Assembly (NCBI RefSeq): GCF_001677475.2
Contig: NZ_CP015229.1
Strand: one strand, 5' to 3'
Length of the DNA stretch: 64,000 nt
Source of the DNA: Escherichia coli
Lineage (GTDB): Bacteria > Pseudomonadota > Gammaproteobacteria > Enterobacterales > Enterobacteriaceae
In this document: one piece after another, positions 1-64,000 of the stretch
Layout: every line of letters begins with the position of its first letter
How positions within the stretch are numbered: the first letter of the stretch is position 1
Position numbers and translations under genes: made by a program
The notes under the pieces: model-generated
Database searches by the model: none
Told to the model about the DNA's origin: nothing
What the model saw: only the letters and a program-made list of their open reading frames with translations

Positions 1-208
1 CAGTCGAAAAGCCCGCGCCGCCGCGCCCTTTCAGACCAGCGTCTTTTACCTGATTAACGATTTCGTCCGGAGACAGCCCGGTCAGCGCCTTACGCGCGCC
101 TTCGTAACCGTTTTTGCTGCGATATTCGTCCAGCCACACTGGCTGTTTGTCATCGCGCAGACGCCAGGTCAGCGGATGCGTTTCGGGAGTACGGATAATG
201 TTTTTCAT
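1..208 (-). CDS. nuoF: NADH:quinone oxidoreductase subunit F, N-terminal part only (continues past window start)
   Basis: Reverse complement of 1-208 reads ATG AAA AAC ATT ATC CGT ACT CCC GAA ACG... ([32 protein letters not shown]); start at 206-208 overlaps nuoE stop (ATGA); nuo operon context. Confidence 0.85.
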
Positions 209-705
209 TTATACCGCTCCAGCAGTTCAGGGATCGCTTCCGGGGTCAGATGTGCGTGAGTATCCTCATCGATCATCATGTTTGGCCCTTTATCACAGTT
301 CCCCAGGCAGCAAGTTGGCAGCAGCGTAAAGCGACCGTCAAATGTCGTTTGTCCTGGTTTGATGTTCAGCTTTTTCTCGAGCGCCGCCTGAATACCCTGG
401 TAACCGTTGATATGACAGACCACGCTGTCGCAATAACGGATCACATGGCGGCCTACTGGCTGACGGAAGATCTGGCTATAAAACGTTGCCACGCCTTCGA
501 CATCGCTCGCCGGAATACCCAGCACATCGGCGATCGCGTGGATCGCGCCATCCGGCACCCAGCCACGCTGCTTCTGAACGATTTTCAGCGCTTCAATGGA
601 CGCCGCACGCGGGTCTTCGTAGTGGTGCATCTCGTGCTCAATCGCTTCACGCTCTGCCGCACTCAGCTCAAAAGCCTCGGTTTGTGGTTGTTGATTATCG
701 TGCAT
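205..705 (-). CDS. nuoE: NADH:quinone oxidoreductase subunit E (2Fe-2S)
   Basis: 166-aa ORF with Cys motifs ([17 protein letters not shown]) typical of NuoE; operon position between nuoF and nuoCD. Confidence 0.96.
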
Positions 706-707
706 AA

Positions 708-2498
708 TTAGCGGTCCACATCTGACATAACAAAATCGATACTGCCCAGATAAACAATCAGGTCAGACACCAGGCTGCCGCGGATCGCCGCCGGAATTTG
801 CTGCAAATGCGCATAACTCGGCGTACGGATACGGGTGCGATAACTCATGGTGCTACCGTCGCTGGTCAGGTAGTAACTGTTGATCCCCTTGGTCGCCTCA
901 ATCATCTGGAAAGATTCATTGGCTGGCATCACCGGCCCCCACGACACTTGCAGGAAGTGGGTGATCAGGGTTTCGATATGTTGCAGCGTGCGCTCTTTCG
1001 GCGGCGGCGTAGTCAGCGGATGATCCGCTTTGAACGGGCCTTCCGGCATGTTGTTGAGGCACTGCTCAAGAATGCGCAGACTCTGGCGCAGCTCTTCCAC
1101 TTTCAGCATTACGCGGGTGTAGCAGTCAGAAACACCACCACCCACCGGGATTTCAAAGTCGAAGTTTTCATAGCCAGAATACGGACGCGCCTTACGCACG
1201 TCGAAGTCGATCCCGGTGGCTCGCAGGCCCGCGCCAGTGGTGCCCCACTCCAGTGCCTCTTTCGCGCCATAGGCGGCAACGCCCTGGGAACGACCTTTCA
1301 GAATGGTATTTTGCAGCGCCGCTTTCTCGTAAGACGCCAGACGTTTCGGCATCCAGTCGAGGAACTCACGCAGCAGGCGATCCCAGCCGCGCGGCAGGTC
1401 GTGCGCTACGCCGCCAATACGGAACCACGCCGGGTGCATACGAAAACCCGTGATTGCTTCCACCAGATCGTAAATTTTCTGACGATCGGTAAAGGCGAAG
1501 AACACTGGCGTCATCGCGCCGACGTCCTGAATAAAGGTGGAGATATACAGCAGATGGCTGTTGATGCGGAACAGCTCAGAAAGCATTACGCGAATGACGT
1601 TAACGCGATCCGGCACGGTGATCCCGGCCAGTTTCTCTACAGCCAGCACGTAAGGCATTTCGTTAACGCAGCCGCCGAGGTATTCGATACGGTCGGTATA
1701 CGGAATGTAGCTATGCCAGGACTGGCGCTCGCCCATTTTCTCCGCACCACGGTGGTGGTAGCCGATGTCTGGTACGCAGTCGACAATCTCTTCGCCATCG
1801 AGCTGCAAAACGATACGGAAAGCACCGTGCGCCGACGGGTGGTTCGGACCGAGGTTGAGGAACATGAAGTCCTCGTTTTCGGTGCCGCGCTTCATCCCCC
1901 ACTCTTCCGGTTTGAAGGTCAGGGCTTCCATTTCCAGATCCTGTTTGGCTTTGGTCAGCTCAAACGGCGAGAATTCGGTAGCGCGCGCCGGGTAATCTTT
2001 ACGCAGCGGATGACCTTTCCAGGTTTGCGGCATCATGATGCGGCGCAAATTAGGATGACCGTCGAAAGTAATGCCAAACAGATCCCAGGTTTCACGCTCA
2101 TACCAGTTAGCGTTCGGGAACAGTTTGGTGAAGGTCGGTACGTGCAGGTCGTTTTCTGCCAGCGCCACCTTCAGCATGATGTCGCGGTTACGATCGATAG
2201 AAATCAGATGGTAGAAAACGGAAAAATCCGCGGCAGGTAACCCTTCGCGGTGTGTGCGCAGACGTTCGTCCATGCCGTGTAAGTCAAACAGCATGACGTA
2301 AGGTTTCGGCAGTTTCTTTAAGAAATCGCCAACTTCCAGTAATTGTTCACGCTTGATCCACACAACGGGAACCCCGGTGCGAGTCGCCTGAACAGTAAAG
2401 GCATCCGGCCCAAAACGGTTGCGCAGTTCGCCAATCACCGGATCATCAAGATGATCGCGGGTCTGCCAGGCGGGTTCTTGCGCGGTTAAGTCGGTCAT
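708..2498 (-). CDS. nuoC: NADH:quinone oxidoreductase fused subunit C/D
   Basis: 600-aa ORF (708-2510) matching fused NuoCD; likely start is the second ATG (MTDLTAQEP) at 2496-2498, preceded by a GGTGA Shine-Dalgarno-like sequence. Confidence 0.93.
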
Positions 2499-2603
2499 AT
2501 TGTTCACCATTGCAAATGGTCCGTGGTGACTGTCGGCGCAGTAAGCTTCGCGAAATAGATTTAGGAATAAGCGAAGAAAAATCCCTTTGCCGACAGGCGC
2601 AAA

Positions 2604-3266
2604 TTAAATCTCGTCAGGTGTACGCAGGTTGGTTACGGCAATGCGTTCACCGCGCTTGCGTTCGCGCTCTGATTGCATATTGGCGCGATAAACGCCCTGA
2701 TCGCCAACCACCCAGGAGAGCGGACGACGTTCTTTGCCGATAGATTCCTGCAACAGCATCAGTGCCTGCATGTACGCTTCAGGACGCGGCGGGCAGCCCG
2801 GGATATACACATCAACCGGGATGAATTTATCGACGCCCTGCACAACGGAATAAATATCGTACATACCACCAGAGTTGGCACAGGCACCCATTGAGATAAC
2901 CCATTTTGGTTCCAGCATCTGGTCATACAGACGCTGAATAACCGGTGCCATTTTGGTAAAGCAGGTTCCTGCAACCACCATCAGGTCAGCCTGACGCGGC
3001 GAAGCACGCAATACTTCTGCGCCAAAACGCGCCACGTCATGCACCGCGGTAAACGAAGTCACCATCTCAACGTAACAGCAGGAAAGACCGAAGTTATACG
3101 GCCAAATTGAGTTTTTACGACCCCAGTTAACCATGTCATTGAGCTTGCCCATAAACACGTTTTTGTTAACTTCTTGCTCCAGAGGGTCGGTTACGATCTC
3201 CTGCTTTTGCAGGGGGTAACGGTCGTTCTCACCGTTGGGATCTATGCGGGTGAGCGTATAATCCAT
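2604..3266 (-). CDS. nuoB: NADH:quinone oxidoreductase subunit B (4Fe-4S N2)
   Basis: 220-aa ORF with CCxxE...GxCxxxGG...GCPP motif pattern of NuoB. Confidence 0.96.
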
Positions 3267-3281
3267 CTTAATGCCTCGCGG

Positions 3282-3725
3282 TTAGCGTTGACGATTAGCG
3301 ATACTGTTCGTTTCCGGGTTCATACGCTCGCGGCGTGAACGCGCGGGCGTCCAGTCCAGCGCGCCAATACGCACCAGATAAACCAGACCTGCCAGTAACA
3401 CAAAAATAAAAATTGCAGCTTCCACAAAGCCTACCCAGCCGCTTTCGCGGATAGAGGTTGACCATGCGAACAGATACAGTGCTTCAACGTCGAAGATAAC
3501 GAAGAACATGGCCACCAGATAAAACTTGGCGGACAGGCGTAAGCGGGCGGAGCCGACCGAGTCGATACCGGATTCAAACGGCACGTTTTTCGACCTCGCG
3601 CGTGCGCGACCGCCTAAAAACCAACCGCCTACCAGCATCAGGCAACACAGGCCAATGGCAACGATAAGAAAGATAGCGAATGCCCAGTGATGAGCGATGA
3701 CTTCAGTGGATGTTGACATACTCAT
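3282..3725 (-). CDS. nuoA: NADH:quinone oxidoreductase subunit A (membrane)
   Basis: 147-aa hydrophobic ORF, first gene of the nuo operon. Confidence 0.95.
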
Positions 3726-4355
3726 TGCTTACTCATCAAAAGTAGCGCCAGATTCACTGCTCTTCACGGCAGATGGACGCCACATCGATTCATGGGGAGG
3801 AATAAAAAAAACCTTACAATCACTGTAGAAATTCTTTTATACAGCTAATTGATGTGGTCTTTTACTCCTTTCTATAACCTTTTGTCAACTTTAACAAAAG
3901 TTTCTTCACATTAGTTTACATAATATCAACACCATTAGCATTTAATGCCCTTTCACCCCAGATCCTTGACGACTCCAGGATAATTAGATGTTGTTGAATC
4001 GTGTCCGTTGTGAAGCAATGGAAAAAATACGGGTCTATTTTGACAGGAATTTGTGTCGATTCCTCCCCCCAAAAGAGAGTATTTTCTTGATCTGTGACAC
4101 GCTTTTGTCATTCCATAACAAAAACGCAGCAACAAATTTACGTATTTTTTAACATCATTGTAGCAGGTGATTTTTTTCAGGCGATTATTTGTGCGTTCGG
4201 GACGTGAATCTCTGGCGATTGAAAAATGAACAGTTTTGTGCGTTCTGCACGATACGAGGAAGGCTTTTTACTAAAAAAAAAGCCGCTGGGGTTTAAAATC
4301 CCGCCAGCGGCTCGTTTTTACACTATTGTTCCAGGAATTATCTATCGTCCGTCGA
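3726..4355 (-). promoter_or_regulatory. nuo operon promoter/regulatory region (630-bp AT-rich spacer between nuoA and lrhA)
   Basis: Long AT-rich non-coding spacer immediately upstream of nuoA; the nuo promoter region is known to integrate several global regulators; individual sites not resolved by eye. Confidence 0.45.
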
Positions 4356-5297
<942 letters not shown>

Positions 5298-5727
5298 TTA
5301 TCACTTACTGGCGGCTCATACTGAGCTGGTTAATGCTGTGCACACACAAACAAGCAATTCCATTTGTAATGTGCCTCCCTGGCAGTTTCATCCGGAACCC
5401 GGACGAAAGTAAAAATGCATATGAGTTGCACTAAAAAAGCGACTCACATTGTTCCGTTATAATGCCTGAAGTAGATCACAGAATATATCTTCAGGGATCG
5501 CATATCTATTAAGTTACTCACTCTTTTCTATTTATGACATGCGCGTGTTTGTATAAATGTAAATGTGAGTCCTTGTTCCACTCTCGTGCAGCATCGCTGG
5601 TCATACGCGAACACGTACAAACAGCAATGGTGAGGCGGCATCAAGAGCAGGGATCCGTCATTTATCCAAGCATTTTACCCCAAAAACCTTTTATTTATAA
5701 GGGTCATTGCGAATTATCTGATGCAAA

Positions 5728-5756
5728 GTTATGTTATGTTATGTTATGTTATGTTA
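5728..5756. repeat. Pentanucleotide tandem repeat (ATGTT)x5 with flanking partial units
   Basis: gtt atgtt atgtt atgtt atgtt atgtt a read directly at 5728-5756, inside the 934-bp lrhA-alaA intergenic region. Confidence 0.9.
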
Positions 5757-6228
5757 GGCAAAGTAATCTCCTATTATTAATAAGCACAACAAAACCTTTT
5801 TGAATATTAAATAATAATTAATTAGCACCATCCTCATTCATTAATACTGCTTAACAATAGTTTCACACCTTCCCCCCATTGCGACACCTCGGAAATCATC
5901 ACGCTGTTAAACTCTCCGTAATGAGTAAATATCATCATCGCGATTCATTAGTGAATTCTTAAACGAGGCATTTTCACACAATTATCTCACAGATAAAAAA
6001 ACCACACTTACAATAAATAATCAGAATAATTCACTATATAACATTACTTATTAAGCATATACACCTCATTATTTTACCATTATTAAGTTATTAACAGCAC
6101 AATCGAGCCTTCCCCTCTGGCAAAATCTTATTCTGCAGACCTTCAAAACACCGTCCTGGGGGAGTACATTGTTCTAAGCTGACTTCCACGGCAGGGAGTG
6201 GCGATAACAGCAAAAAAGGTCAAGATTC

Positions 6229-7446
6229 ATGTCCCCCATTGAAAAATCCAGCAAATTAGAGAATGTCTGTTATGACATCCGTGGTCCGGTGCTGAAAGAA
6301 GCAAAACGCCTGGAAGAAGAAGGTAACAAGGTACTGAAACTGAACATCGGCAACCCAGCCCCGTTCGGTTTTGACGCGCCAGATGAAATCCTCGTTGACG
6401 TGATACGCAACCTGCCTACCGCTCAAGGGTATTGCGATTCCAAAGGTCTTTACTCCGCGCGTAAAGCCATCATGCAGCACTACCAGGCTCGTGGCATGCG
6501 TGATGTTACCGTGGAAGATATTTACATCGGCAATGGTGTATCGGAGCTTATCGTTCAGGCAATGCAGGCATTGCTGAACAGCGGGGACGAAATGTTGGTT
6601 CCTGCACCAGATTACCCACTATGGACCGCGGCGGTTTCGCTTTCCAGCGGTAAAGCGGTGCATTATCTTTGCGATGAATCCTCTGACTGGTTCCCGGACC
6701 TCGATGATATTCGCGCTAAAATTACGCCTCGTACGCGTGGAATCGTTATTATCAACCCAAATAACCCAACCGGCGCGGTATATTCCAAAGAGCTTTTAAT
6801 GGAGATTGTGGAGATTGCACGTCAGCATAATCTCATTATCTTCGCCGATGAAATTTATGACAAAATTCTCTACGACGACGCTGAGCATCACTCAATTGCG
6901 CCGCTGGCACCTGACCTGCTGACCATTACCTTTAACGGACTGTCGAAAACGTACCGCGTTGCAGGCTTCCGTCAGGGGTGGATGGTGTTGAACGGGCCGA
7001 AAAAACACGCCAAAGGCTACATCGAAGGTCTGGAAATGCTGGCTTCAATGCGCCTGTGTGCTAACGTTCCTGCGCAACACGCCATTCAGACCGCGCTGGG
7101 TGGTTATCAGAGCATCAGTGAATTTATTACCCCTGGCGGTCGTCTTTATGAGCAGCGTAACCGCGCGTGGGAATTGATCAACGATATTCCGGGCGTTTCC
7201 TGCGTGAAACCTCGTGGTGCGCTGTATATGTTCCCGAAAATCGACGCCAAACGCTTTAACATTCACGACGATCAGAAAATGGTGCTGGATTTCCTGTTGC
7301 AGGAAAAAGTTCTGTTGGTGCAAGGGACGGCATTCAACTGGCCGTGGCCGGATCACTTCCGCATTGTCACGCTACCGCGTGTCGATGATATCGAGCTGTC
7401 TTTGAGCAAGTTCGCGCGTTTCCTTTCTGGTTATCATCAGCTGTAA
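6229..7446 (+). CDS. alaA: Glutamate-pyruvate aminotransferase (class I PLP aminotransferase)
   Basis: 405-aa ORF with aminotransferase class I motifs (NPNNPTGAVY, SKTYRVAGFRQGW); former yfbQ position. Confidence 0.93.
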   Translation: MSPIEKSSKLENVCYDIRGPVLKEAKRLEEEGNKVLKLNIGNPAPFGFDAPDEILVDVIRNLPTAQGYCDSKGLYSARKAIMQHYQARGMRDVTVEDIYIGNGVSELIVQAMQALLNSGDEMLVPAPDYPLWTAAVSLSSGKAVHYLCDESSDWFPDLDDIRAKITPRTRGIVIINPNNPTGAVYSKELLMEIVEIARQHNLIIFADEIYDKILYDDAEHHSIAPLAPDLLTITFNGLSKTYRVAGFRQGWMVLNGPKKHAKGYIEGLEMLASMRLCANVPAQHAIQTALGGYQSISEFITPGGRLYEQRNRAWELINDIPGVSCVKPRGALYMFPKIDAKRFNIHDDQKMVLDFLLQEKVLLVQGTAFNWPWPDHFRIVTLPRVDDIELSLSKFARFLSGYHQL

Positions 7447-7455
7447 TCTTAATTT

Positions 7456-7482
7456 CACTGCCGGAGATTGCATCCGGCAGTG
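7456..7482 (+). terminator. Perfect 10-bp stem hairpin downstream of alaA (cactgccgga-gattgca-tccggcagtg)
   Basis: Inverted repeat read directly; lies 10 bp after alaA stop; weak T-tract so terminator function is tentative. Confidence 0.45.
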
Positions 7483-7529
7483 TTATCCCGCCACAATGAC
7501 CTGATGATGTCATCATACGTAAGGTCACT

Positions 7530-8129
7530 ATGAAACAGAGCCATTTTTTTGCCCATCTCTCCCGCCTGAAACTCATTAACCGCTGGCCGCTAATGCGCAA
7601 CGTGCGGACGGAAAATGTGTCCGAACACAGTTTGCAAGTAGCGATGGTCGCCCATGCGCTGGCAGCTATCAAAAATCGTAAATTTGGCGGTAATGTCAAC
7701 GCCGAACGTATCGCTTTACTGGCGATGTACCACGATGCTTCAGAAGTGCTCACCGGCGATCTCCCTACTCCGGTGAAATACTTCAATTCGCAAATCGCTC
7801 AGGAATACAAGGCTATTGAAAAAATCGCTCAGCAAAAACTGGTCGATATGGTTCCGGAAGAGCTGCGGGATATCTTTGCGCCGTTAATTGACGAGCATGC
7901 ATATAGCGATGAAGAAAAATCGCTGGTGAAACAGGCAGATGCACTGTGTGCATATCTGAAATGTCTGGAAGAACTCGCGGCCGGAAATAATGAATTCTTG
8001 CTGGCAAAAACGCGACTGGAAGCGACGCTTGAAGCGCGTCGCAGCCAGGAGATGGACTACTTCATGGAAGTATTTGTTCCCAGCTTCCATCTTTCGCTCG
8101 ATGAGATTAGCCAGGATTCACCGCTGTAA
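7530..8129 (+). CDS. yfbR: HD-domain 5'-deoxynucleotidase
   Basis: 199-aa ORF with HD motif ([14 protein letters not shown]...[15 protein letters not shown]). Confidence 0.92.
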
Positions 8130-8138
8130 GCAGCTGGA

Positions 8139-8183
8139 GTCTGCGTCGCATCAGGCAATAAGCGCCGGATGCGACATCAGGCT
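8139..8183. repeat. REP-like palindromic element between convergent yfbR and yfbS
   Basis: tctgcgtcgcatcaggc...gccggatgcgacatcaggc shares the GCCGGATGCG / CGCATCAGGC cores of E. coli REP sequences. Confidence 0.6.
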
Positions 8184-8187
8184 CTTG

Positions 8188-10020
8188 TCAAAACGGAAAC
8201 AGCATCGGGATCATCACCACACAAACTGCCATCACGATAATGGTGAACGGTACCCCCAACTTCACAAAGTCACTGAAGCTGTAATTTCCCGGACCTAAAA
8301 CCAGTGTATTAACAGGTGAAGAAACCGGTGTCATAAAGGCGGCAGATGCTGCCATCGCCACGACCATCGCGAATGGATAAGGCGACACACCCATCGTTTT
8401 GGCAGCAGCCAGCGCAATCGGAGCCATCAACACCGCCGTCGCGGTATTAGAGATAAATAGCCCAATAACCGCCGACAAGACAAACAAACACCCCAGCATC
8501 ATATGTGGCCCATAACCGCCGCCAATGTCCATCAGCCCTTTCACCGCCAGCGCGACACCTCCCGTTTTCTGTAATGCCACAGCAAACGGCATCATCCCAA
8601 CGATCAAAATAATGCTCGGCCAGTGAATGGATTTATAGGCGCTTTCAGCATCTATACAGCGGAATTTCCCCATCAGCAGGCAGGCGATGATAGCGGCAAC
8701 AGGATTAGGAATTTCATCTGTCAGCATTAACGCCACCATTAGCACCAGACAGAAAATGGCATGGGGTGCCTGGCTGTGCGCGGGCGATGCTTCACTCACC
8801 TCTTCCGGTAAGTTCAGCGCTACGAAGTCGCGGCCCTGTTTGGCCAGCATACCGATCAGTTTCCAGTTACCAACAACCAGGATGATATCGCCCAGCAGCA
8901 GAGGCTCATCCGCCAGCGAACCTTCCAGCGCCACGCCATTGCGCTTTAGCCCCACCACATTCAGTCCGTAGCGGGTACGAAAACCAATTTCGCGCACCGA
9001 TTTACCAATAAGTTCTGACTCAGGAATTAATGAAATCTCTGCCATGCCCACATCAAGGGCCTGGTCAGAAAAATACTCGCCGCGCAGTACCATCGGCTCC
9101 AGCAATTGCTCACTACAAAATTGCCGGAGATCGACATCAGCCGCAGACATATCAATAAGCAAAACGTCACGCGCGCGAAATTCAGAAACCCCATTAACGT
9201 TCACGATAACGCGACGAAAACGCCGCCAGCGTTCAACACCGATGACGTTAGCGCCATAACGCTCACGTAATTTGAGATCGTCCAGCCGTTGACCAATCAT
9301 TGGCGATCCGGGGCGAATAGCCAGACGTCGCGCACGCCCGGTCAGTCGATATTCACGGATAAGATCGCGAAAGGTTCGACGCGTCCAGCCTTCGCGCTGC
9401 GGGGTCTGGGTATCCCCTTTCAGCATGAAACGCATCACTAACATATACAAAATACCCAGCACCAGCACGACCAGGCCAATAGGTGTTACGCTAAAGAAAC
9501 TGAAGCCGTGATAGCCTTCACGCAGCAATTCACTGTTGACTACCAGGTTCGGCGGCGTCGCCACCAGCGTCATCATGCCGCTAATCAGCCCGGCAAAACT
9601 TAACGGCATCATCAGACGCGACGGCGAAGTTTGCATACGCATGGCAACGCTTAACACCACGGGAATAAAGATAGCGACAACGCCGGTTGAACTCATAAAC
9701 GCGCCAAGCCCCGCAACGGTCAGCATCAACAAAACCAACATTTTGATTTCACTGTTGCCCGCCACTTTGACCAGCCATGTTCCCATTACGGTGGCAACAC
9801 CGGTACGGACCAAACCATCGCCAATAATAAACAAGGCGGCAATCAGGACAACGTTAGGATCAGAAAAGCCGGAAAATACTTCGGGGACCGTCAGCGTTCC
9901 GCTTAATGCAAACGCGACAATAACAAACAAAGCGACCGCATCCATACGCACTCTGCCCGTCGCAAACAAGACGATGGCAACGGCCAGTAATGAAAGAACC
10001 CAAATCAATTCACCGTTCAC
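8188..10020 (-). CDS. yfbS: Putative anion transporter with two cytoplasmic TrkA-C domains
   Basis: 610-aa ORF with hydrophobic N- and C-terminal halves flanking a soluble central region; matches YfbS. Confidence 0.88.
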
Positions 10021-10063
10021 AACTTATCCTTGTTAATTGAGGGGGATGGACTTGATTCTGCCA

Positions 10064-10089
10064 TAAAAAAGCCCCGACGAGACGGGGCT
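10064..10089 (-). terminator. Rho-independent terminator downstream of hxpA/yfbT
   Basis: agccccg-acgaga-cggggct hairpin; on the minus strand it is followed by a U-run (plus-strand aaaaaa at 10065-10070). Confidence 0.6.
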
Positions 10090-10107
10090 AAATCATGATC
10101 AGGTGTT

Positions 10108-10758
10108 TCACTGAATAATAACATCGCCATTTGGCTGTTTGGTCACAGTAATTTGCTCCAGACTGTGGAGGACCAAATCGACCTCATTCAGGCGCGGGGT
10201 ATCTGCCGGAGCGTTAACCGCAATGACATGGCAACCCGCCGCCAGGCCAGAAAGCACGCCAGCGGGAGCATCTTCCACCACCACACACTCCTGCGGCGCA
10301 AGCCCCAGCAGCTGCGCGCCTAACAGATACGCATCAGGTTCTGGTTTTCCGCGCTTCACTCGCTCAGCGGTCACAAACACCTCTGGCGCGGGAAGCCCCG
10401 CTATTTTATGGCGCGCTCGCGCTACCGGCATGGAGCCAGAAGTCACAATGGCCCACGGAATACCTGCTTTATTCAAATGATTGAGTAAGGCGATTGCCCC
10501 GGGAAGCGCGGTAATACCCTCGGTTTCCGTGGCCTCGATTTGCTCCAGACGCGTAAACTCGGCGGCAATATCAGCCTCGGATTTGCCCGCCATAAAATGG
10601 CGCAGAGAGGTGATCGCCTGTTTACCGTGAATGAAAGCCAGCACCTCTTCCGGCGCTAACCCATGACGTCTGGCCCAGTTGCTCCACGCCCGCTCTACCG
10701 CAGGCAGGGAATCCACCAGCGTTCCATCAAGATCAAACAGAAAACCTTTGCACCGCAC
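10108..10758 (-). CDS. hxpA: HAD-superfamily hexitol/sugar phosphatase
   Basis: 216-aa ORF with HAD motif I (FLFDLDGTLVDS) and later HAD motifs; former yfbT. Confidence 0.9.
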   Translation of the reverse strand: MRCKGFLFDLDGTLVDSLPAVERAWSNWARRHGLAPEEVLAFIHGKQAITSLRHFMAGKSEADIAAEFTRLEQIEATETEGITALPGAIALLNHLNKAGIPWAIVTSGSMPVARARHKIAGLPAPEVFVTAERVKRGKPEPDAYLLGAQLLGLAPQECVVVEDAPAGVLSGLAAGCHVIAVNAPADTPRLNEVDLVLHSLEQITVTKQPNGDVIIQ

Positions 10759-10768
10759 GCGGGCCTCC

Positions 10769-11344
<576 letters not shown>

Positions 11345-11800
11345 TTACAAATCATCAAGGAAAGTTTTATCCAGTTGTTTGAAGGCACGCTTAAGCGTGT
11401 CAGCTAATGCCTGGTAATCAGGCTTGCCTTCAACGGGTGCCAACACCTGTCCAGACTCCTGCAATTTACCGCGAACTTCATAAAACCAGTTGAGGATAGC
11501 AGGGGGTAATGGCGTTACAGAACGCTTGCCCAGCCACCACAATCCCTGCATGGGTAAACTTAAGGCGAACAGCGCTGTGGCAACTGCTGGCCCAAGCTGA
11601 CCGCCCAGGGCAATCTGCCAGCAGAGAGTAAATACGGCGATCGGCGGCATAAAACGGATCGCATAACGCGTCATCTTGATAACGCGATTTTCGACAAAGA
11701 CCGGGGCAAGGCGTTTTTCCAGCGGCCACGTCTTTGAGTAATGCTGTCCCCGGCGAAACAAGCTAAAAAAATTAACAGAACGATTATCCGGCGTTGACAT
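11345..11800 (-). CDS. yfbV: UPF0208 inner-membrane protein YfbV
   Basis: 151-aa ORF with two predicted TM helices; divergent from ackA. Confidence 0.9.
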
Positions 11801-12137
11801 GCTTCACCTCAACTTCACATATAAAGATTCAAAAATTTGTGCAAATTCACAACTCAGCGGGACAACGTTCAAAACATTTTGTCTTCCATACCCACTATCA
11901 GGTATCCTTTAGCAGCCTGAAGGCCTAAGTAGTACATATTCATTGAGTCGTCAAATTCATATACATTATGCCATTGGCTGAAAATTACGCAAAATGGCAT
12001 AGACTCAAGATATTTCTTCCATCATGCAAAAAAAATTTGCAGTGCATGATGTTAATCATAAATGTCGGTGTCATCATGCGCTACGCTCTATGGCTCCCTG
12101 ACGTTTTTTTAGCCACGTATCAATTATAGGTACTTCC

Positions 12138-13340
12138 ATGTCGAGTAAGTTAGTACTGGTTCTGAACTGCGGTAGTTCTTCACTGAAATTTGCCATCATC
12201 GATGCAGTAAATGGTGAAGAGTACCTTTCTGGTTTAGCCGAATGTTTCCACCTGCCCGAAGCACGTATCAAATGGAAAATGGACGGCAATAAACAGGAAG
12301 CGGCTTTAGGTGCAGGCGCCGCTCACAGCGAAGCGCTCAACTTTATCGTTAATACTATTCTGGCACAAAAACCAGAACTGTCTGCGCAGCTGACTGCTAT
12401 CGGTCACCGTATCGTACACGGCGGCGAAAAGTATACCAGCTCCGTAGTGATCGATGAGTCTGTTATTCAGGGTATCAAAGATGCAGCTTCTTTTGCACCG
12501 CTGCACAACCCGGCTCACCTGATCGGTATCGAAGAAGCTCTGAAATCTTTCCCACAGCTGAAAGACAAAAACGTTGCTGTATTTGACACCGCGTTCCACC
12601 AGACTATGCCGGAAGAGTCTTACCTCTACGCCCTGCCGTACAACCTGTACAAAGAGCACGGCATCCGTCGTTACGGCGCGCACGGCACCAGCCACTTCTA
12701 TGTAACCCAGGAAGCGGCAAAAATGCTGAACAAACCGGTAGAAGAACTGAACATCATCACCTGCCACCTGGGCAACGGTGGTTCCGTTTCTGCTATCCGC
12801 AACGGTAAATGCGTTGACACCTCTATGGGCCTGACCCCGCTGGAAGGTCTGGTCATGGGTACCCGTTCTGGTGATATCGATCCGGCGATCATCTTCCACC
12901 TGCACGACACCCTGGGCATGAGCGTTGACGCAATCAACAAACTGCTGACCAAAGAGTCTGGCCTGCTGGGTCTGACCGAAGTGACCAGCGACTGCCGCTA
13001 TGTTGAAGACAACTACGCGACGAAAGAAGACGCGAAGCGCGCAATGGACGTTTACTGCCACCGCCTGGCGAAATACATCGGTGCCTACACTGCGCTGATG
13101 GATGGTCGTCTGGACGCTGTTGTATTCACCGGTGGTATCGGTGAAAATGCCGCGATGGTTCGTGAACTGTCTCTGGGCAAACTGGGCGTGCTGGGCTTTG
13201 AAGTTGATCATGAACGCAACCTGGCTGCACGTTTCGGCAAATCTGGTTTCATCAACAAAGAAGGTACCCGTCCTGCGGTGGTTATCCCAACCAACGAAGA
13301 ACTGGTTATCGCGCAAGACGCGAGCCGCCTGACTGCCTGA
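12138..13340 (+). CDS. ackA: Acetate kinase
   Basis: 400-aa ORF, N-terminus [20 protein letters not shown], acetate/propionate kinase signature. Confidence 0.97.
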
Positions 13341-13344
13341 TTTC

Positions 13345-13368
13345 ACACCGCCAGCTCAGCTGGCGGTG
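13345..13368 (+). terminator. Perfect hairpin in ackA-pta spacer (caccgccagc-tca-gctggcggtg), probable partial terminator
   Basis: 10-bp perfect inverted repeat 5 nt after ackA stop, followed by ctgttttgt. Confidence 0.5.
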
Positions 13369-13414
13369 CTGTTTTGTAACCCGCCAAATCGGCGGTAACG
13401 AAAGAGGATAAACC

Positions 13415-15559
13415 GTGTCCCGTATTATTATGCTGATCCCTACCGGAACCAGCGTCGGTCTGACCAGCGTCAGCCTTGGCGTGATCCGTGCAATGGAACG
13501 CAAAGGCGTTCGTCTGAGCGTTTTCAAACCTATCGCTCAGCCGCGTACCGGTGGCGATGCGCCCGATCAGACTACGACTATCGTGCGTGCGAACTCTTCC
13601 ACCACGACGGCCGCTGAACCGCTGAAAATGAGCTACGTTGAAGGTCTGCTTTCCAGCAATCAGAAAGATGTGCTGATGGAAGAGATCGTCGCAAACTACC
13701 ACGCTAACACCAAAGACGCTGAAGTCGTTCTGGTTGAAGGTCTGGTCCCGACACGTAAGCACCAGTTTGCCCAGTCTCTGAACTACGAAATCGCTAAAAC
13801 GCTGAATGCGGAAATCGTCTTCGTTATGTCTCAGGGCACTGACACCCCGGAACAGCTGAAAGAGCGTATCGAACTGACCCGCAACAGCTTCGGCGGTGCC
13901 AAAAACACCAACATCACCGGCGTTATCGTTAACAAACTGAATGCACCGGTTGATGAACAGGGTCGTACTCGCCCGGATCTGTCCGAGATTTTCGACGACT
14001 CTTCCAAAGCTAAAGTAAACAATGTTGATCCGGCGAAGCTGCAAGAATCCAGCCCGCTGCCGGTTCTCGGCGCTGTGCCGTGGAGCTTTGACCTGATCGC
14101 GACTCGTGCGATCGATATGGCTCGCCACCTGAATGCGACCATCATCAACGAAGGCGACATCAATACTCGCCGCGTTAAATCCGTCACTTTCTGCGCACGC
14201 AGCATTCCGCACATGCTGGAGCACTTCCGTGCCGGTTCTCTGCTGGTGACTTCCGCAGACCGCCCTGACGTGCTGGTTGCCGCTTGCCTGGCTGCCATGA
14301 ACGGCGTAGAAATCGCTGCCCTGCTGCTGACTGGCGGCTACGAAATGGACGCGCGCATTTCTAAACTGTGCGAACGTGCTTTCGCTACCGGCCTGCCGGT
14401 ATTTATGGTGAACACCAATACCTGGCAGACTTCTCTGAGCCTGCAGAGCTTCAACCTGGAAGTTCCGGTTGACGATCACGAGCGTATCGAGAAAGTTCAG
14501 GAATACGTTGCTAACTACATCAACGCTGACTGGATCGATTCTCTGACTGCCACTTCTGAGCGCAGCCGTCGTCTGTCTCCGCCAGCGTTCCGTTATCAGC
14601 TGACTGAACTTGCGCGCAAAGCGGGCAAACGTATTGTTCTGCCGGAAGGTGACGAACCGCGTACCGTTAAAGCAGCCGCTATCTGTGCTGAACGTGGTAT
14701 CGCAACTTGCGTACTGCTGGGTAATCCGGCAGAGATCAACCGTGTTGCAGCGTCTCAGGGTGTAGAACTGGGTGCAGGCATTGAAATCGTTGATCCAGAA
14801 GTGGTTCGCGAAAGCTATGTTGGTCGTCTGGTCGAACTGCGTAAGAACAAAGGCATGACCGAAACCGTTGCCCGCGAACAGCTGGAAGATAACGTGGTTC
14901 TCGGTACGCTGATGCTGGAACAGGACGAAGTTGATGGTCTGGTTTCCGGTGCTGTTCACACCACCGCAAACACCATCCGTCCGCCGCTGCAGCTGATCAA
15001 AACGGCTCCGGGCAGCTCCCTGGTATCTTCCGTGTTCTTCATGCTGCTGCCAGAACAGGTTTACGTTTACGGTGACTGTGCGATCAACCCGGATCCGACC
15101 GCAGAACAGCTGGCAGAAATCGCGATTCAGTCCGCTGATTCCGCTGCGGCCTTCGGTATCGAACCGCGCGTTGCTATGCTCTCCTACTCCACCGGGACTT
15201 CTGGTGCTGGTAGCGACGTAGAAAAAGTTCGCGAAGCAACTCGTCTGGCGCAGGAAAAACGTCCTGACCTGATGATCGACGGTCCGCTGCAGTACGACGC
15301 TGCGGTAATGGCTGACGTTGCGAAATCCAAAGCGCCGAACTCTCCGGTTGCAGGTCGCGCTACCGTGTTCATCTTCCCGGATCTGAACACCGGTAACACC
15401 ACCTACAAAGCGGTACAGCGTTCTGCCGACCTGATCTCCATCGGGCCGATGCTGCAGGGTATGCGCAAGCCGGTTAACGACCTGTCCCGTGGCGCACTGG
15501 TTGACGATATCGTCTACACCATCGCGCTGACTGCGATTCAGTCTGCACAGCAGCAGTAA
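13415..15559 (+). CDS. pta: Phosphate acetyltransferase
   Basis: 714-aa ORF starting at GTG (translated M; N-terminus [26 protein letters not shown]), C-terminal PTA domain. Confidence 0.97.
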
Positions 15560-15599
15560 TCTCGTCATCATCCGCAGCTTTGCGCTGCGGATATCGGAA

Positions 15600-15628
15600 C
15601 CGGAAATAGTGACTATTTCCGGTTTTTT
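15600..15628 (+). terminator. Rho-independent terminator of the ackA-pta operon
   Basis: ccggaaatag-tga-ctatttccgg followed by tttttt; an upstream second hairpin ccgcagc-tttgc-gctgcgg at 15572-15590. Confidence 0.8.
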
Positions 15629-15748
15629 ATTCTCTTAATTTGCATTAATCCTTTCTGATTATCTTGCTTAACTGCGCTGCATCAATGAATTGCGCCATCT
15701 CACTTTGCATACTTACCACTTTGTTTTGTGCAAGGGAATATTTGCGCT

Positions 15749-17269
15749 ATGTCCGCAATCACTGAATCCAAACCAACCAGAAGATGGGCAATGCCCGATA
15801 CGTTGGTGATTATCTTTTTTGTTGCTATTTTAACCAGCCTTGCCACCTGGGTAGTTCCGGTGGGGATGTTTGACAGTCAGGAAGTGCAGTATCAGGTTGA
15901 TGGTCAAACAAAAACTCGCAAAGTCGTAGATCCACACTCTTTTCGCATTCTGACTAACGAAGCAGGCGAACCTGAGTATCACCGCGTACAGCTGTTTACG
16001 ACGGGCGATGAACGCCCGGGCCTGATGAACTTCCCGTTTGAAGGGTTAACCTCAGGATCGAAATACGGGACAGCCGTTGGCATCATCATGTTTATGCTGG
16101 TGATTGGCGGCGCGTTTGGCATTGTGATGCGTACAGGAACCATTGATAACGGTATCCTGGCGCTTATTCGCCATACCCGCGGGAATGAAATTCTCTTTAT
16201 TCCTGCGCTGTTTATTCTGTTTTCACTTGGCGGCGCGGTATTTGGTATGGGAGAAGAGGCCGTCGCCTTTGCCATTATCATCGCACCGCTAATGGTCCGG
16301 CTGGGCTATGACAGTATTACCACCGTCCTGGTGACTTATATTGCCACGCAAATCGGTTTTGCCAGTTCGTGGATGAACCCGTTTTGTGTGGTTGTTGCTC
16401 AGGGGATTGCCGGCGTTCCGGTGCTTTCTGGCTCCGGGTTGCGCATCGTGGTGTGGGTTATCGCCACTCTGATTGGCTTGATCTTTACCATGGTGTACGC
16501 CTCACGAGTGAAAAAGAATCCTCTTCTGTCACGCGTGCATGAGTCCGACCGCTTCTTTCGTGAAAAGCAGGCGGATGTTGAACAACGTCCGTTTACCTTT
16601 GGTGACTGGCTGGTATTGATTGTCCTGACCGCCGTAATGGTCTGGGTGATTTGGGGCGTGATCGTTAATGCCTGGTTTATTCCAGAAATTGCCAGCCAGT
16701 TCTTCACCATGGGTCTGGTGATTGGCATCATCGGCGTTGTTTTCCGCCTTAACGGCATGACGGTTAATACCATGGCTTCATCCTTTACCGAAGGGGCGCG
16801 AATGATGATCGCCCCTGCCCTGCTGGTGGGTTTCGCCAAAGGGATTTTGCTGCTGGTCGGTAATGGTGAAGCGGGTGAGGCCAGCGTGTTAAATACCATC
16901 CTCAACAGCATTGCCAATGCCATTAGCGGTCTGGACAATGCGGTCGCGGCCTGGTTTATGTTGCTCTTCCAGGCAGTATTTAATTTCTTCGTGACGTCCG
17001 GTTCTGGTCAGGCGGCGTTAACCATGCCGTTACTGGCACCGCTTGGCGATCTGGTCGGTGTTAACCGTCAGGTTACCGTGCTGGCGTTCCAGTTTGGTGA
17101 TGGCTTCAGCCACATCATTTACCCAACCTCAGCTTCGTTAATGGCGACGCTCGGTGTGTGCCGGGTGGACTTCCGTAACTGGCTGAAGGTGGGCGCGACC
17201 CTGCTTGGACTGCTGTTTATTATGTCCAGCGTCGTAGTGATCGGCGCTCAGTTGATGGGCTACCACTAA
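15749..17269 (+). CDS. yfcC: YfcC-family inner-membrane transporter (putative C4-dicarboxylate/anaerobic carrier-like)
   Basis: Polytopic membrane ORF; ORF track starts at 15728 (513 aa) but the ATG at 15749 (MSAITESKP, 506 aa) matches the known N-terminus. Confidence 0.86.
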   Translation: MSAITESKPTRRWAMPDTLVIIFFVAILTSLATWVVPVGMFDSQEVQYQVDGQTKTRKVVDPHSFRILTNEAGEPEYHRVQLFTTGDERPGLMNFPFEGLTSGSKYGTAVGIIMFMLVIGGAFGIVMRTGTIDNGILALIRHTRGNEILFIPALFILFSLGGAVFGMGEEAVAFAIIIAPLMVRLGYDSITTVLVTYIATQIGFASSWMNPFCVVVAQGIAGVPVLSGSGLRIVVWVIATLIGLIFTMVYASRVKKNPLLSRVHESDRFFREKQADVEQRPFTFGDWLVLIVLTAVMVWVIWGVIVNAWFIPEIASQFFTMGLVIGIIGVVFRLNGMTVNTMASSFTEGARMMIAPALLVGFAKGILLLVGNGEAGEASVLNTILNSIANAISGLDNAVAAWFMLLFQAVFNFFVTSGSGQAALTMPLLAPLGDLVGVNRQVTVLAFQFGDGFSHIIYPTSASLMATLGVCRVDFRNWLKVGATLLGLLFIMSSVVVIGAQLMGYH

Positions 17270-17276
17270 AAATGTT

Positions 17277-17302
17277 AAGAGCCGCAATTGCGGCTCTTTT
17301 TT
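17277..17302. terminator. Bidirectional rho-independent terminator between convergent yfcC and yfcD
   Basis: aagagccgc-aatt-gcggctctt with T-run on plus and A-run on the 5' side. Confidence 0.8.
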
Positions 17303-17844
17303 CATTCTGCCGTTTCAGTCTCTACGGCTTCATTTTTGGCATTGCGCTTCATCCACAACGCCAGCGCTTTCAGCGAGTCTGGAGTGAACTCATCGCAGCG
17401 TGCGGTGATTTCTTCCGGCGTCAGCCAGCAAACTTCACTGACTTCATCTTCCTGTAGGGCGAAGGGACCGTGAGAGACGCAGCTGAACAATGCGCCCCAG
17501 ACACGGCAATTTTTATCTTCGAAATAGAACTGCCCGTGCTCGGCAAAGGGGACACCGGCAATGCCCAACTCTTCTTCCGCTTCGCGGCGCGCGGATTCCA
17601 GCAGTTGCTCATCGGCCTGGACTACACCGCCTGCGGTCGCATCTAACATGCCGGGTAAAAAGTCTTTTGTCTCGGTACGACGCTGGACCAGAATTTTGCC
17701 CATGCCATCATGCACGACGATGTAAGTTGCACGATGACGCAGACACTGTGCCCGCATTTGTTCCCGGCTGGCTTGTGCAATGACTTCATTCTCTTCATTG
17801 ACAATATCCACCCATTCAGTACTTGCCAAACGACGCTGTTCCAT
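17302..17844 (-). CDS. yfcD: Nudix hydrolase
   Basis: 180-aa ORF containing a Nudix box ([23 protein letters not shown]). Confidence 0.9.
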
Positions 17845-17901
17845 TATCAGGAAACCTTCTTTTTCTGGCGCTCTTACGGCGCATTTTGAGTTGTGGGTAA
17901 A

Positions 17902-18456
17902 TTACGGATTAATCGCGACCTGCGCAATGATACTTTGATCATTGAGTGCGATTACACTAAGTACGTCATTATCCAGCATGCCATAACTCGCCGGATGACC
18001 GCCTTTAGGAATACTCACCGAGCCGGGGTTGAAGTGGAAAATCTCCCCCCGCTGTTCTGCCACTGGCAGATGGGTATGACCGTACACCAGCACATCGTTC
18101 TGGTTTAAAGCAGGTAGATTTTCCGGGCCAAAAAGATGACCATGCGTCAAAAACAGACGTTGTTTTTCCAGTAATACCTGTTGCCACGGCGCGGTTATCG
18201 GGAAATGCAGCAGCATTTGATCCACTTCGCTGTCGCAGTTGCCGCGCACAGCGATAACCTTATGTGCCACTTCATTAAGCCGTTCAGCGACTTTGGCTGG
18301 CGCGTAACCCTCCGGTAAAGCATTACGCGGGCCGTGATTCAACACGTCGCCAAGGATCACCAGCCACTGGGCACCGCTTTGGGCAAACAACTCCAGAACA
18401 CGTTCCGTCGCCGGTAACGACCCATGAATGTCCGATGCAAACATCAGTTTCATCAC
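17902..18456 (-). CDS. yfcE: Mn-dependent phosphodiesterase (calcineurin-like metallophosphatase)
   Basis: 184-aa ORF with DxH...GD...GNxD...GH metallophosphatase motifs (ASDIHGS, ILGDVLNHGPRN, VRGNCD, THGHLF). Confidence 0.9.
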   Translation of the reverse strand: MMKLMFASDIHGSLPATERVLELFAQSGAQWLVILGDVLNHGPRNALPEGYAPAKVAERLNEVAHKVIAVRGNCDSEVDQMLLHFPITAPWQQVLLEKQRLFLTHGHLFGPENLPALNQNDVLVYGHTHLPVAEQRGEIFHFNPGSVSIPKGGHPASYGMLDNDVLSVIALNDQSIIAQVAINP

Positions 18457-18459
18457 TCA

Positions 18460-19936
<1,477 letters not shown>

Positions 19937-19992
19937 CAGAAACAGGTTCTCGTGTATTATTTCATCCTAAGTAAAACAACGGAGAACCTGCA

Positions 19993-20355
19993 ATGGCACA
20001 ACCTGCCGCTATTATTCGTATAAAGAACCTTCGTTTACGTACGTTTATCGGAATTAAGGAAGAAGAAATTAACAACCGTCAGGATATTGTTATCAATGTG
20101 ACGATCCACTACCCCGCCGATAAAGCGCGCACTAGCGAAGATATCAACGATGCGCTGAATTATCGCACTGTAACGAAAAACATTATTCAGCATGTAGAGA
20201 ATAACCGTTTCTCTTTGCTGGAAAAATTAACTCAGGATGTGCTCGATATCGCACGTGAACATCACTGGGTGACGTATGCTGAAGTGGAGATCGATAAACT
20301 GCACGCGCTGCGCTACGCTGATTCGGTATCCATGACCTTAAGCTGGCAGCGTTAA
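19993..20355 (+). CDS. folX: Dihydroneopterin triphosphate 2'-epimerase
   Basis: 120-aa ORF of the FolB/FolX fold ([21 protein letters not shown]). Confidence 0.92.
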
Positions 20356-20375
20356 CCGCCATATCGGGAGGCTGC

Positions 20376-21269
20376 ATGAACATAGTGATCACCGGAGGGA
20401 CGGGATTAATTGGTCGCCATTTGATTCCACGTTTGCTGGAGCTGGGCCATCAAATCACGGTAGTGACGCGTAACCCGCAGAAAGCCAGTTCCGTTCTCGG
20501 CCCTCGGGTGACACTATGGCAAGGGCTTGCCGATCAAAGCAACCTCAACGGCGTTGATGCGGTAATCCACCTGGTCGGAGAACCGATTGCTGATAAACGC
20601 TGGACTCACGAGCAAAAAGAGCGTCTCTGCCAAAGCCGCTGGAATATCACGCAAAAACTGGTCGATTTGATTAATGCCAGCGACACGCCACCGTCGGTAC
20701 TCATTTCCGGCTCAGCAACGGGCTATTATGGCGACTTAGGTGAAGTGGTGGTTACCGAAGAGGAACCGCCGCATAACGAATTTACCCATAAACTCTGCGC
20801 CCGCTGGGAAGAAATTGCCTGCCGGGCGCAAAGTGACAAAACGCGAGTGTGCCTGCTGCGTACCGGCGTAGTGCTGGCACCGGATGGCGGTATTCTCCGT
20901 AAAATGCTGCCGCCGTTTCGTCTTGGCCTGGGCGGGCCGATTGGTTCCGGTCGGCAGTATCTGGCCTGGATTCATATCGATGATATGGTCAACGGCATTC
21001 TCTGGCTGCTCGATAACGAGCTGCGCGGGCCATTTAATATGGTTTCGCCCTACCCGATACGCAATGAACAATTTGCCCATGCGCTCGGTCATGCGCTGCA
21101 TCGCCCGGCCATTTTGCGCGTCCCCGCAACCGCCATTCGGCTGTTAATGGGCGAATCTTCAGTACTGGTATTAGGTGGACAACGCGCGCTGCCTAAACGG
21201 CTGGAAGAAGCGGGTTTTGCGTTTCGTTGGTACGATTTAGAAGAGGCGCTGGCGGATGTCGTTCGCTGA
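20376..21269 (+). CDS. yfcH: NAD-dependent epimerase-family protein (SDR, DUF1731)
   Basis: 297-aa ORF with N-terminal Rossmann motif ITGGTGLIG. Confidence 0.9.
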
Positions 21270-21316
21270 TGTGGTTTACTGCAAACATCCGCCAGTTAAC
21301 TCCCGGTGTTACAGGG

Positions 21317-22219
21317 TTAGTGGCTTTGCGCGATAAGATCGTCTGGTGAAAGTCGGGTCACCATCATAACTAACTCTCGGTCTAAACCTCTATCCAGCAT
21401 CTCCTGAGCAATACGCAGGGCTTCTTCGCGTTTGCCCAGAATTAATCCATCATTCCGCCCTTCTTCACGTAATCTGTCAGCAATAGTCATCAGTTTCTCC
21501 TTTTCTTGTGGTGCGCGTTCCGCTATCTCACCAATAAATGCACGGAAACGCTGGGCATCTCCCGTTTGTAATACGTAATTAAACAGGGCTTTTAGCTGTC
21601 TGTCATTAGTGTTTCCTGTAACTAGCAGCGAAACAATTTGGTCGACTAATCCCAACAGATCGCGCTGACGAATATGTTTCTGAATTAGCTCCAACAGCGC
21701 CATTTTGCGGTGTTGCATAATCTCGTCATCCGGCACCACGGTAATATCCACCAGCGGAAAAGCCGATGAATAAATTTTGCGGGCAATCGCAGGCTCGGCA
21801 AATTCATCAAGCCAGCAGAGTGAATATGGATAAGGGCTTCTGCAGCCATGATAAAACAGCATCGGGATCACCAATGGAAGCTCTTTATAGCCCGCATCAA
21901 GATGGTTTTGCATTGCCGCAATGGAATAACGCATCATGCGAAAAGCCATTAATTCTTCCAGCTTGCTTTGGTGCTCTATCACTACATAAATATAACCCGC
22001 TCCCTCCTGCGTTTTCACAGACCACAAGAGGTCGGAATAATATTGCCGCAGGTCTTCATCAATAAAACTGTTTGGTTCCAGTTTAAGCGTCGTTAAATCA
22101 CACAGTTTGCGCAGCGGCGCGGGAAGATGAATATCAATAAAATCCCGCGCGGTGTCTGGATGGCGTAAAAAAGATTTAAATACCGCATCATGCGGCGTGG
22201 AAGTTGTCGATATTGTCAT
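21317..22219 (-). CDS. rpnB: Rpn-family recombination-promoting nuclease (PD-(D/E)XK, transposase_31-like)
   Basis: 300-aa ORF with conserved Rpn N-terminus ([23 protein letters not shown]) and VIEHQS motif; former yfcI. Confidence 0.85.
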
Positions 22220-22415
22220 GGCGTTCCGTCACCCCTCAAATTTAAGATGACGCGACAATAACCACGATTAACACCCAATGCAGCAGGCAGTTTTTATCTT
22301 TGGACAGCGAATTCAGAAGTATTTTTAGCGGACTGCAACTTTTACATTTCAGCGGAAGCTGACTCGCAAATTCCCCTTGAAAATACTCCGGCAGCGTTAG
22401 CCACCGGAGAGGAAA

Positions 22416-23189
22416 TTATTTCAGCGATCCCTTAAGGAACTGTTGCAGACGAGGGCTTTGCGGGTTGCCAAATAACTGCTCCGGCGCGCCCTCTTCTTCT
22501 ATTTTCCCCTGATGGAGGAAAATGACGTGAGTAGAAACATGGCGAGCAAAGCCCATTTCGTGAGTCACTACCACCATGGTTTTCCCCTCTTCTGCCAGTT
22601 GCTGCATAATACGCAACACTTCGCCTACCAGTTCAGGATCGAGCGCCGAGGTAGGTTCATCAAACAGTAAAACTTCCGGTTCCATCGCCAGCGCCCGCGC
22701 GATAGAAACACGCTGTTGCTGACCGCCGGAAAGATGCACCGGATATTTCCCCTGCGCACGTTCGTCTATCCCGACTTTCGCCAGATACTTCACCGCCCGC
22801 TCGCGCGCTTCTTGCTTGCTCAGGCCCAACACCTGAATCGGCGCTTCCATGACGTTTTCCAGCACCGTCATATGGCTCCAGAGATTGAAGTGCTGGAATA
22901 CCATCGTCAGGCGTGTGCGCAGTAAGCGCAGCTGATTTTTATCGGCGACTTTGAGTTGACCGTCTTTGTCGCGCACCAGATTGATCGTCTGGCCATTGAC
23001 CACGATCGATCCTTCACTCGGTTTTTCGAGGAAGTTAATGCAGCGCAGAAAGGTACTTTTCCCCGATCCCGACGATCCGATGATGCTTATGACATCTCCG
23101 GCATTCGCTTGCAGTGACACCCCTTTCAGCACTTCATGTTCGCCGTAGCGTTTGTGCAAATCGATAACGTTTAATTTATTCTCGGACAT
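22416..23189 (-). CDS. hisP: Histidine/lysine/arginine/ornithine ABC transporter ATP-binding protein
   Basis: 257-aa ORF with Walker A (GSSGSGKST), ABC signature (LSGGQQQR) and Walker B ([11 protein letters not shown]). Confidence 0.95.
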
Positions 23190-23196
23190 CGTATTC

Positions 23197-23913
23197 TCAG
23201 TGCGTTGAAGAAGGTTTCACATGCTGCAACCAGCGTTTTTCCGCTCTGCGAAAGAGGCTGATCAGGACATAAGAGATGATTAAATAGAGCACCGCGGCAA
23301 TGCCGAAGGCGGTAAAAGGTTGATACGTGGCGGCGTTAATATCGCGGGCTATTTTCAGCAGATCCGGCACAGTGGCCGTAAACGCCAGCGCAGTAGAGTG
23401 CAGCATCAGGATCACTTCGTTGCTGTATGCCGGTAACGCAATACGCAGCGCAGAAGGCAAAATAATGCAGCGATACATTTTAAAGGTCGAGAAGCCATAG
23501 GCTCTGGCGGCTTCAATTTCTCCATGCGGCACTGAACGGATTGCCCCGGCAAAAATCTCGGTAGTGTAAGCGCAGGTGTTAAGCGTCAGCGCCAGCACGG
23601 TACAGTTCAGGCCACTGCGGAAAAAGGCGTTAAGGAACTCGGTTCCCTTAACAATCTCCAGCGTGTACATGCCGGAATAGAACACCAGCAACTGAACATA
23701 CAGCGGCGTACCGCGAAAAATATAGGTAAATAACCAGATTGGAAACTGGATGTATTTATTACTTGAGACGCGACCAATCGCCAGAAACAGCGCCAGGACT
23801 CCGCCTATCACTACCGACAAAATCAGCAGCCACAGGGTGATCGCCACACCAGTAAAGCGATAACCGTCGGTCCACAGCAGTGGTTTCCAGTATTCATGTA
23901 AGATTTCGATCAC
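23197..23913 (-). CDS. hisM: Histidine ABC transporter permease
   Basis: 238-aa membrane ORF; 4-bp overlap with hisQ stop. Confidence 0.94.
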
Positions 23914-24596
23914 AGGTCAGCCCTCTTCACACCCACGGAGTAGCGGCGCTCAAGGAACAGCAGCACACCATTGGAAACGGTGGTGAAAACCAGGTAAATC
24001 ACGCCACAAACGATGGCGAAATAGAACGGTTCCCAGGTACTTTTGCCTGCCAGCTGCGTGGCTTTGACCACATCTTCCAGGCCAAGTAACGAAACCAGTG
24101 CGGTAGATTTAAGGATCACCTGCCAGTTGTTGCCAATGCCTGGCAGGGCGTAACGCATCATCGCCGGAAACATGATCCGCCGAAACACTTGCCCACGAGT
24201 AAAACCGAACGCCGTCGCCGCTTCTATATGTCCTTTCGGCACTGCCATAAAAGCACCACGGAACGTTTCGGTAAAATAAGCACCGTAGATAAAACCGAGA
24301 GTGATAATACCAGCGACCATCGGATCGATATCAATCTGCCCGACGCCCATCGCCTCCGTCACCGTGTTTAGCGCAATCTGCAAACCGTAGAAAATCAGCA
24401 GCATCAACACTAAGTCCGGCACGCCACGAATCAGCGTGGTGTACCCTTCGAAAATCAGCCCCGAAAGCCGATTTTGCGAGAGCTTACCGCCAGCGCCAAT
24501 TAAACCGATGATTACAGCGAGCACTACAGAGCTGATAGCCAGCTCCAGCGTGACGAGCGCACCCTGTAAAATAACACCTGAAAACCCATACAACAT
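23910..24596 (-). CDS. hisQ: Histidine ABC transporter permease
   Basis: 228-aa membrane ORF of the polar amino-acid permease family. Confidence 0.94.
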   Translation of the reverse strand: MLYGFSGVILQGALVTLELAISSVVLAVIIGLIGAGGKLSQNRLSGLIFEGYTTLIRGVPDLVLMLLIFYGLQIALNTVTEAMGVGQIDIDPMVAGIITLGFIYGAYFTETFRGAFMAVPKGHIEAATAFGFTRGQVFRRIMFPAMMRYALPGIGNNWQVILKSTALVSLLGLEDVVKATQLAGKSTWEPFYFAIVCGVIYLVFTTVSNGVLLFLERRYSVGVKRADL

Positions 24597-24625
24597 GCTG
24601 CCTGTCCTGTCGTGTGTGGTGAATT

Positions 24626-24665
24626 CCCGCCTCTTGTCTCCCTCCGGTTACCCGAAGGGAGCGGG
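24626..24665 (-). promoter_or_regulatory. Intercistronic stem-loop between hisJ and hisQ (REP-like mRNA stabiliser)
   Basis: cccgc...ctccctccgg-ttac-ccgaagggag...gcggg inverted repeat read directly in the 89-bp hisJ-hisQ spacer. Confidence 0.6.
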
Positions 24666-24685
24666 CTTTCTTTCACCGATGGCGA

Positions 24686-25468
24686 TTAACCACCATAAAC
24701 ATCAAAATCGAAGTACTTTTTCGCTAATTTCTCGTAAGTACCGTCAGCGCGCATTTCGGCAAAGGCTTTGTTCAGTGCCTCGCGCAGTTCGTTATCTTCT
24801 TTACGCAGGCCCATGCCGGTCCCTACGCCAAACAGTTTTTCATCTTTAACAGACGGGCCACCGAATTTGTAATCTTTACCGACGGGTTGTTTGAGGAAAC
24901 CTTCACTGGCAGCGACCTCATCCTGGAACGCGGCATCAATACGTCCGGCAGTCAGGTCAGAATAAATGTTGTCCTGCCCCTGATAAGAAACGATTTCAAT
25001 GCCTTTTGGTGCCCAATGTTCGTTACCGAACGTCTCCTGGGTGGTGCCCTGCAATACGCCTACCCGTTTGCCTTTCAGCGACTCGACTGTCGGCTGAATA
25101 TCGGAATTTTTCGCCACCACCAGACGAGAATCGGCAGCGTACAGTTTGTCGGTGAAGGCTATTTCTTGCTGACGTTTTTCCGTAATGGAAAGCGATGACA
25201 TGATGGCGTCAATCTTCTTCGCTTTTAAGGACGGGATTAACGCATCCAGCGGGTTTTCGACAAACGTACATTGCGTATTGATGCGCTTGCACAACTCCTT
25301 CGCCAGATCGATATCGAAGCCAACCAGTTCGCCTTGTGAATTTTTTGATTCAAAGGGCGCATAGGTCGGGTCGGTACCGATGCGGATGTTTTGCGGAATC
25401 TCAGCAAATGCCGCAGTTGCGCTGGAGAAGGCCAGAACCAGAGAGAGCGATAGCACCAGTTTTTTCAT
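24686..25468 (-). CDS. hisJ: Histidine-binding periplasmic protein
   Basis: 260-aa ORF with signal peptide; paralogous to adjacent argT. Confidence 0.95.
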
Positions 25469-25688
25469 AATGTCCTCAACTGACAGTCTTTTTATAGGGA
25501 ATATTTACAGGTTTGTTACACTTATCGTGCCATAAAATTGACCATCAAGGCAAAATATCCCGCCCCGTTAGATGTATTATTTTTCATTAAAAATGCTTAA
25601 GTATGCATTTCAATGCACCACGATAGTGCAACAAACCTGGCGTGCACCATGATGATCATTCCATCAGGTACAGCTTCCCAGCGACGTA

Positions 25689-26471
25689 TCAGTCACCGTA
25701 GACATTAAAGTCGAAATACTTTTTCGCCATCTTGTCGTAGGTGCCATCCTGACGCAGCTCGCCAAGCGCCTTATTAAACGCAGCCGTCAGTTCAGCATCA
25801 TCTTTACGTAGCCCTACACCGGTGCCGTCACCGAAGTATTTTTTGTCTTTCACTGATGAGCCAGCAAAGGCGAACTCTTTACCGGCGGGTTGCTTGAGGA
25901 ATCCTTCGCTGGCAGCAACCTCATCTTGTAACGCAGCATCCAGACGTCCTGCAGCCAGATCGGAATAGACCAAATCCTGGTTGGCATAGGCCACCACATC
26001 CACGCCTTTGCTACGCCAGGTCTCGTTAGCGTAAGCTTCCTGGGTTGATCCCTGCAGCACACCCACATGTTTACCTTTCAGTGAATCCAGCGTTGGCTGA
26101 ATCGGTGAACCTTTGGCAGCAATCAAACGAGAATCTGCGGCGTACAGCTTGTCGGAGAAAGCAATCTCCTGCTGACGTTTATCGGTAATGGAAAGCGACG
26201 AAATAATAGCGTCGATTTTTTTCGCTTTCAGTGAGGGAATCAGCGCGTCAAAGTCACTGGCAACCCAGGTACATTTCACCTGCATCCGTTTGCACATCTC
26301 GTTACCGAGATCGATATCAAAGCCAACAAAATCACCTTTAGCATCTTTCGACGAGAACGGCGCATAGGTGGTATCGGTTCCGATACGTACCGTCTCCGGT
26401 AGCGCCGCATAGCTGGAAGCCGCTGCGGAGAGACCGACTAACAAAGACAGAGCGAGAATCGACTTCTTCAT
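25689..26471 (-). CDS. argT: Lysine/arginine/ornithine-binding periplasmic protein
   Basis: 260-aa ORF with signal peptide, about 70 percent identical to hisJ by eye. Confidence 0.95.
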
Positions 26472-26539
26472 ACATAACCCTCAAGTGAAAATGGCTTTTT
26501 TATGTTGTGTATTGTGTTGTGTGTTTGCAGGCTCTTTCA

Positions 26540-26555
26540 TGCAGGTCTTATGCCA
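26540..26555 (-). promoter_or_regulatory. Candidate sigma54 (-24/-12) promoter for argT
   Basis: Minus-strand reading TGGCATaagacCTGCA matches the TGGCAC-N5-TTGCA class with correct GG-to-GC spacing; about 70 bp upstream of argT start. Confidence 0.55.
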
Positions 26556-26736
26556 TCTTGACGACAACAGTAACATTCAACGTTAAATATGTTAATAAGA
26601 CGTTGCATTATTGTCCTGAAGTTGAAGATAGCAGGTATAGCGGTTGAATCGCAGCGTTTCGATTGAATGGCAGAAACAAAATGTCGAGGATTTGATCGCG
26701 GTTGCAAAATTGCCCTGAAACAGGGCAACAGCGGAG

Positions 26737-27306
26737 TTATGCGCCCTGCCAGCGGGCAAAGAGATCTTCAGGAAGCGTTATGGCGAATTGATCGAGTACA
26801 CGGTTAACCGTCTGATTTATCACATCATCAAGGGACTGCGGGCGATGATAAAACGCCGGAACGGGAGGCATAATCACCGCACCGATTTCTGCCGCCTGAG
26901 TCATTAAACGCAGATGGCCTAAGTGCAATGGTGTTTCACGCACGCAGAGCACCAACGGGCGACGCTCTTTCAGCACCACATCTGCCGCACGGGTCAGTAA
27001 ACCATCGGTATAGCTATGGACAATGCCGGAAAGGGTTTTGATTGAACAGGGTAAAATCACCATCCCCAGCGTCTGGAAAGAACCGGAAGAGATGCTGGCG
27101 GCAATATCGCGCGCATCGTGCGTCACATCGGCTAAAGCCTGCACTTCGCGCAGGGAAAAATCCGTTTCGAGGGATAAGGTCTGGCGCGCCGCCTGGCTCA
27201 TCACCAGATGCGTTTCGATATCTGTGACATCGCGCAGAACCTGTAATAAGCGCACGCCATAAATCGCGCCGCTGGCACCGCTGATGCCTACAATGAGTCG
27301 TTTCAT
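26737..27306 (-). CDS. ubiX: Flavin prenyltransferase UbiX
   Basis: 189-aa ORF, N-terminus MKRLIVGISGASGAIYGVRLLQVL. Confidence 0.95.
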   Translation of the reverse strand: MKRLIVGISGASGAIYGVRLLQVLRDVTDIETHLVMSQAARQTLSLETDFSLREVQALADVTHDARDIAASISSGSFQTLGMVILPCSIKTLSGIVHSYTDGLLTRAADVVLKERRPLVLCVRETPLHLGHLRLMTQAAEIGAVIMPPVPAFYHRPQSLDDVINQTVNRVLDQFAITLPEDLFARWQGA

Positions 27307-27400
27307 AAATAGTTGCCCTGTCAGACTTGCAGGCAGACTTTGCAGGATTTCGGCAGGAGTTGCAAGTCAGGGTGCCAGACCGGCACCCTGAGCGAAGGCA

Positions 27401-28918
27401 TCATCCTTCGTTATGCATTTCGAGATTTTCCACTTCGTTCTGACGTTGCACTGCTTTGGCGTCGTCATTACGTAAAGTATCGAGGAAATCGAGGTAGCCC
27501 TGATCAACATCTTTGGTGACGTAGACGCCGTTGAACACCGAGCATTCAAACTGCTGGATATCCGGGTTTTCAGCGCGAACGGCGTCGATCAGATCGTTCA
27601 GATCCTGGAAAATCAACCCGTCAGCACCGATGATCTGGCGAATTTCATCTACTTCGCGACCGTGAGCGATCAGTTCCGTAGCGCTCGGCATATCGATACC
27701 GTAAACGTTCGGGAAGCGAATTTCCGGTGCCGCAGAAGCGAGGTACACTTTCTTCGCTCCGGCTTCGCGTGCCATCTCGATAATCTGCTCAGAAGTGGTG
27801 CCACGGACGATGGAGTCGTCGACCAGCAGGACGTTTTTATCGCGGAACTCGGCGCGGTTGGCGTTCAGTTTACGGCGCACGGACTTACGACGCAGCTGCT
27901 GGCCCGGCATGATGAAGGTGCGGCCAACATAGCGGTTTTTAACGAAGCCCTGGCGGTACGGTTTGCCCAGAATACGAGCAATTTCCAGCGCGATATCACA
28001 CGAGGTTTCCGGGATCGGGATCACCACGTCGATATCCAGATCTTCCCATTCACGGGCAATTTTCTCGCCCAGTTTCGTGCCCATATTCACACGCGCGCTG
28101 TAAACGGAAATTTTGTCGATAAACGAGTCCGGACGGGCAAAGTATACATACTCAAACAGGCACGGATTGCTGACCGGATTGTCAGCACATTGACGGGTAA
28201 ACAACTGCCCTTCTTCAGTGATGTAAATCGCTTCGCCAGGCGCGACGTCACGCAGGAAATCAAAGCCTAGTGTATCGAGCGCAACGCTTTCGGAAGCGAC
28301 CATATATTCTGTGCGGTTCTCGTCAATATCACGTTTTCCCAGTACGAGCGGACGAATCCCGTTAGGATCGCGGAAAGCAACCATACCGTGGCCGATAATC
28401 ATCGCCACACAGGCATACGCGCCGCGGATTAAGCGGTTTGTAGCAGCGATGGCGGCGAAAATGTTGTCGGCTTCCAGCGGGTAGTGGCGGAAGTTGTCCA
28501 GTTCGCTGGCAAAGATATTAAGCAGAATTTCCGAGTCGGAAGTGGTGTTGATGTGGCGGCGTTTTTCTTCAAACAGTTTTTTACGCAACTCGTGAGCGTT
28601 GGTCAGATTGCCGTTGTGGGCAAGCGTAATGCCATACGGGGAGTTAACGTAAAACGGCTGCGCTTCAGAGGCGCTGGAGCTGCCAGCCGTAGGGTAACGC
28701 ACATGACCAATGCCCATATTGCCCTGCAAACGCTGCATATGGCGAGCTTCAAATACATCGCTCACCAGCCCGTTCGCTTTACGCAAACGGAAGCAGTTAT
28801 TGGCATCTATGGTGATGATGCCGGCGGCATCCTGACCGCGATGCTGAAGCACCGTTAAGGCATCATAAATCGACTGGTTAACCGGCATAACACCGGCGAT
28901 ACCGACAATACCGCACAT
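27401..28918 (-). CDS. purF: Amidophosphoribosyltransferase
   Basis: 505-aa ORF beginning MCGIVGI (N-terminal nucleophile Cys). Confidence 0.97.
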
Positions 28919-28954
28919 ACGTCTTTTTCCTCGTTAAGCCACATCTCAGAGCAC

Positions 28955-29443
28955 TTACGCTCTGGGCAAGAAACTTGACGAGCTTTGCAGATAATCAAAA
29001 AACCATCTGATGATAAAACTGAACTGCGGGATTAGCTGTGATTTGCTCCAGTCTTCGCTTTTCGACACCCCGGTAAAGGAGTCGAGAAAGAAGAGAATGG
29101 CGGCAACAATCAACACACCGCGCAACGCACCGAAACAGACGCCCAGCACCCGATCGGTGCCTGACAACCCCGTTTTCTCCACCAACTGGCCTATCACGAA
29201 GTTCACGATAGCACCAACAATCAGGGTAGCGATAAACAGTACCGCGATGGCAATCCCATTTCGAACCAGTTCGTCTTCAAAGCCCGTAAACCAGACTGAC
29301 AGGTAAGTGTAGTAATGACTGGCAACAAAGAAAGCACAACCCCATGTCACCAGCGATAACGCTTCACGAACAAAGCCGCGGATCAGGCTAACCAGAGAGG
29401 AAAAAGCAATCACCGCGATTATGGCGTAATCAATCCAGACCAT
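28955..29443 (-). CDS. cvpA: Colicin V production membrane protein
   Basis: 162-aa hydrophobic ORF, first gene of cvpA-purF-ubiX. Confidence 0.93.
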   Translation of the reverse strand: MVWIDYAIIAVIAFSSLVSLIRGFVREALSLVTWGCAFFVASHYYTYLSVWFTGFEDELVRNGIAIAVLFIATLIVGAIVNFVIGQLVEKTGLSGTDRVLGVCFGALRGVLIVAAILFFLDSFTGVSKSEDWSKSQLIPQFSFIIRWFFDYLQSSSSFLPRA

Positions 29444-29500
29444 ATGTGTCCCACGATTTTACGCCCTGTCATCCTGTTCGGGGCGCATTCTAACAGAAAA

Positions 29501-29516
29501 AGAAAACGTTTGCGTA
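29501..29516 (-). promoter_or_regulatory. PurR operator (PUR box) upstream of cvpA-purF
   Basis: Plus strand agaaaacgtttgcgta; reverse complement tACGCAAACGTTTTCT matches the 16-bp PurR consensus; about 60 bp upstream of cvpA start. Confidence 0.75.
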
Positions 29517-29604
29517 GGGATTTCCTTCCCGCGCATCAATAAAAATGGCGCTGAAAAAATATTCAACGCCATCGACTTTTTATGCCTTTGCGGCATCGTG
29601 CAAT

Positions 29605-29695
29605 GCGTGTCGGATGCGGCGTAAACGCCTTATCCGACCTACGGTTCTACCCCTGCGTAGGCCTGATAAGACGCGCCAGCATCGCATCAGGCAAG
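29605..29695. repeat. BIME: two inverted REP elements
   Basis: tgtcggatgcggcgtaaacgccttatccgacctac and gtaggcctgataagacgcgccagcatcgcatcaggc read directly between dedD stop and the cvpA promoter. Confidence 0.85.
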
Positions 29696-29701
29696 ACCGT
29701 A

Positions 29702-30364
29702 TTAATTCGGCGTATAGCCCATTACCACGCCACTTAAGCCAGAAAGTTGCTTCAACTCACCCAGCGAACCTTTCAGCTTATCTTTCGAGGCATCCGGCCC
29801 AACCAGAATACGGGTAATTTTACCCTGCACTGGCGTGGATGGCGACGTATAAACCCGATAACCGGCACCGCGCAGCTTACCGACAATCTCATTCACTTTA
29901 TCGGCATTTTTCAGCGCACCCAGTTGCACAACATAGGCTTTACCCGTCGGTGCAGCTTTTTCTTCCACGACCGGCTTCGGTTCTGGCTTCGGCGCAGGTG
30001 GTGCTTCAACCTTTGGTTTAGGCGGCTCCACCGGTTTCGGCTTCGGTGGGGCGACCGGTGCAGGTTCCGGTTCAAACTCGGTGTTATTGGCTGCAATAGT
30101 GGCCGGATCGAGCGACGGTGCTGCGGCATCACCTGCCCGCACCTCTTCCGCTGCGCCTTCCGGCGGCTGCGTCGGCAACGCCTGGGTGGCGGCTGGCATC
30201 ATATCAGGCTCATCGCGATCGCCCGCTTTTGGAACCAGCGGGATAGCCGCAAACTCATCCTGATAATGTTTTTTCTGCCCGTCCAGAAGCCCTGGAAGTA
30301 CAATCACCCCCAGCGCCACCAGCACGATCGTGCCCACTAACCGATTCTGAAACTTACTTGCCAC
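29702..30364 (-). CDS. dedD: Cell-division protein DedD (SPOR domain)
   Basis: ORF track 29702-30382 begins at a TTG; the in-frame GTG at 30362-30364 gives MASKFQNRLVGTIVLVALG (220 aa); proline-rich linker and C-terminal SPOR-like region; overlaps folC 3' end by 11 nt. Confidence 0.85.
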   Translation of the reverse strand: MASKFQNRLVGTIVLVALGVIVLPGLLDGQKKHYQDEFAAIPLVPKAGDRDEPDMMPAATQALPTQPPEGAAEEVRAGDAAAPSLDPATIAANNTEFEPEPAPVAPPKPKPVEPPKPKVEAPPAPKPEPKPVVEEKAAPTGKAYVVQLGALKNADKVNEIVGKLRGAGYRVYTSPSTPVQGKITRILVGPDASKDKLKGSLGELKQLSGLSGVVMGYTPN

Positions 30365-31655
30365 CGCTTCTCCTCGCGTCAATCACTTCCATGACATGTG
30401 CGACCGTGTGGAAAGAACCACACACCAGCACGGTGTCTTCCGCTTTAGCGTCCGCCATTGCGGCATCCCATGCCTGCGCAACGCTATCAAATGATTTGCC
30501 GTTACCCAAATGCTCAAGCAGTTGTTCTGCCGTGGCACCGCGCGGCCCTTCCAGTGGCGCACAATACCAGTCATCAACCACGCTTTTCAACCAGGCCAGA
30601 GTTCCGGCAATATCTTTATCATGTAGCATACCGATAACCGCCAGCACGCGCCCGTTTTTCGGTAGCGCTTTCATACGCCCGGTGAGATATTCCGCCGCAT
30701 GTGGATTATGCGCGACATCAAAAATAACGCGAGGCGACTCGCTCACAATCTGGAAACGTCCCGGCAAAATTGCGCTGGCAATCCCGTCGCGAATGGCAGT
30801 TTCACTGACCTCCAGCCCGCTGGCACGCAGTGCCGCCAGCGCCGTTGCGGCATTCGGTTGTGGGACAAGCGGCAACGGCAGGTTTTCCAGCGTGCCGTGA
30901 GCATCGCTAAACGCCCAGTCATGATCGGTGACGGAATAGTTCCACTCAACGCCCCGACGTTGTAACAGTGCACCTTTTTCCTGCGCCACATCAGCAATGG
31001 TAGAAGGCATTTCCGGCTCACCGACAATTGCCGGTTTTTCGCTGCGAAAGATGCCTGCTTTCTCGCGACCAATGCTTTCGCGATCTGGCCCCAGCCAGTC
31101 AGTATGATCCAGCGCAATGCTGGTCACCACAGCCACATCAGCATCGACAATATTGGTGGCATCCAGACGACCACCCAGCCCCACTTCCAGAATTACCACA
31201 TCAAGTTGCGCCTGTTTAAACAGCCACAGAGCCGACAACGTGCCGTATTCAAAATAGGTCAGGGAAATATCACCGCGTGCCGATTCAATCTCAGCAAAAG
31301 AGGCGGTGTGAGCCGATTCAATCTCAGCAAAAGAGGCGGTGTGAGCCGATTCCGGCAATTCCTGGCCCTGCACACGAACGCGCTCGGTATAACGCACCAG
31401 ATGAGGCGAACTGTAGACGCCCACTTTGTACCCTGCCACCATCAGAATCGACTCCAGCGTACGGCAGGTGGTGCCTTTGCCATTCGTACCCGCAACGGTA
31501 AACACAAATGGCGCTGGTTTCAGAACGCCAAGACGCGCCGCGACCTGGCTCACGCGCTCAAGGCCGAGATCGATAGTTTTACTGTGCAGGTTTTCCAGAT
31601 AAGAAAGCCACGAAGCCAAAGGCGACGCGGCTTGAGGTGTGCGTTTGATAATCAT
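30354..31655 (-). CDS. folC: Dihydrofolate synthase / folylpolyglutamate synthase, carrying an 11-codon in-frame tandem duplication
   Basis: 433-aa ORF with Mur-ligase P-loop (TVAGTNGKGTT); contains ..SAHTASFAEIESAHTASFAEIES.. from the 33-bp duplication. Confidence 0.92.
   Translation of the reverse strand: MIIKRTPQAASPLASWLSYLENLHSKTIDLGLERVSQVAARLGVLKPAPFVFTVAGTNGKGTTCRTLESILMVAGYKVGVYSSPHLVRYTERVRVQGQELPESAHTASFAEIESAHTASFAEIESARGDISLTYFEYGTLSALWLFKQAQLDVVILEVGLGGRLDATNIVDADVAVVTSIALDHTDWLGPDRESIGREKAGIFRSEKPAIVGEPEMPSTIADVAQEKGALLQRRGVEWNYSVTDHDWAFSDAHGTLENLPLPLVPQPNAATALAALRASGLEVSETAIRDGIASAILPGRFQIVSESPRVIFDVAHNPHAAEYLTGRMKALPKNGRVLAVIGMLHDKDIAGTLAWLKSVVDDWYCAPLEGPRGATAEQLLEHLGNGKSFDSVAQAWDAAMADAKAEDTVLVCGSFHTVAHVMEVIDARRSGGK
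31279..31344. repeat. Perfect 2 x 33-bp tandem duplication inside folC
   Basis: gccgattcaatctcagcaaaagaggcggtgtga at 31279-31311 and again at 31312-31344, followed by an 8-bp partial copy gccgattc at 31345-31352. Confidence 0.95.
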
Positions 31656-31682
31656 GGTATCCGCTGATTCATTACGGGGATA

Positions 31683-31711
31683 ATAGCAAAAGGGCAGAGC
31701 CAGTGGCCCTG
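31683..31711 (-). terminator. Hairpin in accD-folC spacer (possible attenuator)
   Basis: agggcag-agccagtggcc-ctgccct inverted repeat followed on the minus strand by ttttgct. Confidence 0.4.
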
Positions 31712-31724
31712 CCCTTATCAGTTA

Positions 31725-32639
31725 TCAGGCCTCAGGTTCCTGATCCGGTACCGGGGGTACCACTACGCCTTCACGCGGCGCTTCAGGATTCGGCGCTGGC
31801 AGATTCATCAACTTCGCCAGAATGCTCGCCAGTTTCAGGCGCATTTCCGGACGACGGACGATCATGTCGATCGCGCCTTTCTCGATCAGGAATTCACTGC
31901 GCTGGAATCCTGGCGGCAGTTTTTCGCGAACGGTCTGTTCGATAACACGCGGACCGGCAAAGCCGATTAACGCTTTCGGTTCAGCGATGTTGAGATCGCC
32001 CAGCATGGCGAAACTTGCAGAAACACCGCCCATCGTCGGGTCGGTCAGCACGGAGATGTACGGCAAGCCGCGCTCCTGCATTTTTGCCAGTGCCGCAGAG
32101 GTTTTCGCCATCTGCATCAGCGACATCAGTGCTTCCTGCATACGTGCGCCACCAGAGGCGGAGAAGCAGATCAGCGGGCAGTTATCTTCCAGCGCCTGCT
32201 CAACGGCACGCACGAAACGTGCACCCACAACAGACCCCATTGAACCGCCCATAAAGGCGAACTCGAATGCCGCAGCGACAACCGGCATTCCATACAGAGT
32301 GCCTTTCATCACCACCAGCGCATCTTTTTCGCCGGTTTCTTTCTGCGCAGATGCCAGACGGTCTTTATACTTCTTGGAGTCACGAAACTTCAGCACATCT
32401 TTCGGCTCAAGCTCGCTACCCAGCTCCACAAGGCTTCCTTCATCTAACAGGCTATGCAGGCGATTACGCGCTGTCATACGCATGTGATGGTCACACTTCG
32501 GACAGACCTCAAGATTACGTTCCAGCTCAGCGCGGTATAAAACCTGACCGCAGCTATCACACTTAGTCCACACCCCTTCAGGAATGCTCGCCTTGCGGGT
32601 GGGAGTAATGTTGCTTTTAATTCGTTCAATCCAGCTCAT
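31725..32639 (-). CDS. accD: Acetyl-CoA carboxylase carboxyltransferase beta subunit
   Basis: ORF track extends to 32723; the ATG at 32637-32639 gives [10 protein letters not shown] and the Zn-finger CDSCGQ...CPKCDHH; 304 aa. Confidence 0.95.
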
Positions 32640-32794
32640 TAGGGACCTTTCTGTCTGAACCTGGTTCGATGCCAGTTTTATCTTTGGGGACGCATAATGC
32701 CATTTTTGCCCCCAACAGACCATGAATGTTGCACATTAAAACATAACAGCCCGAAACTTTGGATAAAAAAGTGGTCGAACCGCGGAGTTACTTT

Positions 32795-33454
32795 TTATTT
32801 TGCGGCGCGTGCCGCAGCGCGTTTGTGACGGATTATTTCGATGACGCCCGGCAAAATAGAAACCACAATAATCCCGACGATCAGCAGCTTAAGGTTATCC
32901 TGAACCATCGGGATTGTACCGAAGAAATAGCCTGCGTAGGTAAAAAGCAGTACCCACAACAGTGCGCCGATCACGTTATAAGCAGCGAAATGACGGTACG
33001 ACATGTGGCCCATTCCCGCAACAAACGGGGCGAACGTTCTGACGATCGGCACAAAACGGGCGAGAATAATCGTTTTGCCGCCATGTTTCTCATAAAACTG
33101 ATGGGTTTTGTCGAGATAACTGCGACGGAAAATTTTCGAATTGGGATTACTGAATAACTTTTCACCGAACAACCGCCCGATAGTGTAATTGACCGCGTCA
33201 CCCACAATCGCGGCGATCAGCATCAGCACCACCATCATATGGACGTTGAGATCGTTGGTTTCCAGTGATGCCAACGCTCCGGCAACAAACAGCAATGAAT
33301 CACCCGGTAAAAACGGCGTTACCACCAGACCGGTTTCACAGAACAAAATTAAGAACAAAATGGCATAAACCCAGACGCCGTACTCCGCGACCAGCTCTGC
33401 CAGATGCACGTCAATGTGCAGGATAAAATCGATGAGGAAATAAATCAGGTCCAT
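32795..33454 (-). CDS. dedA: DedA-family inner-membrane protein
   Basis: 219-aa polytopic ORF with DedA/SNARE-associated motifs. Confidence 0.92.
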
Positions 33455-33536
33455 ATTTGCCTATGCCTTGTACTCGTCATCTTTCAGGCTGTAACTACGT
33501 TGGCTACAGCCTGAAATGTTCCGAGCATTATTCTTG

Positions 33537-34349
33537 TTAGTCCGCCAGAAATAGCGGGCCCATTGGCGGTTTTGGAAGATCATACCGGTCAGGGTAATCC
33601 ACCGCGACCAGATACAGCCCTTCCGCTTTTGCCGTTGCTGCCGCCAGCGTTCTGTCCTTTGCCGCCAGCAACTCTGCTATCCAGCTCTCCGGCTGGTTGT
33701 GGGCACCGACTTCCATCAGGCTGCCGACAATATTCCTGACCATATGATGTACAAAGGCATTCGCTTTGATATCTACCACCACATAAGGACCGTGACGCGA
33801 GACATTAATATGCATAACGTTGCGCCACGGGGTTCGGGACTGACACTGCACCGCACGGAACGAGGTGAAATCATTCTCGCCCAGCAAGCATTGCGCAGCC
33901 CGATGCATCCGTTCAGCGTCCAGCGGTTCGTAAAAATGGGTTACCCCTTTACTCAGTACCGCCGGGCGCAGCCGATGATTGTAGATGATGTAGCGATAAC
34001 GGCGAGCCGTGGCGCTAAATCGGGCATGAAAATCATCAGGTACAGCTTTAACCCAACGCACGGCGATGTCACCAGGTAAATTCGCATTTACGCCCAACGT
34101 CCACGCAGCGTCTTTGCGCTGCGCGGTCGTTTCGAAATGCACAACCTGCCCGGTGCCGTGTACACCTGCGTCAGTACGCCCGGCGCAGAAGACGGTGATC
34201 GGTTCGTTCGCCACCTGGGAGAGCGCCTTTTCCAGCTTCTCCTGCACACTGCGGACTTCGTTCTGCCGTTGCCAGCCGTAATACTTACTGCCGTCGTACT
34301 CAATGCCCAGCGCAATTTTATAAACTGGCGGTTGTTGCTGGTCGGACAT
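33537..34349 (-). CDS. truA: tRNA pseudouridine(38-40) synthase
   Basis: 270-aa ORF with catalytic RTDAGVHG motif. Confidence 0.95.
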
Positions 34350-35362
34350 TAGTACAGATACTCCTGCACCAGTTTCTCGGCGATTTTTACTGCCATCAGC
34401 GCGCCGCCAAAGCGAACGTTATCAGCCACCGACCAGAACTGGACTTGCTCCGGCATACCGTAGTCATTACGCACACAGCCCACAGAAAGATGCGGCGTAC
34501 CCGAAGCATCCCCTACCTGAGTCGGGAATTCGTTCTCTTCAGAGAGCACAATATCTTCGCCCTGAGAAAACGCATCACGCGCTTCTTCTGCCGCCAGCGG
34601 ACGCAGTGCTTCAAAGTTGACCATCTGGGCATGACCGTAGAATACCGGTGCCTGGACGACGCTTGCCGAAATCATCAGCCCTTCGTCCTGCAGGATTTTG
34701 CGTACTTCGTCAACGATACGACGTTCTTCACGCACGCTACCTTCGCTATCCGGCAGTAACGGCAGCATGTTGAACGCCAGCTGACGCCCGAAGAAATCTT
34801 CTTCGTCAATCGGAATGCCGTTGAGCAATTTAGCACTCTGCCCCGCTAACGCATCGACCGCTTTTTTGCCCTGGGCGGAGGCTGAAATCAGGCTGGTAAC
34901 GCTGATACGTGATAAACCGCCCTGATCGATTAACGGTTTCAGTGCCGCCAGCAACTGGCTGGTCAGACTGTCCGGTACGGCGATGACATTCCGGTTGCGG
35001 TAATCGGTCAGTACAAACGGGTTTACTTCCGGCACCACCAGCGGTACGTCGGGTTCGAGAGCAAACAGTCCGCTGCTGTCGATCACCAGGCAACCTGAGT
35101 TGGTCGCTTCTTCAACCCAGGCAGCGGTAGCTTCTTTGCCTGCGACAAAAAATGCCAGCTGCGCCTGCGTCCAGTCAAATTCAGCGGCATCCTGCACGGT
35201 GATTGTCTTACCACCAAAGCGCAATTGTTCGCCTGCGCTTTCGTTACGTGCCAGTGCATAAATTTCCCCAACCGGGAACTGACGTTCAGCCAGCGTTTCA
35301 AGCAGGGCTTCGCCCACAGCGCCAGTTGCGCCCAGGACGGCAATGTTCCAGCCTTCAGACAT
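34349..35362 (-). CDS. usg: USG-1 protein (aspartate-semialdehyde dehydrogenase paralogue)
   Basis: 337-aa ORF with N-terminal NAD-binding motif VLGATGAVG; stop overlaps truA start. Confidence 0.92.
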
Positions 35363-35427
35363 GGTGGTTTACTCCAGAAATAGCAAAGCTCCCTGCCAAT
35401 GTTACAGCAGAGAGCATGAAGAAGAGA

Positions 35428-36564
35428 TTAACGTGCCGGATGATGAACGGCGTTAAAACCCAGTTTACACAGCAATGATGCCGCACTGGCGTCATCACAA
35501 ATTACATACAGAGATGACCATTCACGGCGCTCAAGATAGTTTTTGCGCAGTTTATCGAACTCACCCGGTATCCCGGCGACTTTACGCAGCGGTGCGTCAT
35601 CGCGTCGCACATCATACACCAAATGCACCAGCCTTTTCAGCGTCGGTTGATCGAGCGGACCATGCAGCGTAATGCGGCCAAACTCTGGCGCGGGCAGCAA
35701 CGTATCCAGCGCAACGTGTTGTTCATGCCCAATAAACTTGCTATAGGCTTCAAACACTTGCGTCGTGCCACGCGCTTTACCTTCCAGGGTATAACCTGCG
35801 ATATGCGGCGTGCCGATATCCACTTTTTTCAGCAGCTCGACGTTGAGTTCTGGCTCGCCTTCCCAGACATCCAGCACTACGCTTAACTGCTGGCCTTCAT
35901 TCAGGCAGGTCAGCAGCGCAGTATTATCGACGACTGCGCCACGGCAGGCGTTAATCAGAATCGCTCCCGGCTTCAGGCTACGGATCAGTTTTTCATCCGC
36001 CAGATGCAGCGTTTTGTACGGCCCGTCTTTGAAGAGTGGCGTATGGAAAGTCAGAATATCCGCATGCTGAACTAATTCATCCAGCGAGCGGAAATCACCC
36101 TCATCCCCACGGTCAGCGCGAGGCGGATCGCAAAGCAAGGTTTTAATCCCTAACGCTTCCAGTCGCGCCTGCAATCGACGTCCAACGTTACCAACGCCCA
36201 CGATCCCCACCGTACGGTTGTGCAGTGAAAATCCATCGCGTTCGGCAAGCATCAGTAGTGAGGAGAGAACATATTCCACCACCGCAATCGCATTACAGCC
36301 TGGTGCCGCAGAAAAACCAATTCCCGCCTGCTTTAACCATGCTTCATCGACATGGTCGGTCCCCGCTGTGGCAGTACCAACAAATTTAATGGGTTTTCCT
36401 GCCAGCAAAGATTCATTCACTTTCGTGACCGAACGCACCATCAGTGCATCCGCGTCTGCCAGTTGAGCGACGGGGATTGGACGCCCGGGAACCGCGGTCA
36501 CCTCACCCAAACGGCTAAATAAGTCGCGGGCATAAGGCATATTTTCATCAACAAGGATTTTCAC
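35428..36564 (-). CDS. pdxB: Erythronate-4-phosphate dehydrogenase
   Basis: 378-aa D-2-hydroxyacid dehydrogenase-family ORF (GIVGVGNVG). Confidence 0.95.
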
Positions 36565-36662
36565 GTTTGTGTTACCTGTATGAGACGAGAGTTAACCGGA
36601 CAAGTGTGCCATAATCTCGCGGCCAGGCATACTTGCGAAGATTTCAGGTATAAGGATACGTA

Positions 36663-38836
<2,174 letters not shown>

Positions 38837-38995
38837 TTACTCCAGAATGCAGCGCAAGGCGAGGAATTTCCCCGTCTCATCTCTCTGGTTTCAGGGTTAC
38901 GGTGCGTTGGCAGGATTTAACGCGTACGTCTTTTCAGAAGGAAATCGACAAAGCGGGAAGTTTGCCTGGAACAGGCGGCGATTGTCAATGATGTG

Positions 38996-39018
38996 AAAAA
39001 GGGAACCATCGGGTTCCC
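38996..39018 (-). terminator. Rho-independent terminator downstream of fabB
   Basis: gggaacc-atcg-ggttccc hairpin with adjacent aaaaa (U-run on minus strand). Confidence 0.6.
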
Positions 39019-39030
39019 TTTGGCGTTAGT

Positions 39031-39101
39031 GCCGGAGGCCGCATTGGCGCGTAATGTCGGATGCGACGCTGGCGCGTCTTATCCGACCTACTCCGGCCTA
39101 C
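39031..39101. repeat. REP element(s) downstream of fabB
   Basis: gccggaggccgcattggcgc...gtcggatgcgacgctggcgcgtcttatccgacctac; produces a spurious ORF beginning MSDATLARLIRP. Confidence 0.8.
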
Positions 39102-39107
39102 TGCGAA

Positions 39108-40328
39108 TTAATCTTTCAGCTTGCGCATTACCAGCGTGGCGTTGGTGCCGCCGAAGCCGAAGCTGTTAGACATAACGGTGGTCAGTTCGCGATCGGTCGT
39201 TTCGGTCACGATGTTCAGACCCGCAGCCTGCTCGTCCAGCTCTTCAATGTTGATGCTCGGGGCGATAAAACCGTGTTCCAGCATCAGCAGAGAGTAGATA
39301 GCTTCCTGTACGCCAGCAGCGCCCAGTGAGTGACCGGTCATGGCTTTGGTTGCAGAAATCGCCGGGCTCTTATCGCCGAACACTTCACGGATAGCTGCCA
39401 GTTCTTTCACGTCGCCAACCGGAGTCGAAGTACCATGAGAGTTCAGGTAGTCGATTGGGGTATCAACACCGTGCATCGCCATCTTCATGCAGCGCACTGC
39501 ACCTTCGCCAGACGGAGCAACCATGTCTGCGCCATCAGAGGTTGCGCCGTAGCCAACGATTTCAGCATAGATGTGAGCACCACGCGCCAGCGCGTGTTCC
39601 AGCTCTTCAACCACTACCATACCGCCACCGCCAGCGATAACGAAACCGTCACGGTGAGCGTCGTAAGTACGGGAGGCTTTTTCCGGGGTGTCGTTGTATT
39701 TAGTAGACAGCGCACCCATCGCGTCGAATTCGCAAGCCATTTCCCAGCACAGCTCTTCACCGCCGCCAGCAAACACGATGTCCTGTTTGCCCAGTTGGAT
39801 CTGCTCTACTGCGTTACCGATACAGTGTGCGGAAGTCGCACACGCGGAGCTGATGGAATAGTTAACGCCATGAATTTTAAACGGCGTGGCGAGGCAGGCA
39901 GAAACGCCGGATGCCATCGCTTTGGTGACCACATACGGGCCAACCGCTTTCAGGCCGCGCGGGCCGCGCATTGCGTCAGCGCCGAATACCTGGAAACGCG
40001 GGGAACCGCCGCCGGAACCTGCAATCAGGCCAACGCGCGGGTTATTCTGGTAAGCTTCCGGAGAGAGGCCTGCATCTGCGATTGCCTGCTCCATAGAAAG
40101 GAATGCATAAATGGATGCGTCGCTCATAAAGCGCACAACTTTGCGGTCAATGAGGCCAGTGGTATCCAGTTTTACGTTGCCCCAGACGTGGCTACGCATG
40201 CCGGAATCCTTCAGCTCCTGAGAGAAAGTGATCCCTGAACGTCCTTCACGCAGAGATGCCAGGACTTCCTGCTGGTTATTACCGATGCTGGAAACAATGC
40301 CCAGGCCAGTAATCACTGCACGTTTCAT
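39108..40328 (-). CDS. fabB: 3-oxoacyl-ACP synthase I (KAS I)
   Basis: 406-aa ORF with KAS active-site region ([14 protein letters not shown]) and His-His motifs. Confidence 0.97.
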
Positions 40329-40375
40329 TCAATACCTCTGTAAGTCGCACATAGAGTAAGTTTCGAATGCACAAT

Positions 40376-40393
40376 AGCGTACACTTGTACGCC
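40376..40393. promoter_or_regulatory. Palindrome GCGTACA-ct-TGTACGC in the fabB promoter (FabR-type operator)
   Basis: Inverted repeat read directly about 50 bp upstream of fabB start; resembles the FabR/FadR-controlled region of fabB. Confidence 0.5.
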
Positions 40394-40420
40394 GAACAAG
40401 TCCGATCAGCCAATTAATAG

Positions 40421-42493
<2,073 letters not shown>

Positions 42494-42506
42494 TCAGCTT
42501 TGGCAT

Positions 42507-42606
<100 letters not shown>

Positions 42607-42613
42607 CAACAAC

Positions 42614-42892
42614 TTACTGCTGTGACGCCTGCTGAAACAGGTTTTCCCACATTTCGGTAACCAGCGCCTGGTCACGCGGCGACAATTCACCGGCGCCAAT
42701 GGCTTTTTCTAGACTCTGGCTAACGGTTGTATGCACCGCCTGGGCGGAGTGGTCATCACCACTTTCCAGTTCTGCGATGGCTAATGTCAGGTGGCCACGC
42801 AAATACCCACTGGCAAACAACTCATCATCACTGGCATGGTCAACCATACCGTCGATTAATGCCAGAATGCGTGATTCAAACTCCGCGATCAT
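42614..42892 (-). CDS. yfcL: Small protein YfcL
   Basis: 92-aa ORF at the 3' end of the aroC-containing operon. Confidence 0.85.
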
Positions 42893-42925
42893 CTTCTTTC
42901 CTCATTGTAAAACGTGGCGCTGGCT

Positions 42926-43474
42926 TTAGTTGAGCGCTTCCGGCCACGGGAACTGTTCCGCCGTAAGTTCCGGCGTGTGATAATAATTTTGTAATGCTTT
43001 AATGAAGCGTGCCGGGCGTTCAGGAATGCCGTTTTCCAGATAATCCATCACCTGCGCATATACCCGCCGTTGAAACACCACGCGATCCGGTTCGAAATCC
43101 CCTTCCAGATTGTCGCAACTGACGTTAAACGGATATCCCGCCGCCACGCAGAACAACCAGTCCAGCGCCTGCGGCTTCACTTCAACATCTTCAAACTGGC
43201 TTTGCGTTTGGGCATCGCGTCCGTCCGGGCAATACCAGTAGCCGAAATCAACCAGTTCACGGCGCGCTTTCCCGGCAATACACCAGTGCGAAATCTCATG
43301 AATTGCGCTGGCATAAAAACCATGAGCAAAGACGATTCGGTTATACGGTACTTCCGCATCAGCAGGAAGATAGATCGGTTCGTCGTCGCCTTTAATCAGA
43401 CGGGTATTAAATTCATCGGCAAAGCAGCTATTAAAAATTTCAATCAACTGCTCATAGTGGTGTGTACTGTTCAT
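42926..43474 (-). CDS. epmC: Elongation factor P hydroxylase
   Basis: 182-aa ORF (former yfcM); HxxxE-like metal-binding region. Confidence 0.87.
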   Translation of the reverse strand: MNSTHHYEQLIEIFNSCFADEFNTRLIKGDDEPIYLPADAEVPYNRIVFAHGFYASAIHEISHWCIAGKARRELVDFGYWYCPDGRDAQTQSQFEDVEVKPQALDWLFCVAAGYPFNVSCDNLEGDFEPDRVVFQRRVYAQVMDYLENGIPERPARFIKALQNYYHTPELTAEQFPWPEALN

Positions 43475-44283
43475 TAGTTCATCCCCAACCAGTGGAGGAT
43501 CTCCTGTCCGTGGCTATCATAAAGTAATTTGGCACTCATCACCGCCGATACAATAACGATCATCGGGCGGATCAGCTTTTGTCCTTTGCTCAACACCAGT
43601 CTTGAACCCATGCGCGCGCCGAGGAACTGCCCCACCAGCATGACAAAGCCCGTCGCCCAAATCACTTTACCGCCGAGAATAAACAGCAGCAGACCGCCAA
43701 TGTTTGACGTTGCGTTGAGTAATTTGGCGTGAGCCGTGGCTTTGGCGAGGTTGAATCCGCACAGCGTAACGAAGGCCAGCGCGTAAAACGATCCGGCAGC
43801 CGGGCCAAAGAATCCGTCATAAAAACCGACGCAGCCACCGGCAATTAACGCGAAGGGTAAACCGTACATCCGGCGCTGGCGATCTTCTTCACCCAGCTTT
43901 GGCATCAGCAAGAAATAGAGGCCGATACAAATCACCAGAATGGGCAAAATCTGCCGTAAGACATCAGCCTGAACATACTGCACCAGCAATGCGCCGCTCA
44001 TTGAGCCGACAAAGGTCATGGCGATATTGAGTTTCTGATCGCTTAAACTAACCACTTTGCGGCGAATAAAGTAGATAGTGGCGGAAATAGAGCCGCCGCA
44101 GGCTTGCAGTTTATTGGTTGCCAGCGCGTTAGCGGGAGACATCCCCGCCGCCATCAATGCCGGAATAGTGAGTAACCCACCGCCACCGGCAATCGAGTCG
44201 ATAAATCCCGCCAGCATGGCGACAAAAAAGAGAACTCCCAGCAACAGCGGGGAAACCATAAACAGGCTATTAAACGTTTCCAT
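43474..44283 (-). CDS. yfcA: TauE/SafE-family membrane transporter
   Basis: 269-aa polytopic ORF; start/stop overlaps with both neighbours. Confidence 0.9.
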   Translation of the reverse strand: METFNSLFMVSPLLLGVLFFVAMLAGFIDSIAGGGGLLTIPALMAAGMSPANALATNKLQACGGSISATIYFIRRKVVSLSDQKLNIAMTFVGSMSGALLVQYVQADVLRQILPILVICIGLYFLLMPKLGEEDRQRRMYGLPFALIAGGCVGFYDGFFGPAAGSFYALAFVTLCGFNLAKATAHAKLLNATSNIGGLLLFILGGKVIWATGFVMLVGQFLGARMGSRLVLSKGQKLIRPMIVIVSAVMSAKLLYDSHGQEILHWLGMN

Positions 44284-45107
44284 TAGATCACGTGCTCATC
44301 CAGTAGCGCCTGGCAGGAAGGCGGCAACGGAGGCGGTGTCTTCTTCTCAGGCTTTGTTGTTCCCGGTTTTGGAGGTTCAAACCAGCTTTGCAGTTCTGCC
44401 CCGCAACCATCGCCCGGTGGCGGTAAAGGTTGATCTTCACACTCCAGACTATCGGCAGGGCAACGTAATCGTACATGCATATGCGCGCGATGCTGGAACC
44501 AGGGTCGCACTTTGCGCAACCAGTCGCGATCGGTACCCGCATCAAGGCAAAGTTGTTGTTTAATCGCCGGATTAACAAAAATGCGCGTGACGTCTTTGTC
44601 CTGGGCGGCGAGTTTGATCAAGCTGAAAATTTCTGGCTTCCACAGCGTGGAGACAACGTGTTTACCGTCGCGGGAAACTAAGTCCAGTGCTTGCGGGCGC
44701 AAAAGTTGCGCGGAGGTCCAGCGTGTTTTCGGCAGTTGCAGAAAGATATCGACATCCAGTCCGGTCTGGTGGCTGGCGTGACCGCCGTTGAAACGACCAC
44801 CAGCAGGCATCCCCATATCGCCAATCAGCACCGTGCCCAAGCCCAGATTGCTCACCTGGCTACTCAGACGCTGGATAAACATCACCAGATCCGGGTGACC
44901 GAAATAGCGACGCTGATCGGTACGCATGACCTGATAATGTTCGGACTGTATCGGCAGCGTGTCAGCACCGACGATACAACCATTAGAAAAACTGCCTATC
45001 GATTGTGCGCTACCCGGCACAGGTTGGGTTATTTTTTGCCACGGCGTCGCTGCCAGGCTGGCGCTACTGGCAAGCAGGGCCAGCAGCGCAATCGCGGTTT
45101 TGTTCAT
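44283..45107 (-). CDS. mepA: Penicillin-insensitive murein DD-endopeptidase
   Basis: 274-aa ORF with signal peptide and zinc-peptidase motifs ([17 protein letters not shown]). Confidence 0.93.
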
Positions 45108-45110
45108 TTT

Positions 45111-46196
45111 TTACCAGCGTGGAATATCAGTCTTCACATCGGCATTTTGCGCCCGCTGCCGTAGCAGGTGATCCATTAAAACGATCGCCAGCATCGCTTC
45201 AGCGATCGGCACCGCGCGGATCCCGACACAGGGATCGTGACGGCCTTTGGTGATCATCTCAACTTCTTCGCCAAAGCGGTTAATGGTACGCCCCGGCACG
45301 GTTATGCTAGAGGTCGGTTTCAGCGCCATATGGGCAATGATTTGCTGCCCGCTGCTGATACCGCCGAGAATGCCGCCCGCATGGTTGCTCTGGAAACCGT
45401 CTTTGGTGATTTCGTCGCGGTTCTGGCTGCCGCGCAGCGCCACCACGTCAAAACCGTCGCCAATTTCCACGCCTTTCACCGCGTTGATGCTCATCAGCGC
45501 ATGGGCGATGTCGGCATCCAGGCGGTCAAAGACCGGCTCGCCAAGTCCGGCAGGAACGCCACTGGCAACAACGGTGACTTTCGCGCCGATGGAGTCGCCC
45601 TCTTTTTTCAGCGCACGCATCAACTCGTCTAACGCGTCGATTTTGTCCGGGTCCGGGCAGAAGAACGGATTTTGCTCGACCAGCGACCAGTCTTTGATTT
45701 CCAGCGGAATGTCGCCCATCTGGGTCAGGCAACCGCGAATCTCAATGCCAAATTTCTCGGCGAGATATTTTTTGGCAATCGCCCCTGCTGCAACGCGCAT
45801 AGCGGTTTCACGGGCGGAAGAACGTCCACCGCCGCGATAATCGCGCAGACCGTATTTTTGTTCGTAGGTGTAATCGGCATGGCCTGGACGGAAAACGTCC
45901 TTAATCGCACTATAATCCTGAGAACGCTGGTCGGTATTTTCGATCAACAAGCCAATGCTGGTGCCAGTAGTAATGCCTTCAAAAACACCGGAGAGGATTT
46001 TGACCTGATCCGGCTCACGACGCTGGGTGGTATAGCGCGATGTCCCAGGGCGACGACGATCAAGGTCATGTTGCAGGTCCGCTTCCGTCAGCGGAATGCC
46101 TGGCGGAACACCATCGACGATGCAGCCGAGCGCCAGCCCGTGCGATTCGCCGAAAGTGGTTACGCGAAAGAGTTGTCCAATTGTGTTTCCAGCCAT
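45111..46196 (-). CDS. aroC: Chorismate synthase
   Basis: 361-aa ORF from the second ATG ([20 protein letters not shown]). Confidence 0.96.
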
Positions 46197-46230
46197 CACG
46201 GCTCCGTTATTGTTGTGTTTGCGTGTTTAC

Positions 46231-47163
46231 TTAATCTTTATAAATCGCGAAATGTTCTCGTGCGGCAATAAGCTGCTCTTTGGTGAGCATAAACACACCA
46301 TCGCCGCCGTTATCAAACTCCAGCCAGGTGAACGGAACATCCGGATATTGTTCCATAAGATGTACCATGCTGTTGCCGACTTCACAAATCAACACGCCAT
46401 CATCAGCAAGGTAATCTGCCGCGTTACCGAGAATGCGACGCGTCAGTTTCAGGCCGTCGGTGCCAGATGCCAGGCCCAGTTCCGGCTCGTGACGGTACTC
46501 ATTTGGCAGGTCGGACATATCTTCCGCATCGACATACGGCGGGTTAGTGACAATCAGGTCGTACTGCACTTTCGGCAAGTCGCGGAACAGATCGGATCGA
46601 ATCGGAATGACGTTATGGATCAAACCGTGTTCTTCGATGTTCTGTTCGGCAACCGCCAGCGCGTCGGGAGAGATATCCACCGCGTCGACTTCCGCTTCCG
46701 GGAAGGCATAAGCGCAGGCAATGGCAATGCAGCCGCTGCCAGTGCACATATCCAGAATATGCTGCGGTTGTTTGCTGATGAGTCCTGCAAATTTATTGTT
46801 GATCAGTTCACCAATCGGCGAGCGCGGAACCAGTACGCGTTCATCGACGAAAAATTCGTGACCGCAGAACCAGGCTTTGTTAGTCAAATAGGCCACCGGA
46901 ATGCGTTCGTTGACGCGGCGGATCACGCGCTCAACAATACGGTGTTTTTCGCTGGAGGTCAGGCGGGCGTTACGCATATCTTCCGGAATATCCAGCGGCA
47001 GATAGAGCGATGGCAATACCAGTTGCACTGCTTCGTCCCACGGGTTGTCTGTGCCGTGACCGTACCAGATATTTGCCGCGCTGAAGCGGCTAACCGACCA
47101 GCGCAACATGTCCTGAATGGTTTGCAGCTCATTTACTGCTTCATCGACGAAAATTTTATCCAC
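46231..47163 (-). CDS. prmB: Ribosomal protein L3 glutamine N5-methyltransferase
   Basis: 310-aa ORF with SAM-binding DMCTGSG and the NPPY motif. Confidence 0.93.
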
Positions 47164-47328
47164 GTATTCCTCCAGGGCATGGTCGCATTAATTTCGGCGG
47201 CTAGTTTGCCATGAAGATGACGATAAATCAGCATTCACGCGGCGATGACGCAGGAAAATTATGTTTTGACCGATCGATTGTGCTGCGAGTCGGGTAAACT
47301 GTAGGAAAATTAAAACAGAGATACATAA

Positions 47329-47880
47329 ATGAAAAAGAAAACAACACTCAGCGAGGAGGATCAGGCACTGTTTCGCCAGTTGATGGCGGGTACTCGCAAA
47401 ATTAAGCAGGACACGATTGTCCATCGTCCACAACGAAAGAAAGTCAGCGAAGTGCCGGTCAAGCGGTTGATTCAGGAGCAGGCGGATGCCAGCCATTATT
47501 TTTCCGATGAGTTTCAGCCGTTATTAAATACCGAAGGTCCGGTGAAATATGTTCGCCCGGATGTGAGTCATTTTGAGGCGAAGAAACTGCGCCGTGGCGA
47601 TTATTCGCCGGAGCTGTTTTTGGATCTGCATGGTCTGACGCAACTTCAGGCCAAACAAGAGCTAGGCGCGTTGATTGCCGCCTGCCGCCGTGAACATGTA
47701 TTTTGCGCCTGTGTGATGCATGGTCACGGGAAGCATATTTTGAAGCAGCAAACGCCGCTGTGGCTGGCGCAACATCCGCATGTCATGGCGTTTCACCAGG
47801 CACCGAAAGAGTATGGTGGCGACGCGGCGTTGCTGGTGTTGATTGAAGTGGAAGAGTGGCTGCCGCCAGAATTGCCCTGA
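47329..47880 (+). CDS. smrB: Smr-domain ribosome-rescue endonuclease
   Basis: 183-aa ORF with C-terminal Smr domain (LDLHGLT...HGHGKHIL). Confidence 0.9.
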
Positions 47881-48100
47881 ATGACAACAACCGGATATAG
47901 AATTTGCAGGTCGGATAAGATGCGCCAGCATTGCATCCGACAAGAAATGCCGGATGCGGCGTGAACACCTTATCCAGCCTACGCAAGACTGAATGACAAC
48001 AACCGGATATGGAATTTGTAGGTCGGATAAGATGCGTCAGCATCGCATCCGACAAAAAGTGCCGGATGCGGCGTAAACGCCATATCCTGCCTGGGCGCTA
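47881..48100. repeat. Tandemly duplicated BIME block (2 x about 112 bp, each with an inverted REP pair)
   Basis: Units starting atgacaacaaccggatat at 47881 and 47993 align end to end with a few substitutions; each contains ggtcggataagatgcg...gcatccgac and gccggatgcggcgt... Confidence 0.85.
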
Positions 48101-48964
48101 CAGCATATTCAATACATACTGGAATCGGCAGGTGGAGTCTATGGGCTGCCTGCTACTGGTATCAACACGTACTAACATATCGTGCAGTTGTCGATCGGTA
48201 ATAGGGTGCTGCGTTGGCGCCACAGTCACTTTAGCGTCATCACATCCTTCAGCAGTAAAGGTAATCAACTGATTTACAAAGCGACAATACGCGCCGCGTT
48301 CATCCATTTTACTGCCATCGCAGAGCTGACCATCTTTCATCAGGTAGGTCGATAAGTTTTGTTCAATCACTGACCCTGTTGATTTCAGATTCAAAACCTT
48401 ACTGTGTTCAACACGGCTGTCACTCCAGGAGATATCATAATTTGTTAATGGCTCACCTGGGCAGGTTGTTGTATAGGTTGTAGGCCCCCTATAATATTCA
48501 ACTCTCGGTTGATAATTATAATATACAGTATCAGTACTGTTCGCCGTCATCCCCACCATCCACGGACACGTCTCTGCCGAACCGTTGACCTCTATGGTCA
48601 TGACAACATCGGAGCATCTCCAGTTGAAATTGGGATCAATCTCTTTAACACCCGGACAATGGGAATCTTGTGTATAATCGCTCGAGCGGACTGTGATTTT
48701 GGGGGCTGGAATATTTCCCGGCCCGGTCCATGAATGATTAGGAAGATCCCCATACTTGACGCCATGGTCGGTATTTTGATAGTACACCCCATGATAAACC
48801 CCATTGGTAGTGAGTAAATCAAGGTAGAATTGAAGCGTTGCATTTCCGGCAATCGTACCATAGTAGACTGTCACATTATTATAGACTGCCCCCAGTTTCG
48901 CCTGAGCTCCCTGGCTAAAGAACAGCACCAGCATGGCGCAAAGCAGTAATCGTATTTTTTTCAT
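48098..48964 (-). CDS. yfcO: Fimbrial-operon-associated exported protein (DUF2544)
   Basis: ORF with signal peptide MKKIRLLLCAMLVLFFSQGAQA; start chosen at 48962-48964 (ORF track allows 48979). Confidence 0.78.
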   Translation of the reverse strand: MKKIRLLLCAMLVLFFSQGAQAKLGAVYNNVTVYYGTIAGNATLQFYLDLLTTNGVYHGVYYQNTDHGVKYGDLPNHSWTGPGNIPAPKITVRSSDYTQDSHCPGVKEIDPNFNWRCSDVVMTIEVNGSAETCPWMVGMTANSTDTVYYNYQPRVEYYRGPTTYTTTCPGEPLTNYDISWSDSRVEHSKVLNLKSTGSVIEQNLSTYLMKDGQLCDGSKMDERGAYCRFVNQLITFTAEGCDDAKVTVAPTQHPITDRQLHDMLVRVDTSSRQPIDSTCRFQYVLNML

Positions 48965-48965
48965 C

Positions 48966-49505
48966 TTATATATACTCAAAGGTTGCCGTCAGGTTGGCGG
49001 TAAAATCACCGAGCGTGACATCGCGACCGCTTTTCGCCTGCAGCCAGGCCCTGAAATGAATATCATTACTTCCATCGCTGAGCGTAAATTTCGCCCCTGT
49101 CGGGTTGTTAATTGCCACCCGCACACCATCGATCGTTTCCATCCCAATTCCGACGCCCTGAGCGGTTGAAGTGGTATCCAGCGCGAGGAAACCCGGCTGT
49201 TCGCTGTCTTCCGTACCGGTAAGGGTCACCTGCACCTGGTAACTCGCCGGCCCCTTGCAATCTTTTAGCTTAAACACCACCGGAACGTGCGGGGATTCCC
49301 CTGCGACCATAAGATCCTGACGACTGATGGCAGGAAAATGCACTTCTGCCAGATTTCCGCCATCAACCACCAGCGTGCAGGAACGGCTTAATAAGTTGCC
49401 TGAAAAATGCAGGTTGTTATCCACGGCCAGGGCACAAGTGCCACCGGTCAACAGCAGCCCCGCTAACAGCGCGTAGCCGAACGAATAAATGCGTCCTGTC
49501 TTCAT
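48966..49505 (-). CDS. yfcP: Fimbrial-like subunit
   Basis: 179-aa ORF with signal peptide and fimbrial subunit Cys pair. Confidence 0.85.
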   Translation of the reverse strand: MKTGRIYSFGYALLAGLLLTGGTCALAVDNNLHFSGNLLSRSCTLVVDGGNLAEVHFPAISRQDLMVAGESPHVPVVFKLKDCKGPASYQVQVTLTGTEDSEQPGFLALDTTSTAQGVGIGMETIDGVRVAINNPTGAKFTLSDGSNDIHFRAWLQAKSGRDVTLGDFTANLTATFEYI

Positions 49506-49990
49506 TGATAATCCACCCGTAATGTTGCATAGGCCGAAAACGTGGTATCACTCAACACCGCATCAGCCGATTTCACCGGCACAGCTTCCAGCTTCGGCTT
49601 TTGCGTAAAATCGGTGGCGTTAATGGCAAGCGGCGTATTCAGCTTAAAACGCTGACCATCGTGCCGAAGCTCAATACCAAAACCGGGAACATCTGTTTCG
49701 ATAGCCGAGTCGTTATACGTGGTCTGCGTACCCGTCCATGTGAGCGTCATAATCCAGTCGGGCTCGCGTACTGCGGAGTCACAGCTCAGGTCATAGTTCA
49801 CTTCCCTGCGACCATAATCCCCGTTGATGCTGTCGATGATAAGATCGCGAAATTCCACTTCAATGGTCTTTCCCTCGCTAATGGTACAGGCTGGAGGTGA
49901 CACCAGCGTACCGTGAAAGGTGATGTCTTCATTTGCTGCCAGAGCCACGCCGCCACAGATGCAGAGTAAAAGTAATGAGAGTTTTTTCAC
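49502..49990 (-). CDS. yfcQ: Fimbrial-like subunit
   Basis: 162-aa ORF with signal peptide; 4-bp overlap with yfcP. Confidence 0.85.
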   Translation of the reverse strand: MKKLSLLLLCICGGVALAANEDITFHGTLVSPPACTISEGKTIEVEFRDLIIDSINGDYGRREVNYDLSCDSAVREPDWIMTLTWTGTQTTYNDSAIETDVPGFGIELRHDGQRFKLNTPLAINATDFTQKPKLEAVPVKSADAVLSDTTFSAYATLRVDYQ

Positions 49991-50502
49991 TGGTAATCCA
50001 CCACCATCGTCATACTGGCGTTAAATTCCGCTGGCGTAAGCTGCACTCCGCTCTGTTTTACCGGCACCGCTTTGAGACTGGGCAACTGGTTAACATTGAA
50101 ATCAGACCAGTTACCTTCACCCACTTTAAACAGGGTGTTATCGGCACCGTTTTCAATGCGGATACCCAGGCCTGAAATTTGCGTCGCAATGACCGTTTCC
50201 CCGTTAATCACGGTGGTGGAGCCTTTAAGCTGCATCCGCAGATCATCAACACCTGATGCCTTGTTACCGCAGTTCAGGGTATAAAGCGCCCCCGTCGTAC
50301 GGTAATTTGTGCCATTGATTTTGCTAATGTACACATTGCCAAATTCAACATTGCTCCCCTTCACGGAACAGGGCGGTGGCCCATCCACCAGAACGCGCAA
50401 CGTTAATAACACCGGTTTACTTTCTCCCGCGACGGCCATGTTGCCCGTCAGCCAGCCGCTCAGGAGAAAAATGCCCGTTCCCACCAGAAACGTGTATTTC
50501 AT
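49987..50502 (-). CDS. yfcR: Fimbrial-like subunit
   Basis: 171-aa ORF with signal peptide; 4-bp overlap with yfcQ. Confidence 0.85.
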   Translation of the reverse strand: MKYTFLVGTGIFLLSGWLTGNMAVAGESKPVLLTLRVLVDGPPPCSVKGSNVEFGNVYISKINGTNYRTTGALYTLNCGNKASGVDDLRMQLKGSTTVINGETVIATQISGLGIRIENGADNTLFKVGEGNWSDFNVNQLPSLKAVPVKQSGVQLTPAEFNASMTMVVDYQ

Positions 50503-50517
50503 AAGACTCTCCCGGCA

Positions 50518-51270
50518 TCAGCCTTTGCGGCTCTGCTCTGCATCCACCTGGCAACTATTGCCGTTGCATTTAAAGATCAGCGAAAGTCGCGCGCCGTAGT
50601 CGTTGACGTAAGTCAGCACCGGCACACTGTCCATCTTCACATTCAGCGGTGCGGATGTTTTCGGCGGCATTACCAGCGGCGTAAATCCGGCTGCCGGATT
50701 ACCATTTTTCTGGGTACTGGCGTTGCTGAGGATCACGTAATACGGCGTTGGGTTATTAACGGTGAAGGCCTGCCCATTGCGGGTTAAAGTCACCTTGTGC
50801 TGCCACGGATCTCTCATGTTGATTTCTGCCAGCGCCTTCGGTCGCCAGAACAGTTTGATACGCGTTTGCAGAGCAATTTGCAGGGTGTTCGGTTTGTTCG
50901 ATTTTGGCGGGATTTCACGCACGTTAAAGTAGAACATGCTCTCACGATCGGCAGGTAACTTGCTGATATCCGGCATTCCCTGGACTTTTACCTGACCATT
51001 CATCATCGCATCAATGCGCTGTACCGGCGGCAGAACCGTCAATGGCGAACTGATTTTGTTGCCCTTTTCGTCTTCTATCCAGCTTTGCGCCAGATATGGC
51101 AGCTTAGGGTCGTTATTGCGCAACGTGACGCTGATGGATTTGTCACTTTCTTTGAAGATCAGGCGGGTGCGGTCGGGCGTTACCGATGCGTGGGTTGTAA
51201 AACTGGCGGCGGTCACCAGCAGCGCCAGCGCCGGGGCAACCATTTTTGCGGTATTAGTCTGTGTATACAT
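50518..51270 (-). CDS. yfcS: Periplasmic fimbrial chaperone (PapD-like)
   Basis: 250-aa ORF with signal peptide and PapD-family core. Confidence 0.9.
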   Translation of the reverse strand: MYTQTNTAKMVAPALALLVTAASFTTHASVTPDRTRLIFKESDKSISVTLRNNDPKLPYLAQSWIEDEKGNKISSPLTVLPPVQRIDAMMNGQVKVQGMPDISKLPADRESMFYFNVREIPPKSNKPNTLQIALQTRIKLFWRPKALAEINMRDPWQHKVTLTRNGQAFTVNNPTPYYVILSNASTQKNGNPAAGFTPLVMPPKTSAPLNVKMDSVPVLTYVNDYGARLSLIFKCNGNSCQVDAEQSRKG

Positions 51271-51289
51271 GGATCATTCCTTAATCACG

Positions 51290-64000: not shown

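What the first reader, a model, noticed from the sequence alone, without database searches (positions are those of the whole stretch)
5728..5756. (ATGTT)5 pentanucleotide repeat in the 934-bp lrhA-alaA spacer
A perfect five-unit pentanucleotide repeat lies about 435 bp upstream of the lrhA start codon and 470 bp upstream of alaA, in a long AT-rich non-coding region. Such repeats are slippage-prone and can alter promoter or UTR spacing. The spacer is unusually long for E. coli and has no convincing ORF.
Basis: seen in the sequence. Interest (0 to 1): 0.4.

Follow-up and report, generated by a model that had tools for sequence, protein, structure and literature searches.

The report
Variable 5-base repeat upstream of lrhA promoter
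A real five-base DNA stutter sits just upstream of the promoter of the motility regulator gene lrhA; its copy number differs among E. coli strains (usually about 3, here about 6), but nothing shows that this changes gene expression, so it is an ordinary slippage polymorphism in an interesting place.

Summary
The repeat is real. Window 5728-5756 is a perfect 29-nt array, (GTTAT)5.8 or five ATGTT units, far longer than chance gives. It lies in the 934-bp lrhA-alaA spacer, which has no annotated gene.

It is not in the lrhA 5' UTR. The published 371-nt UTR puts the start site at 5665, so the repeat spans -63 to -91. It is upstream of the core promoter and does not change -35/-10 spacing.

Copy number is polymorphic. 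Among 5,426 complete E. coli genomes, about 95% carry 2.8 units, about 2-3% carry 1.8, 61 carry 3.8, 4 carry 4.8 and none carries 5.8. The window's allele is the longest seen, and an independent assembly of the same lineage shares it.

Identical or near-identical flanking haplotypes carry different unit numbers, so slippage has recurred at least eight times. In one case, four near-identical ST131 isolates from Sweden differ by a single unit.

The repeat sits inside a block (-1 to about -160) that is nearly invariant across Escherichia species, all with 2.8 units.

Best reading: a slippage-generated, near-neutral length polymorphism in lrhA's upstream regulatory region. A spacing effect on lrhA transcription is possible but untested. 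It is not a contingency switch.

The parts
5728..5756 (.). Perfect pentanucleotide repeat, (GTTAT)5.8 or (ATGTT)5. It lies at -63 to -91 relative to the lrhA transcription start. It is +15 bp (three units) longer than the modal E. coli allele.
4356..5294 (-). lrhA coding sequence (312 aa, LysR-type regulator)
5295..5665 (-). lrhA 5' UTR (371 nt in K-12, the target of UhpU, ArcZ and RprA). The start site is inferred to be the A at 5665.
   Evidence: PMC10578931 and PMC4152368. Coordinates were placed by arithmetic.
5672..5677 (-). Inferred lrhA -10 hexamer TAAAAT, at -12 to -7 from the start site at 5665. The -35 region around 5695-5700 (TTATAA) is weak.
   Evidence: Read. The element GCATTTTACCC is invariant across Escherichia species.
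5666..5727 (-). Promoter-proximal conserved block (-1 to -62). 84% of columns are invariant across ten Escherichia sequences.
5757..5826 (-). Distal conserved AT-rich block, at -92 to -161 here and -77 to -146 in the modal allele. Measured over 5743-5826 (this block plus the last 2.8 repeat units), 88% of columns are invariant. It is a candidate site for upstream regulators, none of which has been mapped.
   Evidence: Lrp, CpxR and LrhA act on this promoter, but their site positions are not known.
6229..7446 (+). alaA coding sequence (405 aa), divergent from lrhA. The repeat ends 473 bp upstream of it.

Best explanation
The feature is a short microsatellite produced and resized by replication slippage. 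It sits in the upstream regulatory region of the lrhA promoter, at -63 to -76 in the usual allele and -63 to -91 here. The ancestral and overwhelmingly common state in Escherichia is 2.8 units. The lineage that this window comes from has gained three units (+15 bp), the longest allele seen.

Shown: the repeat itself, its position relative to the published transcription start, the whole-unit polymorphism, and its recurrence on identical haplotypes.

Inferred: slippage as the mechanism, and near-neutrality. The expansion moves the conserved distal AT-rich block 15 bp (about 1.4 helical turns) further from the core promoter without touching -35/-10 spacing or the transcript. At most it would modestly change lrhA transcription. 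It is not an on/off phase-variation switch.
For: The array is perfect and far beyond chance.

Alleles differ only by whole 5-nt units.

Allele counts in 5,426 complete genomes:
- 2.8 units: about 5,160.
- 1.8 units: at least about 100, and at most about 185 (125 query matches, of which about 23 may be partial).
- 3.8 units: 61.
- 4.8 units: 4.
- 5.8 units or more: 0.

Different unit numbers occur on flanking haplotypes with 0-4 differences in 2.8 kb:
- strain 30859 (2.8) against 98194 (4.8): 0 differences.
- MS8345 (2.8) against AH21E028 (1.8): 0 differences.
- 10205 (1.8) against A8 (3.8): 1 difference.
- O157:H7 (2.8) against O55:H7 (3.8): 4 differences.

Four Swedish ST131 isolates differ over 40 kb only by one repeat unit and one SNP.

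The single-step alleles (1.8, 3.8) are much more common than the two-step allele (4.8). This is what stepwise slippage predicts. It is not what helical-phase selection would predict.

An independent assembly of the window's lineage (GCA_016118665.1, 99.995% identical over 22 kb) has the same 5.8-unit allele.

The start site and -10 lie downstream of the repeat.
Against: The repeat lies inside a block that is 84-88% invariant across Escherichia species, while its neighbours are about 50% invariant. All five non-coli lineages keep exactly 2.8 units. This could mean unit number is under purifying selection and therefore matters.

Lrp, CpxR and LrhA itself are all reported to act on this promoter. 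Their sites are unmapped in the literature I could read, so an overlap with the repeat cannot be excluded.

No expression data exist for any allele.
Confidence: 0.7

Rival explanations
1. Tuning knob. Unit number adjusts lrhA promoter strength, either by changing the distance and helical face between the conserved distal AT-rich block (or a regulator bound there) and RNA polymerase, or by changing the number of pentamer half-sites for a regulator. Recurrent variants would then be selected adjustments of LrhA level, affecting motility, fimbriae, RpoS and CRISPR-Cas.
For: The position, -63 to -91, is the zone where upstream activators act. That zone assignment rests on established knowledge of class I activation, not a test made here.

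The surrounding block is conserved across species.

The promoter is reported to be activated by Lrp, CpxR and LrhA.

LrhA is reported to be differentially expressed among E. coli strains (PMC12968389).

Variants arise repeatedly, including within ST131.

IS1 insertions at about -42 show that natural variants do uncouple the upstream block from the core promoter.
Against: No expression measurement exists for any allele.

Half-turn alleles (+5 or -5 bp) are the most common variants. One of them occurs in at least 50 genomes that share one flanking haplotype, several of them labelled ST131. This argues against a strong phase requirement.

No good CpxR box (GTAAA-N5-GTAAA) overlaps the repeat.

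The TGTTA units are spaced 5 or 10 bp apart, not the 11 bp of ArcA boxes. The literature search listed no paper focused on ArcA at lrhA, but the listed papers were not read for an ArcA-lrhA link.
Confidence: 0.2
2. Classical contingency locus: a hypermutable repeat giving reversible on/off phase variation of lrhA.
For: It is a perfect repeat near a promoter of a regulator of surface structures. Unit number differs between near-identical isolates.
Against: About 95% of genomes and all sampled sister species share one allele.

Whole groups of genomes keep the same variant allele.

There are only 2-6 units.

The repeat is outside the -35/-10 spacer, the transcript and any ORF.
Confidence: 0.05
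3. The repeat is transcribed or coding: part of the lrhA 5' UTR, of an unannotated small protein (the 89-aa ORF at 5534-5803), or of an sRNA.
For: An ORF crosses it. Hfq-bound RNA fragments map upstream of lrhA.
Against: The UTR ends at 5665, 63 nt short of the repeat.

The ORF length jumps between 67 and 89 aa with each 5-nt step.

No feature other than occasional IS1 transposase genes is annotated there in the RefSeq records listed.

There is no Rfam match.
Confidence: 0.03
4. Assembly or sequencing artefact.
For: None specific.
Against: The same 5.8-unit allele is in an independent assembly.

Variant alleles are shared by many independently sequenced genomes.

Whole-unit steps are not a typical sequencing error.
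Confidence: 0.02

Closest known systems
Short simple-sequence-repeat polymorphisms in E. coli intergenic regions (as surveyed by Gur-Arie et al. 2000 and used in MLVA typing). Cited from my own knowledge, not re-read here.
   Same: A perfect short-unit tandem array in non-coding DNA, with whole-unit length differences among strains arising by slippage. Most strains share a modal allele.
   Different: I found no description of this particular locus. The library search pairing lrhA/yfbQ with repeat terms returned no paper containing lrhA or yfbQ among the 15 listed. It lies inside a conserved promoter-upstream block of a master regulator.
Neisseria meningitidis nadA upstream TAAA tract, a repeat upstream of the -35 that modulates promoter strength by re-spacing regulator sites. 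Cited from my own knowledge.
   Same: A repeat located upstream of the core promoter. Unit number changes the distance between upstream regulatory DNA and RNA polymerase, without altering -35/-10 spacing.
   Different: The nadA tract is long, hypervariable within clones, and has measured effects on expression. Here there are 2-6 units, one allele in about 95% of genomes, and no expression data.
Haemophilus influenzae hifA/hifB TA repeats and similar promoter-spacer contingency loci. Cited from my own knowledge.
   Same: A simple repeat associated with a promoter that controls surface or behaviour traits.
   Different: Those repeats lie between -35 and -10 and switch the promoter on and off. 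This one lies at -63 and beyond.
IS-element insertions upstream of motility regulators in E. coli (flhDC upstream, and here IS1 at about -42 of lrhA in strain TUM2826).
   Same: Natural structural variation that separates a promoter from its upstream regulatory DNA.
   Different: A transposition event of about 0.8 kb, rather than 5-nt slippage steps.

Membership tests
Simple sequence repeat (microsatellite) | Head-to-tail perfect copies of a 1-6 bp unit, longer than chance | tested here: met
   29 nt, period 5, 100% matches. The maximum in shuffles was 16 nt.
Simple sequence repeat (microsatellite) | Length polymorphism in whole-unit steps among close relatives | tested here: met
   Alleles of 9, 14, 19, 24 and 29 nt. 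Flanks are identical for different alleles.
Phase-variable contingency locus (repeat-mediated promoter switch) | Repeat lies between -35 and -10, or inside the reading frame, so that unit changes switch expression on or off | tested here: not met
   The repeat is at -63 to -91 from the start site at 5665. No conserved ORF crosses it.
Phase-variable contingency locus (repeat-mediated promoter switch) | Hypervariability: many alleles within a clone or species, with no dominant allele | tested here: not met
   About 95% of 5,426 genomes carry 2.8 units, as do five other Escherichia lineages. At least 50 genomes sharing one flanking haplotype, several labelled ST131, all carry 3.8 units. One within-ST131 difference was seen.
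Phase-variable contingency locus (repeat-mediated promoter switch) | Expression state correlates with unit number | not testable with these tools
   Needs reporter fusions or RNA measurements.
Upstream-tract promoter modulator (nadA type) | Repeat upstream of the -35, between regulator sites and the core promoter | tested here: inconclusive
   The position fits, and conserved blocks lie on both sides. However, no regulator site has been mapped there.
lrhA 5' UTR (sRNA/Hfq target region) | Lies within the 371-nt transcribed leader | tested here: not met
   The leader spans 5295-5665 and the repeat starts at 5728.
CpxR binding site | GTAAA-N5-GTAAA direct repeat | tested here: not met
   No match with 2 or fewer mismatches at or next to the repeat, in either the 5.8 or the 2.8 allele.
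ArcA box | TGTTA direct repeats with 11-bp centre-to-centre spacing (from my own knowledge of the consensus) | tested here: not met
   TGTTA units are spaced 5 and 10 bp apart. The literature search listed no paper focused on ArcA at lrhA, but the listed papers were not read for this link.

The most novel reading that the evidence does not exclude
The pentamer tract is an evolutionary tuning knob for the master regulator LrhA. Whole-unit slippage re-spaces a genus-conserved upstream activator block relative to the lrhA core promoter. Recurrent variants would then be selected shifts in LrhA level, and hence in motility, fimbriation, RpoS and CRISPR-Cas activity. These variants include the 3.8-unit allele in ST131, one apparently arising among near-identical Swedish isolates (same-patient origin is inferred from strain names only), and the 5.8-unit allele of this lineage.
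Probability: 0.12. Interest if true: 0.55.

Novelty: new member of a known kind. Interest (0 to 1): 0.27.

Why it matters
LrhA represses flhDC (motility), influences fimbriae and RpoS, and was recently reported to activate CRISPR-Cas, with expression that differs among strains.

A mutable tract 63 bp upstream of its start site, inside a block conserved across the genus, is a plausible source of heritable expression differences and is cheap to test.

If it has no effect, it is simply a modestly informative typing marker. It would also illustrate that short repeats in E. coli slip repeatedly yet stay dominated by one allele.

Tried and rejected
- Rfam scan of 4300-6500 found nothing relevant; the only hit was a chance miRNA match at E = 0.39.
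- The promoter scan found a promoter-like site on the minus strand whose -35 (ATAACA) lies in the repeat and whose -10 is GATAAT at 5713-5718. The region had fewer promoter-like sites than its shuffles, and no start site is reported there. I did not adopt it.
- The CpxR box scan was negative at the repeat. The LysR-type T-N11-A boxes it found lie in AT-rich DNA at 5808-5824 and elsewhere and are not specific.
- I considered an ArcA box reading of TGTTA and rejected it on spacing. The literature search listed no paper focused on ArcA at lrhA; I did not read the listed papers for that link.
- I considered the 89-aa ORF across the repeat and rejected it.
- The genome-contig scan with a variable gap found only 2.8-unit alleles in other Escherichia lineages. 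It also returned one chance match in a Methanoperedens MAG (L007) that is not the repeat.
- The metagenome scan gave only 4 loci, all with 2.8 units.
- The Shimizu 2016 paper, which reports CpxR binding to the lrhA promoter, is not held. The LrhA motif of PMC12968389 appears only in a figure. Regulator sites therefore could not be placed.
- I first suspected the window was Shigella, because its best identity to complete E. coli genomes is 98.8%. However, its exact Pta protein is labelled E. coli in all sources, and no IS1 was found in the window.
- A 7.8-unit synthetic query made BLAST split the match into two pieces, so its '>=99%' band is not meaningful. I used only its single-piece bands.

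Full report
**Observation.** Window 5728-5756 is GTTATGTTATGTTATGTTATGTTATGTTA. This is a perfect period-5 array of 29 nt: 5.8 GTTAT units, or five ATGTT units. It is the longest period-5 array in the 64 kb. In 100 dinucleotide-preserving shuffles the longest such array averaged 12.8 nt and never exceeded 16 nt.

The flanking ORFs at 4356-5294 (-) and 6229-7446 (+) correspond to genes annotated lrhA and alaA in matching RefSeq records. The spacer is 934 bp. The repeat starts 434 bp from the lrhA ATG and ends 473 bp from the alaA ATG. In the RefSeq records listed, nothing is annotated in this spacer except occasional IS1 copies. Rfam finds nothing there.

**Position relative to transcription.** The lrhA mRNA of K-12 has a 371-nt 5' UTR, which is the target of UhpU, ArcZ and RprA (PMC10578931). 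Independent Hfq co-immunoprecipitation and Northern data support a long leader (PMC4152368).

Counting 371 nt from the ATG at 5294 puts the start site at the A at 5665. A TAAAAT -10 hexamer lies at 5677-5672 on the minus strand, exactly -12 to -7. This element is invariant across Escherichia species.

The repeat therefore spans -63 to -91 (-63 to -76 in the usual allele). It is outside the transcript and upstream of the -35 region. It can change neither UTR length nor -35/-10 spacing.

**Copy number among strains.** The window's spacer is 15 bp longer than almost every E. coli spacer, which is 919 bp. Shimada et al. quote 920 bp for K-12 (PMC3946193). The alignment shows the difference is exactly three repeat units.

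I queried 5,426 complete genomes with allele-specific sequences:

| Units | Genomes |
|---|---|
| 1.8 | at least about 100, at most about 185 (125 query matches, about 23 possibly partial) |
| 2.8 | about 5,160 (about 95%) |
| 3.8 | 61 |
| 4.8 | 4 |
| 5.8 or more | 0 |

They are read from BLAST identity bands and are approximate for 1.8 and 2.8 units.

The window's allele is the longest seen. It is not an artefact. An independent NCBI assembly (GCA_016118665.1) is 99.995% identical to the window over 22 kb and carries the same 29-nt array.

The window's lineage is labelled E. coli. It has no relative closer than 98.8% among complete RefSeq genomes.

**Recurrence.** I compared 2 x 1,400 bp of flanking sequence for 18 sequences: the window, 16 genomes and one metagenome contig.

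- Strain 30859_5#96 (2.8 units) and strain 98194 (4.8 units) have identical flanks. Two 3.8-unit strains, one labelled ST131, differ from them by 1 SNP.
- MS8345 (2.8) and AH21E028 (1.8) have identical flanks. BCE049 (4.8) differs from them by 2 SNPs.
- Strain 10205 (1.8) and A8 (3.8) differ by 1 SNP.
- O157:H7 (2.8) and O55:H7 DEC5E (3.8) differ by 4 SNPs.

Together with the 2014C-3338/WP9-S17 pair (4.8) and the window (5.8), this requires at least eight independent slippage events.

There is also a case among near-identical isolates. Four Swedish isolates with consecutive accessions were used as ST131 references in PMC10866875. They are identical over 40 kb except for one SNP in 4/4 and one extra unit in 4/1-1. 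Isolates 4/0 (UTI), 4/4 (feces) and 2/0 (UTI) have 2.8 units, and 4/1-1 (feces) has 3.8. That 4/0, 4/1-1 and 4/4 come from one patient is my inference from the strain names and record metadata. I could not verify it.

**Conservation.** Five non-coli Escherichia lineages were sampled: E. whittamii, Escherichia sp. E1V33, Escherichia sp. MOD1-EC7003, and two divergent genomes labelled E. coli. They are 90-95% identical to the window. All keep exactly 2.8 units with identical immediate flanks.

The fraction of invariant columns differs sharply by segment:

| Segment | Invariant columns |
|---|---|
| -1 to -62 | 84% |
| Last 2.8 repeat units plus the distal AT-rich block (to 5826) | 88% |
| 5' end of the UTR (5561-5665) | 50% |
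| Middle of the spacer (5827-6080) | 52% |

The repeat is therefore embedded in a conserved promoter-upstream module.

The literature reports that Lrp directly activates lrhA (ChIP-seq, 10.1101/276808). It also reports that CpxR-P binds the lrhA promoter (review PMC9387321 citing Shimizu 2016) and that LrhA autoactivates (PMC3946378). I could not obtain any mapped site. My scan for a CpxR box was negative at the repeat. The TGTTA units have the wrong spacing for an ArcA box.

**Interpretation.** The evidence shows a slippage-prone microsatellite. Its ancestral and dominant state is 2.8 units, and it has expanded to 5.8 in this lineage.

The expansion moves the distal conserved block 15 bp further from the core promoter, about 1.4 helical turns. 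Whether that matters is untested.

Two observations argue against a strong constraint on spacing. Half-turn alleles (+5 and -5 bp) are the commonest variants. One of them (3.8 units) occurs in at least 50 genomes that share one flanking haplotype, several of them labelled ST131. The allele frequencies fall off with step number, as a stepwise mutation model predicts.

Against simple neutrality stands the genus-wide retention of exactly 2.8 units inside a conserved block. This could also just reflect the low slippage rate of a 14-nt tract.

A classical contingency switch is unlikely. There are few units, one allele dominates, variant alleles are shared across groups of genomes, and the tract lies outside the -35/-10 spacer.

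I put about 0.7 on a near-neutral slippage polymorphism. I put about 0.2 on a real but modest tuning effect on lrhA transcription.

**Novelty and verdict.** The kind of feature is well known. I found no description of this particular locus: the search pairing lrhA/yfbQ with repeat terms returned no paper containing lrhA or yfbQ among those listed. It is a new member of a known kind, of modest interest.

Noticed in passing
window 31279-31352 (within ORF 30354-31655, minus strand): A perfect 33-bp tandem duplication lies inside folC. It duplicates the 11 residues HTASFAEIESA and gives a 433-aa product; the usual 422 aa is from my own knowledge. In the complete E. coli genomes listed with full coverage, the 271-nt query spans only 239 nt, so they lack the duplication.
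   Followed up: partly
window 62395-62434 (within ORF 61926-63218, plus strand): (TTGATA)6.7 is a perfect in-frame hexanucleotide repeat encoding an Asp-Ile run in a 430-aa hypothetical protein with no NCBIfam match. The gene is present in only 1,225 of 5,426 complete genomes. The matched length varies from 136 to 191 nt, so this repeat is also length-polymorphic.
   Followed up: partly
L002 1913-2710 (strain TUM2826), equivalent to window about 5706; also hit H15 (strain B7A): IS1 is inserted at about -42 of the lrhA start site, with a 9-bp target duplication TAAGGGTCA. It separates the core promoter from the repeat and the conserved upstream block. A second strain, B7A, also has IS1 in this spacer.
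   Followed up: partly
window 5666: There is a window-specific substitution (C here on the plus strand). It falls at position -1 of the inferred lrhA start site. Of the 11 sequences aligned, nine have G and the E. whittamii and MOD1-EC7003 sequences have T.
   Followed up: no
L029-L032 (Swedish ST131 isolates 4/1-1, 4/4, 2/0, 4/0): Over 40 kb around lrhA these four genomes are identical except for one SNP in 4/4 and one extra GTTAT unit in 4/1-1. This suggests a very recent slippage event, possibly within one host.
   Followed up: partly
whole window (1-20000 tested): The window's lineage is labelled E. coli, but its best match among 5,426 complete RefSeq E. coli genomes is only 98.8% identical over 20 kb. 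It is an under-sampled lineage. Its exact Pta protein is recorded on only 14 to 23 contigs.
   Followed up: partly
window 47877-48092: A 112-bp unit is repeated 1.9 times at 90% identity. Its sequence looks like REP/BIME palindromic elements.
   Followed up: no
window 5561-5665 versus 5295-5560: Across Escherichia species, the 5'-most 100 nt of the lrhA leader is only about 50% invariant. The rest of the leader, where the sRNAs pair, is 86-94% invariant.
   Followed up: no

Follow-up and report, generated by a model that had tools for sequence, protein, structure and literature searches.

The rpnB gene lies between yfcH and hisP

The window analysed here is a stretch of 64,000 nucleotides of Escherichia coli DNA (contig NZ_CP015229.1). 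An intact open reading frame with an ATG start occupies positions 21317..22219 on the minus strand and encodes a product of 300 aa, and we identify it as rpnB, the full-length product of which is the predicted nuclease and toxin RpnB_L. The protein matched PF04754 (Transposase_31/YhgA-like) over residues 8-209 (21593..22198, minus strand) with E=8.3e-91 and 303.5 bits against a cut-off of 21, the PD-(D/E)XK core covering approximately residues 8-125. It also matched TIGR01784, the NCBIfam model of the Rpn family, with 189 bits against a cut-off of 52.1. With the RpnA equivalog model NF007361 it scored 465 bits, under the cut-off of 583, and the product is therefore a paralogue and not RpnA itself. 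An identical protein is on record as ANO90096.1 ("recombination-promoting nuclease RpnB [Escherichia coli]") and occurs on 45 contigs, and rpnB is the RefSeq gene name in E. coli genomes listed among the matches. The gene occupies the K-12 site, and its product shares 96.3% amino acid identity with K-12 RpnB (YfcI). These results agree with the earlier note, made from the letters alone, which had assigned the gene to the Rpn (YhgA-like) PD-(D/E)XK nucleases and had placed it in the conserved K-12 position. The locus is an already known E. coli gene whose mechanism has previously been described, and it is ordinary for the species.

The neighbouring genes are yfcG, folX, and yfcH on the plus strand and hisP, hisM, and hisQ on the minus strand; the order, including yfcH, rpnB, and hisP, matches that of a K-12-like genome. 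These surroundings are of the housekeeping kind and do not form a defence island. The window differs from K-12: over positions 20300-23300, the best identity among 5,426 complete E. coli genomes was 98.7%, and K-12-like genomes, whose RpnB has 296 aa, reached 97.8%. The window and E. coli C41 are collinear between nuoF and mlaA. Within this stretch C41 has a single annotated transposase, that of IS621, which is missing from the window, and a tblastn search of the window returned no second Rpn copy. As far as tested, rpnB is thus the only coding sequence in the window related to mobile elements, as had been proposed. The region at 47.9-55.2 kb, which aligns poorly with C41, codes for fimbrial usher, chaperone, and subunit proteins.

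Upstream of rpnB, an intrinsic terminator of hisP was found at 22386..22409 on the minus strand, with a 10-pair stem containing seven GC pairs followed by TATTTTCAAG; it separates rpnB from the his transport operon. The 5′ region of rpnB (22220..22385, minus strand), bounded upstream by this terminator, must hold the promoter for RpnB_L. A consensus scan found no consensus sigma-70 site on the minus strand of this region and no convincing one before the internal start described below. The only minus-strand match in the scan, at 22018-21989, precedes the internal ATG by about 500 nt. A search of 21200-22450 against Rfam at a permissive threshold gave no match. Downstream of rpnB, a plus-strand hairpin spans the yfcH stop codon at 21249..21295, with arms at 21249-21259 and 21285-21295 that are complementary at 11 of 11 positions. 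This hairpin was the only strong inverted repeat in a search over 21100-22500, which otherwise returned short pairs of low identity. No inverted or direct repeats bracket either rpnB or the larger segment 21296-22309, in line with the expectation that the flanks would lack terminal inverted repeats.

The nuclease domain carries the active-site residues of the family

We located the catalytic residues of the family in RpnB using the numbering of RpnA. The codons for D63 (22033-22031), E82 (21976-21974), and Q84 (21970-21968) fall within 21968..22033 on the minus strand, and further key codons on the same strand specify D11 (22189-22187), R94 (21940-21938), and D165 of the PDDE motif (21727-21725). 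Each of these six residues is invariant or at least 90% conserved among 46 family members. The protein displays the alpha-beta-beta-beta-alpha-beta fold of PD-(D/E)XK enzymes, and it has the residues of an active site of this type, with Q84 in place of K. RpnB of the window has leucine at position 87, three residues past Q84; all other alleles examined have proline or alanine there, K-12 having P87.

The functional meaning of these residues comes from RpnA. The substitutions D11A, D63A, E82A, and Q84K abolished all three phenotypes of RpnA, Q84A and R94A abolished recombination and left toxicity, and D165A was hyperactive in vitro (PMC5350276). Mg-dependent DNA endonuclease activity in vitro was reported for RpnA only (PMC5350276). 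By homology to this biochemically characterised relative, RpnB_L would be a PD-(D/E)XK DNA endonuclease. The two proteins share their domain layout, their catalytic numbering, and an internal translation start at M244; they differ in their locus, which for rpnA is feoC, rpnA, bioH as in Salmonella.

Among the structural matches of the modelled N-domain, the closest with a low rmsd were the defence nucleases Hachiman HamA, Shedu SduA, and McrC. The values tabulated are 7.3 for NucS, 7.0 for N.BspD6I, 6.6 for Hachiman HamA, 6.4 for Shedu SduA, and 5.8 for McrC. HamA, SduA, and McrC lie near the RpnB model and are nucleases that are restrained until infection, but they share only 6-15% identity with it, work with other partner proteins, and have no nested antitoxin. 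PADLOC v2.0.0 (2023 library) gave no match for RpnB, a result that is uninformative because the library has no fitting model.

A second open reading frame is nested within rpnB

The earlier note had stated that rpnB has no partner genes. This statement does not hold, since the partner is nested inside the gene. A Shine-Dalgarno sequence, AAGGAG, at 21497..21502 on the minus strand precedes by 6 nt an internal, in-frame ATG (21490-21488) at codon 244. The resulting ORF, rpnB_S (21317..21490, minus strand), runs from M244 to the stop codon that it shares with full-length rpnB and encodes 57 aa, the proposed antitoxin. K-12 RpnB agrees with the window in its site, in its catalytic residues, and in having this Shine-Dalgarno sequence and ATG at codon 244; its two products differ in length, with 296 aa for the full-length protein and 53 aa for RpnB_S. 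[quoted passage not shown]

The internal start is well conserved. M244 is invariant in 46 homologues, and the 24-nt block CCACAAGAAAAGGAGAAACTGATG, which covers the Shine-Dalgarno sequence and the internal start, is identical in 10 Escherichia alleles, with synonymous divergence elsewhere of up to 0.46. Among nine alleles, the block lies inside a 29-nt run without variation, the longest in the first 756 nt of rpnB. We did not accept this run as a formal proof of constraint, because by our own rough estimate, which takes into account the density of variable third positions, about one such run per gene is expected; it is consistent with constraint on the internal start and not independent proof of it.

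Several observations describe the domain encoded by rpnB_S. The RpnA_S crystal structure (PDB 7th0_A) aligned weakly to RpnB residues 244-299 (E=0.087), and close relatives of RpnB carry a precomputed match to PF27070 (HTH_Rpn_C). The AF2 model places helices at residues 237-252, 260-276, 281-288, and 292-296, with low confidence in a C-terminal part that is poorly modelled. The top sequence matches in the PDB, designer pentatricopeptide proteins with E values down to 4e-11, were rejected as a repeat artefact: these scores sum about 10 repeats, each with E >80, and all of them fall on one 30-residue helix-turn-helix stretch. The 57-aa ORF of RpnB_S is annotated in none of the records examined.

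This gene-within-a-gene arrangement is known from K-12. Zhong et al. (2023, PNAS) reported internal translation and transcription starts in all five K-12 rpn genes and detected both RpnB_L and RpnB_S from SPA-tagged chromosomal genes (PMC10400941). In growth curves, RpnB_L without RpnB_S was more inhibitory than the native gene, and the small protein neutralised this toxicity. SOS induction by RpnB, followed with a dinD-lacZ reporter, was blocked by RpnB_S but not by RpnA_S, which does not neutralise RpnB, and the block was abolished when D29 of RpnB_S was replaced with a stop codon (PMC10400941).

A hypervariable helix segment distinguishes two common alleles

The difference in length between the window form and the K-12 form lies in helix 1 of the nested domain. 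The hypervariable segment of the window (RNDGLIL, codons 255-261; 21437..21457, minus strand) is 12 nt, or 4 aa, longer than that of K-12. The K-12 counterpart reads REEG-AMQG-KHEE, with AMQGKH as its helix 1 segment, and the window form is both replaced and longer. The 4-aa difference begins 11 residues past M244, at residue 12 of RpnB_S, and the segment is bracketed by an 11-nt direct repeat at 21421-21431 and 21460-21470. In the published comparison, variation of RpnS by four-residue repeats starts 8-20 residues past the start Met (PMC10400941). Across the family, 0 to about 8 extra four-residue units were found at this spot, the alignment of 46 homologues showing a gap as wide as about 32 columns, and Rpn protein lengths run 296, 300, 304 ... 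320 aa.

The long block (21420-21475) was present in 1,224 of 5,426 complete E. coli genomes, about one quarter of those that carry rpnB, and most of the remaining rpnB-bearing genomes have the form of K-12 length. Outside E. coli, the long form was found in E. whittamii, E. marmotae, and Escherichia sp. MOD1-EC7003, and the short form in E. albertii, E. fergusonii, and Escherichia sp. E1V33. The distribution of the two forms over species is compatible with an ancient polymorphism that has been maintained, and equally with interspecies exchange. Further variants exist: in B2 alleles such as that of SF-166, much of helices 2-3 is replaced by EMMEKGFDHEVILTLT relative to the window allele, and Shigella has RpnB variants with in-frame deletions.

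Changes of this size have been reported to matter in a paralogue. Neutralisation is lost when RpnC_S or RpnC_LS alone gains one extra repeat, and it persists when the repeat is present in both (PMC10400941). Since one added RpnC unit abolished cross-neutralisation, the two RpnB forms may not protect against each other. In E. coli, two such classes would correspond to about 1,224 long against roughly 3,500 other genomes.

The nuclease part and the proposed antitoxin part evolve at different rates

We estimated pairwise dN/dS by the Nei-Gojobori method between the window allele and nine other Escherichia alleles, adding one pair of a K-12-like allele and SF-166. For codons 1-243, dN/dS was 0.01-0.07. 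For codons 244 to the end, it was 0.14-0.70, with a single value of 0 for one window-C41 pair. The rate in the antitoxin and dimerisation part is several-fold that of the nuclease part, and the strong conservation of the nuclease part shows that rpnB is a working gene and not a remnant.

The gene was probably deleted once, in a lineage that includes ST131 strains

We next describe the distribution of rpnB among complete E. coli genomes. The 1,014-bp segment 21296-22309 was present in 4,755 of the 5,426, always on the chromosome and normally in a single copy; in a few cases the segment matched two places in a genome because the rpnB copy is split. In 670 genomes, the segment (21296..22309) is exchanged for a 27-bp filler. 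As the reference for the junctions we used SF-166 of phylogroup B2, which carries rpnB and has exactly the hisP-side flank of the empty allele. The left junction falls at 21295|21296, at the 3′ foot of the yfcH hairpin, and the right junction just before 22310. The empty junction was 100% identical in every sampled genome, and 572 of the 670 were at least 99% identical over 97 bp. Among 60 listed genomes with the empty site, we recognised the ST131 strains EC958, JJ1886, JJ1887, SE15, uk_P46212, and MNCRE44 together with strains labelled O25b:H4-ST131. This pandemic lineage thrives without rpnB, an observation that counts against the explanation favoured below.

The filler CGGAAACGCTGATGAATAAATATAGAT can be tiled by three rpnB fragments of 11, 11, and 9 nt, whose matches at 21543, 21765, and 21986 are collinear and share one strand; only 2 of 2,000 shuffled sequences matched equally well. 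This composition suggests that the filler is a deletion scar left by template switching. Comparison of the junctions with the empty allele showed no target duplication, which, together with the repeat search of the flanks, agrees with the claim that the gene has neither terminal inverted repeats nor a target-site duplication.

The direction of the change can be read from other Escherichia. The order yfcH-rpnB-hisP also occurs in E. coli lineage E69, Escherichia sp. MOD1-EC7003, E. whittamii, and Escherichia sp. E1V33; in E. albertii, rpnB adjoins hisP at a contig end, and RpnB proteins are on record for E. marmotae and E. fergusonii. Because rpnB occupies the same site in other Escherichia, its absence reflects a single loss in one lineage and is no evidence of transposition, and this polarity is independent of the filler. 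The earlier note had named strain-variable presence as a sign of mobility. Presence does vary, but since absence amounts to one shared scar in one lineage, it does not indicate mobility, and the conclusion that rpnB is not an active insertion stands on its fixed single site, the lack of repeats, and the deletion scar, even though this sign proved unsuitable. Apart from the deletion, at least 13 genomes have rpnB in pieces; SE11 carries a Mu-like prophage after the equivalent of 21865, and strain 3985 is broken at another point.

The gene probably entered the yfcH-hisP gap before the sampled Escherichia species split

A comparison across Enterobacteriaceae gave a divided answer on the conservation of the locus, in that all Escherichia species examined share the site and the other genera compared do not have rpnB there. 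The gap between yfcH and hisP holds nothing but a 51-bp spacer in Salmonella enterica, a GNAT acetyltransferase in Citrobacter koseri and C. freundii, and two unknown genes plus a GNAT acetyltransferase in Klebsiella. The nearest homologues outside Escherichia (66-70% identity) were rejected as same-site orthologues because they sit at other loci: the Citrobacter homologue lies between phr and dtpD, and the Salmonella homologue between feoC and bioH, which is the rpnA site. The base composition of rpnB also departs from its surroundings, with 46.0% GC against 52% in the flanks. Its GC3 is 44.9%; of the four neighbours checked, folX has 48% and the other three have 56-60%.

A trace of the insertion may survive on the far side of rpnB. 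Positions 22352..22375 on the plus strand match the yfcH 3′ end of Salmonella, including the five bases behind the stop codon (TTCCC), with a score of 26, which none of 1,000 shuffled sequences reached, and the match is a possible relic of the ancestral yfcH 3′ end. Tentatively, the incoming DNA may have landed at the extreme end of yfcH. The hisP-proximal spacer was also compared with the yfcH 3′ end of E. coli itself; 570 of 1,000 shuffles scored equally well, and a duplication of that end was dropped as a candidate. The absence of rpnB from this site in other genera and its low GC point to a single old horizontal acquisition followed by vertical descent. The entry into the gap between yfcH and hisP was thus probably a single event that predates the divergence of the Escherichia species sampled.

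Discussion

Probably, rpnB of this window is a chromosomal, vertically inherited toxin-antitoxin unit built as a gene within a gene. Its toxin would be RpnB_L, the K-12 counterpart of which, on overexpression, causes DNA damage, SOS induction, and growth inhibition; for overexpressed RpnB, early SOS induction and a fall of 98.7% in the viability of recA-deficient recipients have been measured (PMC5350276). The 57-aa RpnB_S, which is predicted to consist of the C-terminal helical domain alone, would be made from the internal AAGGAG-N6-ATG at codon 244, would bind the same C-terminal domain in RpnB_L, and would thereby keep the nuclease inactive. The hypervariable stretch of helix 1, which changes in four-residue steps, probably decides which S pairs with which L; of the two forms common in E. 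coli, the window carries the longer. By analogy with K-12 RpnB, which is 96% identical and one helix unit shorter, the long 300-aa allele would act in the same way. Strong purifying selection has maintained the unit, and a later deletion removed it from one lineage, to which ST131 strains belong.

The most likely role upon release of the nuclease would be phage defence, which we infer from the plasmid paralogue RpnP2. RpnP2, found on a plasmid in ECOR13, belongs to the Rpn family and has the same gene-within-gene design with L and S products; protection against T-even phages was shown for it (PMC10400941). It differs from the gene studied here in being plasmid-encoded and in that this protection has been demonstrated for RpnP2 and is only inferred for chromosomal RpnB.

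An older interpretation treats rpnB as a domesticated transposase-like nuclease that promotes RecA-independent recombination and the acquisition of genes; the domestication and the recombination had been named in the earlier note. The name of the Pfam family, "putative transposase", lies behind the first half of it. Kingston et al. (2017), who named RpnA-E, provided the experimental basis for the second: in a conjugal assay, RecA-independent recombination rose 19-fold when RpnB was overexpressed (PMC5350276). Deletion of rpnA-D left basal RecA-independent recombination unchanged (PMC5350276). The effect needs a toxic nuclease to be overexpressed, from constructs that unknowingly also made the antitoxin. 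As for domestication, no autonomous transposase of the Rpn fold is known, and Zhong et al., who found neither inverted repeats nor target duplications at rpn genes, deemed a role as transposase very unlikely (PMC10400941); the label is a Pfam name and is outdated. The same authors allow for housekeeping roles and suggest that RpnL itself may drive the repeat expansion (PMC10400941). The invariant internal start and the fast-evolving C-terminal domain are left unexplained by such a function, and we regard it as unlikely to be what rpnB is for.

The toxin-antitoxin architecture could also persist through addiction alone, and rpnB might then be a selfish module or a decaying remnant of no benefit to the host. 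Its loss in the lineage including ST131, the disrupted copies, and the in-frame deletions in Shigella would all fit this explanation. Yet purifying selection acts strongly on the nuclease domain in the cross-species comparison, a lone chromosomal copy has nothing to be addicted to, and the diversifying C-terminal domain together with the occurrence of long and short forms across species suggests a selective pressure from outside. We therefore consider selfish persistence or decay highly improbable.

Least probable by far, and in our judgement hardly tenable, is that rpnB is an IS-like mobile element, active now or recently and hence variable among strains: it does resemble insertion sequences and TnsA of Tn7 in its PD-(D/E)XK fold, its "putative transposase / ISNCY" label, its patchy distribution within E. 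coli and among genera, its GC and GC3 below those of the flanks and of most neighbours checked, and the possible short duplicate of the yfcH 3′ end on its far side, but unlike them it is a single-copy gene whose place is always the gap between yfcH and hisP and never a plasmid, it lacks terminal inverted repeats, a target-site duplication, and partner transposition proteins, all 670 empty sites share one junction with an rpnB-like 27-bp filler, B2 genomes with the identical hisP-side flank are filled, five Escherichia lineages have the site in common, and dN/dS of 0.01-0.07 points to long vertical maintenance.

Returning to the toxin-antitoxin unit, we can extend it by one further step, which we consider unlikely as a whole. 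The long and the short (REEG-AMQG) RpnB_S helices might represent two specificity classes that do not neutralise each other and that coexist in E. coli and in other Escherichia species through balancing selection exerted by phage factors, and the clean loss of the unit at the root of the lineage containing ST131 might have changed phage susceptibility or the tolerance of incoming DNA.

For the annotation of E. coli genomes, the label "putative transposase" conceals a locus with two products. Our analysis adds to the published system the exact ends and the scar of a deletion shared by 670 genomes, the named ST131 strains included, as well as the frequencies in E. coli of both helix-length alleles. 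The evidence for a single entry of rpnB into the yfcH-hisP gap is a third such addition; all three are small and leave the understanding of the system as it was.

The yfcH–hisP gap and the entry of rpnB

When we compared the yfcH–hisP loci of other genera (L021–L024), the gap between these two genes proved to be a variable slot between genera. It was empty in Salmonella, encoded a GNAT acetyltransferase in two Citrobacter species (C. koseri and C. freundii), and contained two unknown genes plus a GNAT gene in Klebsiella, while the occupant in Escherichia was rpnB (window 21317–22219, minus strand), which encodes an Rpn/YhgA-like nuclease. The GC content of the rpnB-bearing segment (window 21296–22309) was 46.3%, compared with ~52% in the 10 kb on each side, and its GC3 was 44.9%, compared with 56–60% in yfcH, hisP, and hisM. 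The sequence at window 22352–22375, GCGGAAGCTGACTCGCAAATTCCC, was similar to the 3′ end of Salmonella yfcH together with the bases following its stop codon, a similarity reached in none of 1,000 shuffles; similarity of the same stretch to E. coli's own yfcH end was not significant. This stretch may be a relic that marks the point at which the rpnB-bearing DNA entered.

Differences from strain C41 in the window

The yfc chaperone-usher fimbrial operon (window 47884–55232) is a divergent allele relative to that of E. coli C41, being ~80% identical or unalignable, whereas its flanks share 95–98% identity; its Fimbrial, PapD, Usher, and DUF2544 products were confirmed by Pfam. In C41, an IS621 (IS110-like) copy lies between mnmC and yfcL (10244–11520 of the C41 locus, L015), and the window, in which the matching point is 42556/42557, lacks this copy.

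Replacement and interruption of rpnB

Among 5,426 complete genomes of E. coli, 670 carried a 27-bp filler in place of rpnB; these include the named ST131 strains EC958, JJ1886, JJ1887, and SE15. In E. coli AVS0947, the filler occupies positions 2497–2523 of the comparison locus (L001), equivalent to window 21296–22309. The left breakpoint coincides with the foot of the yfcH hairpin. Three collinear fragments of rpnB, whose spacing in an uninterrupted copy of the gene is ~222 bp, can tile the filler.

In 13 genomes, no single piece covered as much as 80% of rpnB. In E. coli SE11, the gene was interrupted at codon 119 by a Mu-like prophage (locus L002, from 7567; break after window-equivalent 21865), leaving a C-terminal pseudogene. 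The prophage carries Com, Gin-type recombinase, and tail-fibre genes, and its end sequence is TGAAGCGGCGCACGAAAAACGCG, which we take to be a Mu end. The break in rpnB of strain 3985 lies at a different position from that in SE11.

Variation in the RpnB protein

The window allele encodes Leu at codon 87 (window 21959–21961), three residues past the catalytic Q84, where all other RpnB alleles examined have Pro or Ala. Because the exact window protein, Leu87 included, was present on 45 contigs, this residue is not a sequencing error. In five metagenome-derived proteins (P0013, P0014, P0016, P0019, and P0021), the N-terminal 90–170 residues belong to a more divergent Rpn sequence, which may be another paralogue, and the rest is RpnB; these could be assembly chimeras or products of genuine recombination among rpn paralogues.

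In-frame internal deletions remove 12–51 residues from the nuclease or linker portion of several RpnB variants from Shigella and E. coli (P0010, P0011, P0018 (Shigella flexneri), P0022, and P0024). The part corresponding to RpnB_S, the nested C-terminal ORF proposed as antitoxin to full-length RpnB_L, is intact in these variants, which may represent inactivation of the toxin with the antitoxin kept.

Follow-up and report, generated by a model that had tools for sequence, protein, structure and literature searches.

The argT-hisJQMP gene cluster

We examined the argT-hisJQMP locus in a stretch of 64,000 nucleotides of Escherichia coli DNA (the window). The genes and other features of this region are listed in Table 1. 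All five products (ArgT, HisJ, HisQ, HisM and HisP) scored above the curated NCBIfam cut-offs, and an identical gene order with identical names is annotated in K-12 and in further E. coli records. An earlier, sequence-only reading of this region had described HisJ and ArgT as paralogous proteins of 260 residues that share the HisQMP membrane components, and both parts of this description held. Pairwise alignment of the two proteins was gap-free over 259 residues (67% identical, 83% similar, E = 3e-133). HisJ reached 596.6 bits with its own equivalog model (cut-off 459) and ArgT 582.8 bits (cut-off 440), and each failed the model of the other (432.1 vs 440 and 423.8 vs 459, respectively). In the RefSeq record of K-12, hisQ, hisM and hisP are each assigned as subunits to two transporters, one for lysine/arginine/ornithine and one for histidine, and HisJ and ArgT have been described as 70% identical and as both associating with HisQMP2 (PMC6640053).

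At the DNA level, hisJ and argT were 68% identical, with only 43% identity at third codon positions and a longest identical run of 14 nt, and in each of the 77 related loci whose flank was long enough to show it, argT preceded hisJ. The low third-position identity, the short identical runs and the constant gene order point to an old duplication; judged from these sequences, there is no sign of recent gene conversion.

Table 1. Features of the argT-hisJQMP region, by position in the window
Feature	Position	Strand	Basis
Terminator-like hairpin with U-rich tail 3' of hisP, operon end	22386-22409	minus	terminator scan
hisP, ATP-binding subunit	22416-23189	minus	NF007908, 577.6 bits (cut-off 466)
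hisM, permease subunit; 4-nt overlap with hisQ	23197-23913	minus	NF011651, 464.7 bits (cut-off 306)
hisQ, permease subunit	23910-24596	minus	NF011714, 479.1 bits (cut-off 319)
hisJ-hisQ intercistronic spacer, 89 nt	24597-24685	minus	ORF bounds; RNA fold
CA-rich tract and weak Shine-Dalgarno before hisQ AUG; predicted GcvB R1 seed pairing site	24598-24622	minus	duplex prediction; PMC9299463
Outer helix, 3' arm GCGGG	24626-24630	minus	MFE structures; genome comparison
A-rich 3' bulge ACAAGAG, 7-8 nt, between inner and outer helices	24631-24637	minus	MFE structures
Inner hairpin CUCCCUUCGG-GUAA-CCGGAGGGAG, 10 bp including one U-G; 4-nt loop at 24648-24651	24638-24661	minus	RNA folding
Outer helix, 5' arm CCCGC	24661-24665	minus	MFE structures
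hisJ, histidine periplasmic binding protein, 260 aa	24686-25468	minus	ORF; NCBIfam equivalog NF011965
argT-hisJ spacer, 220 nt, hisJ control region	25469-25688	minus	fold, inverted repeat, motif matches
Long-range inverted repeat in argT-hisJ spacer	25508-25522 / 25625-25639	minus	repeat search
Sigma-54-like motif in argT-hisJ spacer	25517-25532	minus	match to presumed consensus, lead only
NtrC-type dyad in argT-hisJ spacer	25614-25630	minus	match to presumed consensus, lead only
argT, lysine/arginine/ornithine periplasmic binding protein, 260 aa	25689-26471	minus	ORF; NCBIfam equivalog NF011586; annotated in E. coli records
argT leader	26502-26555	minus	sigma-54-like TGGCATAAGACCTGCA (26540-26555, presumed consensus) and CA-rich tract (26502-26526)

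The spacer between argT and hisJ folded as RNA at -73.2 kcal/mol (z = -5.1). Its motif matches, and that in the argT leader, are leads only, obtained with presumed NtrC and sigma-54 consensus sequences. Transcription of argT from a sigma-54/NtrC promoter has been reported (PMC9299463, PMC6640053), and argT is a verified target of the small RNA GcvB (PMC9299463). The hisJQMP genes have their own sigma-70, ArgR-regulated promoter, for which ArgR boxes have been described (PMC6640053).

A bulged stem-loop in the hisJ-hisQ spacer

A strong imperfect palindrome had been noted at positions 24626-24665 within a hisJ-hisQ spacer of 89 bp. The spacer indeed measures 89 nt, and the palindrome coordinates delimit exactly an inner hairpin and an outer helix, which together form a stable structure lying past the hisJ stop codon and ahead of the hisQ start codon. 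On the plus strand the palindrome reads CCCGC / CTCTTGT / CTCCCTCCGG / TTAC / CCGAAGGGAG / CGGG. The single DNA mismatch of the inner stem is a U-G pair in the mRNA, so that the stem has 10 uninterrupted pairs; the inner hairpin alone folded at -18.6 kcal/mol and is the structure drawn in the S6 table of Dar and Sorek (PMC5927463). The two arms of the outer helix pair over 5 bp. Position 24626 of the window, the last G of the 3' arm, is a U in all E. coli genomes compared, and the outer helix of the window is one base pair longer than in all of them.

Folding was compared with 200 dinucleotide-preserving shuffles of the mRNA (minus) strand. The whole spacer reached -34.4 kcal/mol (shuffles, -22.6 +/- 2.9; z = -4.0) and a 51-nt core -28.0 kcal/mol (shuffles, -14.8 +/- 2.6; z = -5.2), and in neither case did any of the 200 shuffles fold as well. 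The sequence-only reading would have been refuted had the spacer folded no better than its shuffled controls, and this check did not refute it.

Conservation of the hairpin in Enterobacteriaceae

One genome per species was used to build a comparative set of 80 Enterobacteriaceae loci, and the hisJ-hisQ spacer was taken from each. All 80 spacers folded into a hairpin. REP motifs, scanned for with a consensus that is presumably correct (...CTTATCNGGCCTAC), were present in 16 of them (Salmonella and 14 Citrobacter species); the other 64 spacers had unique hairpins, and the same search gave no REP match in these. In 60 of the 65 REP-free spacers (including that of the window) a stem ran for 8 bp or more without interruption, compared with 5.8% of shuffles. 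We used this count in place of whole-spacer z-scores, which were modest for many orthologs (median -2.4), because C and G runs re-pair easily in dinucleotide shuffles. A search for the best single hairpin added weak outer pairs, making the distances to the stop codon and to the AUG unusable as a statistic.

The sequences of the stems were highly diverse. There were 32 distinct stem arms among the 65 REP-free spacers, and at least seven unrelated sequence types of stem were distinguished in the 80 species. These included CUCCCUUCGG in Escherichia, CCCCUCCC in Enterobacter, Lelliottia, Kosakonia and others, CCAUCGCGCGC in Klebsiella/Raoultella and CCCAUCGNNNCG in Kluyvera, with further types in Pseudocitrobacter, Pluralibacter, Atlantibacter and Superficieibacter. 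In a MAFFT alignment of 32 spacers from Escherichia to Enterobacter, the inner stems were out of register, and the alignment was legible only for covariation of the outer helix and for part of the inner helix; covariation was therefore tested on the separate, cleanly aligned Klebsiella/Kluyvera set. The 12-bp helix of Klebsiella, Raoultella and Kluyvera had 93.8% of cells paired, with 6 of the 12 pairs changed on both sides. Its covariation score was reached by none of 500 shuffles, and slid controls had 26-53% of cells paired. In the 32 aligned spacers, two pairs of the outer helix switched between the Enterobacter and Escherichia types (U-A to C-G and G-C to C-G), and a RAAAGA-type bulge was retained throughout. 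These compensatory changes lend indirect support to a role of the structure in stabilization.

Published mRNA decay data and the probable function of the hairpin

The sequence-only reading had proposed that the palindrome stabilizes the upstream mRNA and gives higher expression of the binding protein than of the permease. Published data agree with both proposals. Dar and Sorek (2018) reported hisJ-hisQ as a differential-decay pair in E. coli in which hisJ is stabilized, with a steady-state hisJ:hisQ mRNA ratio of 5.83 +/- 2.81 and a half-life ratio of 3.72 (given without standard deviation) in their own data, but of only 1.39 when recomputed from the independent Moffitt 2016 data (PMC5927463). 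More generally, type I binding proteins occur in 10- to 200-fold excess over their transporters (PMC12094219). Dar and Sorek treated argT-hisJQMP as one operon (PMC5927463); the separate hisJ promoter (PMC6640053) leaves the comparison of hisJ with hisQ unaffected. The proposed mapping of transcript 3' ends is also available from their work, in which the term-seq 3' end of the stabilized hisJ segment lies at genome position 2419431 of E. coli BW25113 (PMC5927463). An exact match of the sequence upstream of this end (...CCGGAGGGAGACAAGA) placed it at window position 24632 on the minus strand, 6 nt past the inner stem and within the A-rich bulge. A literature search for further 3'-end data sets mentioning hisJ found none.

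The hisJ-hisQ element is one of 26 entries in the E. coli table of protective hairpins of Dar and Sorek (PLoS Genet 14:e1007354), and does not differ in kind from the rest. Common features are a stable hairpin within an operon, no U tract, a 3' end directly after the structure and greater stability and abundance of the upstream gene. However, the hisJ-hisQ hairpin is intergenic, whereas 17 of the 26 entries lie within the downstream coding sequence (PMC5927463). As in malE-malF, these structures were interpreted as blocks to the 3'-to-5' exonucleases that act once the mRNA has been cut downstream (PMC5927463). In the account of Newbury et al. 1987 given in that paper, malE-malF has an intercistronic REP stabilizer in E. 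coli. Both operons have the binding-protein gene first and the permease genes next, with a 3' structure that blocks, or in hisJ-hisQ would block, exonucleases after the cut; the malE-malF structure is a REP, whereas that of Escherichia hisJ-hisQ is not.

We consider it very probable that the hairpin is a single-copy, 3'-protective exonuclease barrier that prolongs the life of the hisJ segment. The polycistronic argT-hisJQMP or hisJQMP mRNA would be cut somewhere downstream of the hairpin, and 3'-to-5' exonucleases would digest back and stall a few nucleotides past the inner stem, whose 10 bp are GC-rich. The segment with hisJ (and that with argT-hisJ) would then outlive the hisQMP segment, leaving more binding-protein mRNA than permease mRNA. 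We looked in the literature for a mutational test of the E. coli hairpin and found none. The case for a causal link is drawn from correlation and from the parallels with malE-malF and the Salmonella REP; from these we infer that the hairpin is the cause of the stabilization and that PNPase or RNase II is the enzyme blocked. That an mRNA-protecting hairpin lies at hisJ-hisQ is correct, was already known and is nothing new about E. coli.

Two observations go beyond such a barrier. First, the RNA 3' end lies inside the bulge, which implies that the stable species is without the outer helix, and simple exonuclease blocking does not account for the conservation of this helix. Second, a roughly 6-fold difference in mRNA is too small to account alone for a 10- to 200-fold protein excess; control of hisQ translation, including repression by GcvB, must therefore contribute.

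A hairpin of this kind could also act as a partial terminator or attenuator, at which a fraction of RNA polymerase stops so that hisQMP is transcribed less than hisJ. Intrinsic terminators likewise combine a strong GC-rich stem-loop with an RNA 3' end shortly past it, and the C-rich, G-poor tract that follows at 24610-24622 could in principle load Rho. However, the sequence after the stem (GACAAGAGGCGGG / GACAAGAGGCGGGAAUUC) lacks a U tract, the RNA ends within an A/G-rich bulge 6 nt past the stem, and transcription runs on into hisQMP. At least four U in the 8 nt past the structure were found in only 3 of 64 REP-free orthologous spacers. A scan for consensus promoters and terminators was silent at the hairpin and reported only the hisP terminator. 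Dar and Sorek left operons with an intrinsic terminator, or with Rho termination already known, out of their set and found neither a U tract nor bicyclomycin-sensitive (Rho) termination at their protective structures; the difference they measured was one of decay rate, an effect that termination would not have (PMC5927463). Partial termination is therefore an unlikely source of the asymmetry. As an intrinsic terminator proper the hairpin was rejected, with no U run 0-2 nt after the GC-rich stem and no call by the scan.

A GcvB site between the hairpin and hisQ

The 25 nt that precede the hisQ AUG (CACCACACACGACAGGACAGGCAGC) were more conserved than the hairpin, and their CA-rich tract was kept across genera. 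Using a hisJ-hisQ intraoperonic reporter, Miyakoshi et al. (2021) found that GcvB represses hisQ via its R1 seed, and the GcvB-hisQ interaction is also supported by RIL-seq and MAPS interactome data (PMC9299463). Prediction of duplexes with full-length GcvB by RNAduplex gave meaningless end-to-end pairing, and the R1 region alone was used instead. The predicted R1 duplex at 24592-24637 had an energy of -24.1 kcal/mol, compared with an operon median of -14.4 kcal/mol for 40-nt windows. Ten such windows, mostly in the argT leader, outscored the hisQ site; the best predicted R1 site of the operon was the CA-rich tract of the argT leader, with a duplex of -37 kcal/mol. Similar to the R1 targets in the argT, dppA and oppA leaders, hisQ has a CA-rich sequence (CACCACACACGACA) just 5' of its ribosome-binding site, with predicted R1 pairing and reporter verification (PMC9299463). 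The usual targets are 5' leaders of primary transcripts, whereas the hisQ site is intraoperonic and lies directly past a protective hairpin. On reading the sequence, the Shine-Dalgarno of hisQ was only AGGA and that of hisJ was GAGGA. A weak hisQ Shine-Dalgarno fits the need for control beyond the approximately 6-fold mRNA difference. Repression of hisQ by GcvB at the CA-rich tract and weak ribosome-binding site would form a second layer, separate from decay.

The main role of the hairpin could be translational, either uncoupling hisQ from hisJ or placing the CA-rich tract for GcvB/Hfq, with stabilization as a side effect. GcvB repression via the spacer (PMC9299463), the better conservation of the tract between hairpin and AUG, the conservation of an outer helix and bulge that are absent from the stable 3'-processed species, and the shortfall of the 6-fold mRNA difference against the protein excess are all in line with this possibility. 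Against it, Klebsiella, Kluyvera and other genera differ completely in hairpin sequence and spacer length, and only the layout of hairpin plus leader is kept. We regard a mainly translational role as very unlikely. Such a role is compatible with an exonuclease barrier, and the two explanations are not exclusive.

REP elements in Salmonella and Citrobacter

A REP pair is said to have been found in the hisJ-hisQ spacer of Salmonella typhimurium by Higgins et al. in 1982 and by Stern, Prossnitz and Ames in 1988. In the REP-bearing species of our set, a REP doublet of approximately 120 nt occupies the place of the 24-nt inner hairpin of Escherichia. These species retain the flanks AAAGCCC and AAAGAGGC and the entire leader to the hisQ AUG, including its CA-rich part, and the flanks are invariant within the REP-bearing clade. 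The Salmonella and E. coli elements thus share operon, spacer and flanks, as well as a 3' end past the structure, which in Salmonella lies directly past the second REP; the hisJ:hisQ mRNA ratio is 4.77 +/- 0.47 in Salmonella (PMC5927463), similar to that in E. coli (4.8 vs 5.8). The difference is that the Salmonella element is a dispersed repeat, whereas that of E. coli is unique and REP-free. The unique 24-nt inner hairpin was also present in four Citrobacter species (loci L011, L015, L016 and L024). As the CCCCUCCC-type hairpin is common to genera of the Enterobacter clade, the unique hairpin would most simply be the older form, in whose place the REP doublet came later. The first-described REP, that of Salmonella hisJ-hisQ, may have replaced the apex of an older, bulged two-tier hairpin and inherited its existing function. 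The mRNA asymmetry is similar with a REP doublet and with a unique hairpin, in keeping with the idea that at such sites a REP and any stable hairpin can substitute for each other. This comparative result is of modest interest for specialists in RNA decay and repeat elements.

The REP motifs in the orthologous spacers of Salmonella and 14 Citrobacter species, together with REPs elsewhere in the window, also raise the question of whether the E. coli palindrome itself belongs to a dispersed repeat family, REP/BIME or another mobile palindrome like it, and is present because such repeats spread and not through local selection. Of 5,426 complete E. coli genomes searched for the 61-nt element (E <= 10, 11-nt words), 5,425 had it, differing at no more than 2 of the 61 nt; it occurred at a median of one place per genome and at two at the highest. 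In E. coli TUM14697 the hairpin is interrupted by ISEc13. No REP motif was matched in 24597-24685, against nine elsewhere in the window, and a search with Rfam covariance models over 22000-27500 (E <= 1) gave no match. In K-12, no repeat feature is annotated at the spacer. Homologous CCCCUCCC/GGGAGGGG hairpins occupy the equivalent site in Enterobacter, Lelliottia, Kosakonia, Leclercia and other genera. An origin as a dispersed copy is hardly credible, and membership of the hairpin in the REP family was ruled out by copy number and motif. The idea that the palindrome is a functionless chance feature of a GC-rich spacer draws on nothing beyond the general frequency of short palindromes, and its probability is close to nil given the shuffle results, the hairpins with compensatory changes in 80 of 80 species and the RNA 3' end mapped at the hairpin (PMC5927463).

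A possible module of hairpin and small RNA site

The exonuclease barrier remains our preferred explanation, and its position next to the GcvB site suggests a further possibility. GcvB/Hfq bound at the CA-rich tract, 10-35 nt past the hairpin, may block hisQ translation and trigger cleavage there, and the hairpin may halt the resulting 3'-to-5' decay, such that the small RNA lowers the shared permease while HisJ is spared. We propose tentatively, at somewhat less than an even chance, that hisJ is shielded by the hairpin when GcvB sets off the decay of hisQMP, and that the stabilizer site taken over by the Salmonella REP was there before it. If this is true, the hairpin and the GcvB site would be one module for sRNA-driven differential decay within an operon. 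The closeness of the hairpin to a verified GcvB site suggests a simple way for a small RNA to confine its repression to the distal genes of an operon.

The hisJ-hisQ locus is a textbook case of one operon whose binding protein is made far in excess of the membrane transporter. Across the 80 species of Enterobacteriaceae, selection keeps a hairpin at this site, and its sequence has been replaced repeatedly.

Predicted structures and regulatory motifs in the argT-hisJ spacer and argT leader

The 220-nt argT-hisJ spacer (25469-25688) had a predicted fold of -73.2 kcal/mol (z=-5.1). A long-range inverted repeat in this spacer flanks the hisJ control region, and its arms, which reach approximately 20 nt in the predicted fold, overlap two candidate motifs, a sigma-54-like element and an exact NtrC-type dyad. 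In an argT read-through transcript, the repeat would form a long hairpin. Citrobacter and several further genera also carry inverted repeats at this position, but with different sequences. The argT leader contained a further sigma-54-like candidate. In addition, a 25-nt CA-rich tract in this leader (26502-26526) gave the top predicted duplex with the R1 seed region of GcvB in the operon (-37 kcal/mol), which fits with argT being a verified target of this sRNA (PMC9299463).

Features in and around the argT-hisJ-hisQ-hisM-hisP operon and elsewhere in the window
Feature	Coordinates	Position or relation	Basis
Long-range inverted repeat	25508-25522 / 25625-25639	argT-hisJ spacer	
Candidate sigma-54-like motif	25517-25532	overlapped by inverted-repeat arms	motif match
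Candidate NtrC-type dyad, exact	25614-25630	overlapped by inverted-repeat arms	motif match
Candidate sigma-54-like motif TGGCATAAGACCTGCA	within 26502-26555	argT leader	motif match
10-bp terminator-like hairpin with U-rich tail	22386-22409	3' of hisP	
Terminator-like and second hairpins	22340-22409	3' of hisP	
rpnB counterpart, minus-strand ORF	21317-22219	adjoins hisP	
folX-yfcH pair	about 19990-21269	just upstream in window	
REP clusters	29629-29670, 39078-39101, 42532-42567, 47906-48031	elsewhere in window	motif match

The operon end and other elements in the window

Downstream of hisP, the terminator-like hairpin was followed by a second one, and the predicted fold of both combined was -30.8 kcal/mol (z=-3.7). 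The adjoining 300-aa ORF is the counterpart of rpnB (recombination-promoting nuclease) and, as called, is slightly longer than the gene annotated in K-12 (891 nt, 296 aa). Like hisJ-hisQ, the nearby folX-yfcH pair is listed in the published tables of differentially decaying operons (PMC5927463). There, folX is stabilized; the half-life ratio is 2.15, and the 3' structure is weak at -10.6 kcal/mol. Nine REP motif matches were detected in the window (0.8 expected); the clusters listed in the table are probably BIME-type elements of other intergenic regions.

Sequence divergence and the outer helix of the hisJ-hisQ hairpin

No exact match of the window was found among complete E. coli genomes. 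The top identity to these genomes was 98.9% over 24400-25700 and only 92% over 40000-52000 (the yfc fimbrial region), and identity to K-12 was 97.9% over 6.3 kb. At 24626, the end of the outer helix, the mRNA has G, versus U in all 5,425 of 5,425 E. coli genomes compared, and thus a fifth outer-helix pair is gained. One GTDB "E. coli" representative (L004) likewise has G at this position.

REP doublets and an insertion at the site of the hisJ-hisQ hairpin

In Salmonella and many Citrobacter loci (L008-L010, L012-L014, L017-L023, L025-L027), a REP doublet occupied the position of the inner hairpin, with conserved flanks on both sides. These spacers were 138-190 nt long and variable in sequence within the doublet; one Citrobacter locus (L014) had a shorter version with one REP motif match. 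In another locus, labeled C. freundii (L057), the spacer was 289 nt long and resembled the Atlantibacter type. In E. coli TUM14697 (NZ_CP128888.1; L084, positions 1838-3486), the IS4-like element ISEc13 was located inside the apical loop of the hairpin, at a site corresponding to about 24646-24655 of the window. The sequence TCGGGTAACC was duplicated, with one copy on each side of the element, and the hairpin arms were approximately 1.5 kb apart owing to the insertion, which is a natural disruption of the hisJ-hisQ structure.

What the first reader, a model, noticed from the sequence alone, without database searches (positions are those of the whole stretch)
26500..26560. Candidate sigma54 promoter upstream of argT
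On the minus strand the sequence TGGCATaagacCTGCA (plus coordinates 26540-26555) matches the -24 GG / -12 GC architecture with correct spacing, about 70 bp upstream of the argT start. This fits nitrogen (NtrC) control of the periplasmic Lys/Arg/Orn-binding protein. No comparable element was evident for hisJ.
Basis: partly seen in the sequence, partly recalled or inferred. Interest (0 to 1): 0.35.

Follow-up and report, generated by a model that had tools for sequence, protein, structure and literature searches.

The report
Known sigma-54 promoter of argT

Summary
TGGCATAAGACCTGCA lies at 26555..26540 on the minus strand, with GG and GC at the canonical -24/-12 spacing, 68 nt before the argT ATG (26471). 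The 280 nt upstream of argT are identical to E. coli K-12 MG1655. The same 17-mer is sigma-54 ChIP-seq site OS22 in K-12 (PMC4591121). The 18-mer TGGCATAAGACCTGCATG is the "known" sigma-54/NtrC promoter of Salmonella argT (PMC3844500).

In 80 of 80 Enterobacteriaceae species sampled, TGGCAY-N5-NTGCW sits 50-89 nt upstream of argT. TGGCA and TGC are invariant; only spacer bases vary.

Three refinements:
- A sigma-70 start lies about 32 nt upstream, and bound sigma-54 holoenzyme represses it in nitrogen-rich conditions (PMC4551910).
- The argT upstream region has no consensus NtrC site, only a weak palindrome at -190. The window's best NtrC site lies upstream of hisJ.
hisJ has TGGCAC-N5-GTGTA (GT instead of GC at -12) plus a strong NtrC enhancer. 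In many other genera this promoter is near-perfect.

Verdict: real, functional and already known. Interest is low. The only open point is where NtrC binds to drive argTp in Escherichia.

The parts
26540..26556 (-). Sigma-54 core promoter argTp, 17-mer ATGGCATAAGACCTGCA. The -24 GG is at 26554-26553 and the -12 GC at 26542-26541.
   Evidence: Sequence; pattern and PWM. Identical to K-12 and equal to ChIP-seq site OS22. Invariant TGGCA/TGC in 80/80 species.
26529..26529 (-). Predicted sigma-54 transcription start, 19 bp downstream of the motif centre (equals NC_000913.3 2,427,849). It gives a 58-nt leader.
   Evidence: Rule and 'distance 58' from PMC4591121 Table 1. This is an inference; I could not reach any mapped 5' end.
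26472..26528 (-). argT 5' UTR. It holds a C/A-rich tract at 26527-26496 (the likely GcvB R1 target) and a Shine-Dalgarno GAGGG at 26482-26478.
   Evidence: Sequence; ACAAC repeats conserved in the alignment. argT is listed as a verified (Salmonella) / conserved (E. coli) GcvB R1 target in PMC9299463. Placing the pairing site in the C/A tract is my inference.
25689..26471 (-). argT CDS (260 aa, lysine/arginine/ornithine periplasmic binding protein).
   Evidence: ORF, translation, RefSeq annotation of matching genomes.
26561..26595 (-). Upstream sigma-70 promoter of argT: -35 TTAACA at 26595-26590, a 17-bp spacer with TG at 26575-26574, -10 TACTGT at 26572-26567, and a start near 26561.
   Evidence: PMC4551910 Table S3 places the sigma-54 motif at +6 to +22 of the sigma-70 start and gives an rpoN/vector expression ratio of 23%. 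The hexamer assignment is my reading. The -10 region is not conserved outside Escherichia, and the generic sigma-70 scan did not flag it.
26581..26607 (-). Conserved A/T-rich block TGCAACgTcTTATTAACAtATTTAACG, at -52 to -78 from the sigma-54 start. No factor is assigned; it could be a bend or an architectural site.
   Evidence: Footprint over 81 sequences. No IHF core match with up to 1 mismatch.
26625..26705 (-). Three further conserved upstream blocks with no assigned factor: 26635-26625 CCTGCTATCTT, 26655-26647 GCTGCGaTT, and 26705-26679 GCAACCGCGATCAAATCCTCGACATTT.
26710..26728 (-). Palindrome TTGCCCTGTTTCAGGGCAA followed by TTTTG, just after the ubiX stop codon. It looks like the ubiX terminator and is also the only weak NtrC-like site upstream of argT, centred at about -190.
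   Evidence: RNA hairpin of -15.1 kcal/mol, z = -3.2. Stem changes in other genera keep the pairing (by eye). NtrC PWM score 9.3 bits, 8th best in the window; 6 of 14 mismatches to the consensus.
25614..25659 (-). NtrC enhancer upstream of hisJ, about 0.9 kb downstream of argTp. TGCACTATCGTGGTGCA at 25630-25614 has 1 mismatch; ATGATCATCATGGTGCA at 25659-25643 has one perfect half-site (TGGTGCA) and a degenerate other half (4 mismatches in all).
   Evidence: Best NtrC consensus match of the whole window. It coincides with the strong NtrC ChIP-seq peak assigned to hisJQMP (23.7-fold). Conserved across genera.
25517..25533 (-). Sigma-54-like element upstream of hisJ, ATGGCACGATAAGTGTA. The -24 element is perfect; the -12 dinucleotide is GT instead of GC. 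It ends 48 nt before the hisJ ATG (25468).
   Evidence: Third-best PWM hit, 12.8 bits. TGGCAC is kept in 76/76 scorable loci, but GC at -12 in only 40/76. In Citrobacter and others it reads ATGGCACGATAACTGCA at 18.2 bits. There is no sigma-54 ChIP-seq peak at hisJ in K-12.
25586..25613 (-). hisJ sigma-70 promoter TTGAAA-16-TTTAAT. Its -35 hexamer abuts the NtrC site.
   Evidence: PMC3946193 lists TTGAAA-16-TTTAAT for hisJQMP. I located it.

Best explanation
This is argTp, the sigma-54-dependent promoter of argT.

Sigma-54 RNA polymerase holoenzyme binds the -24 GG (26554-53) and -12 GC (26542-41) and sits there as a closed complex. Under nitrogen limitation, phosphorylated NtrC contacts it by DNA looping. 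NtrC uses ATP hydrolysis to open the promoter. Transcription then starts at about 26529 and yields an mRNA with a 58-nt C/A-rich leader.

In nitrogen-rich growth, argT is read instead from a sigma-70 start about 32 nt upstream. The parked sigma-54 holoenzyme then acts as an obstacle that lowers expression.

Shown: sequence, spacing, conservation, in vivo and in vitro sigma-54 binding, rpoN-dependent expression in Salmonella, and repression of the sigma-70 start. Inferred: the exact sigma-54 start point and the place where NtrC binds.
For: The motif and its spacing are shown. The PWM rank is 2nd in the window, with 0.003 hits expected in the upstream region. The sequence is 100% identical to K-12 over 280 nt, so K-12 data apply directly.

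K-12 data:
- Sigma-54 ChIP-seq site OS22, ATGGCATAAGACCTGCA, FAT 12, and the only high-stringency site in the K-12 interval covered by the window.
- An RpoN-holoenzyme gSELEX peak at argT, 61% without NtrC and 55% with it.
- NtrC ChIP-seq signal over the promoter in nitrogen-starved cells.
- An ectopic argTp-lacZ fusion rises 2.4-fold and native argT 3.2-fold when glnK is deleted.

Salmonella LT2 has the 18-mer TGGCATAAGACCTGCATG, is ChIP-chip positive, shows 3.5-fold rpoN-dependent expression, and is listed as 'known'. PMC6640053 states the promoter is sigma-54/NtrC dependent.

Conservation: 80/80 species keep TGGCA and TGC, and variation is confined to spacer positions 9, 11 and 12. Against K-12 there are 0 differences in the 265-nt intergenic region but 18 in the 783-nt argT CDS.

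Sigma-70 interplay.
Against: EcoCyc listed the E. coli promoter as predicted, not experimentally confirmed ('P' in PMC4591121 Table 1). I could not reach any mapped sigma-54 5' end.

No consensus NtrC site lies in 26557-26736. The NtrC ChIP signal at argT is weak (5.4-fold) and was added by eye. NtrC-alone gSELEX did not list argT among its intergenic-spacer sites at the 40% cut-off.

In one data set argT expression is higher without sigma-54, so in rich conditions the site's net effect is negative.

The -12 region reads CTGCA rather than TTGCA, and the -24 reads TGGCAT rather than TGGCAC. The PWM score is therefore slightly below the median of verified sites.
Confidence: 0.95

Rival explanations
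1. The site is mainly a 'repressive' sigma-54 binding site. Holoenzyme parked at +6..+22 of the sigma-70 promoter blocks it, and productive sigma-54 transcription is minor in E. coli.
For: argT reads in cells with rpoN are 23% of those in cells lacking it, and sigma-54 lowers sigma-70 initiation in vitro by 10-60% across the four promoters tested, argT among them. PMC8743547 proposes a general repressive class of RpoN promoters bound without an enhancer; argT is bound by holoenzyme alone at 61%. NtrC occupancy at argT is weak.
Against: A heterologous activator (DctD250) raises argT 3.5-fold in an rpoN-dependent way in Salmonella, which has the same 18-mer. argT is cited as NtrC-activated under nitrogen limitation. 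argTp fusions respond to raised NtrC-P. The sigma-70 -10 region is not conserved outside Escherichia while the -24/-12 element is invariant, so repression of that sigma-70 promoter cannot explain the conservation. The two roles are not exclusive.
Confidence: 0.2
2. In Escherichia, argTp is driven mainly from the strong NtrC enhancer in front of hisJ (25614-25659), about 0.9 kb downstream, rather than from sites in its own upstream region.
For: No NtrC consensus site lies upstream of argT, while the window's best site lies upstream of hisJ. NtrC ChIP is 23.7-fold at hisJ against 5.4-fold at argT. Sigma-54 ChIP finds argT but not hisJ. Other genera carry good NtrC-like palindromes upstream of argT; in Escherichia the distal one is deleted and the proximal one has diverged from the consensus. 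From general knowledge of glnAp2 work (not re-read here), NtrC enhancers can act from a distance and from either side.
Against: An argTp-lacZ fusion moved to the lac locus still responds 2.4-fold to glnK loss, against 3.2-fold for the native gene. A plasmid fragment spanning 26727..26530 alone gave the strongest signal of 12 sigma-54 promoters tested. Neither construct's sigma-54 dependence or exact extent is documented in what I could read.
Confidence: 0.12
3. The match is a chance resemblance with no function.
For: GG-N10-GC alone is uninformative. Random sequence yields about 1.4 PWM hits of this strength per 64 kb. The top PWM hit of the window (53580-53596) is intragenic and lacks GG.
Against: Correct strand and position upstream of a known Ntr gene; 80/80 conservation with a spacer-only variation pattern; direct ChIP-seq, ChIP-chip and gSELEX binding.
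Confidence: 0.01

Closest known systems
E. coli K-12 argTp (EcoCyc-predicted sigma-54 promoter; ChIP-seq site OS22 of Bonocora et al. 2015)
   Same: Identical sequence: 280/280 nt upstream of argT. Same 17-mer, same gene, same predicted start 58 nt before the ATG.
   Different: Nothing; it is the same element. The window's flanking coding regions differ from K-12 by 2-3%, almost all of it at third codon positions in argT.
Salmonella Typhimurium argT promoter (STM2355; Ames and Nikaido 1985, cited in PMC3844500)
   Same: Same 18-mer TGGCATAAGACCTGCATG, same gene, NtrC named as activator, rpoN-dependent.
   Different: In Salmonella, ubiX upstream of argT belongs to a separate sigma-54 operon (STM2360-56) with its own activator, which E. 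coli lacks. The leader and the -10-like region of the E. coli sigma-70 promoter differ.
glnAp1/glnAp2 arrangement of glnA
   Same: A sigma-54/NtrC promoter lies downstream of a sigma-70 promoter for the same gene, so the two polymerases interfere. Nitrogen limitation switches between them. The glnA details are established knowledge; the argT details come.
   Different: From general knowledge, glnAp2 has two strong consensus NtrC sites about 110 and 140 bp upstream that overlap glnAp1. argTp has no consensus site in its upstream region. The hisJ control region is the closer copy of glnA: its NtrC site abuts the sigma-70 -35 hexamer and a sigma-54-like element lies downstream.
hisJ (dhuA) control region, 1 kb downstream in the same window
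   Same: A paralogous binding-protein gene with a TGGCAY-N5 element at a similar distance from the ATG (48 against 68 nt). It belongs to the same NtrC regulon.
   Different: The hisJ -12 is GT in Escherichia and is variable across genera (GC in 40/76). The argT -12 is invariant in 80/80. hisJ has a strong NtrC enhancer but no sigma-54 ChIP peak. argT shows the reverse pattern.

Membership tests
sigma-54 (-24/-12) promoter | GG and GC dinucleotides separated by 10 bases, within TGGCAC-N5-TTGCA-like context | tested here: met
   TGGCAT-AAGAC-CTGCA at 26555..26540. PWM score 14.8 bits, within the range of 41 verified sites (8.7-21.6).
sigma-54 (-24/-12) promoter | Placed upstream of a gene and oriented towards it, at a distance typical of such promoters | tested here: met
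   Minus strand, same as argT. Predicted start is 58 nt before the ATG. Among the 42 verified intergenic-sense sites, most distances are 18-93 nt, with a tail above 100 nt.
sigma-54 (-24/-12) promoter | Bound by sigma-54 holoenzyme | tested here: met
   Met through the literature for an identical sequence: ChIP-seq OS22, gSELEX with purified holoenzyme, ChIP-chip in Salmonella. No binding assay can be run here.
sigma-54 (-24/-12) promoter | Transcription depends on rpoN and on an enhancer-binding ATPase | tested here: met
   Salmonella shows 3.5-fold higher expression in wild type than in delta-rpoN when DctD250 is present. E. coli is stated to be NtrC/sigma-54 dependent, and fusions respond to raised NtrC-P. 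Caveat: in nitrogen-rich cells rpoN lowers argT expression through the sigma-70 promoter.
sigma-54 (-24/-12) promoter | Transcript 5' end about 12 nt downstream of the GC | not testable with these tools
   No mapped sigma-54 5' end for argT was found in the papers I could read. The value 26529 is the prediction rule of PMC4591121.
sigma-54 (-24/-12) promoter | Conservation of the -24 and -12 elements across related species, with a free spacer | tested here: met
   80/80 species. Positions 1-5, 10 and 13-15 are invariant; positions 9, 11 and 12 vary. PMC4591121 supplementary file 6 also shows conserved PSSM scores.
NtrC (Ntr) regulon promoter | NtrC binding sites (TGCACCAnnnTGGTGCA) within about 100-250 bp upstream | tested here: inconclusive
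   No site with 4 or fewer of 14 mismatches in 26557-26736. The best hit is the palindrome at 26711-26727, 9.3 bits against 20.7 for the hisJ site. Good sites exist at the homologous place in 30/80 other species.
NtrC (Ntr) regulon promoter | NtrC occupancy in nitrogen-starved cells | tested here: met
   ChIP-seq peak 13 at 2425861-2425941 (U00096.2) overlaps the promoter. It is weak (5.4-fold) and was added by visual inspection.

The most novel reading that the evidence does not exclude
In Escherichia the two paralogous binding-protein genes may have swapped regulatory parts. argT keeps an invariant sigma-54 core promoter but has lost the NtrC enhancer that other Enterobacteriaceae carry upstream of it. 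hisJ keeps a near-perfect NtrC enhancer, but its sigma-54 core has decayed at -12 (GC to GT). The hisJ enhancer would then work backwards over about 0.9 kb to fire argTp, and hisJQMP would be induced largely by read-through from argTp.
Probability: 0.12. Interest if true: 0.4.

Novelty: already known. Interest (0 to 1): 0.08.

Why it matters
It confirms that the first-stage reader can recognise a genuine sigma-54 promoter from raw sequence. It adds no new biology, because argTp is documented, mapped by ChIP-seq, and even used as a metabolic-engineering part (PMC7045595).

The by-products are modestly useful. One is a clean comparison across 80 species: the argT -12 element is invariant, while the hisJ -12 element decays. 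The other is the observation that the NtrC input to argTp in Escherichia has no obvious local consensus site.

Tried and rejected
- **Bare GG-N10-GC pattern.** Uninformative: 677 matches against 627 expected.
- **Generic sigma-70 and terminator scan of 25400-26800.** Flagged neither the argT sigma-70 promoter nor the ubiX hairpin. Both were placed from the literature, manual reading and folding.
- **NtrC consensus scan of the argT upstream region.** Nothing with 4 or fewer mismatches. A PWM built from hisJ-region sites of 80 species gave only the terminator-like palindrome.
- **IHF core consensus WATCAANNNNTTR.** No match with up to 1 mismatch between the promoter and ubiX.
- **Rfam scan of 25400-26800.** No hits at E <= 1.
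- **Other strong sigma-54 PWM hits** (53580-53596, 6904-6920, 13476-13492). Their sequences are not among the published ChIP-seq motifs, and the two whose context I checked (53580-53596, 6904-6920) lie inside long ORFs. I set them aside as probable chance matches.
- **NtrC-like site at 48924-48940.** It lies inside long ORFs of what appears to be the yfc fimbrial cluster; set aside.
- **Original Salmonella and review papers** (Ames and Nikaido 1985, PMC554219; Reitzer and Schneider 2001, PMC99035). Not held. Searches for 'dhuA' and 'argTr' found nothing relevant. The 1980s mutational work and any primer-extension start site could not be checked.

Full report
**What is there.**
The window carries the E. 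coli region dedD-cvpA-purF-ubiX-argT-hisJQMP on the minus strand. argT is 25689..26471, hisJ is 24686..25468, and ubiX ends at 26737.

On the minus strand the sequence caagaTGGCATaagacCTGCAtgaaag places TGGCATAAGACCTGCA at 26555..26540. GG is at 26554-53 and GC at 26542-41. This is the register of the sigma-54 consensus TGGCAC-N5-TTGCA. The motif ends 68 nt before the argT ATG.

**Is it more than chance?**
The minimal GG-N10-GC pattern is worthless as evidence: 677 matches against 627 expected. The fuller pattern TGGCAY-N5-YTGCW occurs twice in the window against 0.46 expected.

I built a position weight matrix from 41 ChIP-seq-verified intergenic sigma-54 sites of E. coli (Table 1 of PMC4591121), leaving argT out.
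- The argT site scores 14.8 bits, second of all positions on both strands. The verified sites range from 8.7 to 21.6 bits.
- Random sequence gives about 1.4 hits of that strength per 64 kb, so the score alone is not decisive.
- Only about 0.003 hits are expected in the 265-nt argT upstream region on the right strand.

Conservation settles it. A protein-guided scan returned 80 argT loci, one per species, from about 25 genera of Enterobacteriaceae.
- All 80 carry TGGCAY-N5-NTGCW 50-89 nt (median 67) upstream of the argT ATG.
- TGGCA and T-G-C are invariant. Variation is confined to spacer positions 9, 11 and 12.
- That is the pattern expected of a constrained -24/-12 promoter.

**It is already known.**
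The 280 nt upstream of argT are 100% identical to K-12 MG1655 (window coordinate + 2,401,320 = NC_000913.3), so K-12 data apply directly.
- The 17-mer ATGGCATAAGACCTGCA is sigma-54 ChIP-seq site OS22. It is assigned to argT with a predicted start 58 nt before the ATG. At that time EcoCyc marked it as 'predicted'.
- It is the only high-stringency sigma-54 site in the K-12 interval that the window covers.
- Purified RpoN holoenzyme selects this region in gSELEX.
- Salmonella LT2 has the 18-mer TGGCATAAGACCTGCATG, and it is bound in ChIP-chip. argT there is 3.5-fold higher in wild type than in delta-rpoN when a promiscuous activator is supplied. The promoter is listed among the four 'known' sigma-54 operons, citing Ames and Nikaido 1985.
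- NtrC ChIP-seq in nitrogen-starved cells shows a weak signal over the promoter.
- argTp fusions respond to raised NtrC-P.
- argTp has been used as an engineering part.

**How it most likely works.**
Sigma-54 holoenzyme binds the -24 and -12 elements as a closed complex. NtrC-P, formed when nitrogen is scarce, remodels it with ATP hydrolysis. Transcription begins at about 26529. This start is a prediction; I found no mapped 5' end.

The leader is C/A-rich (26527-26496). argT is a verified GcvB R1 target in Salmonella and is listed as conserved in E. coli. The sRNA probably pairs there, which is my inference.

There is a second layer. PMC4551910 places the sigma-54 motif at +6 to +22 of a sigma-70 start. 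It finds argT reads in cells with rpoN at 23% of those in cells lacking it. It also shows sigma-54 reducing sigma-70 initiation in vitro.

Reading the sequence, the best candidate sigma-70 promoter is TTAACA (26595-90), a 17-bp spacer with an extended TG, then TACTGT (26572-67), starting near 26561. The -10 part is not conserved outside Escherichia.

So the site is both a nitrogen-starvation promoter and, in rich conditions, an obstacle to a housekeeping promoter. This resembles the glnAp1/glnAp2 logic.

**Where is the enhancer?**
- There is no match to TGCACCAnnnTGGTGCA with 4 or fewer of 14 mismatches in that stretch.
- A matrix built from hisJ-region sites of the 80 species finds only the palindrome TGCCCTGTTTCAGGGCA (26727-26711) at 9.3 bits.
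- That palindrome also folds as a terminator-like hairpin after ubiX (-15.1 kcal/mol, z = -3.2).

By contrast, the best NtrC site of the whole window is TGCACTATCGTGGTGCA at 25630-25614 (1 mismatch, 20.7 bits). A second site at 25659-25643 has a perfect TGGTGCA half and a degenerate other half (4 mismatches). Both lie upstream of hisJ and coincide with the strong NtrC ChIP-seq peak there.

In Enterobacter, Klebsiella, Raoultella, Pluralibacter, Pseudocitrobacter and others (30 of 80 species), one or two good NtrC-like palindromes sit just after the ubiX stop, about 190 and 220 bp upstream of the argT start. In Escherichia the distal one is deleted and the proximal one has diverged from the consensus.

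One reading is that argTp in Escherichia uses the hisJ enhancer from 0.9 kb downstream. Against this, two constructs remain active away from the hisJ enhancer. The argTp-lacZ fusion at the lac locus responds to glnK loss almost as well as the native gene. The plasmid fragment 26727..26530 also stays active. I rate the shared-enhancer idea at about 0.12.

**Other conserved upstream blocks.**
The footprint also shows conserved blocks at 26607-26581, 26635-26625, 26655-26647 and 26705-26679. I could assign no factor to them, and there is no IHF core match.

**The hisJ remark.**
- ATGGCACGATAAGTGTA at 25533..25517 ends 48 nt before the hisJ ATG. It is the third-best sigma-54 hit of the window.
- It has a perfect -24 element but GT instead of GC at -12.
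- Across genera, TGGCAC is kept in 76/76 scorable loci, but GC at -12 in only 40/76. In Citrobacter and several others the element reads ATGGCACGATAACTGCA at 18.2 bits.
- K-12 shows no sigma-54 ChIP-seq peak at hisJ.
- hisJ is described as sigma-70 transcribed in growing cells, from TTGAAA-16-TTTAAT (25613-25586), whose -35 hexamer abuts the NtrC site.
- So the hisJ control region looks like a glnA-type dual promoter whose sigma-54 half is weak or decaying in Escherichia.

**Verdict.**
The element is already known, so interest is low. The residual open question is the location of the NtrC input in Escherichia. It is small, and testable by the experiments listed under the decisive next steps.

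Noticed in passing
25517-25533 (-) and 25614-25659: hisJ has its own sigma-54-like element (TGGCAC-N5-GTGTA, GT at -12) and the window's best NtrC site upstream of it. In many other genera the core reads TGGCACGATAACTGCA. The -24 element is kept everywhere, but the -12 GC in only 40/76 loci.
   Followed up: yes
L021, L038, L049, L051, L063, L069 and others, about 255-295 nt upstream of the argT ATG; homologous to window 26711-26740: Many non-Escherichia genera carry one or two good NtrC-like palindromes just after the ubiX stop, for example CGCACTATAGTGGTGCA in Klebsiella pneumoniae and TGCACCAATCTGGTGCT in Pseudocitrobacter. In Escherichia the distal one is deleted and the proximal one has diverged from the consensus.
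   Followed up: partly
26581-26607, 26625-26635, 26647-26655, 26679-26705 (-): Four blocks upstream of argTp are conserved across about 25 genera and have no factor assigned. The 27-nt block GCAACCGCGATCAAATCCTCGACATTT is nearly invariant.
   Followed up: partly
26496-26527 (-): A C/A-rich tract with ACAAC repeats lies at the start of the argT leader and is conserved across genera. argT is a published GcvB sRNA target (R1 seed), so this is probably the pairing site.
   Followed up: partly
24280-27080: Against K-12 the window has 0/265 differences in the ubiX-argT intergenic region and 1/220 in the argT-hisJ one. It has 18/783 in argT (17 at third codon positions), 18/783 in hisJ and 11/344 in ubiX. 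The regulatory DNA is more conserved than synonymous sites. No complete E. coli genome matches 25400-27400 better than 98.5%.
   Followed up: partly
53580-53596 (-), 6904-6920 (+), 13476-13492 (+): Other strong sigma-54 PWM hits (15.6, 12.6 and 12.6 bits). None of the three sequences is among the published ChIP-seq motifs. The first lacks the GG, and the first two lie inside long ORFs. Probably chance.
   Followed up: partly
about 29730 (cvpA-dedD spacer), about 12090 and about 59630: Published RpoN-holoenzyme gSELEX lists low-intensity peaks (about 31-54%) at K-12 positions that map to these window coordinates: cvpA, yfbV/ackA and yfcZ/fadL. I did not look for motifs there.
   Followed up: no

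What the first reader, a model, noticed from the sequence alone, without database searches (positions are those of the whole stretch)
29501..29516. Consensus PurR box in the cvpA-purF promoter
The reverse complement ACGCAAACGTTTTCT matches the PurR operator consensus essentially perfectly and sits between the BIME downstream of dedD and the cvpA start. This fits purine repression of cvpA-purF-ubiX.
Basis: partly seen in the sequence, partly recalled or inferred. Interest (0 to 1): 0.2.

Follow-up and report, generated by a model that had tools for sequence, protein, structure and literature searches.

The report
Known PurR operator of cvpA-purF

Summary
The motif is real. Its proper 16-bp register is window 29500-29515 (minus strand ACGCAAACGTTTTCTT), one base off the reported 29501-29516. 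The window is E. coli, and the whole dedD-cvpA intergenic region matches K-12 MG1655 except for two SNPs in the BIME. The 16-mer is the one published as the in vivo ChIP-chip PurR motif of cvpA-purF-ubiX (Cho et al. 2011).

- **PWM test:** a matrix built from the 27 other published sites scores it 22.0 bits, rank 6 of 28. The chance probability is 2e-8 per position, or 0.003 expected per window. The next independent hit in the window is 9 bits lower.
- **Position:** a published capped-RNA start site (K-12 2430799 = window 29479) puts the box at -36 to -21. It covers the -35 region and the spacer, upstream of an extended -10 (TGtTAGAAT).
- **Conservation:** box, spacer and -10 are 98-99% conserved in 32 distinct Enterobacterales upstream sequences, against 72-77% for the flanks. 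Aeromonas keeps a box that abuts its -10.
- **Context:** the BIME is confirmed, and a dedD terminator lies between it and the box.

Verdict: observation confirmed, interpretation supported, already known, low interest.

The parts
29500..29515 (-). PurR operator (PUR box) of cvpA-purF-ubiX: ACGCAAACGTTTTCTT, central CpG at 29508/29507, spanning -36 to -21 relative to the transcription start (centre -28.5)
   Evidence: Sequence. PWM score 22.05 bits, P = 2.2e-8. Identical to the published ChIP-chip motif AAGAAAACGTTTGCGT. 98% column identity across 32 Enterobacterales sequences. Position relative to +1.
29487..29495 (-). Extended -10 promoter element TGtTAGAAT (TG at -16/-15, hexamer at -13 to -8) of the cvpA promoter
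   Evidence: Read directly from the sequence. The hexamer is 99% conserved. The spacing to the mapped start site is computed. The simple -35/-10 scan found no canonical promoter, which fits a promoter with a weak -35 and an extended -10.
29480..29486 (-). G+C-rich discriminator GCGCCCC (-7 to -1)
   Evidence: Sequence, position. A role in stringent control is inferred from general knowledge and was not tested.
29479..29479 (-). Transcription start site (+1, G) of cvpA-purF(-ubiX), giving a 36-nt 5' UTR
   Evidence: The SMRT-Cappable-seq supplement of PMC6131387 lists start 2430799 (reverse) for b2313|b2312(|b2311). It maps to window 29479 by exact 31-mer match.
28955..29443 (-). cvpA coding sequence (162 aa), first gene of the operon
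   Evidence: ORF list and annotation in E. coli genomes.
27401..28918 (-). purF coding sequence (505 aa, amidophosphoribosyltransferase), the regulated purine-pathway gene
   Evidence: ORF list and annotation.
26737..27306 (-). ubiX coding sequence (189 aa), third gene of the operon
   Evidence: ORF list, K-12 annotation, and transcripts b2313|b2312|b2311 from the same start site.
29534..29573 (-). Intrinsic terminator of the upstream accD-folC-dedD transcript: hairpin 29573-29544 plus T-run, with the published 3' end at 29540
   Evidence: Terminator scan and inverted repeat I4. The published 3' end 2430860 maps to window 29540. The hairpin is conserved with compensatory changes in Morganellaceae.
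29608..29693 (.). BIME: two REP elements in opposite orientation downstream of dedD
   Evidence: Inverted repeats I1-I3 and I5. The REP core CTTATCNGNCCTAC occurs 8 times in the window against 0.13 expected. The 901-nt query has a median of 5 places per E. coli genome.

Best explanation
The 16-bp sequence at window 29500-29515 is the operator of the E. coli cvpA-purF-ubiX operon, known in the literature as the purF operator. When hypoxanthine or guanine is abundant, the PurR dimer (LacI/GalR family) binds this imperfect palindrome with its corepressor. The site spans -36 to -21, covering the -35 region and the upstream spacer next to an extended -10 (TGtTAGAAT). Bound PurR therefore competes with RNA polymerase and blocks transcription initiation, lowering synthesis of PurF, the first enzyme of de novo purine synthesis, along with CvpA and UbiX. 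Shown here: the sequence, its PWM score, its position relative to a published start site, and its conservation. Taken from the literature: PurR occupancy, EMSA binding and crystal structures. Inferred from the geometry: that repression works by steric exclusion of RNA polymerase.
For: - **Identity with the published site:** the intergenic region matches K-12 MG1655, where AAGAAAACGTTTGCGT is the ChIP-chip PurR motif of cvpA-purF-ubiX, occupied only with adenine added and called previously characterised.
- **PWM:** the leave-one-out score is 22.05 bits, rank 6 of 28, top of the window by about 9 bits, P = 2.2e-8.
- **Position:** the published start 2430799 equals window 29479, which puts the box at -36 to -21 upstream of TGtTAGAAT. 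Cho et al. state that PurR sites generally lie between -35 and -10.
- **Conservation:** every Enterobacterales cvpA locus retrieved without reference to the box has a box of at least 17.9 bits 69-74 nt upstream of the ATG. Column identity is 0.98 for the box, 0.99 for the spacer and 0.99 for the -10, against 0.72 and 0.77 for the flanks.
- **Aeromonas:** it keeps a different PurR-like box (15.6 bits) at a different register, abutting its -10.
- **E. coli population:** the 60-mer is 100% identical and single-copy in 5326 of 5425 E. coli genomes.
- **Binding and structure:** PurR shifts a cvpA-purF fragment in EMSA. PurR-purF operator crystal structures are cited, and full-length PurR has more than 20 PDB entries.
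Against: Nothing found here contradicts it. There are three limits. Conservation alone cannot separate operator function from promoter function, because the spacer and -10 are just as conserved. No binding or expression experiment was done on this strain. The purR gene lies outside the window, so its presence in this genome is assumed from species identity (98.1% identical to K-12 over 10 kb).
Confidence: 0.97

Rival explanations
1. The block is conserved only because it is the core promoter (-35 region, spacer, extended -10), and its resemblance to a PurR box is incidental, so PurR does not act here.
For: The spacer and -10 are as conserved as the box. The box overlaps the -35 position.
Against: A match of 22 bits has a chance probability of 2e-8 per position. 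The -35 region of an extended -10 promoter needs little sequence, and ACGCAA/TACGCA is a poor -35. ChIP-chip occupancy and EMSA binding are published for this identical sequence. Aeromonas keeps a PurR-like box with a different sequence at a different register.
Confidence: 0.01
2. The site is mainly the target of another LacI/GalR-family repressor that shares the central AAACGTTT core, such as Cra or RbsR, rather than PurR.
For: LacI-family operators share a central CG and A/T-rich inner half-sites, and the central 8 bp here would fit several of them. This rests on general knowledge, with no tool result in favour.
Against: The outer half-site bases (ACGC...) are the PurR-specific ones, and a PWM built only from PurR ChIP sites scores the site in the top quartile. 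PurR occupancy is adenine-dependent in vivo. The study that used Cra fragments elsewhere chose this fragment as its PurR target.
Confidence: 0.01
3. Besides blocking initiation, operator-bound PurR also acts as a roadblock against transcripts that read through the dedD terminator from promoters in folC or accD. The site would then serve two purposes.
For: Published long-read transcripts start inside folC (K-12 2431937 = window 30617) and continue through dedD into cvpA-purF. PurR is known to work as a roadblock at purB and purR.
Against: There are no data on whether these read-through transcripts respond to purines. The terminator 25 nt upstream already ends most upstream transcripts at 29540. 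This adds to the main explanation rather than replacing it.
Confidence: 0.15

Closest known systems
E. coli K-12 purF operator (PurR site of cvpA-purF-ubiX; Makaroff and Zalkin 1985; Rolfes and Zalkin 1988; Cho et al. 2011)
   Same: The 16-mer is identical, and so is the whole promoter region from the dedD terminator to cvpA. It has the same position relative to the mapped start site.
   Different: Nothing in the operator or promoter differs. The only differences from K-12 in the intergenic region are two SNPs in the BIME.
Other promoter-overlapping PUR boxes of the E. coli pur regulon (purT, purHD, purL, purMN, purC, purEK)
   Same: All are 16-bp imperfect palindromes with a central CG, have comparable PWM scores (17-25 bits), and overlap the core promoter.
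   Different: The promoter-proximal half-site is GTTTTCTT rather than GTTTGCGT. The T in place of G at position 13 is invariant in all 32 Enterobacterales sequences, while Morganellaceae restore G at position 15.
PurR roadblock operators (purB, purR) and the upstream carAB PUR box
   Same: Same repressor and same motif.
   Different: Those sites lie inside coding sequence or about 128 bp upstream of the start and act by blocking elongation or with helper proteins. This one lies at -36 to -21 and can act by simple promoter occlusion.

Membership tests
PurR operator (PUR box) | 16-bp imperfect palindrome with a central CpG matching ACGCAAACGTTTGCGT / ACGNAAACGTTTGCNT | tested here: met
   The site matches 14 of 16 positions of the ideal palindrome and 13 of the 14 defined positions of the ChIP consensus. 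The central CG is at 29508/29507.
PurR operator (PUR box) | PWM score within the range of experimentally supported PurR sites | tested here: met
   The leave-one-out PWM gives 22.05 bits, rank 6 of 28, where published sites range from 6.3 to 25.4 bits. P = 2.2e-8 per position.
PurR operator (PUR box) | Located in the control region of a purine or nucleotide metabolism operon, typically overlapping the core promoter | tested here: met
   The box spans -36 to -21 relative to the published capped-RNA start of cvpA-purF-ubiX.
PurR operator (PUR box) | Conserved upstream of orthologous genes in related genomes | tested here: met
   Every Enterobacterales cvpA locus retrieved has the box 69-74 nt upstream of the ATG. 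Box column identity is 0.98 against 0.72-0.77 in the flanks. Aeromonas has a relocated box.
PurR operator (PUR box) | Physical occupancy by PurR, dependent on the corepressor (hypoxanthine or guanine) | not testable with these tools
   This is published for the identical K-12 sequence: a ChIP-chip peak seen only with adenine added, an EMSA on a cvpA-purF fragment, and cited PurR-purF operator crystal structures. Sequence identity to K-12 was tested here.
BIME (paired REP elements) | Two REP units in opposite orientation in an intergenic region, belonging to a family repeated around the genome | tested here: met
   The REP arms are at 29608-29643 and 29656-29693. The REP core occurs 8 times in the window against 0.13 expected. 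The query has multiple places per E. coli genome.
Intrinsic (Rho-independent) terminator | G+C-containing hairpin followed by a T-run, with RNA 3' ends in the T-run | tested here: met
   The hairpin is at 29573-29544 and is followed by TTTTTATT. The published accD-folC-dedD 3' end maps to 29540.
Extended -10 sigma-70 promoter | TGn motif immediately upstream of a -10 hexamer, with the start site 6-8 nt downstream of the hexamer | tested here: met
   TGtTAGAAT lies at 29495-29487, and the start at 29479 leaves a 7-nt discriminator. The TGn motif and hexamer are retained in all 32 aligned sequences. Sigma-factor dependence was not tested.

The most novel reading that the evidence does not exclude
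The invariant 29-bp block may be a composite element whose asymmetric promoter-proximal half-site (the T at operator position 13 is fixed in all Enterobacterales sampled) is constrained by both PurR affinity and promoter spacer function. The operator may also act as a purine-dependent roadblock against transcripts that read through the dedD terminator. The inverted repeat that begins in the discriminator, and stays complementary while its sequence differs between lineages, may mark a further control feature not yet described.
Probability: 0.1. Interest if true: 0.3.

Novelty: already known. Interest (0 to 1): 0.07.

Why it matters
It matters mainly as a positive control. The first-stage reader recognised a textbook regulatory site from raw sequence, and the second stage recovered its full anatomy: operator, extended -10, start site, upstream terminator and BIME. 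PurR repression of purF is the founding example of the pur regulon and of LacI-family structural work, so confirming it here adds no new biology. The cross-genus footprint gives a clean picture of how tightly the operator and promoter are coupled in Enterobacterales, and shows that Aeromonas reaches the same overlap with a shifted box.

Tried and rejected
- **Chance match:** rejected by the leave-one-out PWM, shuffles and an exact P-value.
- **Simple promoter scan:** it found no canonical promoter. Reading the sequence together with the published start site explains this as a TGn extended -10 with a poor -35.
- **Original papers:** Rolfes and Zalkin 1988 and He et al. 1990 are not in the library. 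I relied on later open-access papers that cite them.
- **Cappable-seq supplement:** PMC4782308 had no rows near this locus. The SMRT-Cappable-seq supplement did.
- **Hairpin after the -10:** RNAalifold predicted nothing on the MAFFT alignment. Single-sequence folds were no better than shuffles, with z from +0.70 (Morganella) to -1.83 (Proteus). The 5' arm lies upstream of +1, so I do not claim it as an RNA element.
- **Non-E. coli origin:** I considered this because of about 5% divergence in folC, but the window is 98.1% identical to K-12 over 10 kb.
- **Other PWM hits:** those at 39911, 2409 and 13498 score at levels expected by chance.

Full report
**Observation.** The + strand at 29500-29516 reads AAGAAAACGTTTGCGTA, and the minus strand reads TACGCAAACGTTTTCTT. 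The canonical 16-bp register is 29500-29515, so the reported interval is shifted by one base. Against the ideal palindrome ACGCAAACGTTTGCGT there are two mismatches, both in the half-site nearer the promoter. Against the ChIP-derived consensus ACGNAAACGTTTGCNT there is one mismatch.

**Where the window comes from.** The ORFs around the site encode DedD, CvpA, PurF and UbiX, all on the minus strand. The 901-nt stretch matches 5,425 of 5,426 complete E. coli genomes under those annotations, and the window is 98.1% identical to K-12 MG1655 over 10 kb. Between dedD and cvpA it differs from K-12 at only two positions, both inside the BIME. The operator, promoter and 5' UTR are identical.

I took the 28 motif instances in Table 1 of Cho et al. 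2011 (PMC3159470) and built a PWM from the 27 sites other than cvpA.
- The cvpA site scores 22.05 of a possible 25.53 bits and ranks 6th of 28 when every site is scored leave-one-out.
- It is the best hit in the window. The next independent hit scores 13.2 bits.
- Twenty shuffled windows peaked at 11.3-19.3 bits.
- The exact tail probability is 2.2e-8 per position, which gives 0.003 expected in this window and 0.2 in a whole E. coli genome.

**What is known about it.** Cho et al. list AAGAAAACGTTTGCGT as the PurR motif of the cvpA-purF-ubiX ChIP-chip region. The peak appeared only with adenine added, and they count the site among those characterised earlier. PurR shifts a cvpA-purF fragment in EMSA (PMC5829826). 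PurR-purF operator crystal structures are cited in PMC6245113 and PMC3877293, and E. coli PurR matches more than 20 PDB entries, including 1pnr, 1wet and 1qpz. The founding papers (Makaroff and Zalkin 1985; Rolfes and Zalkin 1988) appear in these reference lists but could not be read here.

**Anatomy and mechanism.** The SMRT-Cappable-seq supplement (PMC6131387) gives a capped 5' end at K-12 2430799 (reverse) for b2313|b2312(|b2311), and a 3' end at 2430860 for b2316|b2315|b2314. Exact 31-mer mapping puts these at window 29479 and 29540. Relative to the start site, the elements are:

| Element | Window coordinates | Position relative to +1 |
|---|---|---|
| PurR box | 29515-29500 | -36 to -21 (centre -28.5) |
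| TG of extended -10 | 29495-29494 | -16/-15 |
| -10 hexamer TAGAAT | 29492-29487 | -13 to -8 |
| Discriminator GCGCCCC | 29486-29480 | -7 to -1 |
| cvpA ATG | 29443 | +37 |

The simple -35/-10 scan found no canonical promoter, which fits an extended -10 promoter whose -35 region is taken up by the operator. The hairpin at 29573-29544 with its T-run ends the upstream transcript at 29540. The BIME lies beyond it at 29608-29693. The inference is that corepressor-bound PurR on -36 to -21 excludes RNA polymerase from the promoter. This agrees with the general statement in Cho et al. that PurR sites lie between -35 and -10.

**Comparative evidence.** I scanned the species-representative genome collection with a pattern anchored on cvpA codons 1-7, not on the box.
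- Every Enterobacterales locus with enough upstream sequence (Enterobacteriaceae, Pantoea, Morganella, Proteus, Providencia, Arsenophonus) has a strong PurR box 69-74 nt upstream of the ATG. Most score 21.9 bits; the range runs from 17.9 bits in Arsenophonus nasoniae up to 25.5 bits (ACGAAAACGTTTGCGT) in the other Morganellaceae.
- Control regions 250-500 nt upstream scored at background levels.
- In 32 distinct sequences, column identity to the window is 0.98 for the box, 0.99 for the spacer and 0.99 for the -10. It is 0.72 in the upstream flank and 0.77 in the 5' UTR.
- Aeromonas has a different box (GCGCAATCGTTTTTGT, 15.6 bits) that abuts its TAGACT -10 directly. The overlap of operator and promoter is kept even though the register changes.
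- Shewanella, Colwellia, Idiomarina and Rheinheimera show no box.
- Within E. coli, the 60-mer around the box is 100% identical and single-copy in 5326 of 5425 genomes.

**Rivals.**
- Promoter-only conservation cannot be ruled out from conservation alone. It is excluded by the PWM probability, the published occupancy and binding data, and the relocated Aeromonas box.
- A different LacI-family repressor has no support.
- A second role as a roadblock against read-through from folC-internal starts remains possible but is untested.

**Side observations.**
- An inverted repeat begins directly after the -10 and stays complementary while its sequence differs between lineages. Its 5' arm is upstream of +1, RNAalifold finds nothing, and the folds are not better than shuffles. 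I leave it unexplained.
- folC carries a perfect 33-bp in-frame tandem duplication that none of the 5,426 complete E. coli genomes has.

**Verdict.** The feature is the textbook purF operator, already known, and of low interest beyond serving as a positive control.

Noticed in passing
window 31279-31352 (folC, minus strand ORF 30354-31655): A perfect 33-bp in-frame tandem duplication adds 11 residues to FolC (433 aa against 422 in K-12). None of the 5,426 complete E. coli genomes carries it: the best hits span 118 record bases for the 151 query bases. It is either a strain-specific variant or an assembly artefact.
   Followed up: partly
window 29461-29486 (minus strand), just downstream of the -10 hexamer: An inverted repeat GCGCCC...GGGCGT starts right after the -10. 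The equivalent position in Arsenophonus (ACCTTC/GAAGGT), Providencia (GCACT/AGTGC) and Proteus (GCTTC/GGAGC) is also self-complementary but with different sequences. The 5' arm is the discriminator, upstream of the mapped +1. RNAalifold and shuffle z-scores give no support. Unexplained.
   Followed up: partly
window 39911-39926 (minus strand), inside the fabB ORF 39108-40328: ACCAAAGCGATGGCAT is the motif Cho et al. 2011 assigned to their weak fabB-mnmC ChIP region. Its leave-one-out PWM score is only 8.1 bits, and about 8 hits of that score are expected by chance in the window. The motif assignment looks no better than chance.
   Followed up: partly
window 29534-29573 (minus strand): The dedD terminator hairpin sits only about 25 nt upstream of the PurR box and is conserved across Enterobacteriaceae. 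Morganellaceae have a compensated, different stem (GCGGCGAT...ATCGCCG). Published long reads also show transcripts from inside folC (window 30617) reading through it into cvpA-purF.
   Followed up: partly
window 29444-29701 (dedD-cvpA intergenic region), + strand: Maciag et al. 2011 (PMC3141248) list this intergenic region as transcribed in vitro in the direction opposite to cvpA. It sits in their sigma-70/sigma-S run-off microarray table with a ratio of 1.71; which sigma factor the ratio favours was not established from the excerpt read. No promoter for it was sought here.
   Followed up: no
loci L002, L003, L005, L010-L013, L018-L020 and similar (Shewanella, Colwellia, Idiomarina, Rheinheimera): cvpA orthologues in these Alteromonadales-type genomes have no PurR-like box within 250 nt upstream (best scores below 6 bits). 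In Aeromonas the box is moved about 7 nt closer to the -10. Whether purR is present in those genomes was not checked.
   Followed up: no
window 26537-27400, K-12 2428683 (between purF and ubiX): Published SMRT-Cappable-seq rows give a cvpA-purF transcript 3' end between purF and ubiX, so part of the operon's transcription stops before ubiX. The position could not be mapped to the window by exact 31-mer because of local SNPs.
   Followed up: no

Follow-up and report, generated by a model that had tools for sequence, protein, structure and literature searches.

A GTG start codon inside the 3' end of folC and an 11-nt gene overlap at the folC/dedD junction of Escherichia coli

Short same-strand overlaps with translational coupling are most commonly of the ATGA and TAATG types. 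The folC/dedD pair of Escherichia coli resembles them in that the two genes are co-directional, the start of the downstream gene lies inside the 3' end of the upstream gene, and the Shine-Dalgarno (SD) sequence is part of the upstream coding sequence. However, the folC/dedD overlap is 11 nt long, compared with the commoner 4 or 1 nt of the ATGA and TAATG types, and, unlike in such coupled pairs, the evidence for dedD points to SD-driven initiation that is possible without upstream translation. The downstream product, DedD, has been described as bitopic, and in K-12 it localizes to the septum and has a role in constriction.

The junctions secE/nusG and dnaT/dnaC are like folC/dedD in that the downstream gene has its SD sequence in AGR codons at the very 3' end of the gene before it (10.1101/069385). 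All three pairs behaved alike when recoded: synonymous changes that destroy the SD sequence failed, whereas codons that preserve the ribosome-binding site (RBS) rescued (10.1101/069385). The folC AGA/AGG codons at nt 1249 and 1252 were among the recalcitrant cases of this AGR-recoding study; the change of AGGAGA to CGUCGU, predicted to cause a 99% loss of dedD RBS strength, could not be made, and the RBS-preserving CGGCGA gave rescue (10.1101/069385). Within this group dedD stands apart, because the Keio collection counts it among the non-essential genes, yet it behaved as essential in the recoding strain (10.1101/069385), and its start codon is GTG.

We compared the K-12 locus with its counterpart in a 64,000-nt stretch of E. 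coli DNA (the whole stretch analysed, hereafter the window). In the RefSeq annotation of K-12 MG1655, dedD (b2314, UniProt P09549) occupies 2431022..2431684 (663 nt) and folC (b2315) 2431674..2432942, with an overlap of 11 nt, and the PGAP annotation of strain 90-3040 has the same dedD start and the same overlap. The likeness between K-12 and the window extends to the protein, a 61-nt folC/dedD junction that matches base for base, the GTG codon, the SD sequence and the 11-nt overlap. The neighbourhood is also the same: the K-12 order ubiX-purF-cvpA-dedD-folC-accD-dedA recurs in the window, where purF-cvpA-dedD-folC-accD-dedA was read on the minus strand. The differences are six nucleotide substitutions in dedD, all synonymous, so that the protein is identical to K-12 DedD, and, in folC, a 33-nt in-frame duplication with about 50 mostly synonymous substitutions; the junction itself is untouched. 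The exact 220-aa DedD corresponds to a UniRef entry with DEDD_ECOLI as its representative and is present on at least 1000 contigs. A 66-nt junction query was found at 100% identity in 5344 of 5425 complete E. coli genomes, with one match per genome, and a 901-nt query around the dedD start matched 5425 of 5426 complete E. coli genomes.

The dedD coding sequence was located at 29702..30364 on the minus strand, and its translation from 30364 to 29702 comprises 220 codons, with the stop at 29704..29702 and a product beginning (M)ASKFQNRLVGTIVLVALG...; the N-terminal residues of the frame opened by the GTG, obtained by minus-strand translation, are (M)ASKFQNRLVGTIVLVALGVIVLPGLL.... The product matched the NCBIfam equivalog model NF008641 (cell division protein DedD) with 392 bits against a cut-off of 150, and DedD residues 1-220 aligned to profile positions 1-228 of 228, that is, from residue 1 onwards. 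A C-terminal SPOR domain, which binds septal peptidoglycan, was recognized at residues 141-214 (Pfam PF05036, 47.3 bits, cut-off 21), and a hydrophobic stretch, LVGTIVLVALGVIVLPGLL, was read by eye from the translation at residues 9-27. The equivalog match, the SPOR domain and the identity to K-12 assign the gene to the SPOR-domain cell division protein DedD. The antisense open reading frames (ORFs) that cover dedD, such as a plus-strand ORF of 197 aa at 29747..30340, are mechanical ORFs opposite a G+C-rich coding region with Pro/Lys repeats.

On the minus strand, the initiation codon GTG reads 30364..30362 and the folC stop TAA reads 30356..30354, as checked by script on the minus strand of 29600..30500, with the folC stop 8 nt downstream from the start of dedD. 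The overlap spans 30354..30364 on the minus strand, from the dedD GTG through the folC TAA; it joins the first 11 nt of dedD to the last four codons of folC and its stop, and the C-terminal tail in the FolC frame reads ...MEVIDARRSGGK*. An earlier note on this DNA had placed the dedD start at the GTG at 30362-30364, within the last codons of folC, with the folC stop at 30354-30356 and an 11-nt overlap. The overlap and the stop are borne out by the sequence and by the RefSeq K-12 annotation; for the start, the RefSeq K-12 and PGAP annotations, the N-terminal peptides and the cross-species conservation described below all agree. The GTG start and the 11-nt overlap are the standard, experimentally verified K-12 annotation; they were already known and are nothing new.

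The same note had remarked that the ORF track opens at an upstream TTG instead, and the mechanical ORF list does contain this entry: 29702..30382, 226 aa, opening at a TTG 18 nt upstream of the GTG. The TTG (30382..30380) directly follows an in-frame TGA (30385..30383), the pair of codons occupying 30380..30385 on the minus strand; this TTG opens the mechanical ORF but is not the true start of dedD.

The SD sequence of dedD, AGGAGA, was found at 30369..30374 on the minus strand, 4 nt upstream of the GTG, and consists of the folC Arg-Arg codons AGG AGA; its assignment draws on duplex energy, on the published recoding and on conservation. Its duplex with the 16S 3' end was calculated at -8.9 kcal/mol, whereas the best pairing upstream of the TTG reached -4.0 kcal/mol. 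Taken with the recoding in K-12 and the conservation, this places a functional SD sequence in the last codons of folC.

Direct evidence for the start site comes from the K-12 study TRAINSPOTTER, in which rows 497 and 498 of Table S1 (b2314) give the start as GTG at NC_000913:2431682-2431684 under the category 'dbTIS', meaning the database annotation (PMC13245402). The N-terminal peptides recorded for dedD are MASKFQNR (positions 1-8) and ASKFQNR (positions 2-8); in both rows the modification-specific columns are empty and the type of N-terminal evidence is unstated (PMC13245402). The GTG is further flagged for Ribo-RET, INRI and REPARATION elongation evidence (PMC13245402), and the 60-nt context printed in the table is the same as the window sequence. 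Because MASKFQNR has Met at the GTG codon, initiation must have occurred there, since a ribosome coming from the TTG would insert valine at this codon. A six-frame database was searched in the study as well, and upstream starts were reported for other genes, but the dedD rows of Table S1 contain neither an upstream nor a downstream start (PMC13245402). N-terminal proteomics and start-site ribosome profiling, the two checks that the earlier note had named, thus both place the dedD start at the GTG in K-12. The proteomic, Ribo-RET and recoding data are all K-12 data and are carried over to the window strain through the identical junction.

To follow the junction across Gammaproteobacteria, we searched a single genome of each species for the KFQNRLVGT coding pattern, which yielded at least 120 loci from Enterobacterales, Vibrio and Aeromonas, 117 of them usable. 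The first base of the pattern lies 9 nt beyond the putative start codon, so that neither this codon nor its upstream region was selected for, and the 117-locus set covers DedD proteins with the conserved N-terminus that contains KFQNRLVGT. A start codon occupies the position of the E. coli GTG in all 117 listed loci (GTG in 90, ATG in 16 and TTG in 11), which, like the SD sequence in front of the GTG, speaks against a chance arrangement. The overlap with the upstream long ORF (FolC) is exactly 11 nt in 89 of the 117, and in 10 others, from Vibrio and some Serratia, the stop abuts the dedD start with zero gap, so that 99 of the 117 listed loci have either an 11-nt overlap or a zero-nt gap. Gaps of 35-144 nt with the start position kept were seen among the listed loci of Aeromonas and some Yersinia. 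The individual forms also differ in detail: the listed Vibrio junctions read TAA then ATG with zero gap, and those of some Serratia TGA then GTG; Aeromonas combines a TTG start with a gap of 50-144 nt after folC; several Yersinia have gaps of 35-39 nt; and one locus (L114) has an 8-nt overlap.

Within the 89 loci with the 11-nt overlap, the FolC codon that straddles the dedD start has eight forms (GGT, AGT, CGT, AAT, TAT, CAT, GAT and TGT) and encodes G, S, R, N, Y, H, D or C; all eight are N[G/A]T, so that [G/A]TG is kept. The FolC codon just before it is free to vary and takes 24 different forms, whereas the Ala-Ser-Lys codons of DedD determine the last two FolC codons and the TAA. Over 102 distinct junctions, the purine block GGAGA or GGGGA at -11 to -7 is conserved. 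Judged from these alignments, the variation at the junction fits the pattern predicted for selection on the dedD start and SD sequence and not on the FolC tail, and it is the dedD start region, not the function of FolC, that shapes the C-terminal tail of FolC (the last four residues and the TAA).

Taken together, these data make it almost certain that dedD is translated from the GTG at 30364..30362 into the 220-aa DedD, with the AGGAGA sequence directing initiation on a folC-dedD mRNA. Two other start codons have to be weighed against this reading. Of the start-type codons that follow the in-frame TGA, the TTG at 30382..30380 comes first; it opens the entry in the mechanical ORF list, and it is present in sampled Escherichia loci (for example L008 and L038); initiation there would give a 226-aa DedD, MTRGEAVASKF..., with the N-terminus (M)TRGEAVASKFQNR, whether as the principal product or as a second proteoform made regularly. 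However, the SD-like pairing upstream of it is weak, at the -4.0 kcal/mol given above, and AGGAGA, the demonstrated RBS of dedD (10.1101/069385), is located on the 3' side of the TTG, so that the TTG cannot be a start served by this RBS. The comparative data also speak against it: only 11 of the 117 listed loci have a TTG at -18, where E. coli has it, an in-frame upstream start candidate is absent in 75, and in 32 an in-frame stop lies no more than 18 nt upstream of the conserved start. Moreover, N-terminomics, six-frame search included, gave only the GTG for dedD, with Met at that codon (PMC13245402), and both RefSeq and the NF008641 equivalog model begin at the GTG. The upstream TTG as the main start of dedD is thus largely refuted, and production of the 226-aa form from it, in either role, is extremely improbable. 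A start further downstream has in its favour that several in-frame GTG, CTG and ATC codons occur within the first 30 codons of dedD; initiation at one of them, such as the GTG at 30337 (codon 10), would give a shorter DedD lacking the short, presumably cytoplasmic N-terminus. These candidate codons, however, fall inside the hydrophobic, putative membrane segment, and the preceding residues, ASKFQNRL, show strong conservation between orders. Detection of the peptides MASKFQNR and ASKFQNR proves that these preceding residues are synthesized and refutes a downstream codon as the main start, and no downstream start is entered for dedD in the N-terminomics table (PMC13245402), which leaves a downstream start barely conceivable.

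A different question is how ribosomes reach the GTG. Short overlaps and zero gaps are the geometry typical of coupled gene pairs, and translation of dedD could start at the GTG and yet rely for the most part on ribosomes arriving directly from termination on folC, and not on independent loading of 30S subunits. Such strict coupling would be in keeping with the folC stop only 8 nt downstream of the dedD start and with the 11-nt overlap or zero gap kept in 99 of the 117 listed loci; in addition, GTG is a weaker start codon than ATG, for which coupling could compensate. However, dedD has a strong, conserved SD sequence of its own, the destruction of which was not tolerated (10.1101/069385), and the start was flagged by INRI-seq, the templates of which carry only 30 nt upstream of the start (PMC9825163) and therefore do not allow translation of folC. 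The 35-144 nt gaps of Aeromonas and some Yersinia, in which the same start position is used, also argue against a strict dependence on folC termination, as does the local structure, which is not unusually stable. An SD-masking structure that would enforce coupling was considered separately and was ruled out, because the 75-nt region around the dedD start folds more weakly than shuffled controls (MFE -12.7 kcal/mol against a shuffled mean of -15.15, z = +1.09); as the start region shows no excess of structure over shuffled sequence, an upstream ribosome is not needed to unmask it. We consider strict coupling unlikely. For initiation at the GTG directed by AGGAGA, the preferred reading, we propose instead that the 30S subunit would be loaded at the dedD start mainly de novo through the SD sequence, because the INRI-seq templates leave folC untranslatable. 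Ribosomes that complete folC, 8 nt further on, may contribute a degree of re-initiation and help to keep the dedD site open, and the folC-dedD message itself may derive in part from accD read-through past a terminator hairpin.

The earlier note had also described accD-folC-dedD as a compact operon, and this description stands in part. The three genes are co-directional and are separated by a gap of 69 nt and an overlap of 11 nt, a spacing expected within an operon. However, a strong terminator-like hairpin with a 12-bp stem containing 8 G-C pairs was located in the accD-folC gap at 31690..31716 on the minus strand and is followed by the T-rich tail TTTTGCTATTAT; the gap folds at -28.6 kcal/mol (z = -3.4), and a putative terminator thus separates accD from folC. 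According to a review, accD-folC-dedD is a read-through transcript that extends past the accD terminator (PMC7264889), with which the hairpin in the accD-folC gap is consistent. Since a terminator with read-through implies that accD is also a unit of its own, the label 'accD-folC-dedD operon' is acceptable with the qualification of read-through. A promoter consensus scan gave 3 sites, against 3.8 expected from shuffled sequence, and as this is no excess over shuffled sequence, no internal promoter for folC or dedD can be claimed from the sequence. An Rfam scan of 28800..33600 at gathering thresholds gave no family match.

The accD gene showed the same kind of over-extension in the mechanical ORF list as dedD. 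The listed ORF, 31725..32723 on the minus strand, comprises 332 aa from an upstream ATG (MVCWGQ...) and is 28 codons longer than the RefSeq form, which has 304 aa (915 nt) from MSWIERIK and for which the position of this start gives window coordinates of 31725..32639 on the minus strand.

On the other side of dedD, the interval towards cvpA contains two REP-like imperfect palindromes (29609..29638 and 29661..29692), and a terminator-like hairpin lies ahead of cvpA (29573..29544). The 901-nt query, which includes the dedD-cvpA stretch, gave a median of 5 and up to 16 matches per E. coli genome. Because queries with only the junction or only folC match once per genome, the dedD-cvpA stretch (29544..29692) contains a dispersed repeat.

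The folC allele of this strain deserves a separate description. The coding sequence, at 30354..31655 on the minus strand, encodes 433 aa, compared with 422 in K-12, and was identified by its ORF, by NCBIfam NF008101 (850 bits) and by alignment to PDB 1W78, the structure of E. coli FolC. It contains a perfect in-frame tandem duplication of 33 nt (array 31279..31352 on the minus strand, 2.2 copies, 100% match), which adds 11 residues as an extra copy within SAHTASFAEIE; the alignment to 1W78 is full length, with the 11-aa insertion after residue 108. Among 5425 complete E. coli genomes, the maximum identity to the window folC was 97.3%, and the duplication is absent from the best 15 matches listed, which span only 1269 nt. 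The exact 433-aa protein was nonetheless found under four listed E. coli accessions and on 14 contigs, and, being deposited and present on these contigs, it represents a genuine allele, not an artefact. Besides the insertion, the window FolC has only three amino-acid substitutions. The 5' two-thirds of the gene (about 30730..31680) carries about 50 substitutions (roughly 5%) relative to both K-12 and strain 90-3040, and dedD, the junction and accD, which flank this divergent segment, are nearly identical to K-12. Mostly silent divergence between near-K-12 flanks suggests that the 5' two-thirds of folC is a recombined, mosaic segment. In clusters at 90% identity, that of FolC also holds AccD sequences and that of DedD also holds FolC sequences, although these neighbours are unrelated; this mixing looks like a clustering artefact, perhaps arising where ORFs that span the overlaps were fused or mis-called, and is biologically meaningless in this context.

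The overlap also raises a more far-reaching idea, namely that it ties DedD quantitatively to FolC synthesis by termination-reinitiation, with the upstream TTG giving a minor 226-aa proteoform in Escherichia. We regard this combination as very doubtful; if it were true, overlap-mediated reinitiation would link folate metabolism to septal cell-wall synthesis.

For annotation, the locus is an example of how naive longest-ORF calling mis-starts dedD by six codons. What our analysis adds to published knowledge are the figures for conservation of the junction across orders and the observation that dedD shapes the FolC tail. As already published, synonymous changes in the last codons of folC are not neutral, because these codons form the dedD RBS, and this is relevant both to genome recoding and to variants at the 3' end of folC.

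What the first reader, a model, noticed from the sequence alone, without database searches (positions are those of the whole stretch)
31279..31352. Perfect in-frame 33-bp tandem duplication inside essential folC
The unit gccgattcaatctcagcaaaagaggcggtgtga occurs twice head to tail (31279-31311, 31312-31344), followed by an 8-bp partial third copy (gccgattc). It lies in the folC coding frame and inserts 11 residues, giving ..ELPESAHTASFAEIESAHTASFAEIESARGD.. and a 433-codon ORF where I recall K-12 FolC as 422 aa. The copies are identical and bounded by 8-bp microhomology, the signature of a recent slippage or unequal-exchange event rather than an ancient repeat. FolC is essential, so the insertion must be tolerated if real. 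It could be a strain allele, a selected variant, or an assembly artefact.
Basis: partly seen in the sequence, partly recalled or inferred. Interest (0 to 1): 0.6.

Follow-up and report, generated by a model that had tools for sequence, protein, structure and literature searches.

The report
Recurrent 33-bp in-frame duplication in folC
A real 33-base tandem duplication adds 11 amino acids to a helix of the essential folate enzyme FolC; it is an ordinary slippage mutation between two 8-base repeats, varies among near-identical E. coli isolates, has arisen at least twice, and appears to be tolerated.

Summary
Window 31279-31352 holds two perfect 33-bp copies plus an 8-bp third start, in frame in folC (433 instead of 422 codons), duplicating residues E102-I112.

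It is not an assembly artefact. The exact protein is on 14 NCBI contigs, and a variant differing only at residue 73 is on 8 more.

A sister allele on about 23 contigs is single-copy and differs from the window by 2 SNPs plus this indel over 11.3 kb. The duplication is therefore a recent polymorphism within one clone.

"Escherichia sp. R18", 2.4% divergent, carries the same duplication built from a different unit sequence, which indicates an independent origin.

The flanking GAATCGGC pair is the closest-spaced direct repeat of 8 bp or more in folC. This is the signature of microhomology-mediated tandem duplication.

The segment length is fixed in 140 of 146 diverse FolC sequences. Even so, AlphaFold predicts a preserved fold (TM 0.97 to 1W78): copy 2 forms the native helix and copy 1 loops out.

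The array abuts a ~240-bp patch imported from a divergent Escherichia lineage, but the patch also exists without the duplication.

Verdict: a new instance of a known mutation type, probably near-neutral, of modest interest.

The parts
31279..31352 (-). Tandem array: two perfect 33-bp copies plus an 8-bp third start. On the gene strand this is (GAATCGGCTCACACCGCCTCTTTTGCTGAGATT)x2 + GAATCGGC. It encodes ESAHTASFAEI twice (residues 102-112 and 113-123).
   Evidence: Both copies are identical and both carry the lineage-specific bases GGCT and GCT.
31345..31352 (-). Microhomology arm 1 (GAATCGGC on the gene strand; codons E102-S103-A104). The gene-5' boundary of the imported patch also falls in this interval.
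   Evidence: The last donor-type site is 31344 and the first E. coli-type site is 31353.
31312..31319 (-). Microhomology arm 2 (GAATCGGC): the new junction created by the duplication.
31279..31286 (-). Microhomology arm 3 (GAATCGGC), equivalent to codons E113-S114-A115 of the single-copy gene.
   Evidence: In single-copy alleles the two arms lie 33 nt apart, the closest-spaced direct repeat of 8 bp or more in folC.
30354..31655 (-). folC CDS, 433 codons plus stop: bifunctional dihydrofolate synthase / folylpolyglutamate synthase.
   Evidence: E = 3.4e-276 to PDB 1W78. The order accD-folC-dedD matches annotated E. coli. It is the only folC copy in the window.
31074..31344 (.). Mosaic patch: 21 consecutive informative sites match a divergent Escherichia lineage (metagenome contigs L084/L085 and CP089930.1 'E. 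coli E69') rather than E. coli. It is about 238 bp in single-copy form, and the tandem array lies at its gene-5' edge.
   Evidence: The patch is absent from all complete E. coli genomes searched (best identity 91.6%).
31438..31438 (-). SNP (T in the window, C in relatives) giving V73 instead of A73. It is derived and arose after the duplication.
   Evidence: L089 (duplicated, A73) differs from the window only at this base over 11.3 kb.
31725..32639 (-). accD, upstream neighbour (context only).
29702..30364 (-). dedD, downstream neighbour, overlapping the end of folC by 11 nt (context only).

Best explanation
This is a microhomology-mediated tandem duplication in folC.

In the single-copy gene, the 8-bp sequence GAATCGGC occurs twice, 33 nt apart (codons 102-104 and 113-115). 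Inferred: during replication the nascent strand slipped back from the second arm to the first and copied the 33-bp unit again.

Shown: the event happened recently inside one E. coli clone, after that clone's folC had acquired a ~240-bp recombination patch and before an A73V substitution. The same event happened independently in at least one unrelated Escherichia background.

Predicted: the protein gains 11 residues at the start of a 15-residue surface helix (102-116). The second copy, which continues into the conserved Arg and the pterin-pocket motif LTYFEY, takes the native helix position. The first copy forms a short helix extension plus a flexible loop, and the rest of the fold is unchanged.

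Inferred: the enzyme therefore stays functional and the allele is close to neutral.
For: Anatomy: two perfect copies plus three 8-bp arms. The arms pre-exist 33 nt apart in single-copy alleles. This pair is the closest-spaced direct repeat of 8 bp or more in the gene.

Reality: the exact 433-aa protein is on 14 NCBI contigs, including a 5.5-Mb chromosome. L003 is 100% identical to the window over 7.3 kb. An A73 version is on 8 contigs.

Recency and polymorphism: L091 (single copy, about 23 contigs) differs from the window by 2 SNPs plus the 33-bp indel over 11.3 kb, and L089 (duplicated) by 1 SNP. The more distant relative L092, which has the same patch, is single-copy, so one copy is the ancestral state.

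Recurrence: L090 (Escherichia sp. R18) has the duplication with both copies of E. coli type (GGCC/GCG), no patch, and 271 SNPs per 11.3 kb from the window. Its nearest single-copy relative, L093, is 34 SNPs away.

Tolerance: the ORF is intact. The duplicated lineage later fixed A73V in 14 sampled assemblies. The AlphaFold model has pLDDT 95.3 and pTM 0.94, with coil at 100-108 (10-residue block mean pLDDT 67) and a helix at 109-127. The de-duplicated control has a helix at 102-116 with pLDDT about 98. TM is 0.97 and rmsd 1.3 A to 1W78.

Known kind: such duplications dominate variable tandem duplications in bacteria and revert readily (bioRxiv 10.64898/2026.02.28.708716).
Against: No reads, PCR or enzyme data are available here.

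The segment length is strictly conserved in 140 of 146 diverse FolC sequences. None of 80 species representatives has an insertion. The duplication contains the nearly invariant F109. Some functional cost is therefore plausible.

The direction of change (1x to 2x rather than 2x to 1x in L091) rests on a single outgroup.

The AlphaFold choice of copy 2 as the native helix may be biased by where the aligner placed the gap.

Neutrality is inferred only from persistence in about 22 sampled assemblies of one clone.

I could not check whether these genomes carry a second folC elsewhere.
Confidence: 0.85

Rival explanations
1. The duplication is adaptive. The extra helix turns alter FolC activity, stability or antifolate handling (sulfonamide or trimethoprim exposure, folate-pool control), and the readily reversible duplication acts as a selectable on/off variant.
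For: The same rare event is found in two independent backgrounds. It has been retained although such duplications are reported to revert at high frequency. It lies in a strongly length-conserved helix that leads directly into the invariant F124-E125 motif. FolC substitutions change antifolate susceptibility in M. tuberculosis (PMC10812664 and PMC7809127).
Against: Recurrence is expected from the mutational hotspot alone. There are only about 23 contigs in a collection holding very many E. coli assemblies, and 0 of 4,314 testable complete genomes. Single-copy sisters are sampled as often as duplicated ones in the clone (23 vs 22 contigs). No phenotype data exist. No paper linking folC duplications to resistance was found.
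Confidence: 0.08
2. The duplication was created by the same recombination event that imported the ~240-bp foreign patch, for example by template switching or an out-of-register join at the GAATCGGC arm.
For: The gene-5' boundary of the patch falls inside the 8-bp arm at 31345-31352, flush with the array. By my rough estimate, such a coincidence has about a 1-4% chance if the two are independent.
Against: L091 and L092 carry the patch with a single copy, and the more distant L092 indicates that one copy is ancestral. R18 has the duplication without any patch. Both copies are donor-type, whereas an out-of-register join of recipient and donor would give one copy of each type. Three donor-lineage sequences are single-copy.
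Confidence: 0.04
3. It is an assembly or sequencing artefact.
For: None was found. This remains only as the generic concern about perfect tandem repeats.
Against: Twenty-three contigs from separate NCBI assemblies carry it, in three protein variants and two unit sequences. The 74-bp array is shorter than standard reads. Closely related assemblies differ cleanly in having one or two copies.
Confidence: 0.01
4. The allele is a crippled or inactive FolC, tolerated because of compensation elsewhere, such as a second folC copy, folate uptake or suppressor mutations.
For: The insertion is in a helix of invariant length. The model's confidence drops locally to about 67.
Against: The reading frame is intact and all 24 invariant family residues are retained. 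The predicted fold is preserved. The lineage persisted long enough to fix a later substitution. There is no second folC in the window. That folC is essential in E. coli is established knowledge, not something tested here.
Confidence: 0.04

Closest known systems
Microhomology-mediated tandem duplication (MTD), first described in fission yeast and reported across bacteria, archaea and fungi (bioRxiv 10.64898/2026.02.28.708716)
   Same: A short single-copy segment (33 bp, within the reported range of roughly 10-500 bp) is flanked by microhomology arms (8 bp) and duplicated head to tail, leaving three arms. One-copy and two-copy forms are polymorphic among close relatives. The event recurs at the same arm pair.
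   Different: Formation and reversion rates were not measured here. The event lies inside a length-invariant helix of an essential enzyme and has persisted in a natural clone.
Engineered tandem duplication of a helix in T4 lysozyme (Matthews laboratory; Yousef, Baase and Matthews 2004 PNAS, as listed in the references of PMC11848303; an earlier 1999 paper is recalled from memory only)
   Same: A helical segment is duplicated in tandem, so the protein must 'choose' which copy occupies the native site. The fold is kept and the other copy loops out, which is what AlphaFold predicts here.
   Different: That case was engineered and solved by crystallography. This one is natural, in a different fold (Mur-ligase-like FolC), and has only a predicted structure.
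84-bp in-frame duplication in rpoC selected in E. coli laboratory evolution (PMC5615307)
   Same: An in-frame tandem duplication inside an essential E. coli gene that leaves the protein functional.
   Different: The rpoC duplication arose under defined selection and has a demonstrated phenotype. No selection or phenotype is known for the folC duplication.
Short in-frame duplications in folP (dihydropteroate synthase) that confer sulfonamide resistance in streptococci and Neisseria (recalled from memory, not checked here)
   Same: Small in-frame duplications in a folate-pathway enzyme in natural isolates.
   Different: Those are 3-6 bp, lie in substrate-binding loops and have proven resistance. 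This one is 33 bp, in a different enzyme, at the start of a surface helix, with no known phenotype.
M. tuberculosis folC missense mutations that confer para-aminosalicylic acid resistance (PMC10812664, PMC7809127)
   Same: Natural variation in FolC that changes antifolate handling. The affected pocket includes the motif just downstream of this helix.
   Different: Those are point substitutions in the dihydropteroate pocket with measured effects, not an insertion.

Membership tests
Microhomology-mediated tandem duplication (MTD) | Head-to-tail duplication of a segment that is single-copy in close relatives | tested here: met
   The array has 2.2 perfect copies. L091 and L092 are single-copy and 2-78 SNPs away over 11.3 kb.
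Microhomology-mediated tandem duplication (MTD) | Identical microhomology arms at both ends of the segment in the single-copy allele, and three arms in the product | tested here: met
   GAATCGGC occurs at codons 102-104 and 113-115 in all single-copy E. coli alleles examined. There are three arms in the window.
Microhomology-mediated tandem duplication (MTD) | Segment length and arm length within the described range (about 10-500 bp; arms of 4 bp or more) | tested here: met
   The unit is 33 bp and the arms are 8 bp. The range is taken from the preprint.
Microhomology-mediated tandem duplication (MTD) | Recurrence and reversibility at the same site | tested here: inconclusive
   Independent recurrence is supported by R18, whose unit sequence differs in both copies. 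Reversion is not demonstrated. A 3x allele and the V73 single-copy form are not on record.
Microhomology-mediated tandem duplication (MTD) | Formation by replication slippage or lagging-strand processing rather than by homologous recombination | not testable with these tools
   This needs genetics (recA, polymerase or flap-processing mutants) or deep sequencing of cultures.
FolC, bifunctional dihydrofolate synthase / folylpolyglutamate synthase (Mur ligase superfamily) | Full-length sequence homology to characterised E. coli FolC | tested here: met
   E = 3.4e-276 to 1W78_A over residues 1-433, with one 11-residue gap.
FolC, bifunctional dihydrofolate synthase / folylpolyglutamate synthase (Mur ligase superfamily) | Conserved catalytic and nucleotide-binding residues retained (P-loop GTNGKG, F124-E125, and the other invariant positions) | tested here: met
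   All 24 invariant columns of the 146-sequence alignment are present in the window protein.
FolC, bifunctional dihydrofolate synthase / folylpolyglutamate synthase (Mur ligase superfamily) | Two-domain Mur-ligase-like fold | tested here: met
   The predicted model has TM 0.97 and rmsd 1.3 A to 1W78. This is a prediction only.
FolC, bifunctional dihydrofolate synthase / folylpolyglutamate synthase (Mur ligase superfamily) | Conserved genomic position accD-folC-dedD | tested here: met
FolC, bifunctional dihydrofolate synthase / folylpolyglutamate synthase (Mur ligase superfamily) | DHFS and FPGS enzymatic activity of the 433-residue variant | not testable with these tools
   This needs an enzyme assay or complementation.

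The most novel reading that the evidence does not exclude
The 33-bp duplication is a recurrently selected, readily reversible variant of FolC. It would tune dihydrofolate synthase or polyglutamylation activity, or antifolate susceptibility, giving E. coli lineages a slippage-driven on/off switch in folate metabolism.
Probability: 0.07. Interest if true: 0.55.

Novelty: new member of a known kind. Interest (0 to 1): 0.25.

Why it matters
The mutation type is ordinary. It is nonetheless a clean natural example of how much a length-invariant helix in an essential enzyme can absorb, since an 11-residue duplication survives in the wild.

It comes with a ready-made natural comparison: isolates that differ by 1-2 SNPs over the 11.3 kb compared, plus the duplication, and an independent second occurrence. 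That makes it a convenient test case for measuring formation and reversion rates of microhomology-mediated duplications in bacteria, and for comparing the fitness and kinetics of a duplicated helix.

For genome annotation, it shows that a 433-aa FolC is a genuine allele and not an error to be corrected.

Tried and rejected
1. A 58-nt junction query from the window against the complete E. coli genomes found nothing. This was uninformative: the window's unit carries two lineage SNPs, so no 28-nt exact seed exists. I replaced it with an E. coli-type 46-mer, which gave 0 of 4,314 genomes covering at least 80%.

2. A degenerate junction pattern was absent from the metagenome contigs.

3. The exact de-duplicated version of the window protein (V73/T275) is not on record. 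I first read this as 'no ancestor sampled'. That was corrected when the A73 single-copy allele turned up.

4. I considered an out-of-register recipient/donor join, and then a template-switch model linking the duplication to the recombination patch. I set both aside because single-copy patch-bearing relatives and a patch-less duplicated strain exist.

5. My first attempt at building revertant candidates used the wrong residue index. This was corrected before any look-up.

6. Exact look-ups found no record of the K-12 allele plus duplication, the reciprocal 11-codon deletion in the commonest allele, or a 3x allele.

7. Literature searches for a folC in-frame or tandem duplication found no description of this allele. 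The FolC structure paper (Mathieu 2005) and Zhao 2014 are not held, so I could not map the helix onto ligand contacts.

8. The Rfam scan of 30000-33000 on both strands gave only sub-threshold chance hits.

9. I could not identify the phylogroup or serotype of the source lineage, or name the donor species beyond its accessions.

Full report
**1. The observation**

Window 31279-31352 reads gccgattcaatctcagcaaaagaggcggtgtga twice, followed by gccgattc. Tandem Repeats Finder gives period 33, 2.2 copies, 100% identity and score 148. It is the only perfect long-period array in the 64-kb window. Forty-one matches at offset 33 cannot be chance (about 4^-41 per position).

The array lies in the minus-strand ORF 30354..31655, which has 433 codons. 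That ORF is folC by three criteria:
- It matches PDB 1W78_A (E. coli FolC, 422 aa) at E = 3.4e-276, with a single 11-residue gap.
- It sits between accD and dedD, as in annotated E. coli.
- It is the only folC in the window.

Against two reference folC genes the only length difference is one 33-nt gap. The duplicated residues are E102-I112, or equivalently S103-E113.

**2. It is real, and rare**

The exact 433-aa protein is on 14 NCBI contigs, including a 5.5-Mb chromosome (ANO90106.1). One draft contig, L003, is 100% identical to the window over 7.3 kb. The 74-bp array is shorter than ordinary reads. An assembly error is not credible.

The duplication is absent from every broader sample I checked:
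- 80 species-representative loci, all with 416-422 codons.
- 145 diverse FolC representatives.
- The metagenome contigs.
- The complete E. coli genomes: the 40 best rows all span 239 nt against a 271-nt query. With an E. coli-type junction 46-mer, 0 of 4,314 genomes that could be tested cover more than the 31 nt expected for one copy.

**3. Origin**

In single-copy alleles GAATCGGC occurs at codons 102-104 and again at 113-115. This is the closest-spaced direct repeat of 8 bp or more in the gene. Two copies plus three arms is the defining product of microhomology-mediated tandem duplication. That mechanism is reported to dominate variable tandem duplications in bacteria and to revert readily (bioRxiv 10.64898/2026.02.28.708716). 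Slippage as the mechanism is inferred, not shown.

**4. Population context**

This was the most informative part of the analysis. I tested revertant candidates by exact look-up and found relatives:

| Allele | FolC variant | Copies | Contigs | Difference from window over 11.3 kb |
|---|---|---|---|---|
| Window type | V73 | 2 | 14 | none |
| L089 (P0244) | A73 | 2 | 8 | 1 SNP (31438, A73V) |
| L091 (P0243) | A73 | 1 | about 23 | 2 SNPs plus the 33-bp indel |
| L092 | A73 | 1 | 1 | 78 SNPs (same patch) |
| L090, "Escherichia sp. R18" (P0246) | A73/N275 | 2 | 1 | 271 SNPs |

Because the more distant L092 is single-copy, the ancestral state is one copy. A73 is ancestral and V73 derived. The order of events is therefore: patch import, then duplication, then A73V.

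R18 carries the same duplication in an ordinary folC. Both of its copies have the E. coli-type bases GGCC/GCG, where the window has GGCT/GCT. It has no patch. Its nearest single-copy relative, L093, is 34 SNPs away. Transfer of the duplication between lineages would have carried the unit sequence with it, so an independent origin is the parsimonious reading.

Four related alleles are not on record: the K-12 allele plus duplication, a 3x allele, the reciprocal 11-codon deletion in the commonest allele, and the V73 single-copy form.

**5. Mosaic context**

This folC is a mosaic. Among 736 sites that distinguish E. coli (L002) from metagenome contig L084 over window 29406-38000, the only long donor-type run is 21 consecutive sites at 31074-31344. 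It is flanked by E. coli-type sites at 31041-31053 and 31353-31371.

The donor lineage is represented by L084, L085 and CP089930.1 ('E. coli E69', a separate species representative). These are 97.6-99% identical to each other and about 7-9% diverged from the window outside the patch. No complete E. coli genome has the patch; the best identity is 91.6%.

The gene-5' boundary of the patch falls inside the outermost 8-bp arm, so the array is flush with a recombination junction. I considered a causal link. I rank it low for three reasons:
- The patch exists with one copy (L091, L092).
- The duplication exists without the patch (R18).
- Both copies are donor-type, which a simple out-of-register join would not give.

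**6. Consequence for the protein**

The segment is unusually length-constrained. In 140 of 146 diverse FolC sequences there are exactly 23 residues between R92 and R116; the window protein has 34. The few natural length variants have insertions at the C-terminal end of the helix, not helix duplications. F109 and R116 are nearly invariant, and F124 and E125 just downstream are invariant.

The AlphaFold models compare as follows:

| Model | Overall confidence | Helix | Local detail |
|---|---|---|---|
| De-duplicated control | pLDDT 96.4 | 102-116 | pLDDT about 98 |
| Variant | pLDDT 95.3, pTM 0.94 | 109-127 | residues 100-108 coil; 10-residue block 101-110 averages pLDDT 67 |

The variant model superposes on 1W78 at TM 0.97 and rmsd 1.3 A. 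The predicted solution is that copy 2 takes the native place, because it alone continues into S-A-R116-G-D. Copy 1 adds about one helical turn plus a loop.

Two caveats apply. The aligner placed the gap opposite copy 1, which may bias this choice. I also had no coordinates from which to measure distances to the ligands.

**7. Function and selection**

Nothing here shows a phenotype. Three facts argue for near-neutrality: the reading frame is intact, the predicted fold is preserved, and the duplicated sub-clade persisted through a later substitution despite the reported ease of reversion. The strict length conservation of the helix argues that some cost is possible. Recurrence is explained by the hotspot and does not need selection. 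An adaptive, reversible-switch reading remains possible at about 7%.

**8. Comparison and verdict**

This is a new instance of a known mutation class. It resembles engineered helix duplications in T4 lysozyme and the in-frame rpoC duplication of PMC5615307. It is unlike the folP duplications and the M. tuberculosis folC point mutations, which have proven drug phenotypes. I found no paper describing this allele, although the proteins are in public databases.

The added findings are within-clone polymorphism, independent recurrence, the recombination patch and the structural prediction. Interest is modest.

Noticed in passing
window 31074-31344: A ~240-bp segment of folC derives from a divergent Escherichia lineage (closest to metagenome contig Ga0209547_100002 and CP089930.1 'E. 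coli E69'). It is absent from all 5,426 complete E. coli genomes searched. Its gene-5' boundary coincides with the outermost 8-bp arm of the duplication.
   Followed up: yes
window 39001-62334: The right-hand part of the window is far more divergent from every complete E. coli genome than the left part. The fabB-smrB housekeeping block is at best 95.9% identical, and patchy (1% to 11% divergence per 500 bp). The yfc-type fimbrial operon at 48097-54613 is about 87% identical, and sixA-fadL is about 92%. By comparison, window 1-25000 is 98.7% identical. The lineage looks broadly mosaic, with imports from other Escherichia.
   Followed up: partly
window 31619-31681: A second short run of 5 donor-type sites spans the folC start codon and the accD-folC intergenic region. 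It may be another small import from the same donor lineage.
   Followed up: no
L092 (GCA_040939905.1), folC gene positions ~37-260: A relative with the same patch carries an additional donor-type tract covering the 5' part of folC. The same locus has therefore been hit by more than one import from this donor lineage.
   Followed up: partly
window 31438 (FolC residue 73): A73V occurs both in the duplicated clone and in unrelated single-copy E. coli alleles (L093-L096). It is therefore either a recurrent or a recombining polymorphism. Whether it compensates for the duplication is unknown.
   Followed up: partly
window 62395-62434: A perfect (TTGATA)x6.7 repeat lies in frame in an AT-rich 430-codon ORF (61926-63218, + strand) and encodes a run of Asp-Ile dipeptides (FDIDIDIDIDIDIE). 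The alignment to E. coli F1053 breaks at this repeat, which suggests the copy number varies between strains.
   Followed up: partly
window 47877-48092: A 112-bp tandem repeat (1.9 copies, 90% identity) lies between smrB and the fimbrial operon. It contains sequence that looks like REP/BIME elements (GCCGGATGCGGCG).
   Followed up: no
window 5728-5756: A perfect pentanucleotide microsatellite, (GTTAT)x5.8, lies in the lrhA-alaA intergenic region.
   Followed up: no
protein cluster seen: The 90%-identity cluster holding this FolC (8,888 members) also contains AccD proteins, and another cluster mixes DedD with FolC. This is probably caused by fused gene calls across the overlapping or adjacent genes. 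Cluster-level names and counts for these proteins are unreliable.
   Followed up: no

What the first reader, a model, noticed from the sequence alone, without database searches (positions are those of the whole stretch)
40376..40393. GCGTACA-ct-TGTACGC palindrome in the fabB promoter
A near-perfect inverted repeat lies about 50 bp upstream of fabB on its coding strand, positioned like the operator for the unsaturated-fatty-acid repressor FabR.
Basis: partly seen in the sequence, partly recalled or inferred. Interest (0 to 1): 0.25.

Follow-up and report, generated by a model that had tools for sequence, protein, structure and literature searches.

The report
Known FabR operator in fabB promoter

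Summary
GCGTACA-ct-TGTACGC is a perfect 7+7 inverted repeat at 40377-40392, and the 18-mer is at 40376-40393. It lies 48-65 nt upstream of the fabB ATG (fabB 39108..40328, minus strand) in an E. coli-type chromosome. A palindrome of this size is not rare in itself: the window holds 29. This particular sequence is unique in the window. Read on the fabB strand (GGCGTACAAGTGTACGCT) it is letter-for-letter the published FabR palindrome of E. coli fabB. The fabA promoter carries the same two-box layout, a FadR box followed by AGCGTACACGTGTTAGCT. In 46 of 46 Enterobacterales fabB loci, retrieved without reference to the site, the palindrome is kept with at most 2 of 14 mismatches. The FadR box sits exactly 17 nt upstream in 43 of 45. 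This block is the best-conserved part of the upstream region. Relative to the published RACE start site (37 bp before the ATG), the operator spans -28..-11. That fills the spacer between a weak -35 (TTGTTC) and a weak -10 (TATTGT). The most likely mechanism is that FabR occludes RNA polymerase and opposes activation by FadR bound next to it, with acyl-thioester ligands setting occupancy. Verdict: interpretation supported, already known, low interest.

The parts
40376..40393 (-). FabR operator, 18-mer GGCGTACAAGTGTACGCT on the fabB strand. Perfect 16-bp palindrome core at 40377-40392.
   Evidence: Identical to the published FabR palindrome of E. coli fabB (PMC4537474). Scores the weight-matrix maximum of 30.6 bits, against 11.1 for the next unrelated site in the window. 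Conserved in 46/46 fabB loci with FabB >=80% identical.
40395..40411 (-). FadR activator box GGCTGATCGGACTTGTT, abutting the FabR operator.
   Evidence: The core CTGATCGGACTTGTT is the only exact match in the window. It is identical in the fabA promoter. It is exact in most Enterobacterales and starts 17 nt before the palindrome core in 43/45 loci. The exact 17-nt boundaries are from my own knowledge of FadR sites.
40394..40399 (-). Inferred -35 hexamer TTGTTC of the fabB promoter, lying inside the FadR box.
   Evidence: Inference: it lies 17 nt upstream of the inferred -10 hexamer, and its columns are >=95% conserved. Too weak for the consensus scanner.
40371..40376 (-). Inferred -10 hexamer TATTGT. 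Its first T is the last base of the FabR 18-mer.
   Evidence: It lies 5 nt upstream of the RACE start site (PMC7083825). T1, A2 and T6 are >=95% conserved while positions 3-4 vary, the pattern expected of a -10 element.
40365..40365 (-). fabB transcription start, 37 bp upstream of the ATG (+/-1 nt).
   Evidence: Published RACE mapping in E. coli BW25113 (PMC7083825), transferred to the window. The intergenic region differs from K-12 at one base only.
40426..40440 (-). Published CpxR box GTAAGgctgcGCAAA (-112..-98 from the ATG).
   Evidence: Sequence and numbering match PMC7083825 Table 1. Only the GCAAATTT part is well conserved across Enterobacterales.
39108..40328 (-). fabB, beta-ketoacyl-ACP synthase I, the regulated gene.
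   Evidence: ORF of 406 aa. RefSeq annotation under the match in 5,425 E. coli genomes.
40487..42493 (+). mnmC, the divergent neighbour. It shares the 158-bp intergenic region with fabB.
   Evidence: The GTG start matches the MG1655 annotation.

Best explanation
The palindrome is the operator of FabR (YijC), the TetR-type repressor of unsaturated fatty acid synthesis, in the fabB promoter of an E. coli-type chromosome. A FabR dimer recognises the two symmetric half-sites GCGTACA / TGTACGC. The operator fills the 17-nt spacer between a weak -35 (TTGTTC) and a weak -10 (TATTGT) and overlaps the first base of the -10. Bound FabR should therefore block RNA polymerase from forming a productive complex. 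The activator FadR binds the box immediately upstream, which overlaps the -35, and compensates for the weak hexamers. According to the literature, unsaturated acyl-ACP or acyl-CoA strengthens FabR binding and saturated acyl-ACP weakens it, so fabB transcription follows the saturated/unsaturated balance of the acyl pool. Shown here: the sequence, its identity to the published site, its position, the fabA and yqfA counterparts, and its conservation. Taken from papers: the start site, FabR binding, ligand control, and FabB derepression in a fabR deletion. Inferred: the hexamer assignments and steric occlusion as the mode of repression.
For: Identity to the published site. The window 18-mer, read on the fabB strand, equals the sequence marked as the FabR palindrome in the E. 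coli fabB probe of PMC4537474. It also fits the quoted FabR motif AGCGTACACGTGTTCGCT (PMC4273635).

Counterparts elsewhere in the regulon. fabA of MG1655 has the same FadR box followed by the palindrome. A matrix built from fabB sites of other species gives the window site 30.6 bits, the maximum possible. The same matrix gives fabA 20.8 bits and the third reported target, yqfA/trhA, 14.0 bits, each the top hit in its region. The best unrelated site in the 64-kb window scores 11.1 bits.

Conservation. fabB loci were retrieved through an N-terminal codon pattern that does not include the site. All 46 with FabB >=80% identical keep the palindrome with <=2/14 mismatches, 58-79 nt from the ATG, whereas shuffled upstream regions give a best match of about 5.7 mismatches. 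The TACA/TGTA arm positions and the outermost G/C are invariant and the central dinucleotide varies freely, as expected of a dimer-binding site. The block -83..-41 is the best-conserved part of the upstream region. The 41-nt core shows no mismatch in the aligned part in 5,425 of 5,426 complete E. coli genomes.

Position. With the RACE start site at -37 (PMC7083825), the operator lies at -28..-11.

Function, from papers. FabR ChIP-chip peaks fall in the orthologous fabB-STM2379 intergenic region of Salmonella, and fabB is upregulated in the fabR mutant (PMC4804515). FabB rises about 4-fold in E. coli lacking fabR, and the C18:1-ACP/FabR complex represses fabB (PMC11525553).
Against: No binding experiment was or could be done on this DNA. 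The primary biochemical papers (Zhang 2002; Zhu 2009; Feng and Cronan 2011) are not in the held library, so FabR binding is cited second-hand. The -35 and -10 hexamers are my assignment: the consensus scanner finds no promoter here, and the -10 sits 1 nt closer to the reported start site than the canonical position. Papers disagree on whether ligand is needed for binding in vivo (as summarised in PMC4804515). The fabR gene lies outside the window, so its presence in this genome is assumed.
Confidence: 0.95

Rival explanations
1. The repeat is a chance palindrome with no function, one of many short inverted repeats in the window.
For: Perfect 7+7 inverted repeats are common: 29 in the window against 19.4 +/- 5.8 in shuffles.
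Against: The exact sequence is unique in the window. It is conserved upstream of fabB in 46/46 Enterobacterales and in some Orbales and Colwelliaceae, while the flanking DNA diverges. It recurs at fabA and yqfA/trhA.
Confidence: 0.01
2. The repeat acts as a nucleic-acid hairpin, either an RNA stem-loop in a fabB or mnmC leader or a DNA cruciform, and not as a protein-binding site.
For: The region can fold into a 6-7 bp stem at -8.4 and -10.5 kcal/mol.
Against: The folding energy is not exceptional: z = -1.96 and -1.47, with 8 and 20 of 200 shuffles folding as well. No Rfam family matches. The site lies upstream of the mapped fabB start, so it is not in the fabB mRNA. Across species, 10 of 18 distinct variants carry changes on one arm only, which break pairing (for example GCTTACA..TGTACGC), while the half-site cores stay invariant.
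Confidence: 0.02
3. The palindrome is not a separate operator. On this reading it is part of one long composite site bound by FadR, or by another regulator such as CpxR.
For: It abuts the FadR box with an invariant 17-nt register in 43/45 species. The two boxes form one continuous conserved block.
Against: The palindrome does not resemble the FadR consensus. Rosenbergiella, Gilliamella/Orbaceae and Colwelliaceae keep the palindrome without the E. coli-type FadR box, so the two elements are separable. yqfA/trhA has the palindrome without that box. The CpxR footprint lies at -119..-94, well away from the site.
Confidence: 0.02

Closest known systems
FabR (YijC) operator of the E. coli K-12 fabB promoter
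   Same: The 18-mer is identical. The whole 158-bp fabB-mnmC intergenic region differs from MG1655 at one base, 40413, which lies outside all the boxes.
   Different: Nothing of substance; this is the same element in another strain or a close relative.
FabR site of the E. coli fabA promoter (AGCGTACACGTGTTAGCT)
   Same: The same FadR box, CTGATCGGACTTGTTC, sits directly upstream. The ACAnnTGT core and the GC/GCT ends are shared.
   Different: The fabA arms are less symmetric (5 of 7 positions complementary, against 7 of 7 at fabB) and score lower (20.8 against 30.6 bits). This fits the published view that FabR is the main regulator of fabB and FadR of fabA (PMC3896788).
FabR-type sites at yqfA/trhA (E. 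coli) and desA (Shewanella oneidensis)
   Same: Same palindromic motif class: AGCTAACAGGTGTTCACT lies 64-81 nt upstream of trhA, and AGCTTACAGCTGTACGCT is the desA site (PMC4273635).
   Different: These sites are more degenerate, have no adjacent E. coli-type FadR box, and control different genes.
DesT operator of Pseudomonas aeruginosa (DesT is a FabR homologue). This comparison rests on my own knowledge and was not tested here.
   Same: A TetR-family regulator whose DNA binding is modulated by the saturation state of the acyl-thioester pool, acting on a palindromic operator that controls unsaturated fatty acid genes.
   Different: Different target genes (desCB and fabAB) and a different operator sequence. 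No sequence comparison was made here.

Membership tests
FabR operator of the enterobacterial unsaturated fatty acid regulon | An 18-bp palindromic sequence matching the published FabR motif or site. | tested here: met
   The reverse complement of 40376-40393 equals the published fabB palindrome GGCGTACAAGTGTACGCT (PMC4537474). It fits the motif AGCGTACACGTGTTCGCT (PMC4273635). It scores the weight-matrix maximum.
FabR operator of the enterobacterial unsaturated fatty acid regulon | A related palindrome at the other regulon promoters (fabA, yqfA). | tested here: met
   fabA scores 20.8 bits and yqfA/trhA 14.0 bits. Each is the top hit in its region, using a matrix that contains no E. coli K-12 site. 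Alignment.
FabR operator of the enterobacterial unsaturated fatty acid regulon | It lies within the mapped fabB promoter, immediately downstream of the FadR box. | tested here: met
   The start site is at -37 from the ATG (PMC7083825), which places the site at -28..-11. The FadR box ends 1 nt before the 18-mer. My numbering was checked against the published CpxR box at -112..-98.
FabR operator of the enterobacterial unsaturated fatty acid regulon | Conserved upstream of fabB orthologues (phylogenetic footprint). | tested here: met
   46/46 loci with FabB >=80% identical keep it with <=2/14 mismatches, against about 5.7 in shuffles. Conservation profile. The 41-nt core shows no mismatch in the aligned part in 5,425/5,426 E. 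coli genomes.
FabR operator of the enterobacterial unsaturated fatty acid regulon | Physically bound by FabR, with fabB derepressed when fabR is deleted. | not testable with these tools
   Literature only. ChIP-chip and transcriptomics in Salmonella (PMC4804515). About 4-fold more FabB in E. coli lacking fabR (PMC11525553). The primary EMSA papers are not held.
FabR operator of the enterobacterial unsaturated fatty acid regulon | The fabR gene is present in the same genome. | not testable with these tools
   fabR maps far from fabB in E. coli (my own knowledge), and only this 64-kb window is available.
FadR binding site | Match to the FadR consensus (CTGRTCNGACNTGTT type). | tested here: not met
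   The palindrome itself does not match. The exact match is the separate, adjacent box at 40395-40409.
Structured RNA element or hairpin | Exceptional folding energy, pairing kept by compensatory changes, or a match to a known family. | tested here: not met
   z = -1.96 and -1.47. No Rfam hit. One-arm changes break pairs in 10 of 18 variants. The site is upstream of the start site.

The most novel reading that the evidence does not exclude
The FabR, FadR and CpxR sites all sit in a 158-bp region shared with the divergently transcribed tRNA-modification gene mnmC. They might therefore also modulate mnmC, which would couple membrane lipid state to tRNA wobble modification. The Salmonella ChIP-chip study lists the mnmC orthologue STM2379 as a formally possible FabR target for this reason. 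A candidate mnmC promoter (TTGCGC at 40427-40432 and TAAGAT at 40450-40455) overlaps the conserved GCAAATTT block. That candidate would place the FabR operator about 70-85 nt upstream of its start, too far for simple occlusion.
Probability: 0.07. Interest if true: 0.3.

Novelty: already known. Interest (0 to 1): 0.07.

Why it matters
FabR control of fabB is part of how E. coli sets the ratio of unsaturated to saturated fatty acids and speeds membrane adaptation after temperature shifts (PMC11525553). The site in this window is that known operator, so the finding adds nothing new. Its value is as a correct annotation of a regulatory element that RefSeq leaves unannotated ('none' under the match). 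It also shows the first-stage reader can recognise a real operator from sequence alone.

Tried and rejected
The consensus promoter and terminator scan of 40250-40560 found nothing. The fabB hexamers match only 3+4 of 12 positions, below the tool's threshold, which is consistent with an activator-dependent promoter and not with absence of a promoter.

Counting generic palindromes showed the repeat is not statistically remarkable in itself, so I did not rely on that argument.

Four primary papers could not be read because they are not held: Feng and Cronan 2011, Zhu et al. 2009, McCue et al. 2001, and Feng and Cronan 2009. The Klebsiella FabR paper has no binding-site information.

The hairpin and RNA readings were tested and rejected.

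A FadR-consensus scan of the window gives 26 hits with <=3 mismatches against 24 expected. Only the exact fabB box, and the boxes at the fadI and fadL promoters, are meaningful, and the latter only because of where they sit.

The gene is unambiguous fabB and those searches would not change the answer.

Full report
**What is there.** The window around the finding is an E. coli-type chromosome. A 401-bp stretch across the site matches 5,425 of 5,426 complete E. coli genomes, the best at 99.8%, with fabB and mnmC annotated under the match. fabB occupies 39108..40328 on the minus strand. mnmC starts with GTG at 40487 on the plus strand, as in MG1655. The two genes diverge from a 158-bp intergenic region that differs from K-12 at a single base, 40413.

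Positions 40376-40393 read AGCGTACACTTGTACGCC. The core 40377-40392 is a perfect 7+7 inverted repeat with a 2-nt centre. It lies 48-65 nt upstream of the fabB ATG.

**Is it more than chance?** As a bare palindrome it is not. The window holds 29 perfect 7+7 inverted repeats with 0-4 nt spacers, against 19.4 +/- 5.8 in shuffles. As a specific sequence it is. The 14-base pattern occurs once, and the only other matches have 3 mismatches, at the number expected by chance.

**What it is.** On the fabB strand the 18-mer is GGCGTACAAGTGTACGCT. This is exactly the sequence marked as the predicted FabR palindrome in a published E. coli fabB gel-shift probe, where it directly follows the FadR site (PMC4537474). 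It also fits the FabR motif AGCGTACACGTGTTCGCT quoted from Feng and Cronan 2011 (PMC4273635).

The MG1655 fabA promoter reads AACTGATCGGACTTGTTC-AGCGTACACGTGTTAGCT-AT. The window fabB promoter reads GGCTGATCGGACTTGTTC-GGCGTACAAGTGTACGCT-AT. Both have the same two-box layout.

**Unbiased conservation test.** I retrieved fabB loci from one genome per species, using a degenerate codon pattern for the FabB N-terminus. That pattern does not include the promoter (119 usable loci).

- All 46 loci whose FabB is >=80% identical to the window protein carry the palindrome with at most 2 of 14 mismatches, 58-79 nt from the ATG. They include Escherichia albertii, Citrobacter, Enterobacter, Serratia, Yersinia, Pectobacterium, Erwinia, Pantoea, Photorhabdus, Xenorhabdus, Morganella and Edwardsiella. 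Shuffled upstream regions give a best match of about 5.7 mismatches.
- The FadR box starts exactly 17 nt before the palindrome core in 43 of 45 loci.
- Among 18 distinct variants, the TACA/TGTA arm positions and the outermost G/C never change. The central dinucleotide takes six forms. Arm positions 2 and 3 vary, often on one arm only. This is the signature of a symmetric dimer-binding site and not of a base-paired stem.
- In an alignment of the 46 upstream regions, the block -83..-41 (FadR box, palindrome and the start of the -10) is the most conserved part.
- Within E. coli, the 41-nt core shows no mismatch in the aligned part in 5,425 genomes.

**Weight-matrix test.** A matrix built only from these other-species fabB sites gives the window site the maximum possible score, 30.6 bits. 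The next unrelated site in the window scores 11.1 bits. In MG1655 the same matrix ranks the fabA site first in its region (20.8 bits) and a site 64-81 nt upstream of yqfA/trhA first in its region (14.0 bits). yqfA/trhA is the third reported FabR target (PMC4804515).

[quoted passage not shown] My numbering reproduces that paper's CpxR box at -112..-98. The elements then fall as follows relative to the start site.

| Element | Sequence | Position from start site | Window coordinates |
|---|---|---|---|
| FadR box | GGCTGATCGGACTTGTT | -46..-30 | 40395-40411 |
| -35 hexamer (inferred) | TTGTTC | -34..-29 | 40394-40399 |
| FabR 18-mer | GGCGTACAAGTGTACGCT | -28..-11 | 40376-40393 |
| -10 hexamer (inferred) | TATTGT | -11..-6 | 40371-40376 |

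The hexamers are my inference. It is supported by the conservation of T, A and the final T of TATTGT while the middle positions vary. Both hexamers are weak, which explains why the consensus scanner found nothing and why an activator is needed.

The operator therefore fills the spacer and touches the -10. Steric exclusion of RNA polymerase is the most likely mode of repression; this step is inferred.

The papers supply the rest. FadR activates and FabR represses fabA and fabB (PMC4537474). FabR binding is strengthened by unsaturated acyl-ACP and weakened by saturated acyl-ACP, and FabR is the dominant regulator of fabB (PMC3896788). FabB rises about 4-fold without fabR (PMC11525553). FabR ChIP signal lies in the orthologous Salmonella intergenic region (PMC4804515).

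**Rivals.**

- Chance is excluded by the conservation.
- A hairpin is unlikely. The folding z-scores are -1.96 and -1.47. No Rfam family matches. The site is upstream of the start site. One-arm substitutions break pairing.
- A single composite FadR site is unlikely. Rosenbergiella, Gilliamella/Orbaceae and Colwelliaceae keep the palindrome without the E. coli-type FadR box. yqfA/trhA has the palindrome alone.

**Limits.** There is no binding experiment on this DNA. The primary biochemical papers were not available. fabR itself lies outside the window.

**Verdict.** This is the known FabR operator of fabB, so it is already known and of low interest. The most novel reading not excluded is that the shared intergenic sites also influence mnmC, which I consider unlikely.

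Noticed in passing
window 55925-61558: The window also carries fadJ (55925..58069, minus), fadI (ORF 58069..59532, minus; this listed ORF is longer than the roughly 436-aa FadI I recall, so the true start is probably internal) and an ORF of FadL size (60212..61558, plus). FadR-consensus-like boxes sit at their promoters: 59410-59424 GTGGTCTGACCTGAT, 60094-60108 CTGGTCCGACCTATA and 60118-60132. Gene names are from size and K-12 map order, which is my own knowledge. So there are three FadR-controlled promoters in one window.
   Followed up: partly
window 40423-40440: Across 46 Enterobacterales, the block GCAAATTT (-102..-95 from the fabB ATG) is >=90% conserved. The 5' half GTAAG of the published CpxR box (-112..-108) is poorly conserved. 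On the plus strand the conserved block overlaps TTGCGC (40427-40432). Together with TAAGAT (40450-40455, 17-nt spacer), that could be the divergent mnmC promoter. No start-site data were checked.
   Followed up: partly
L013, L021, L053, L055 (Colwellia, Cognaticolwellia, Thalassotalea), about -110 to -70 from fabB: A FabR-type palindrome, AGTGTACAAGTGTACGCT, is directly followed by a FadR-like palindrome, CTGGACAGACCAG, in L021 and L053 (CTGAGCAGACCAG in L055; not seen in L013). The box order is the reverse of E. coli, which suggests a different logic, with both proteins possibly acting as repressors.
   Followed up: no
L006, L016, L023, L025, L031, L042, L091, L114 (Vibrio spp.), about -85 from fabB: Vibrio fabB upstream regions lack the full palindrome. 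They share a conserved GATTGTACG(G/A)nTTnnnGGGAAA block that contains only one FabR-like half-site. Grimontia hollisae (L039) keeps a full palindrome with 1 mismatch.
   Followed up: no
L004 (Pantoea sp. Brub, stink-bug symbiont); L034 and L062 (Rosenbergiella); L003, L085 and L120 (Orbaceae, Gilliamella): The reduced-genome symbiont has lost both the FabR and FadR boxes upstream of fabB. Rosenbergiella and the Orbales keep the FabR palindrome but have no E. coli-type FadR box.
   Followed up: no
window 40413: This is the only difference from MG1655 in the 158-bp fabB-mnmC intergenic region (A here, T in K-12). It lies 2 nt beyond the FadR box.
   Followed up: yes
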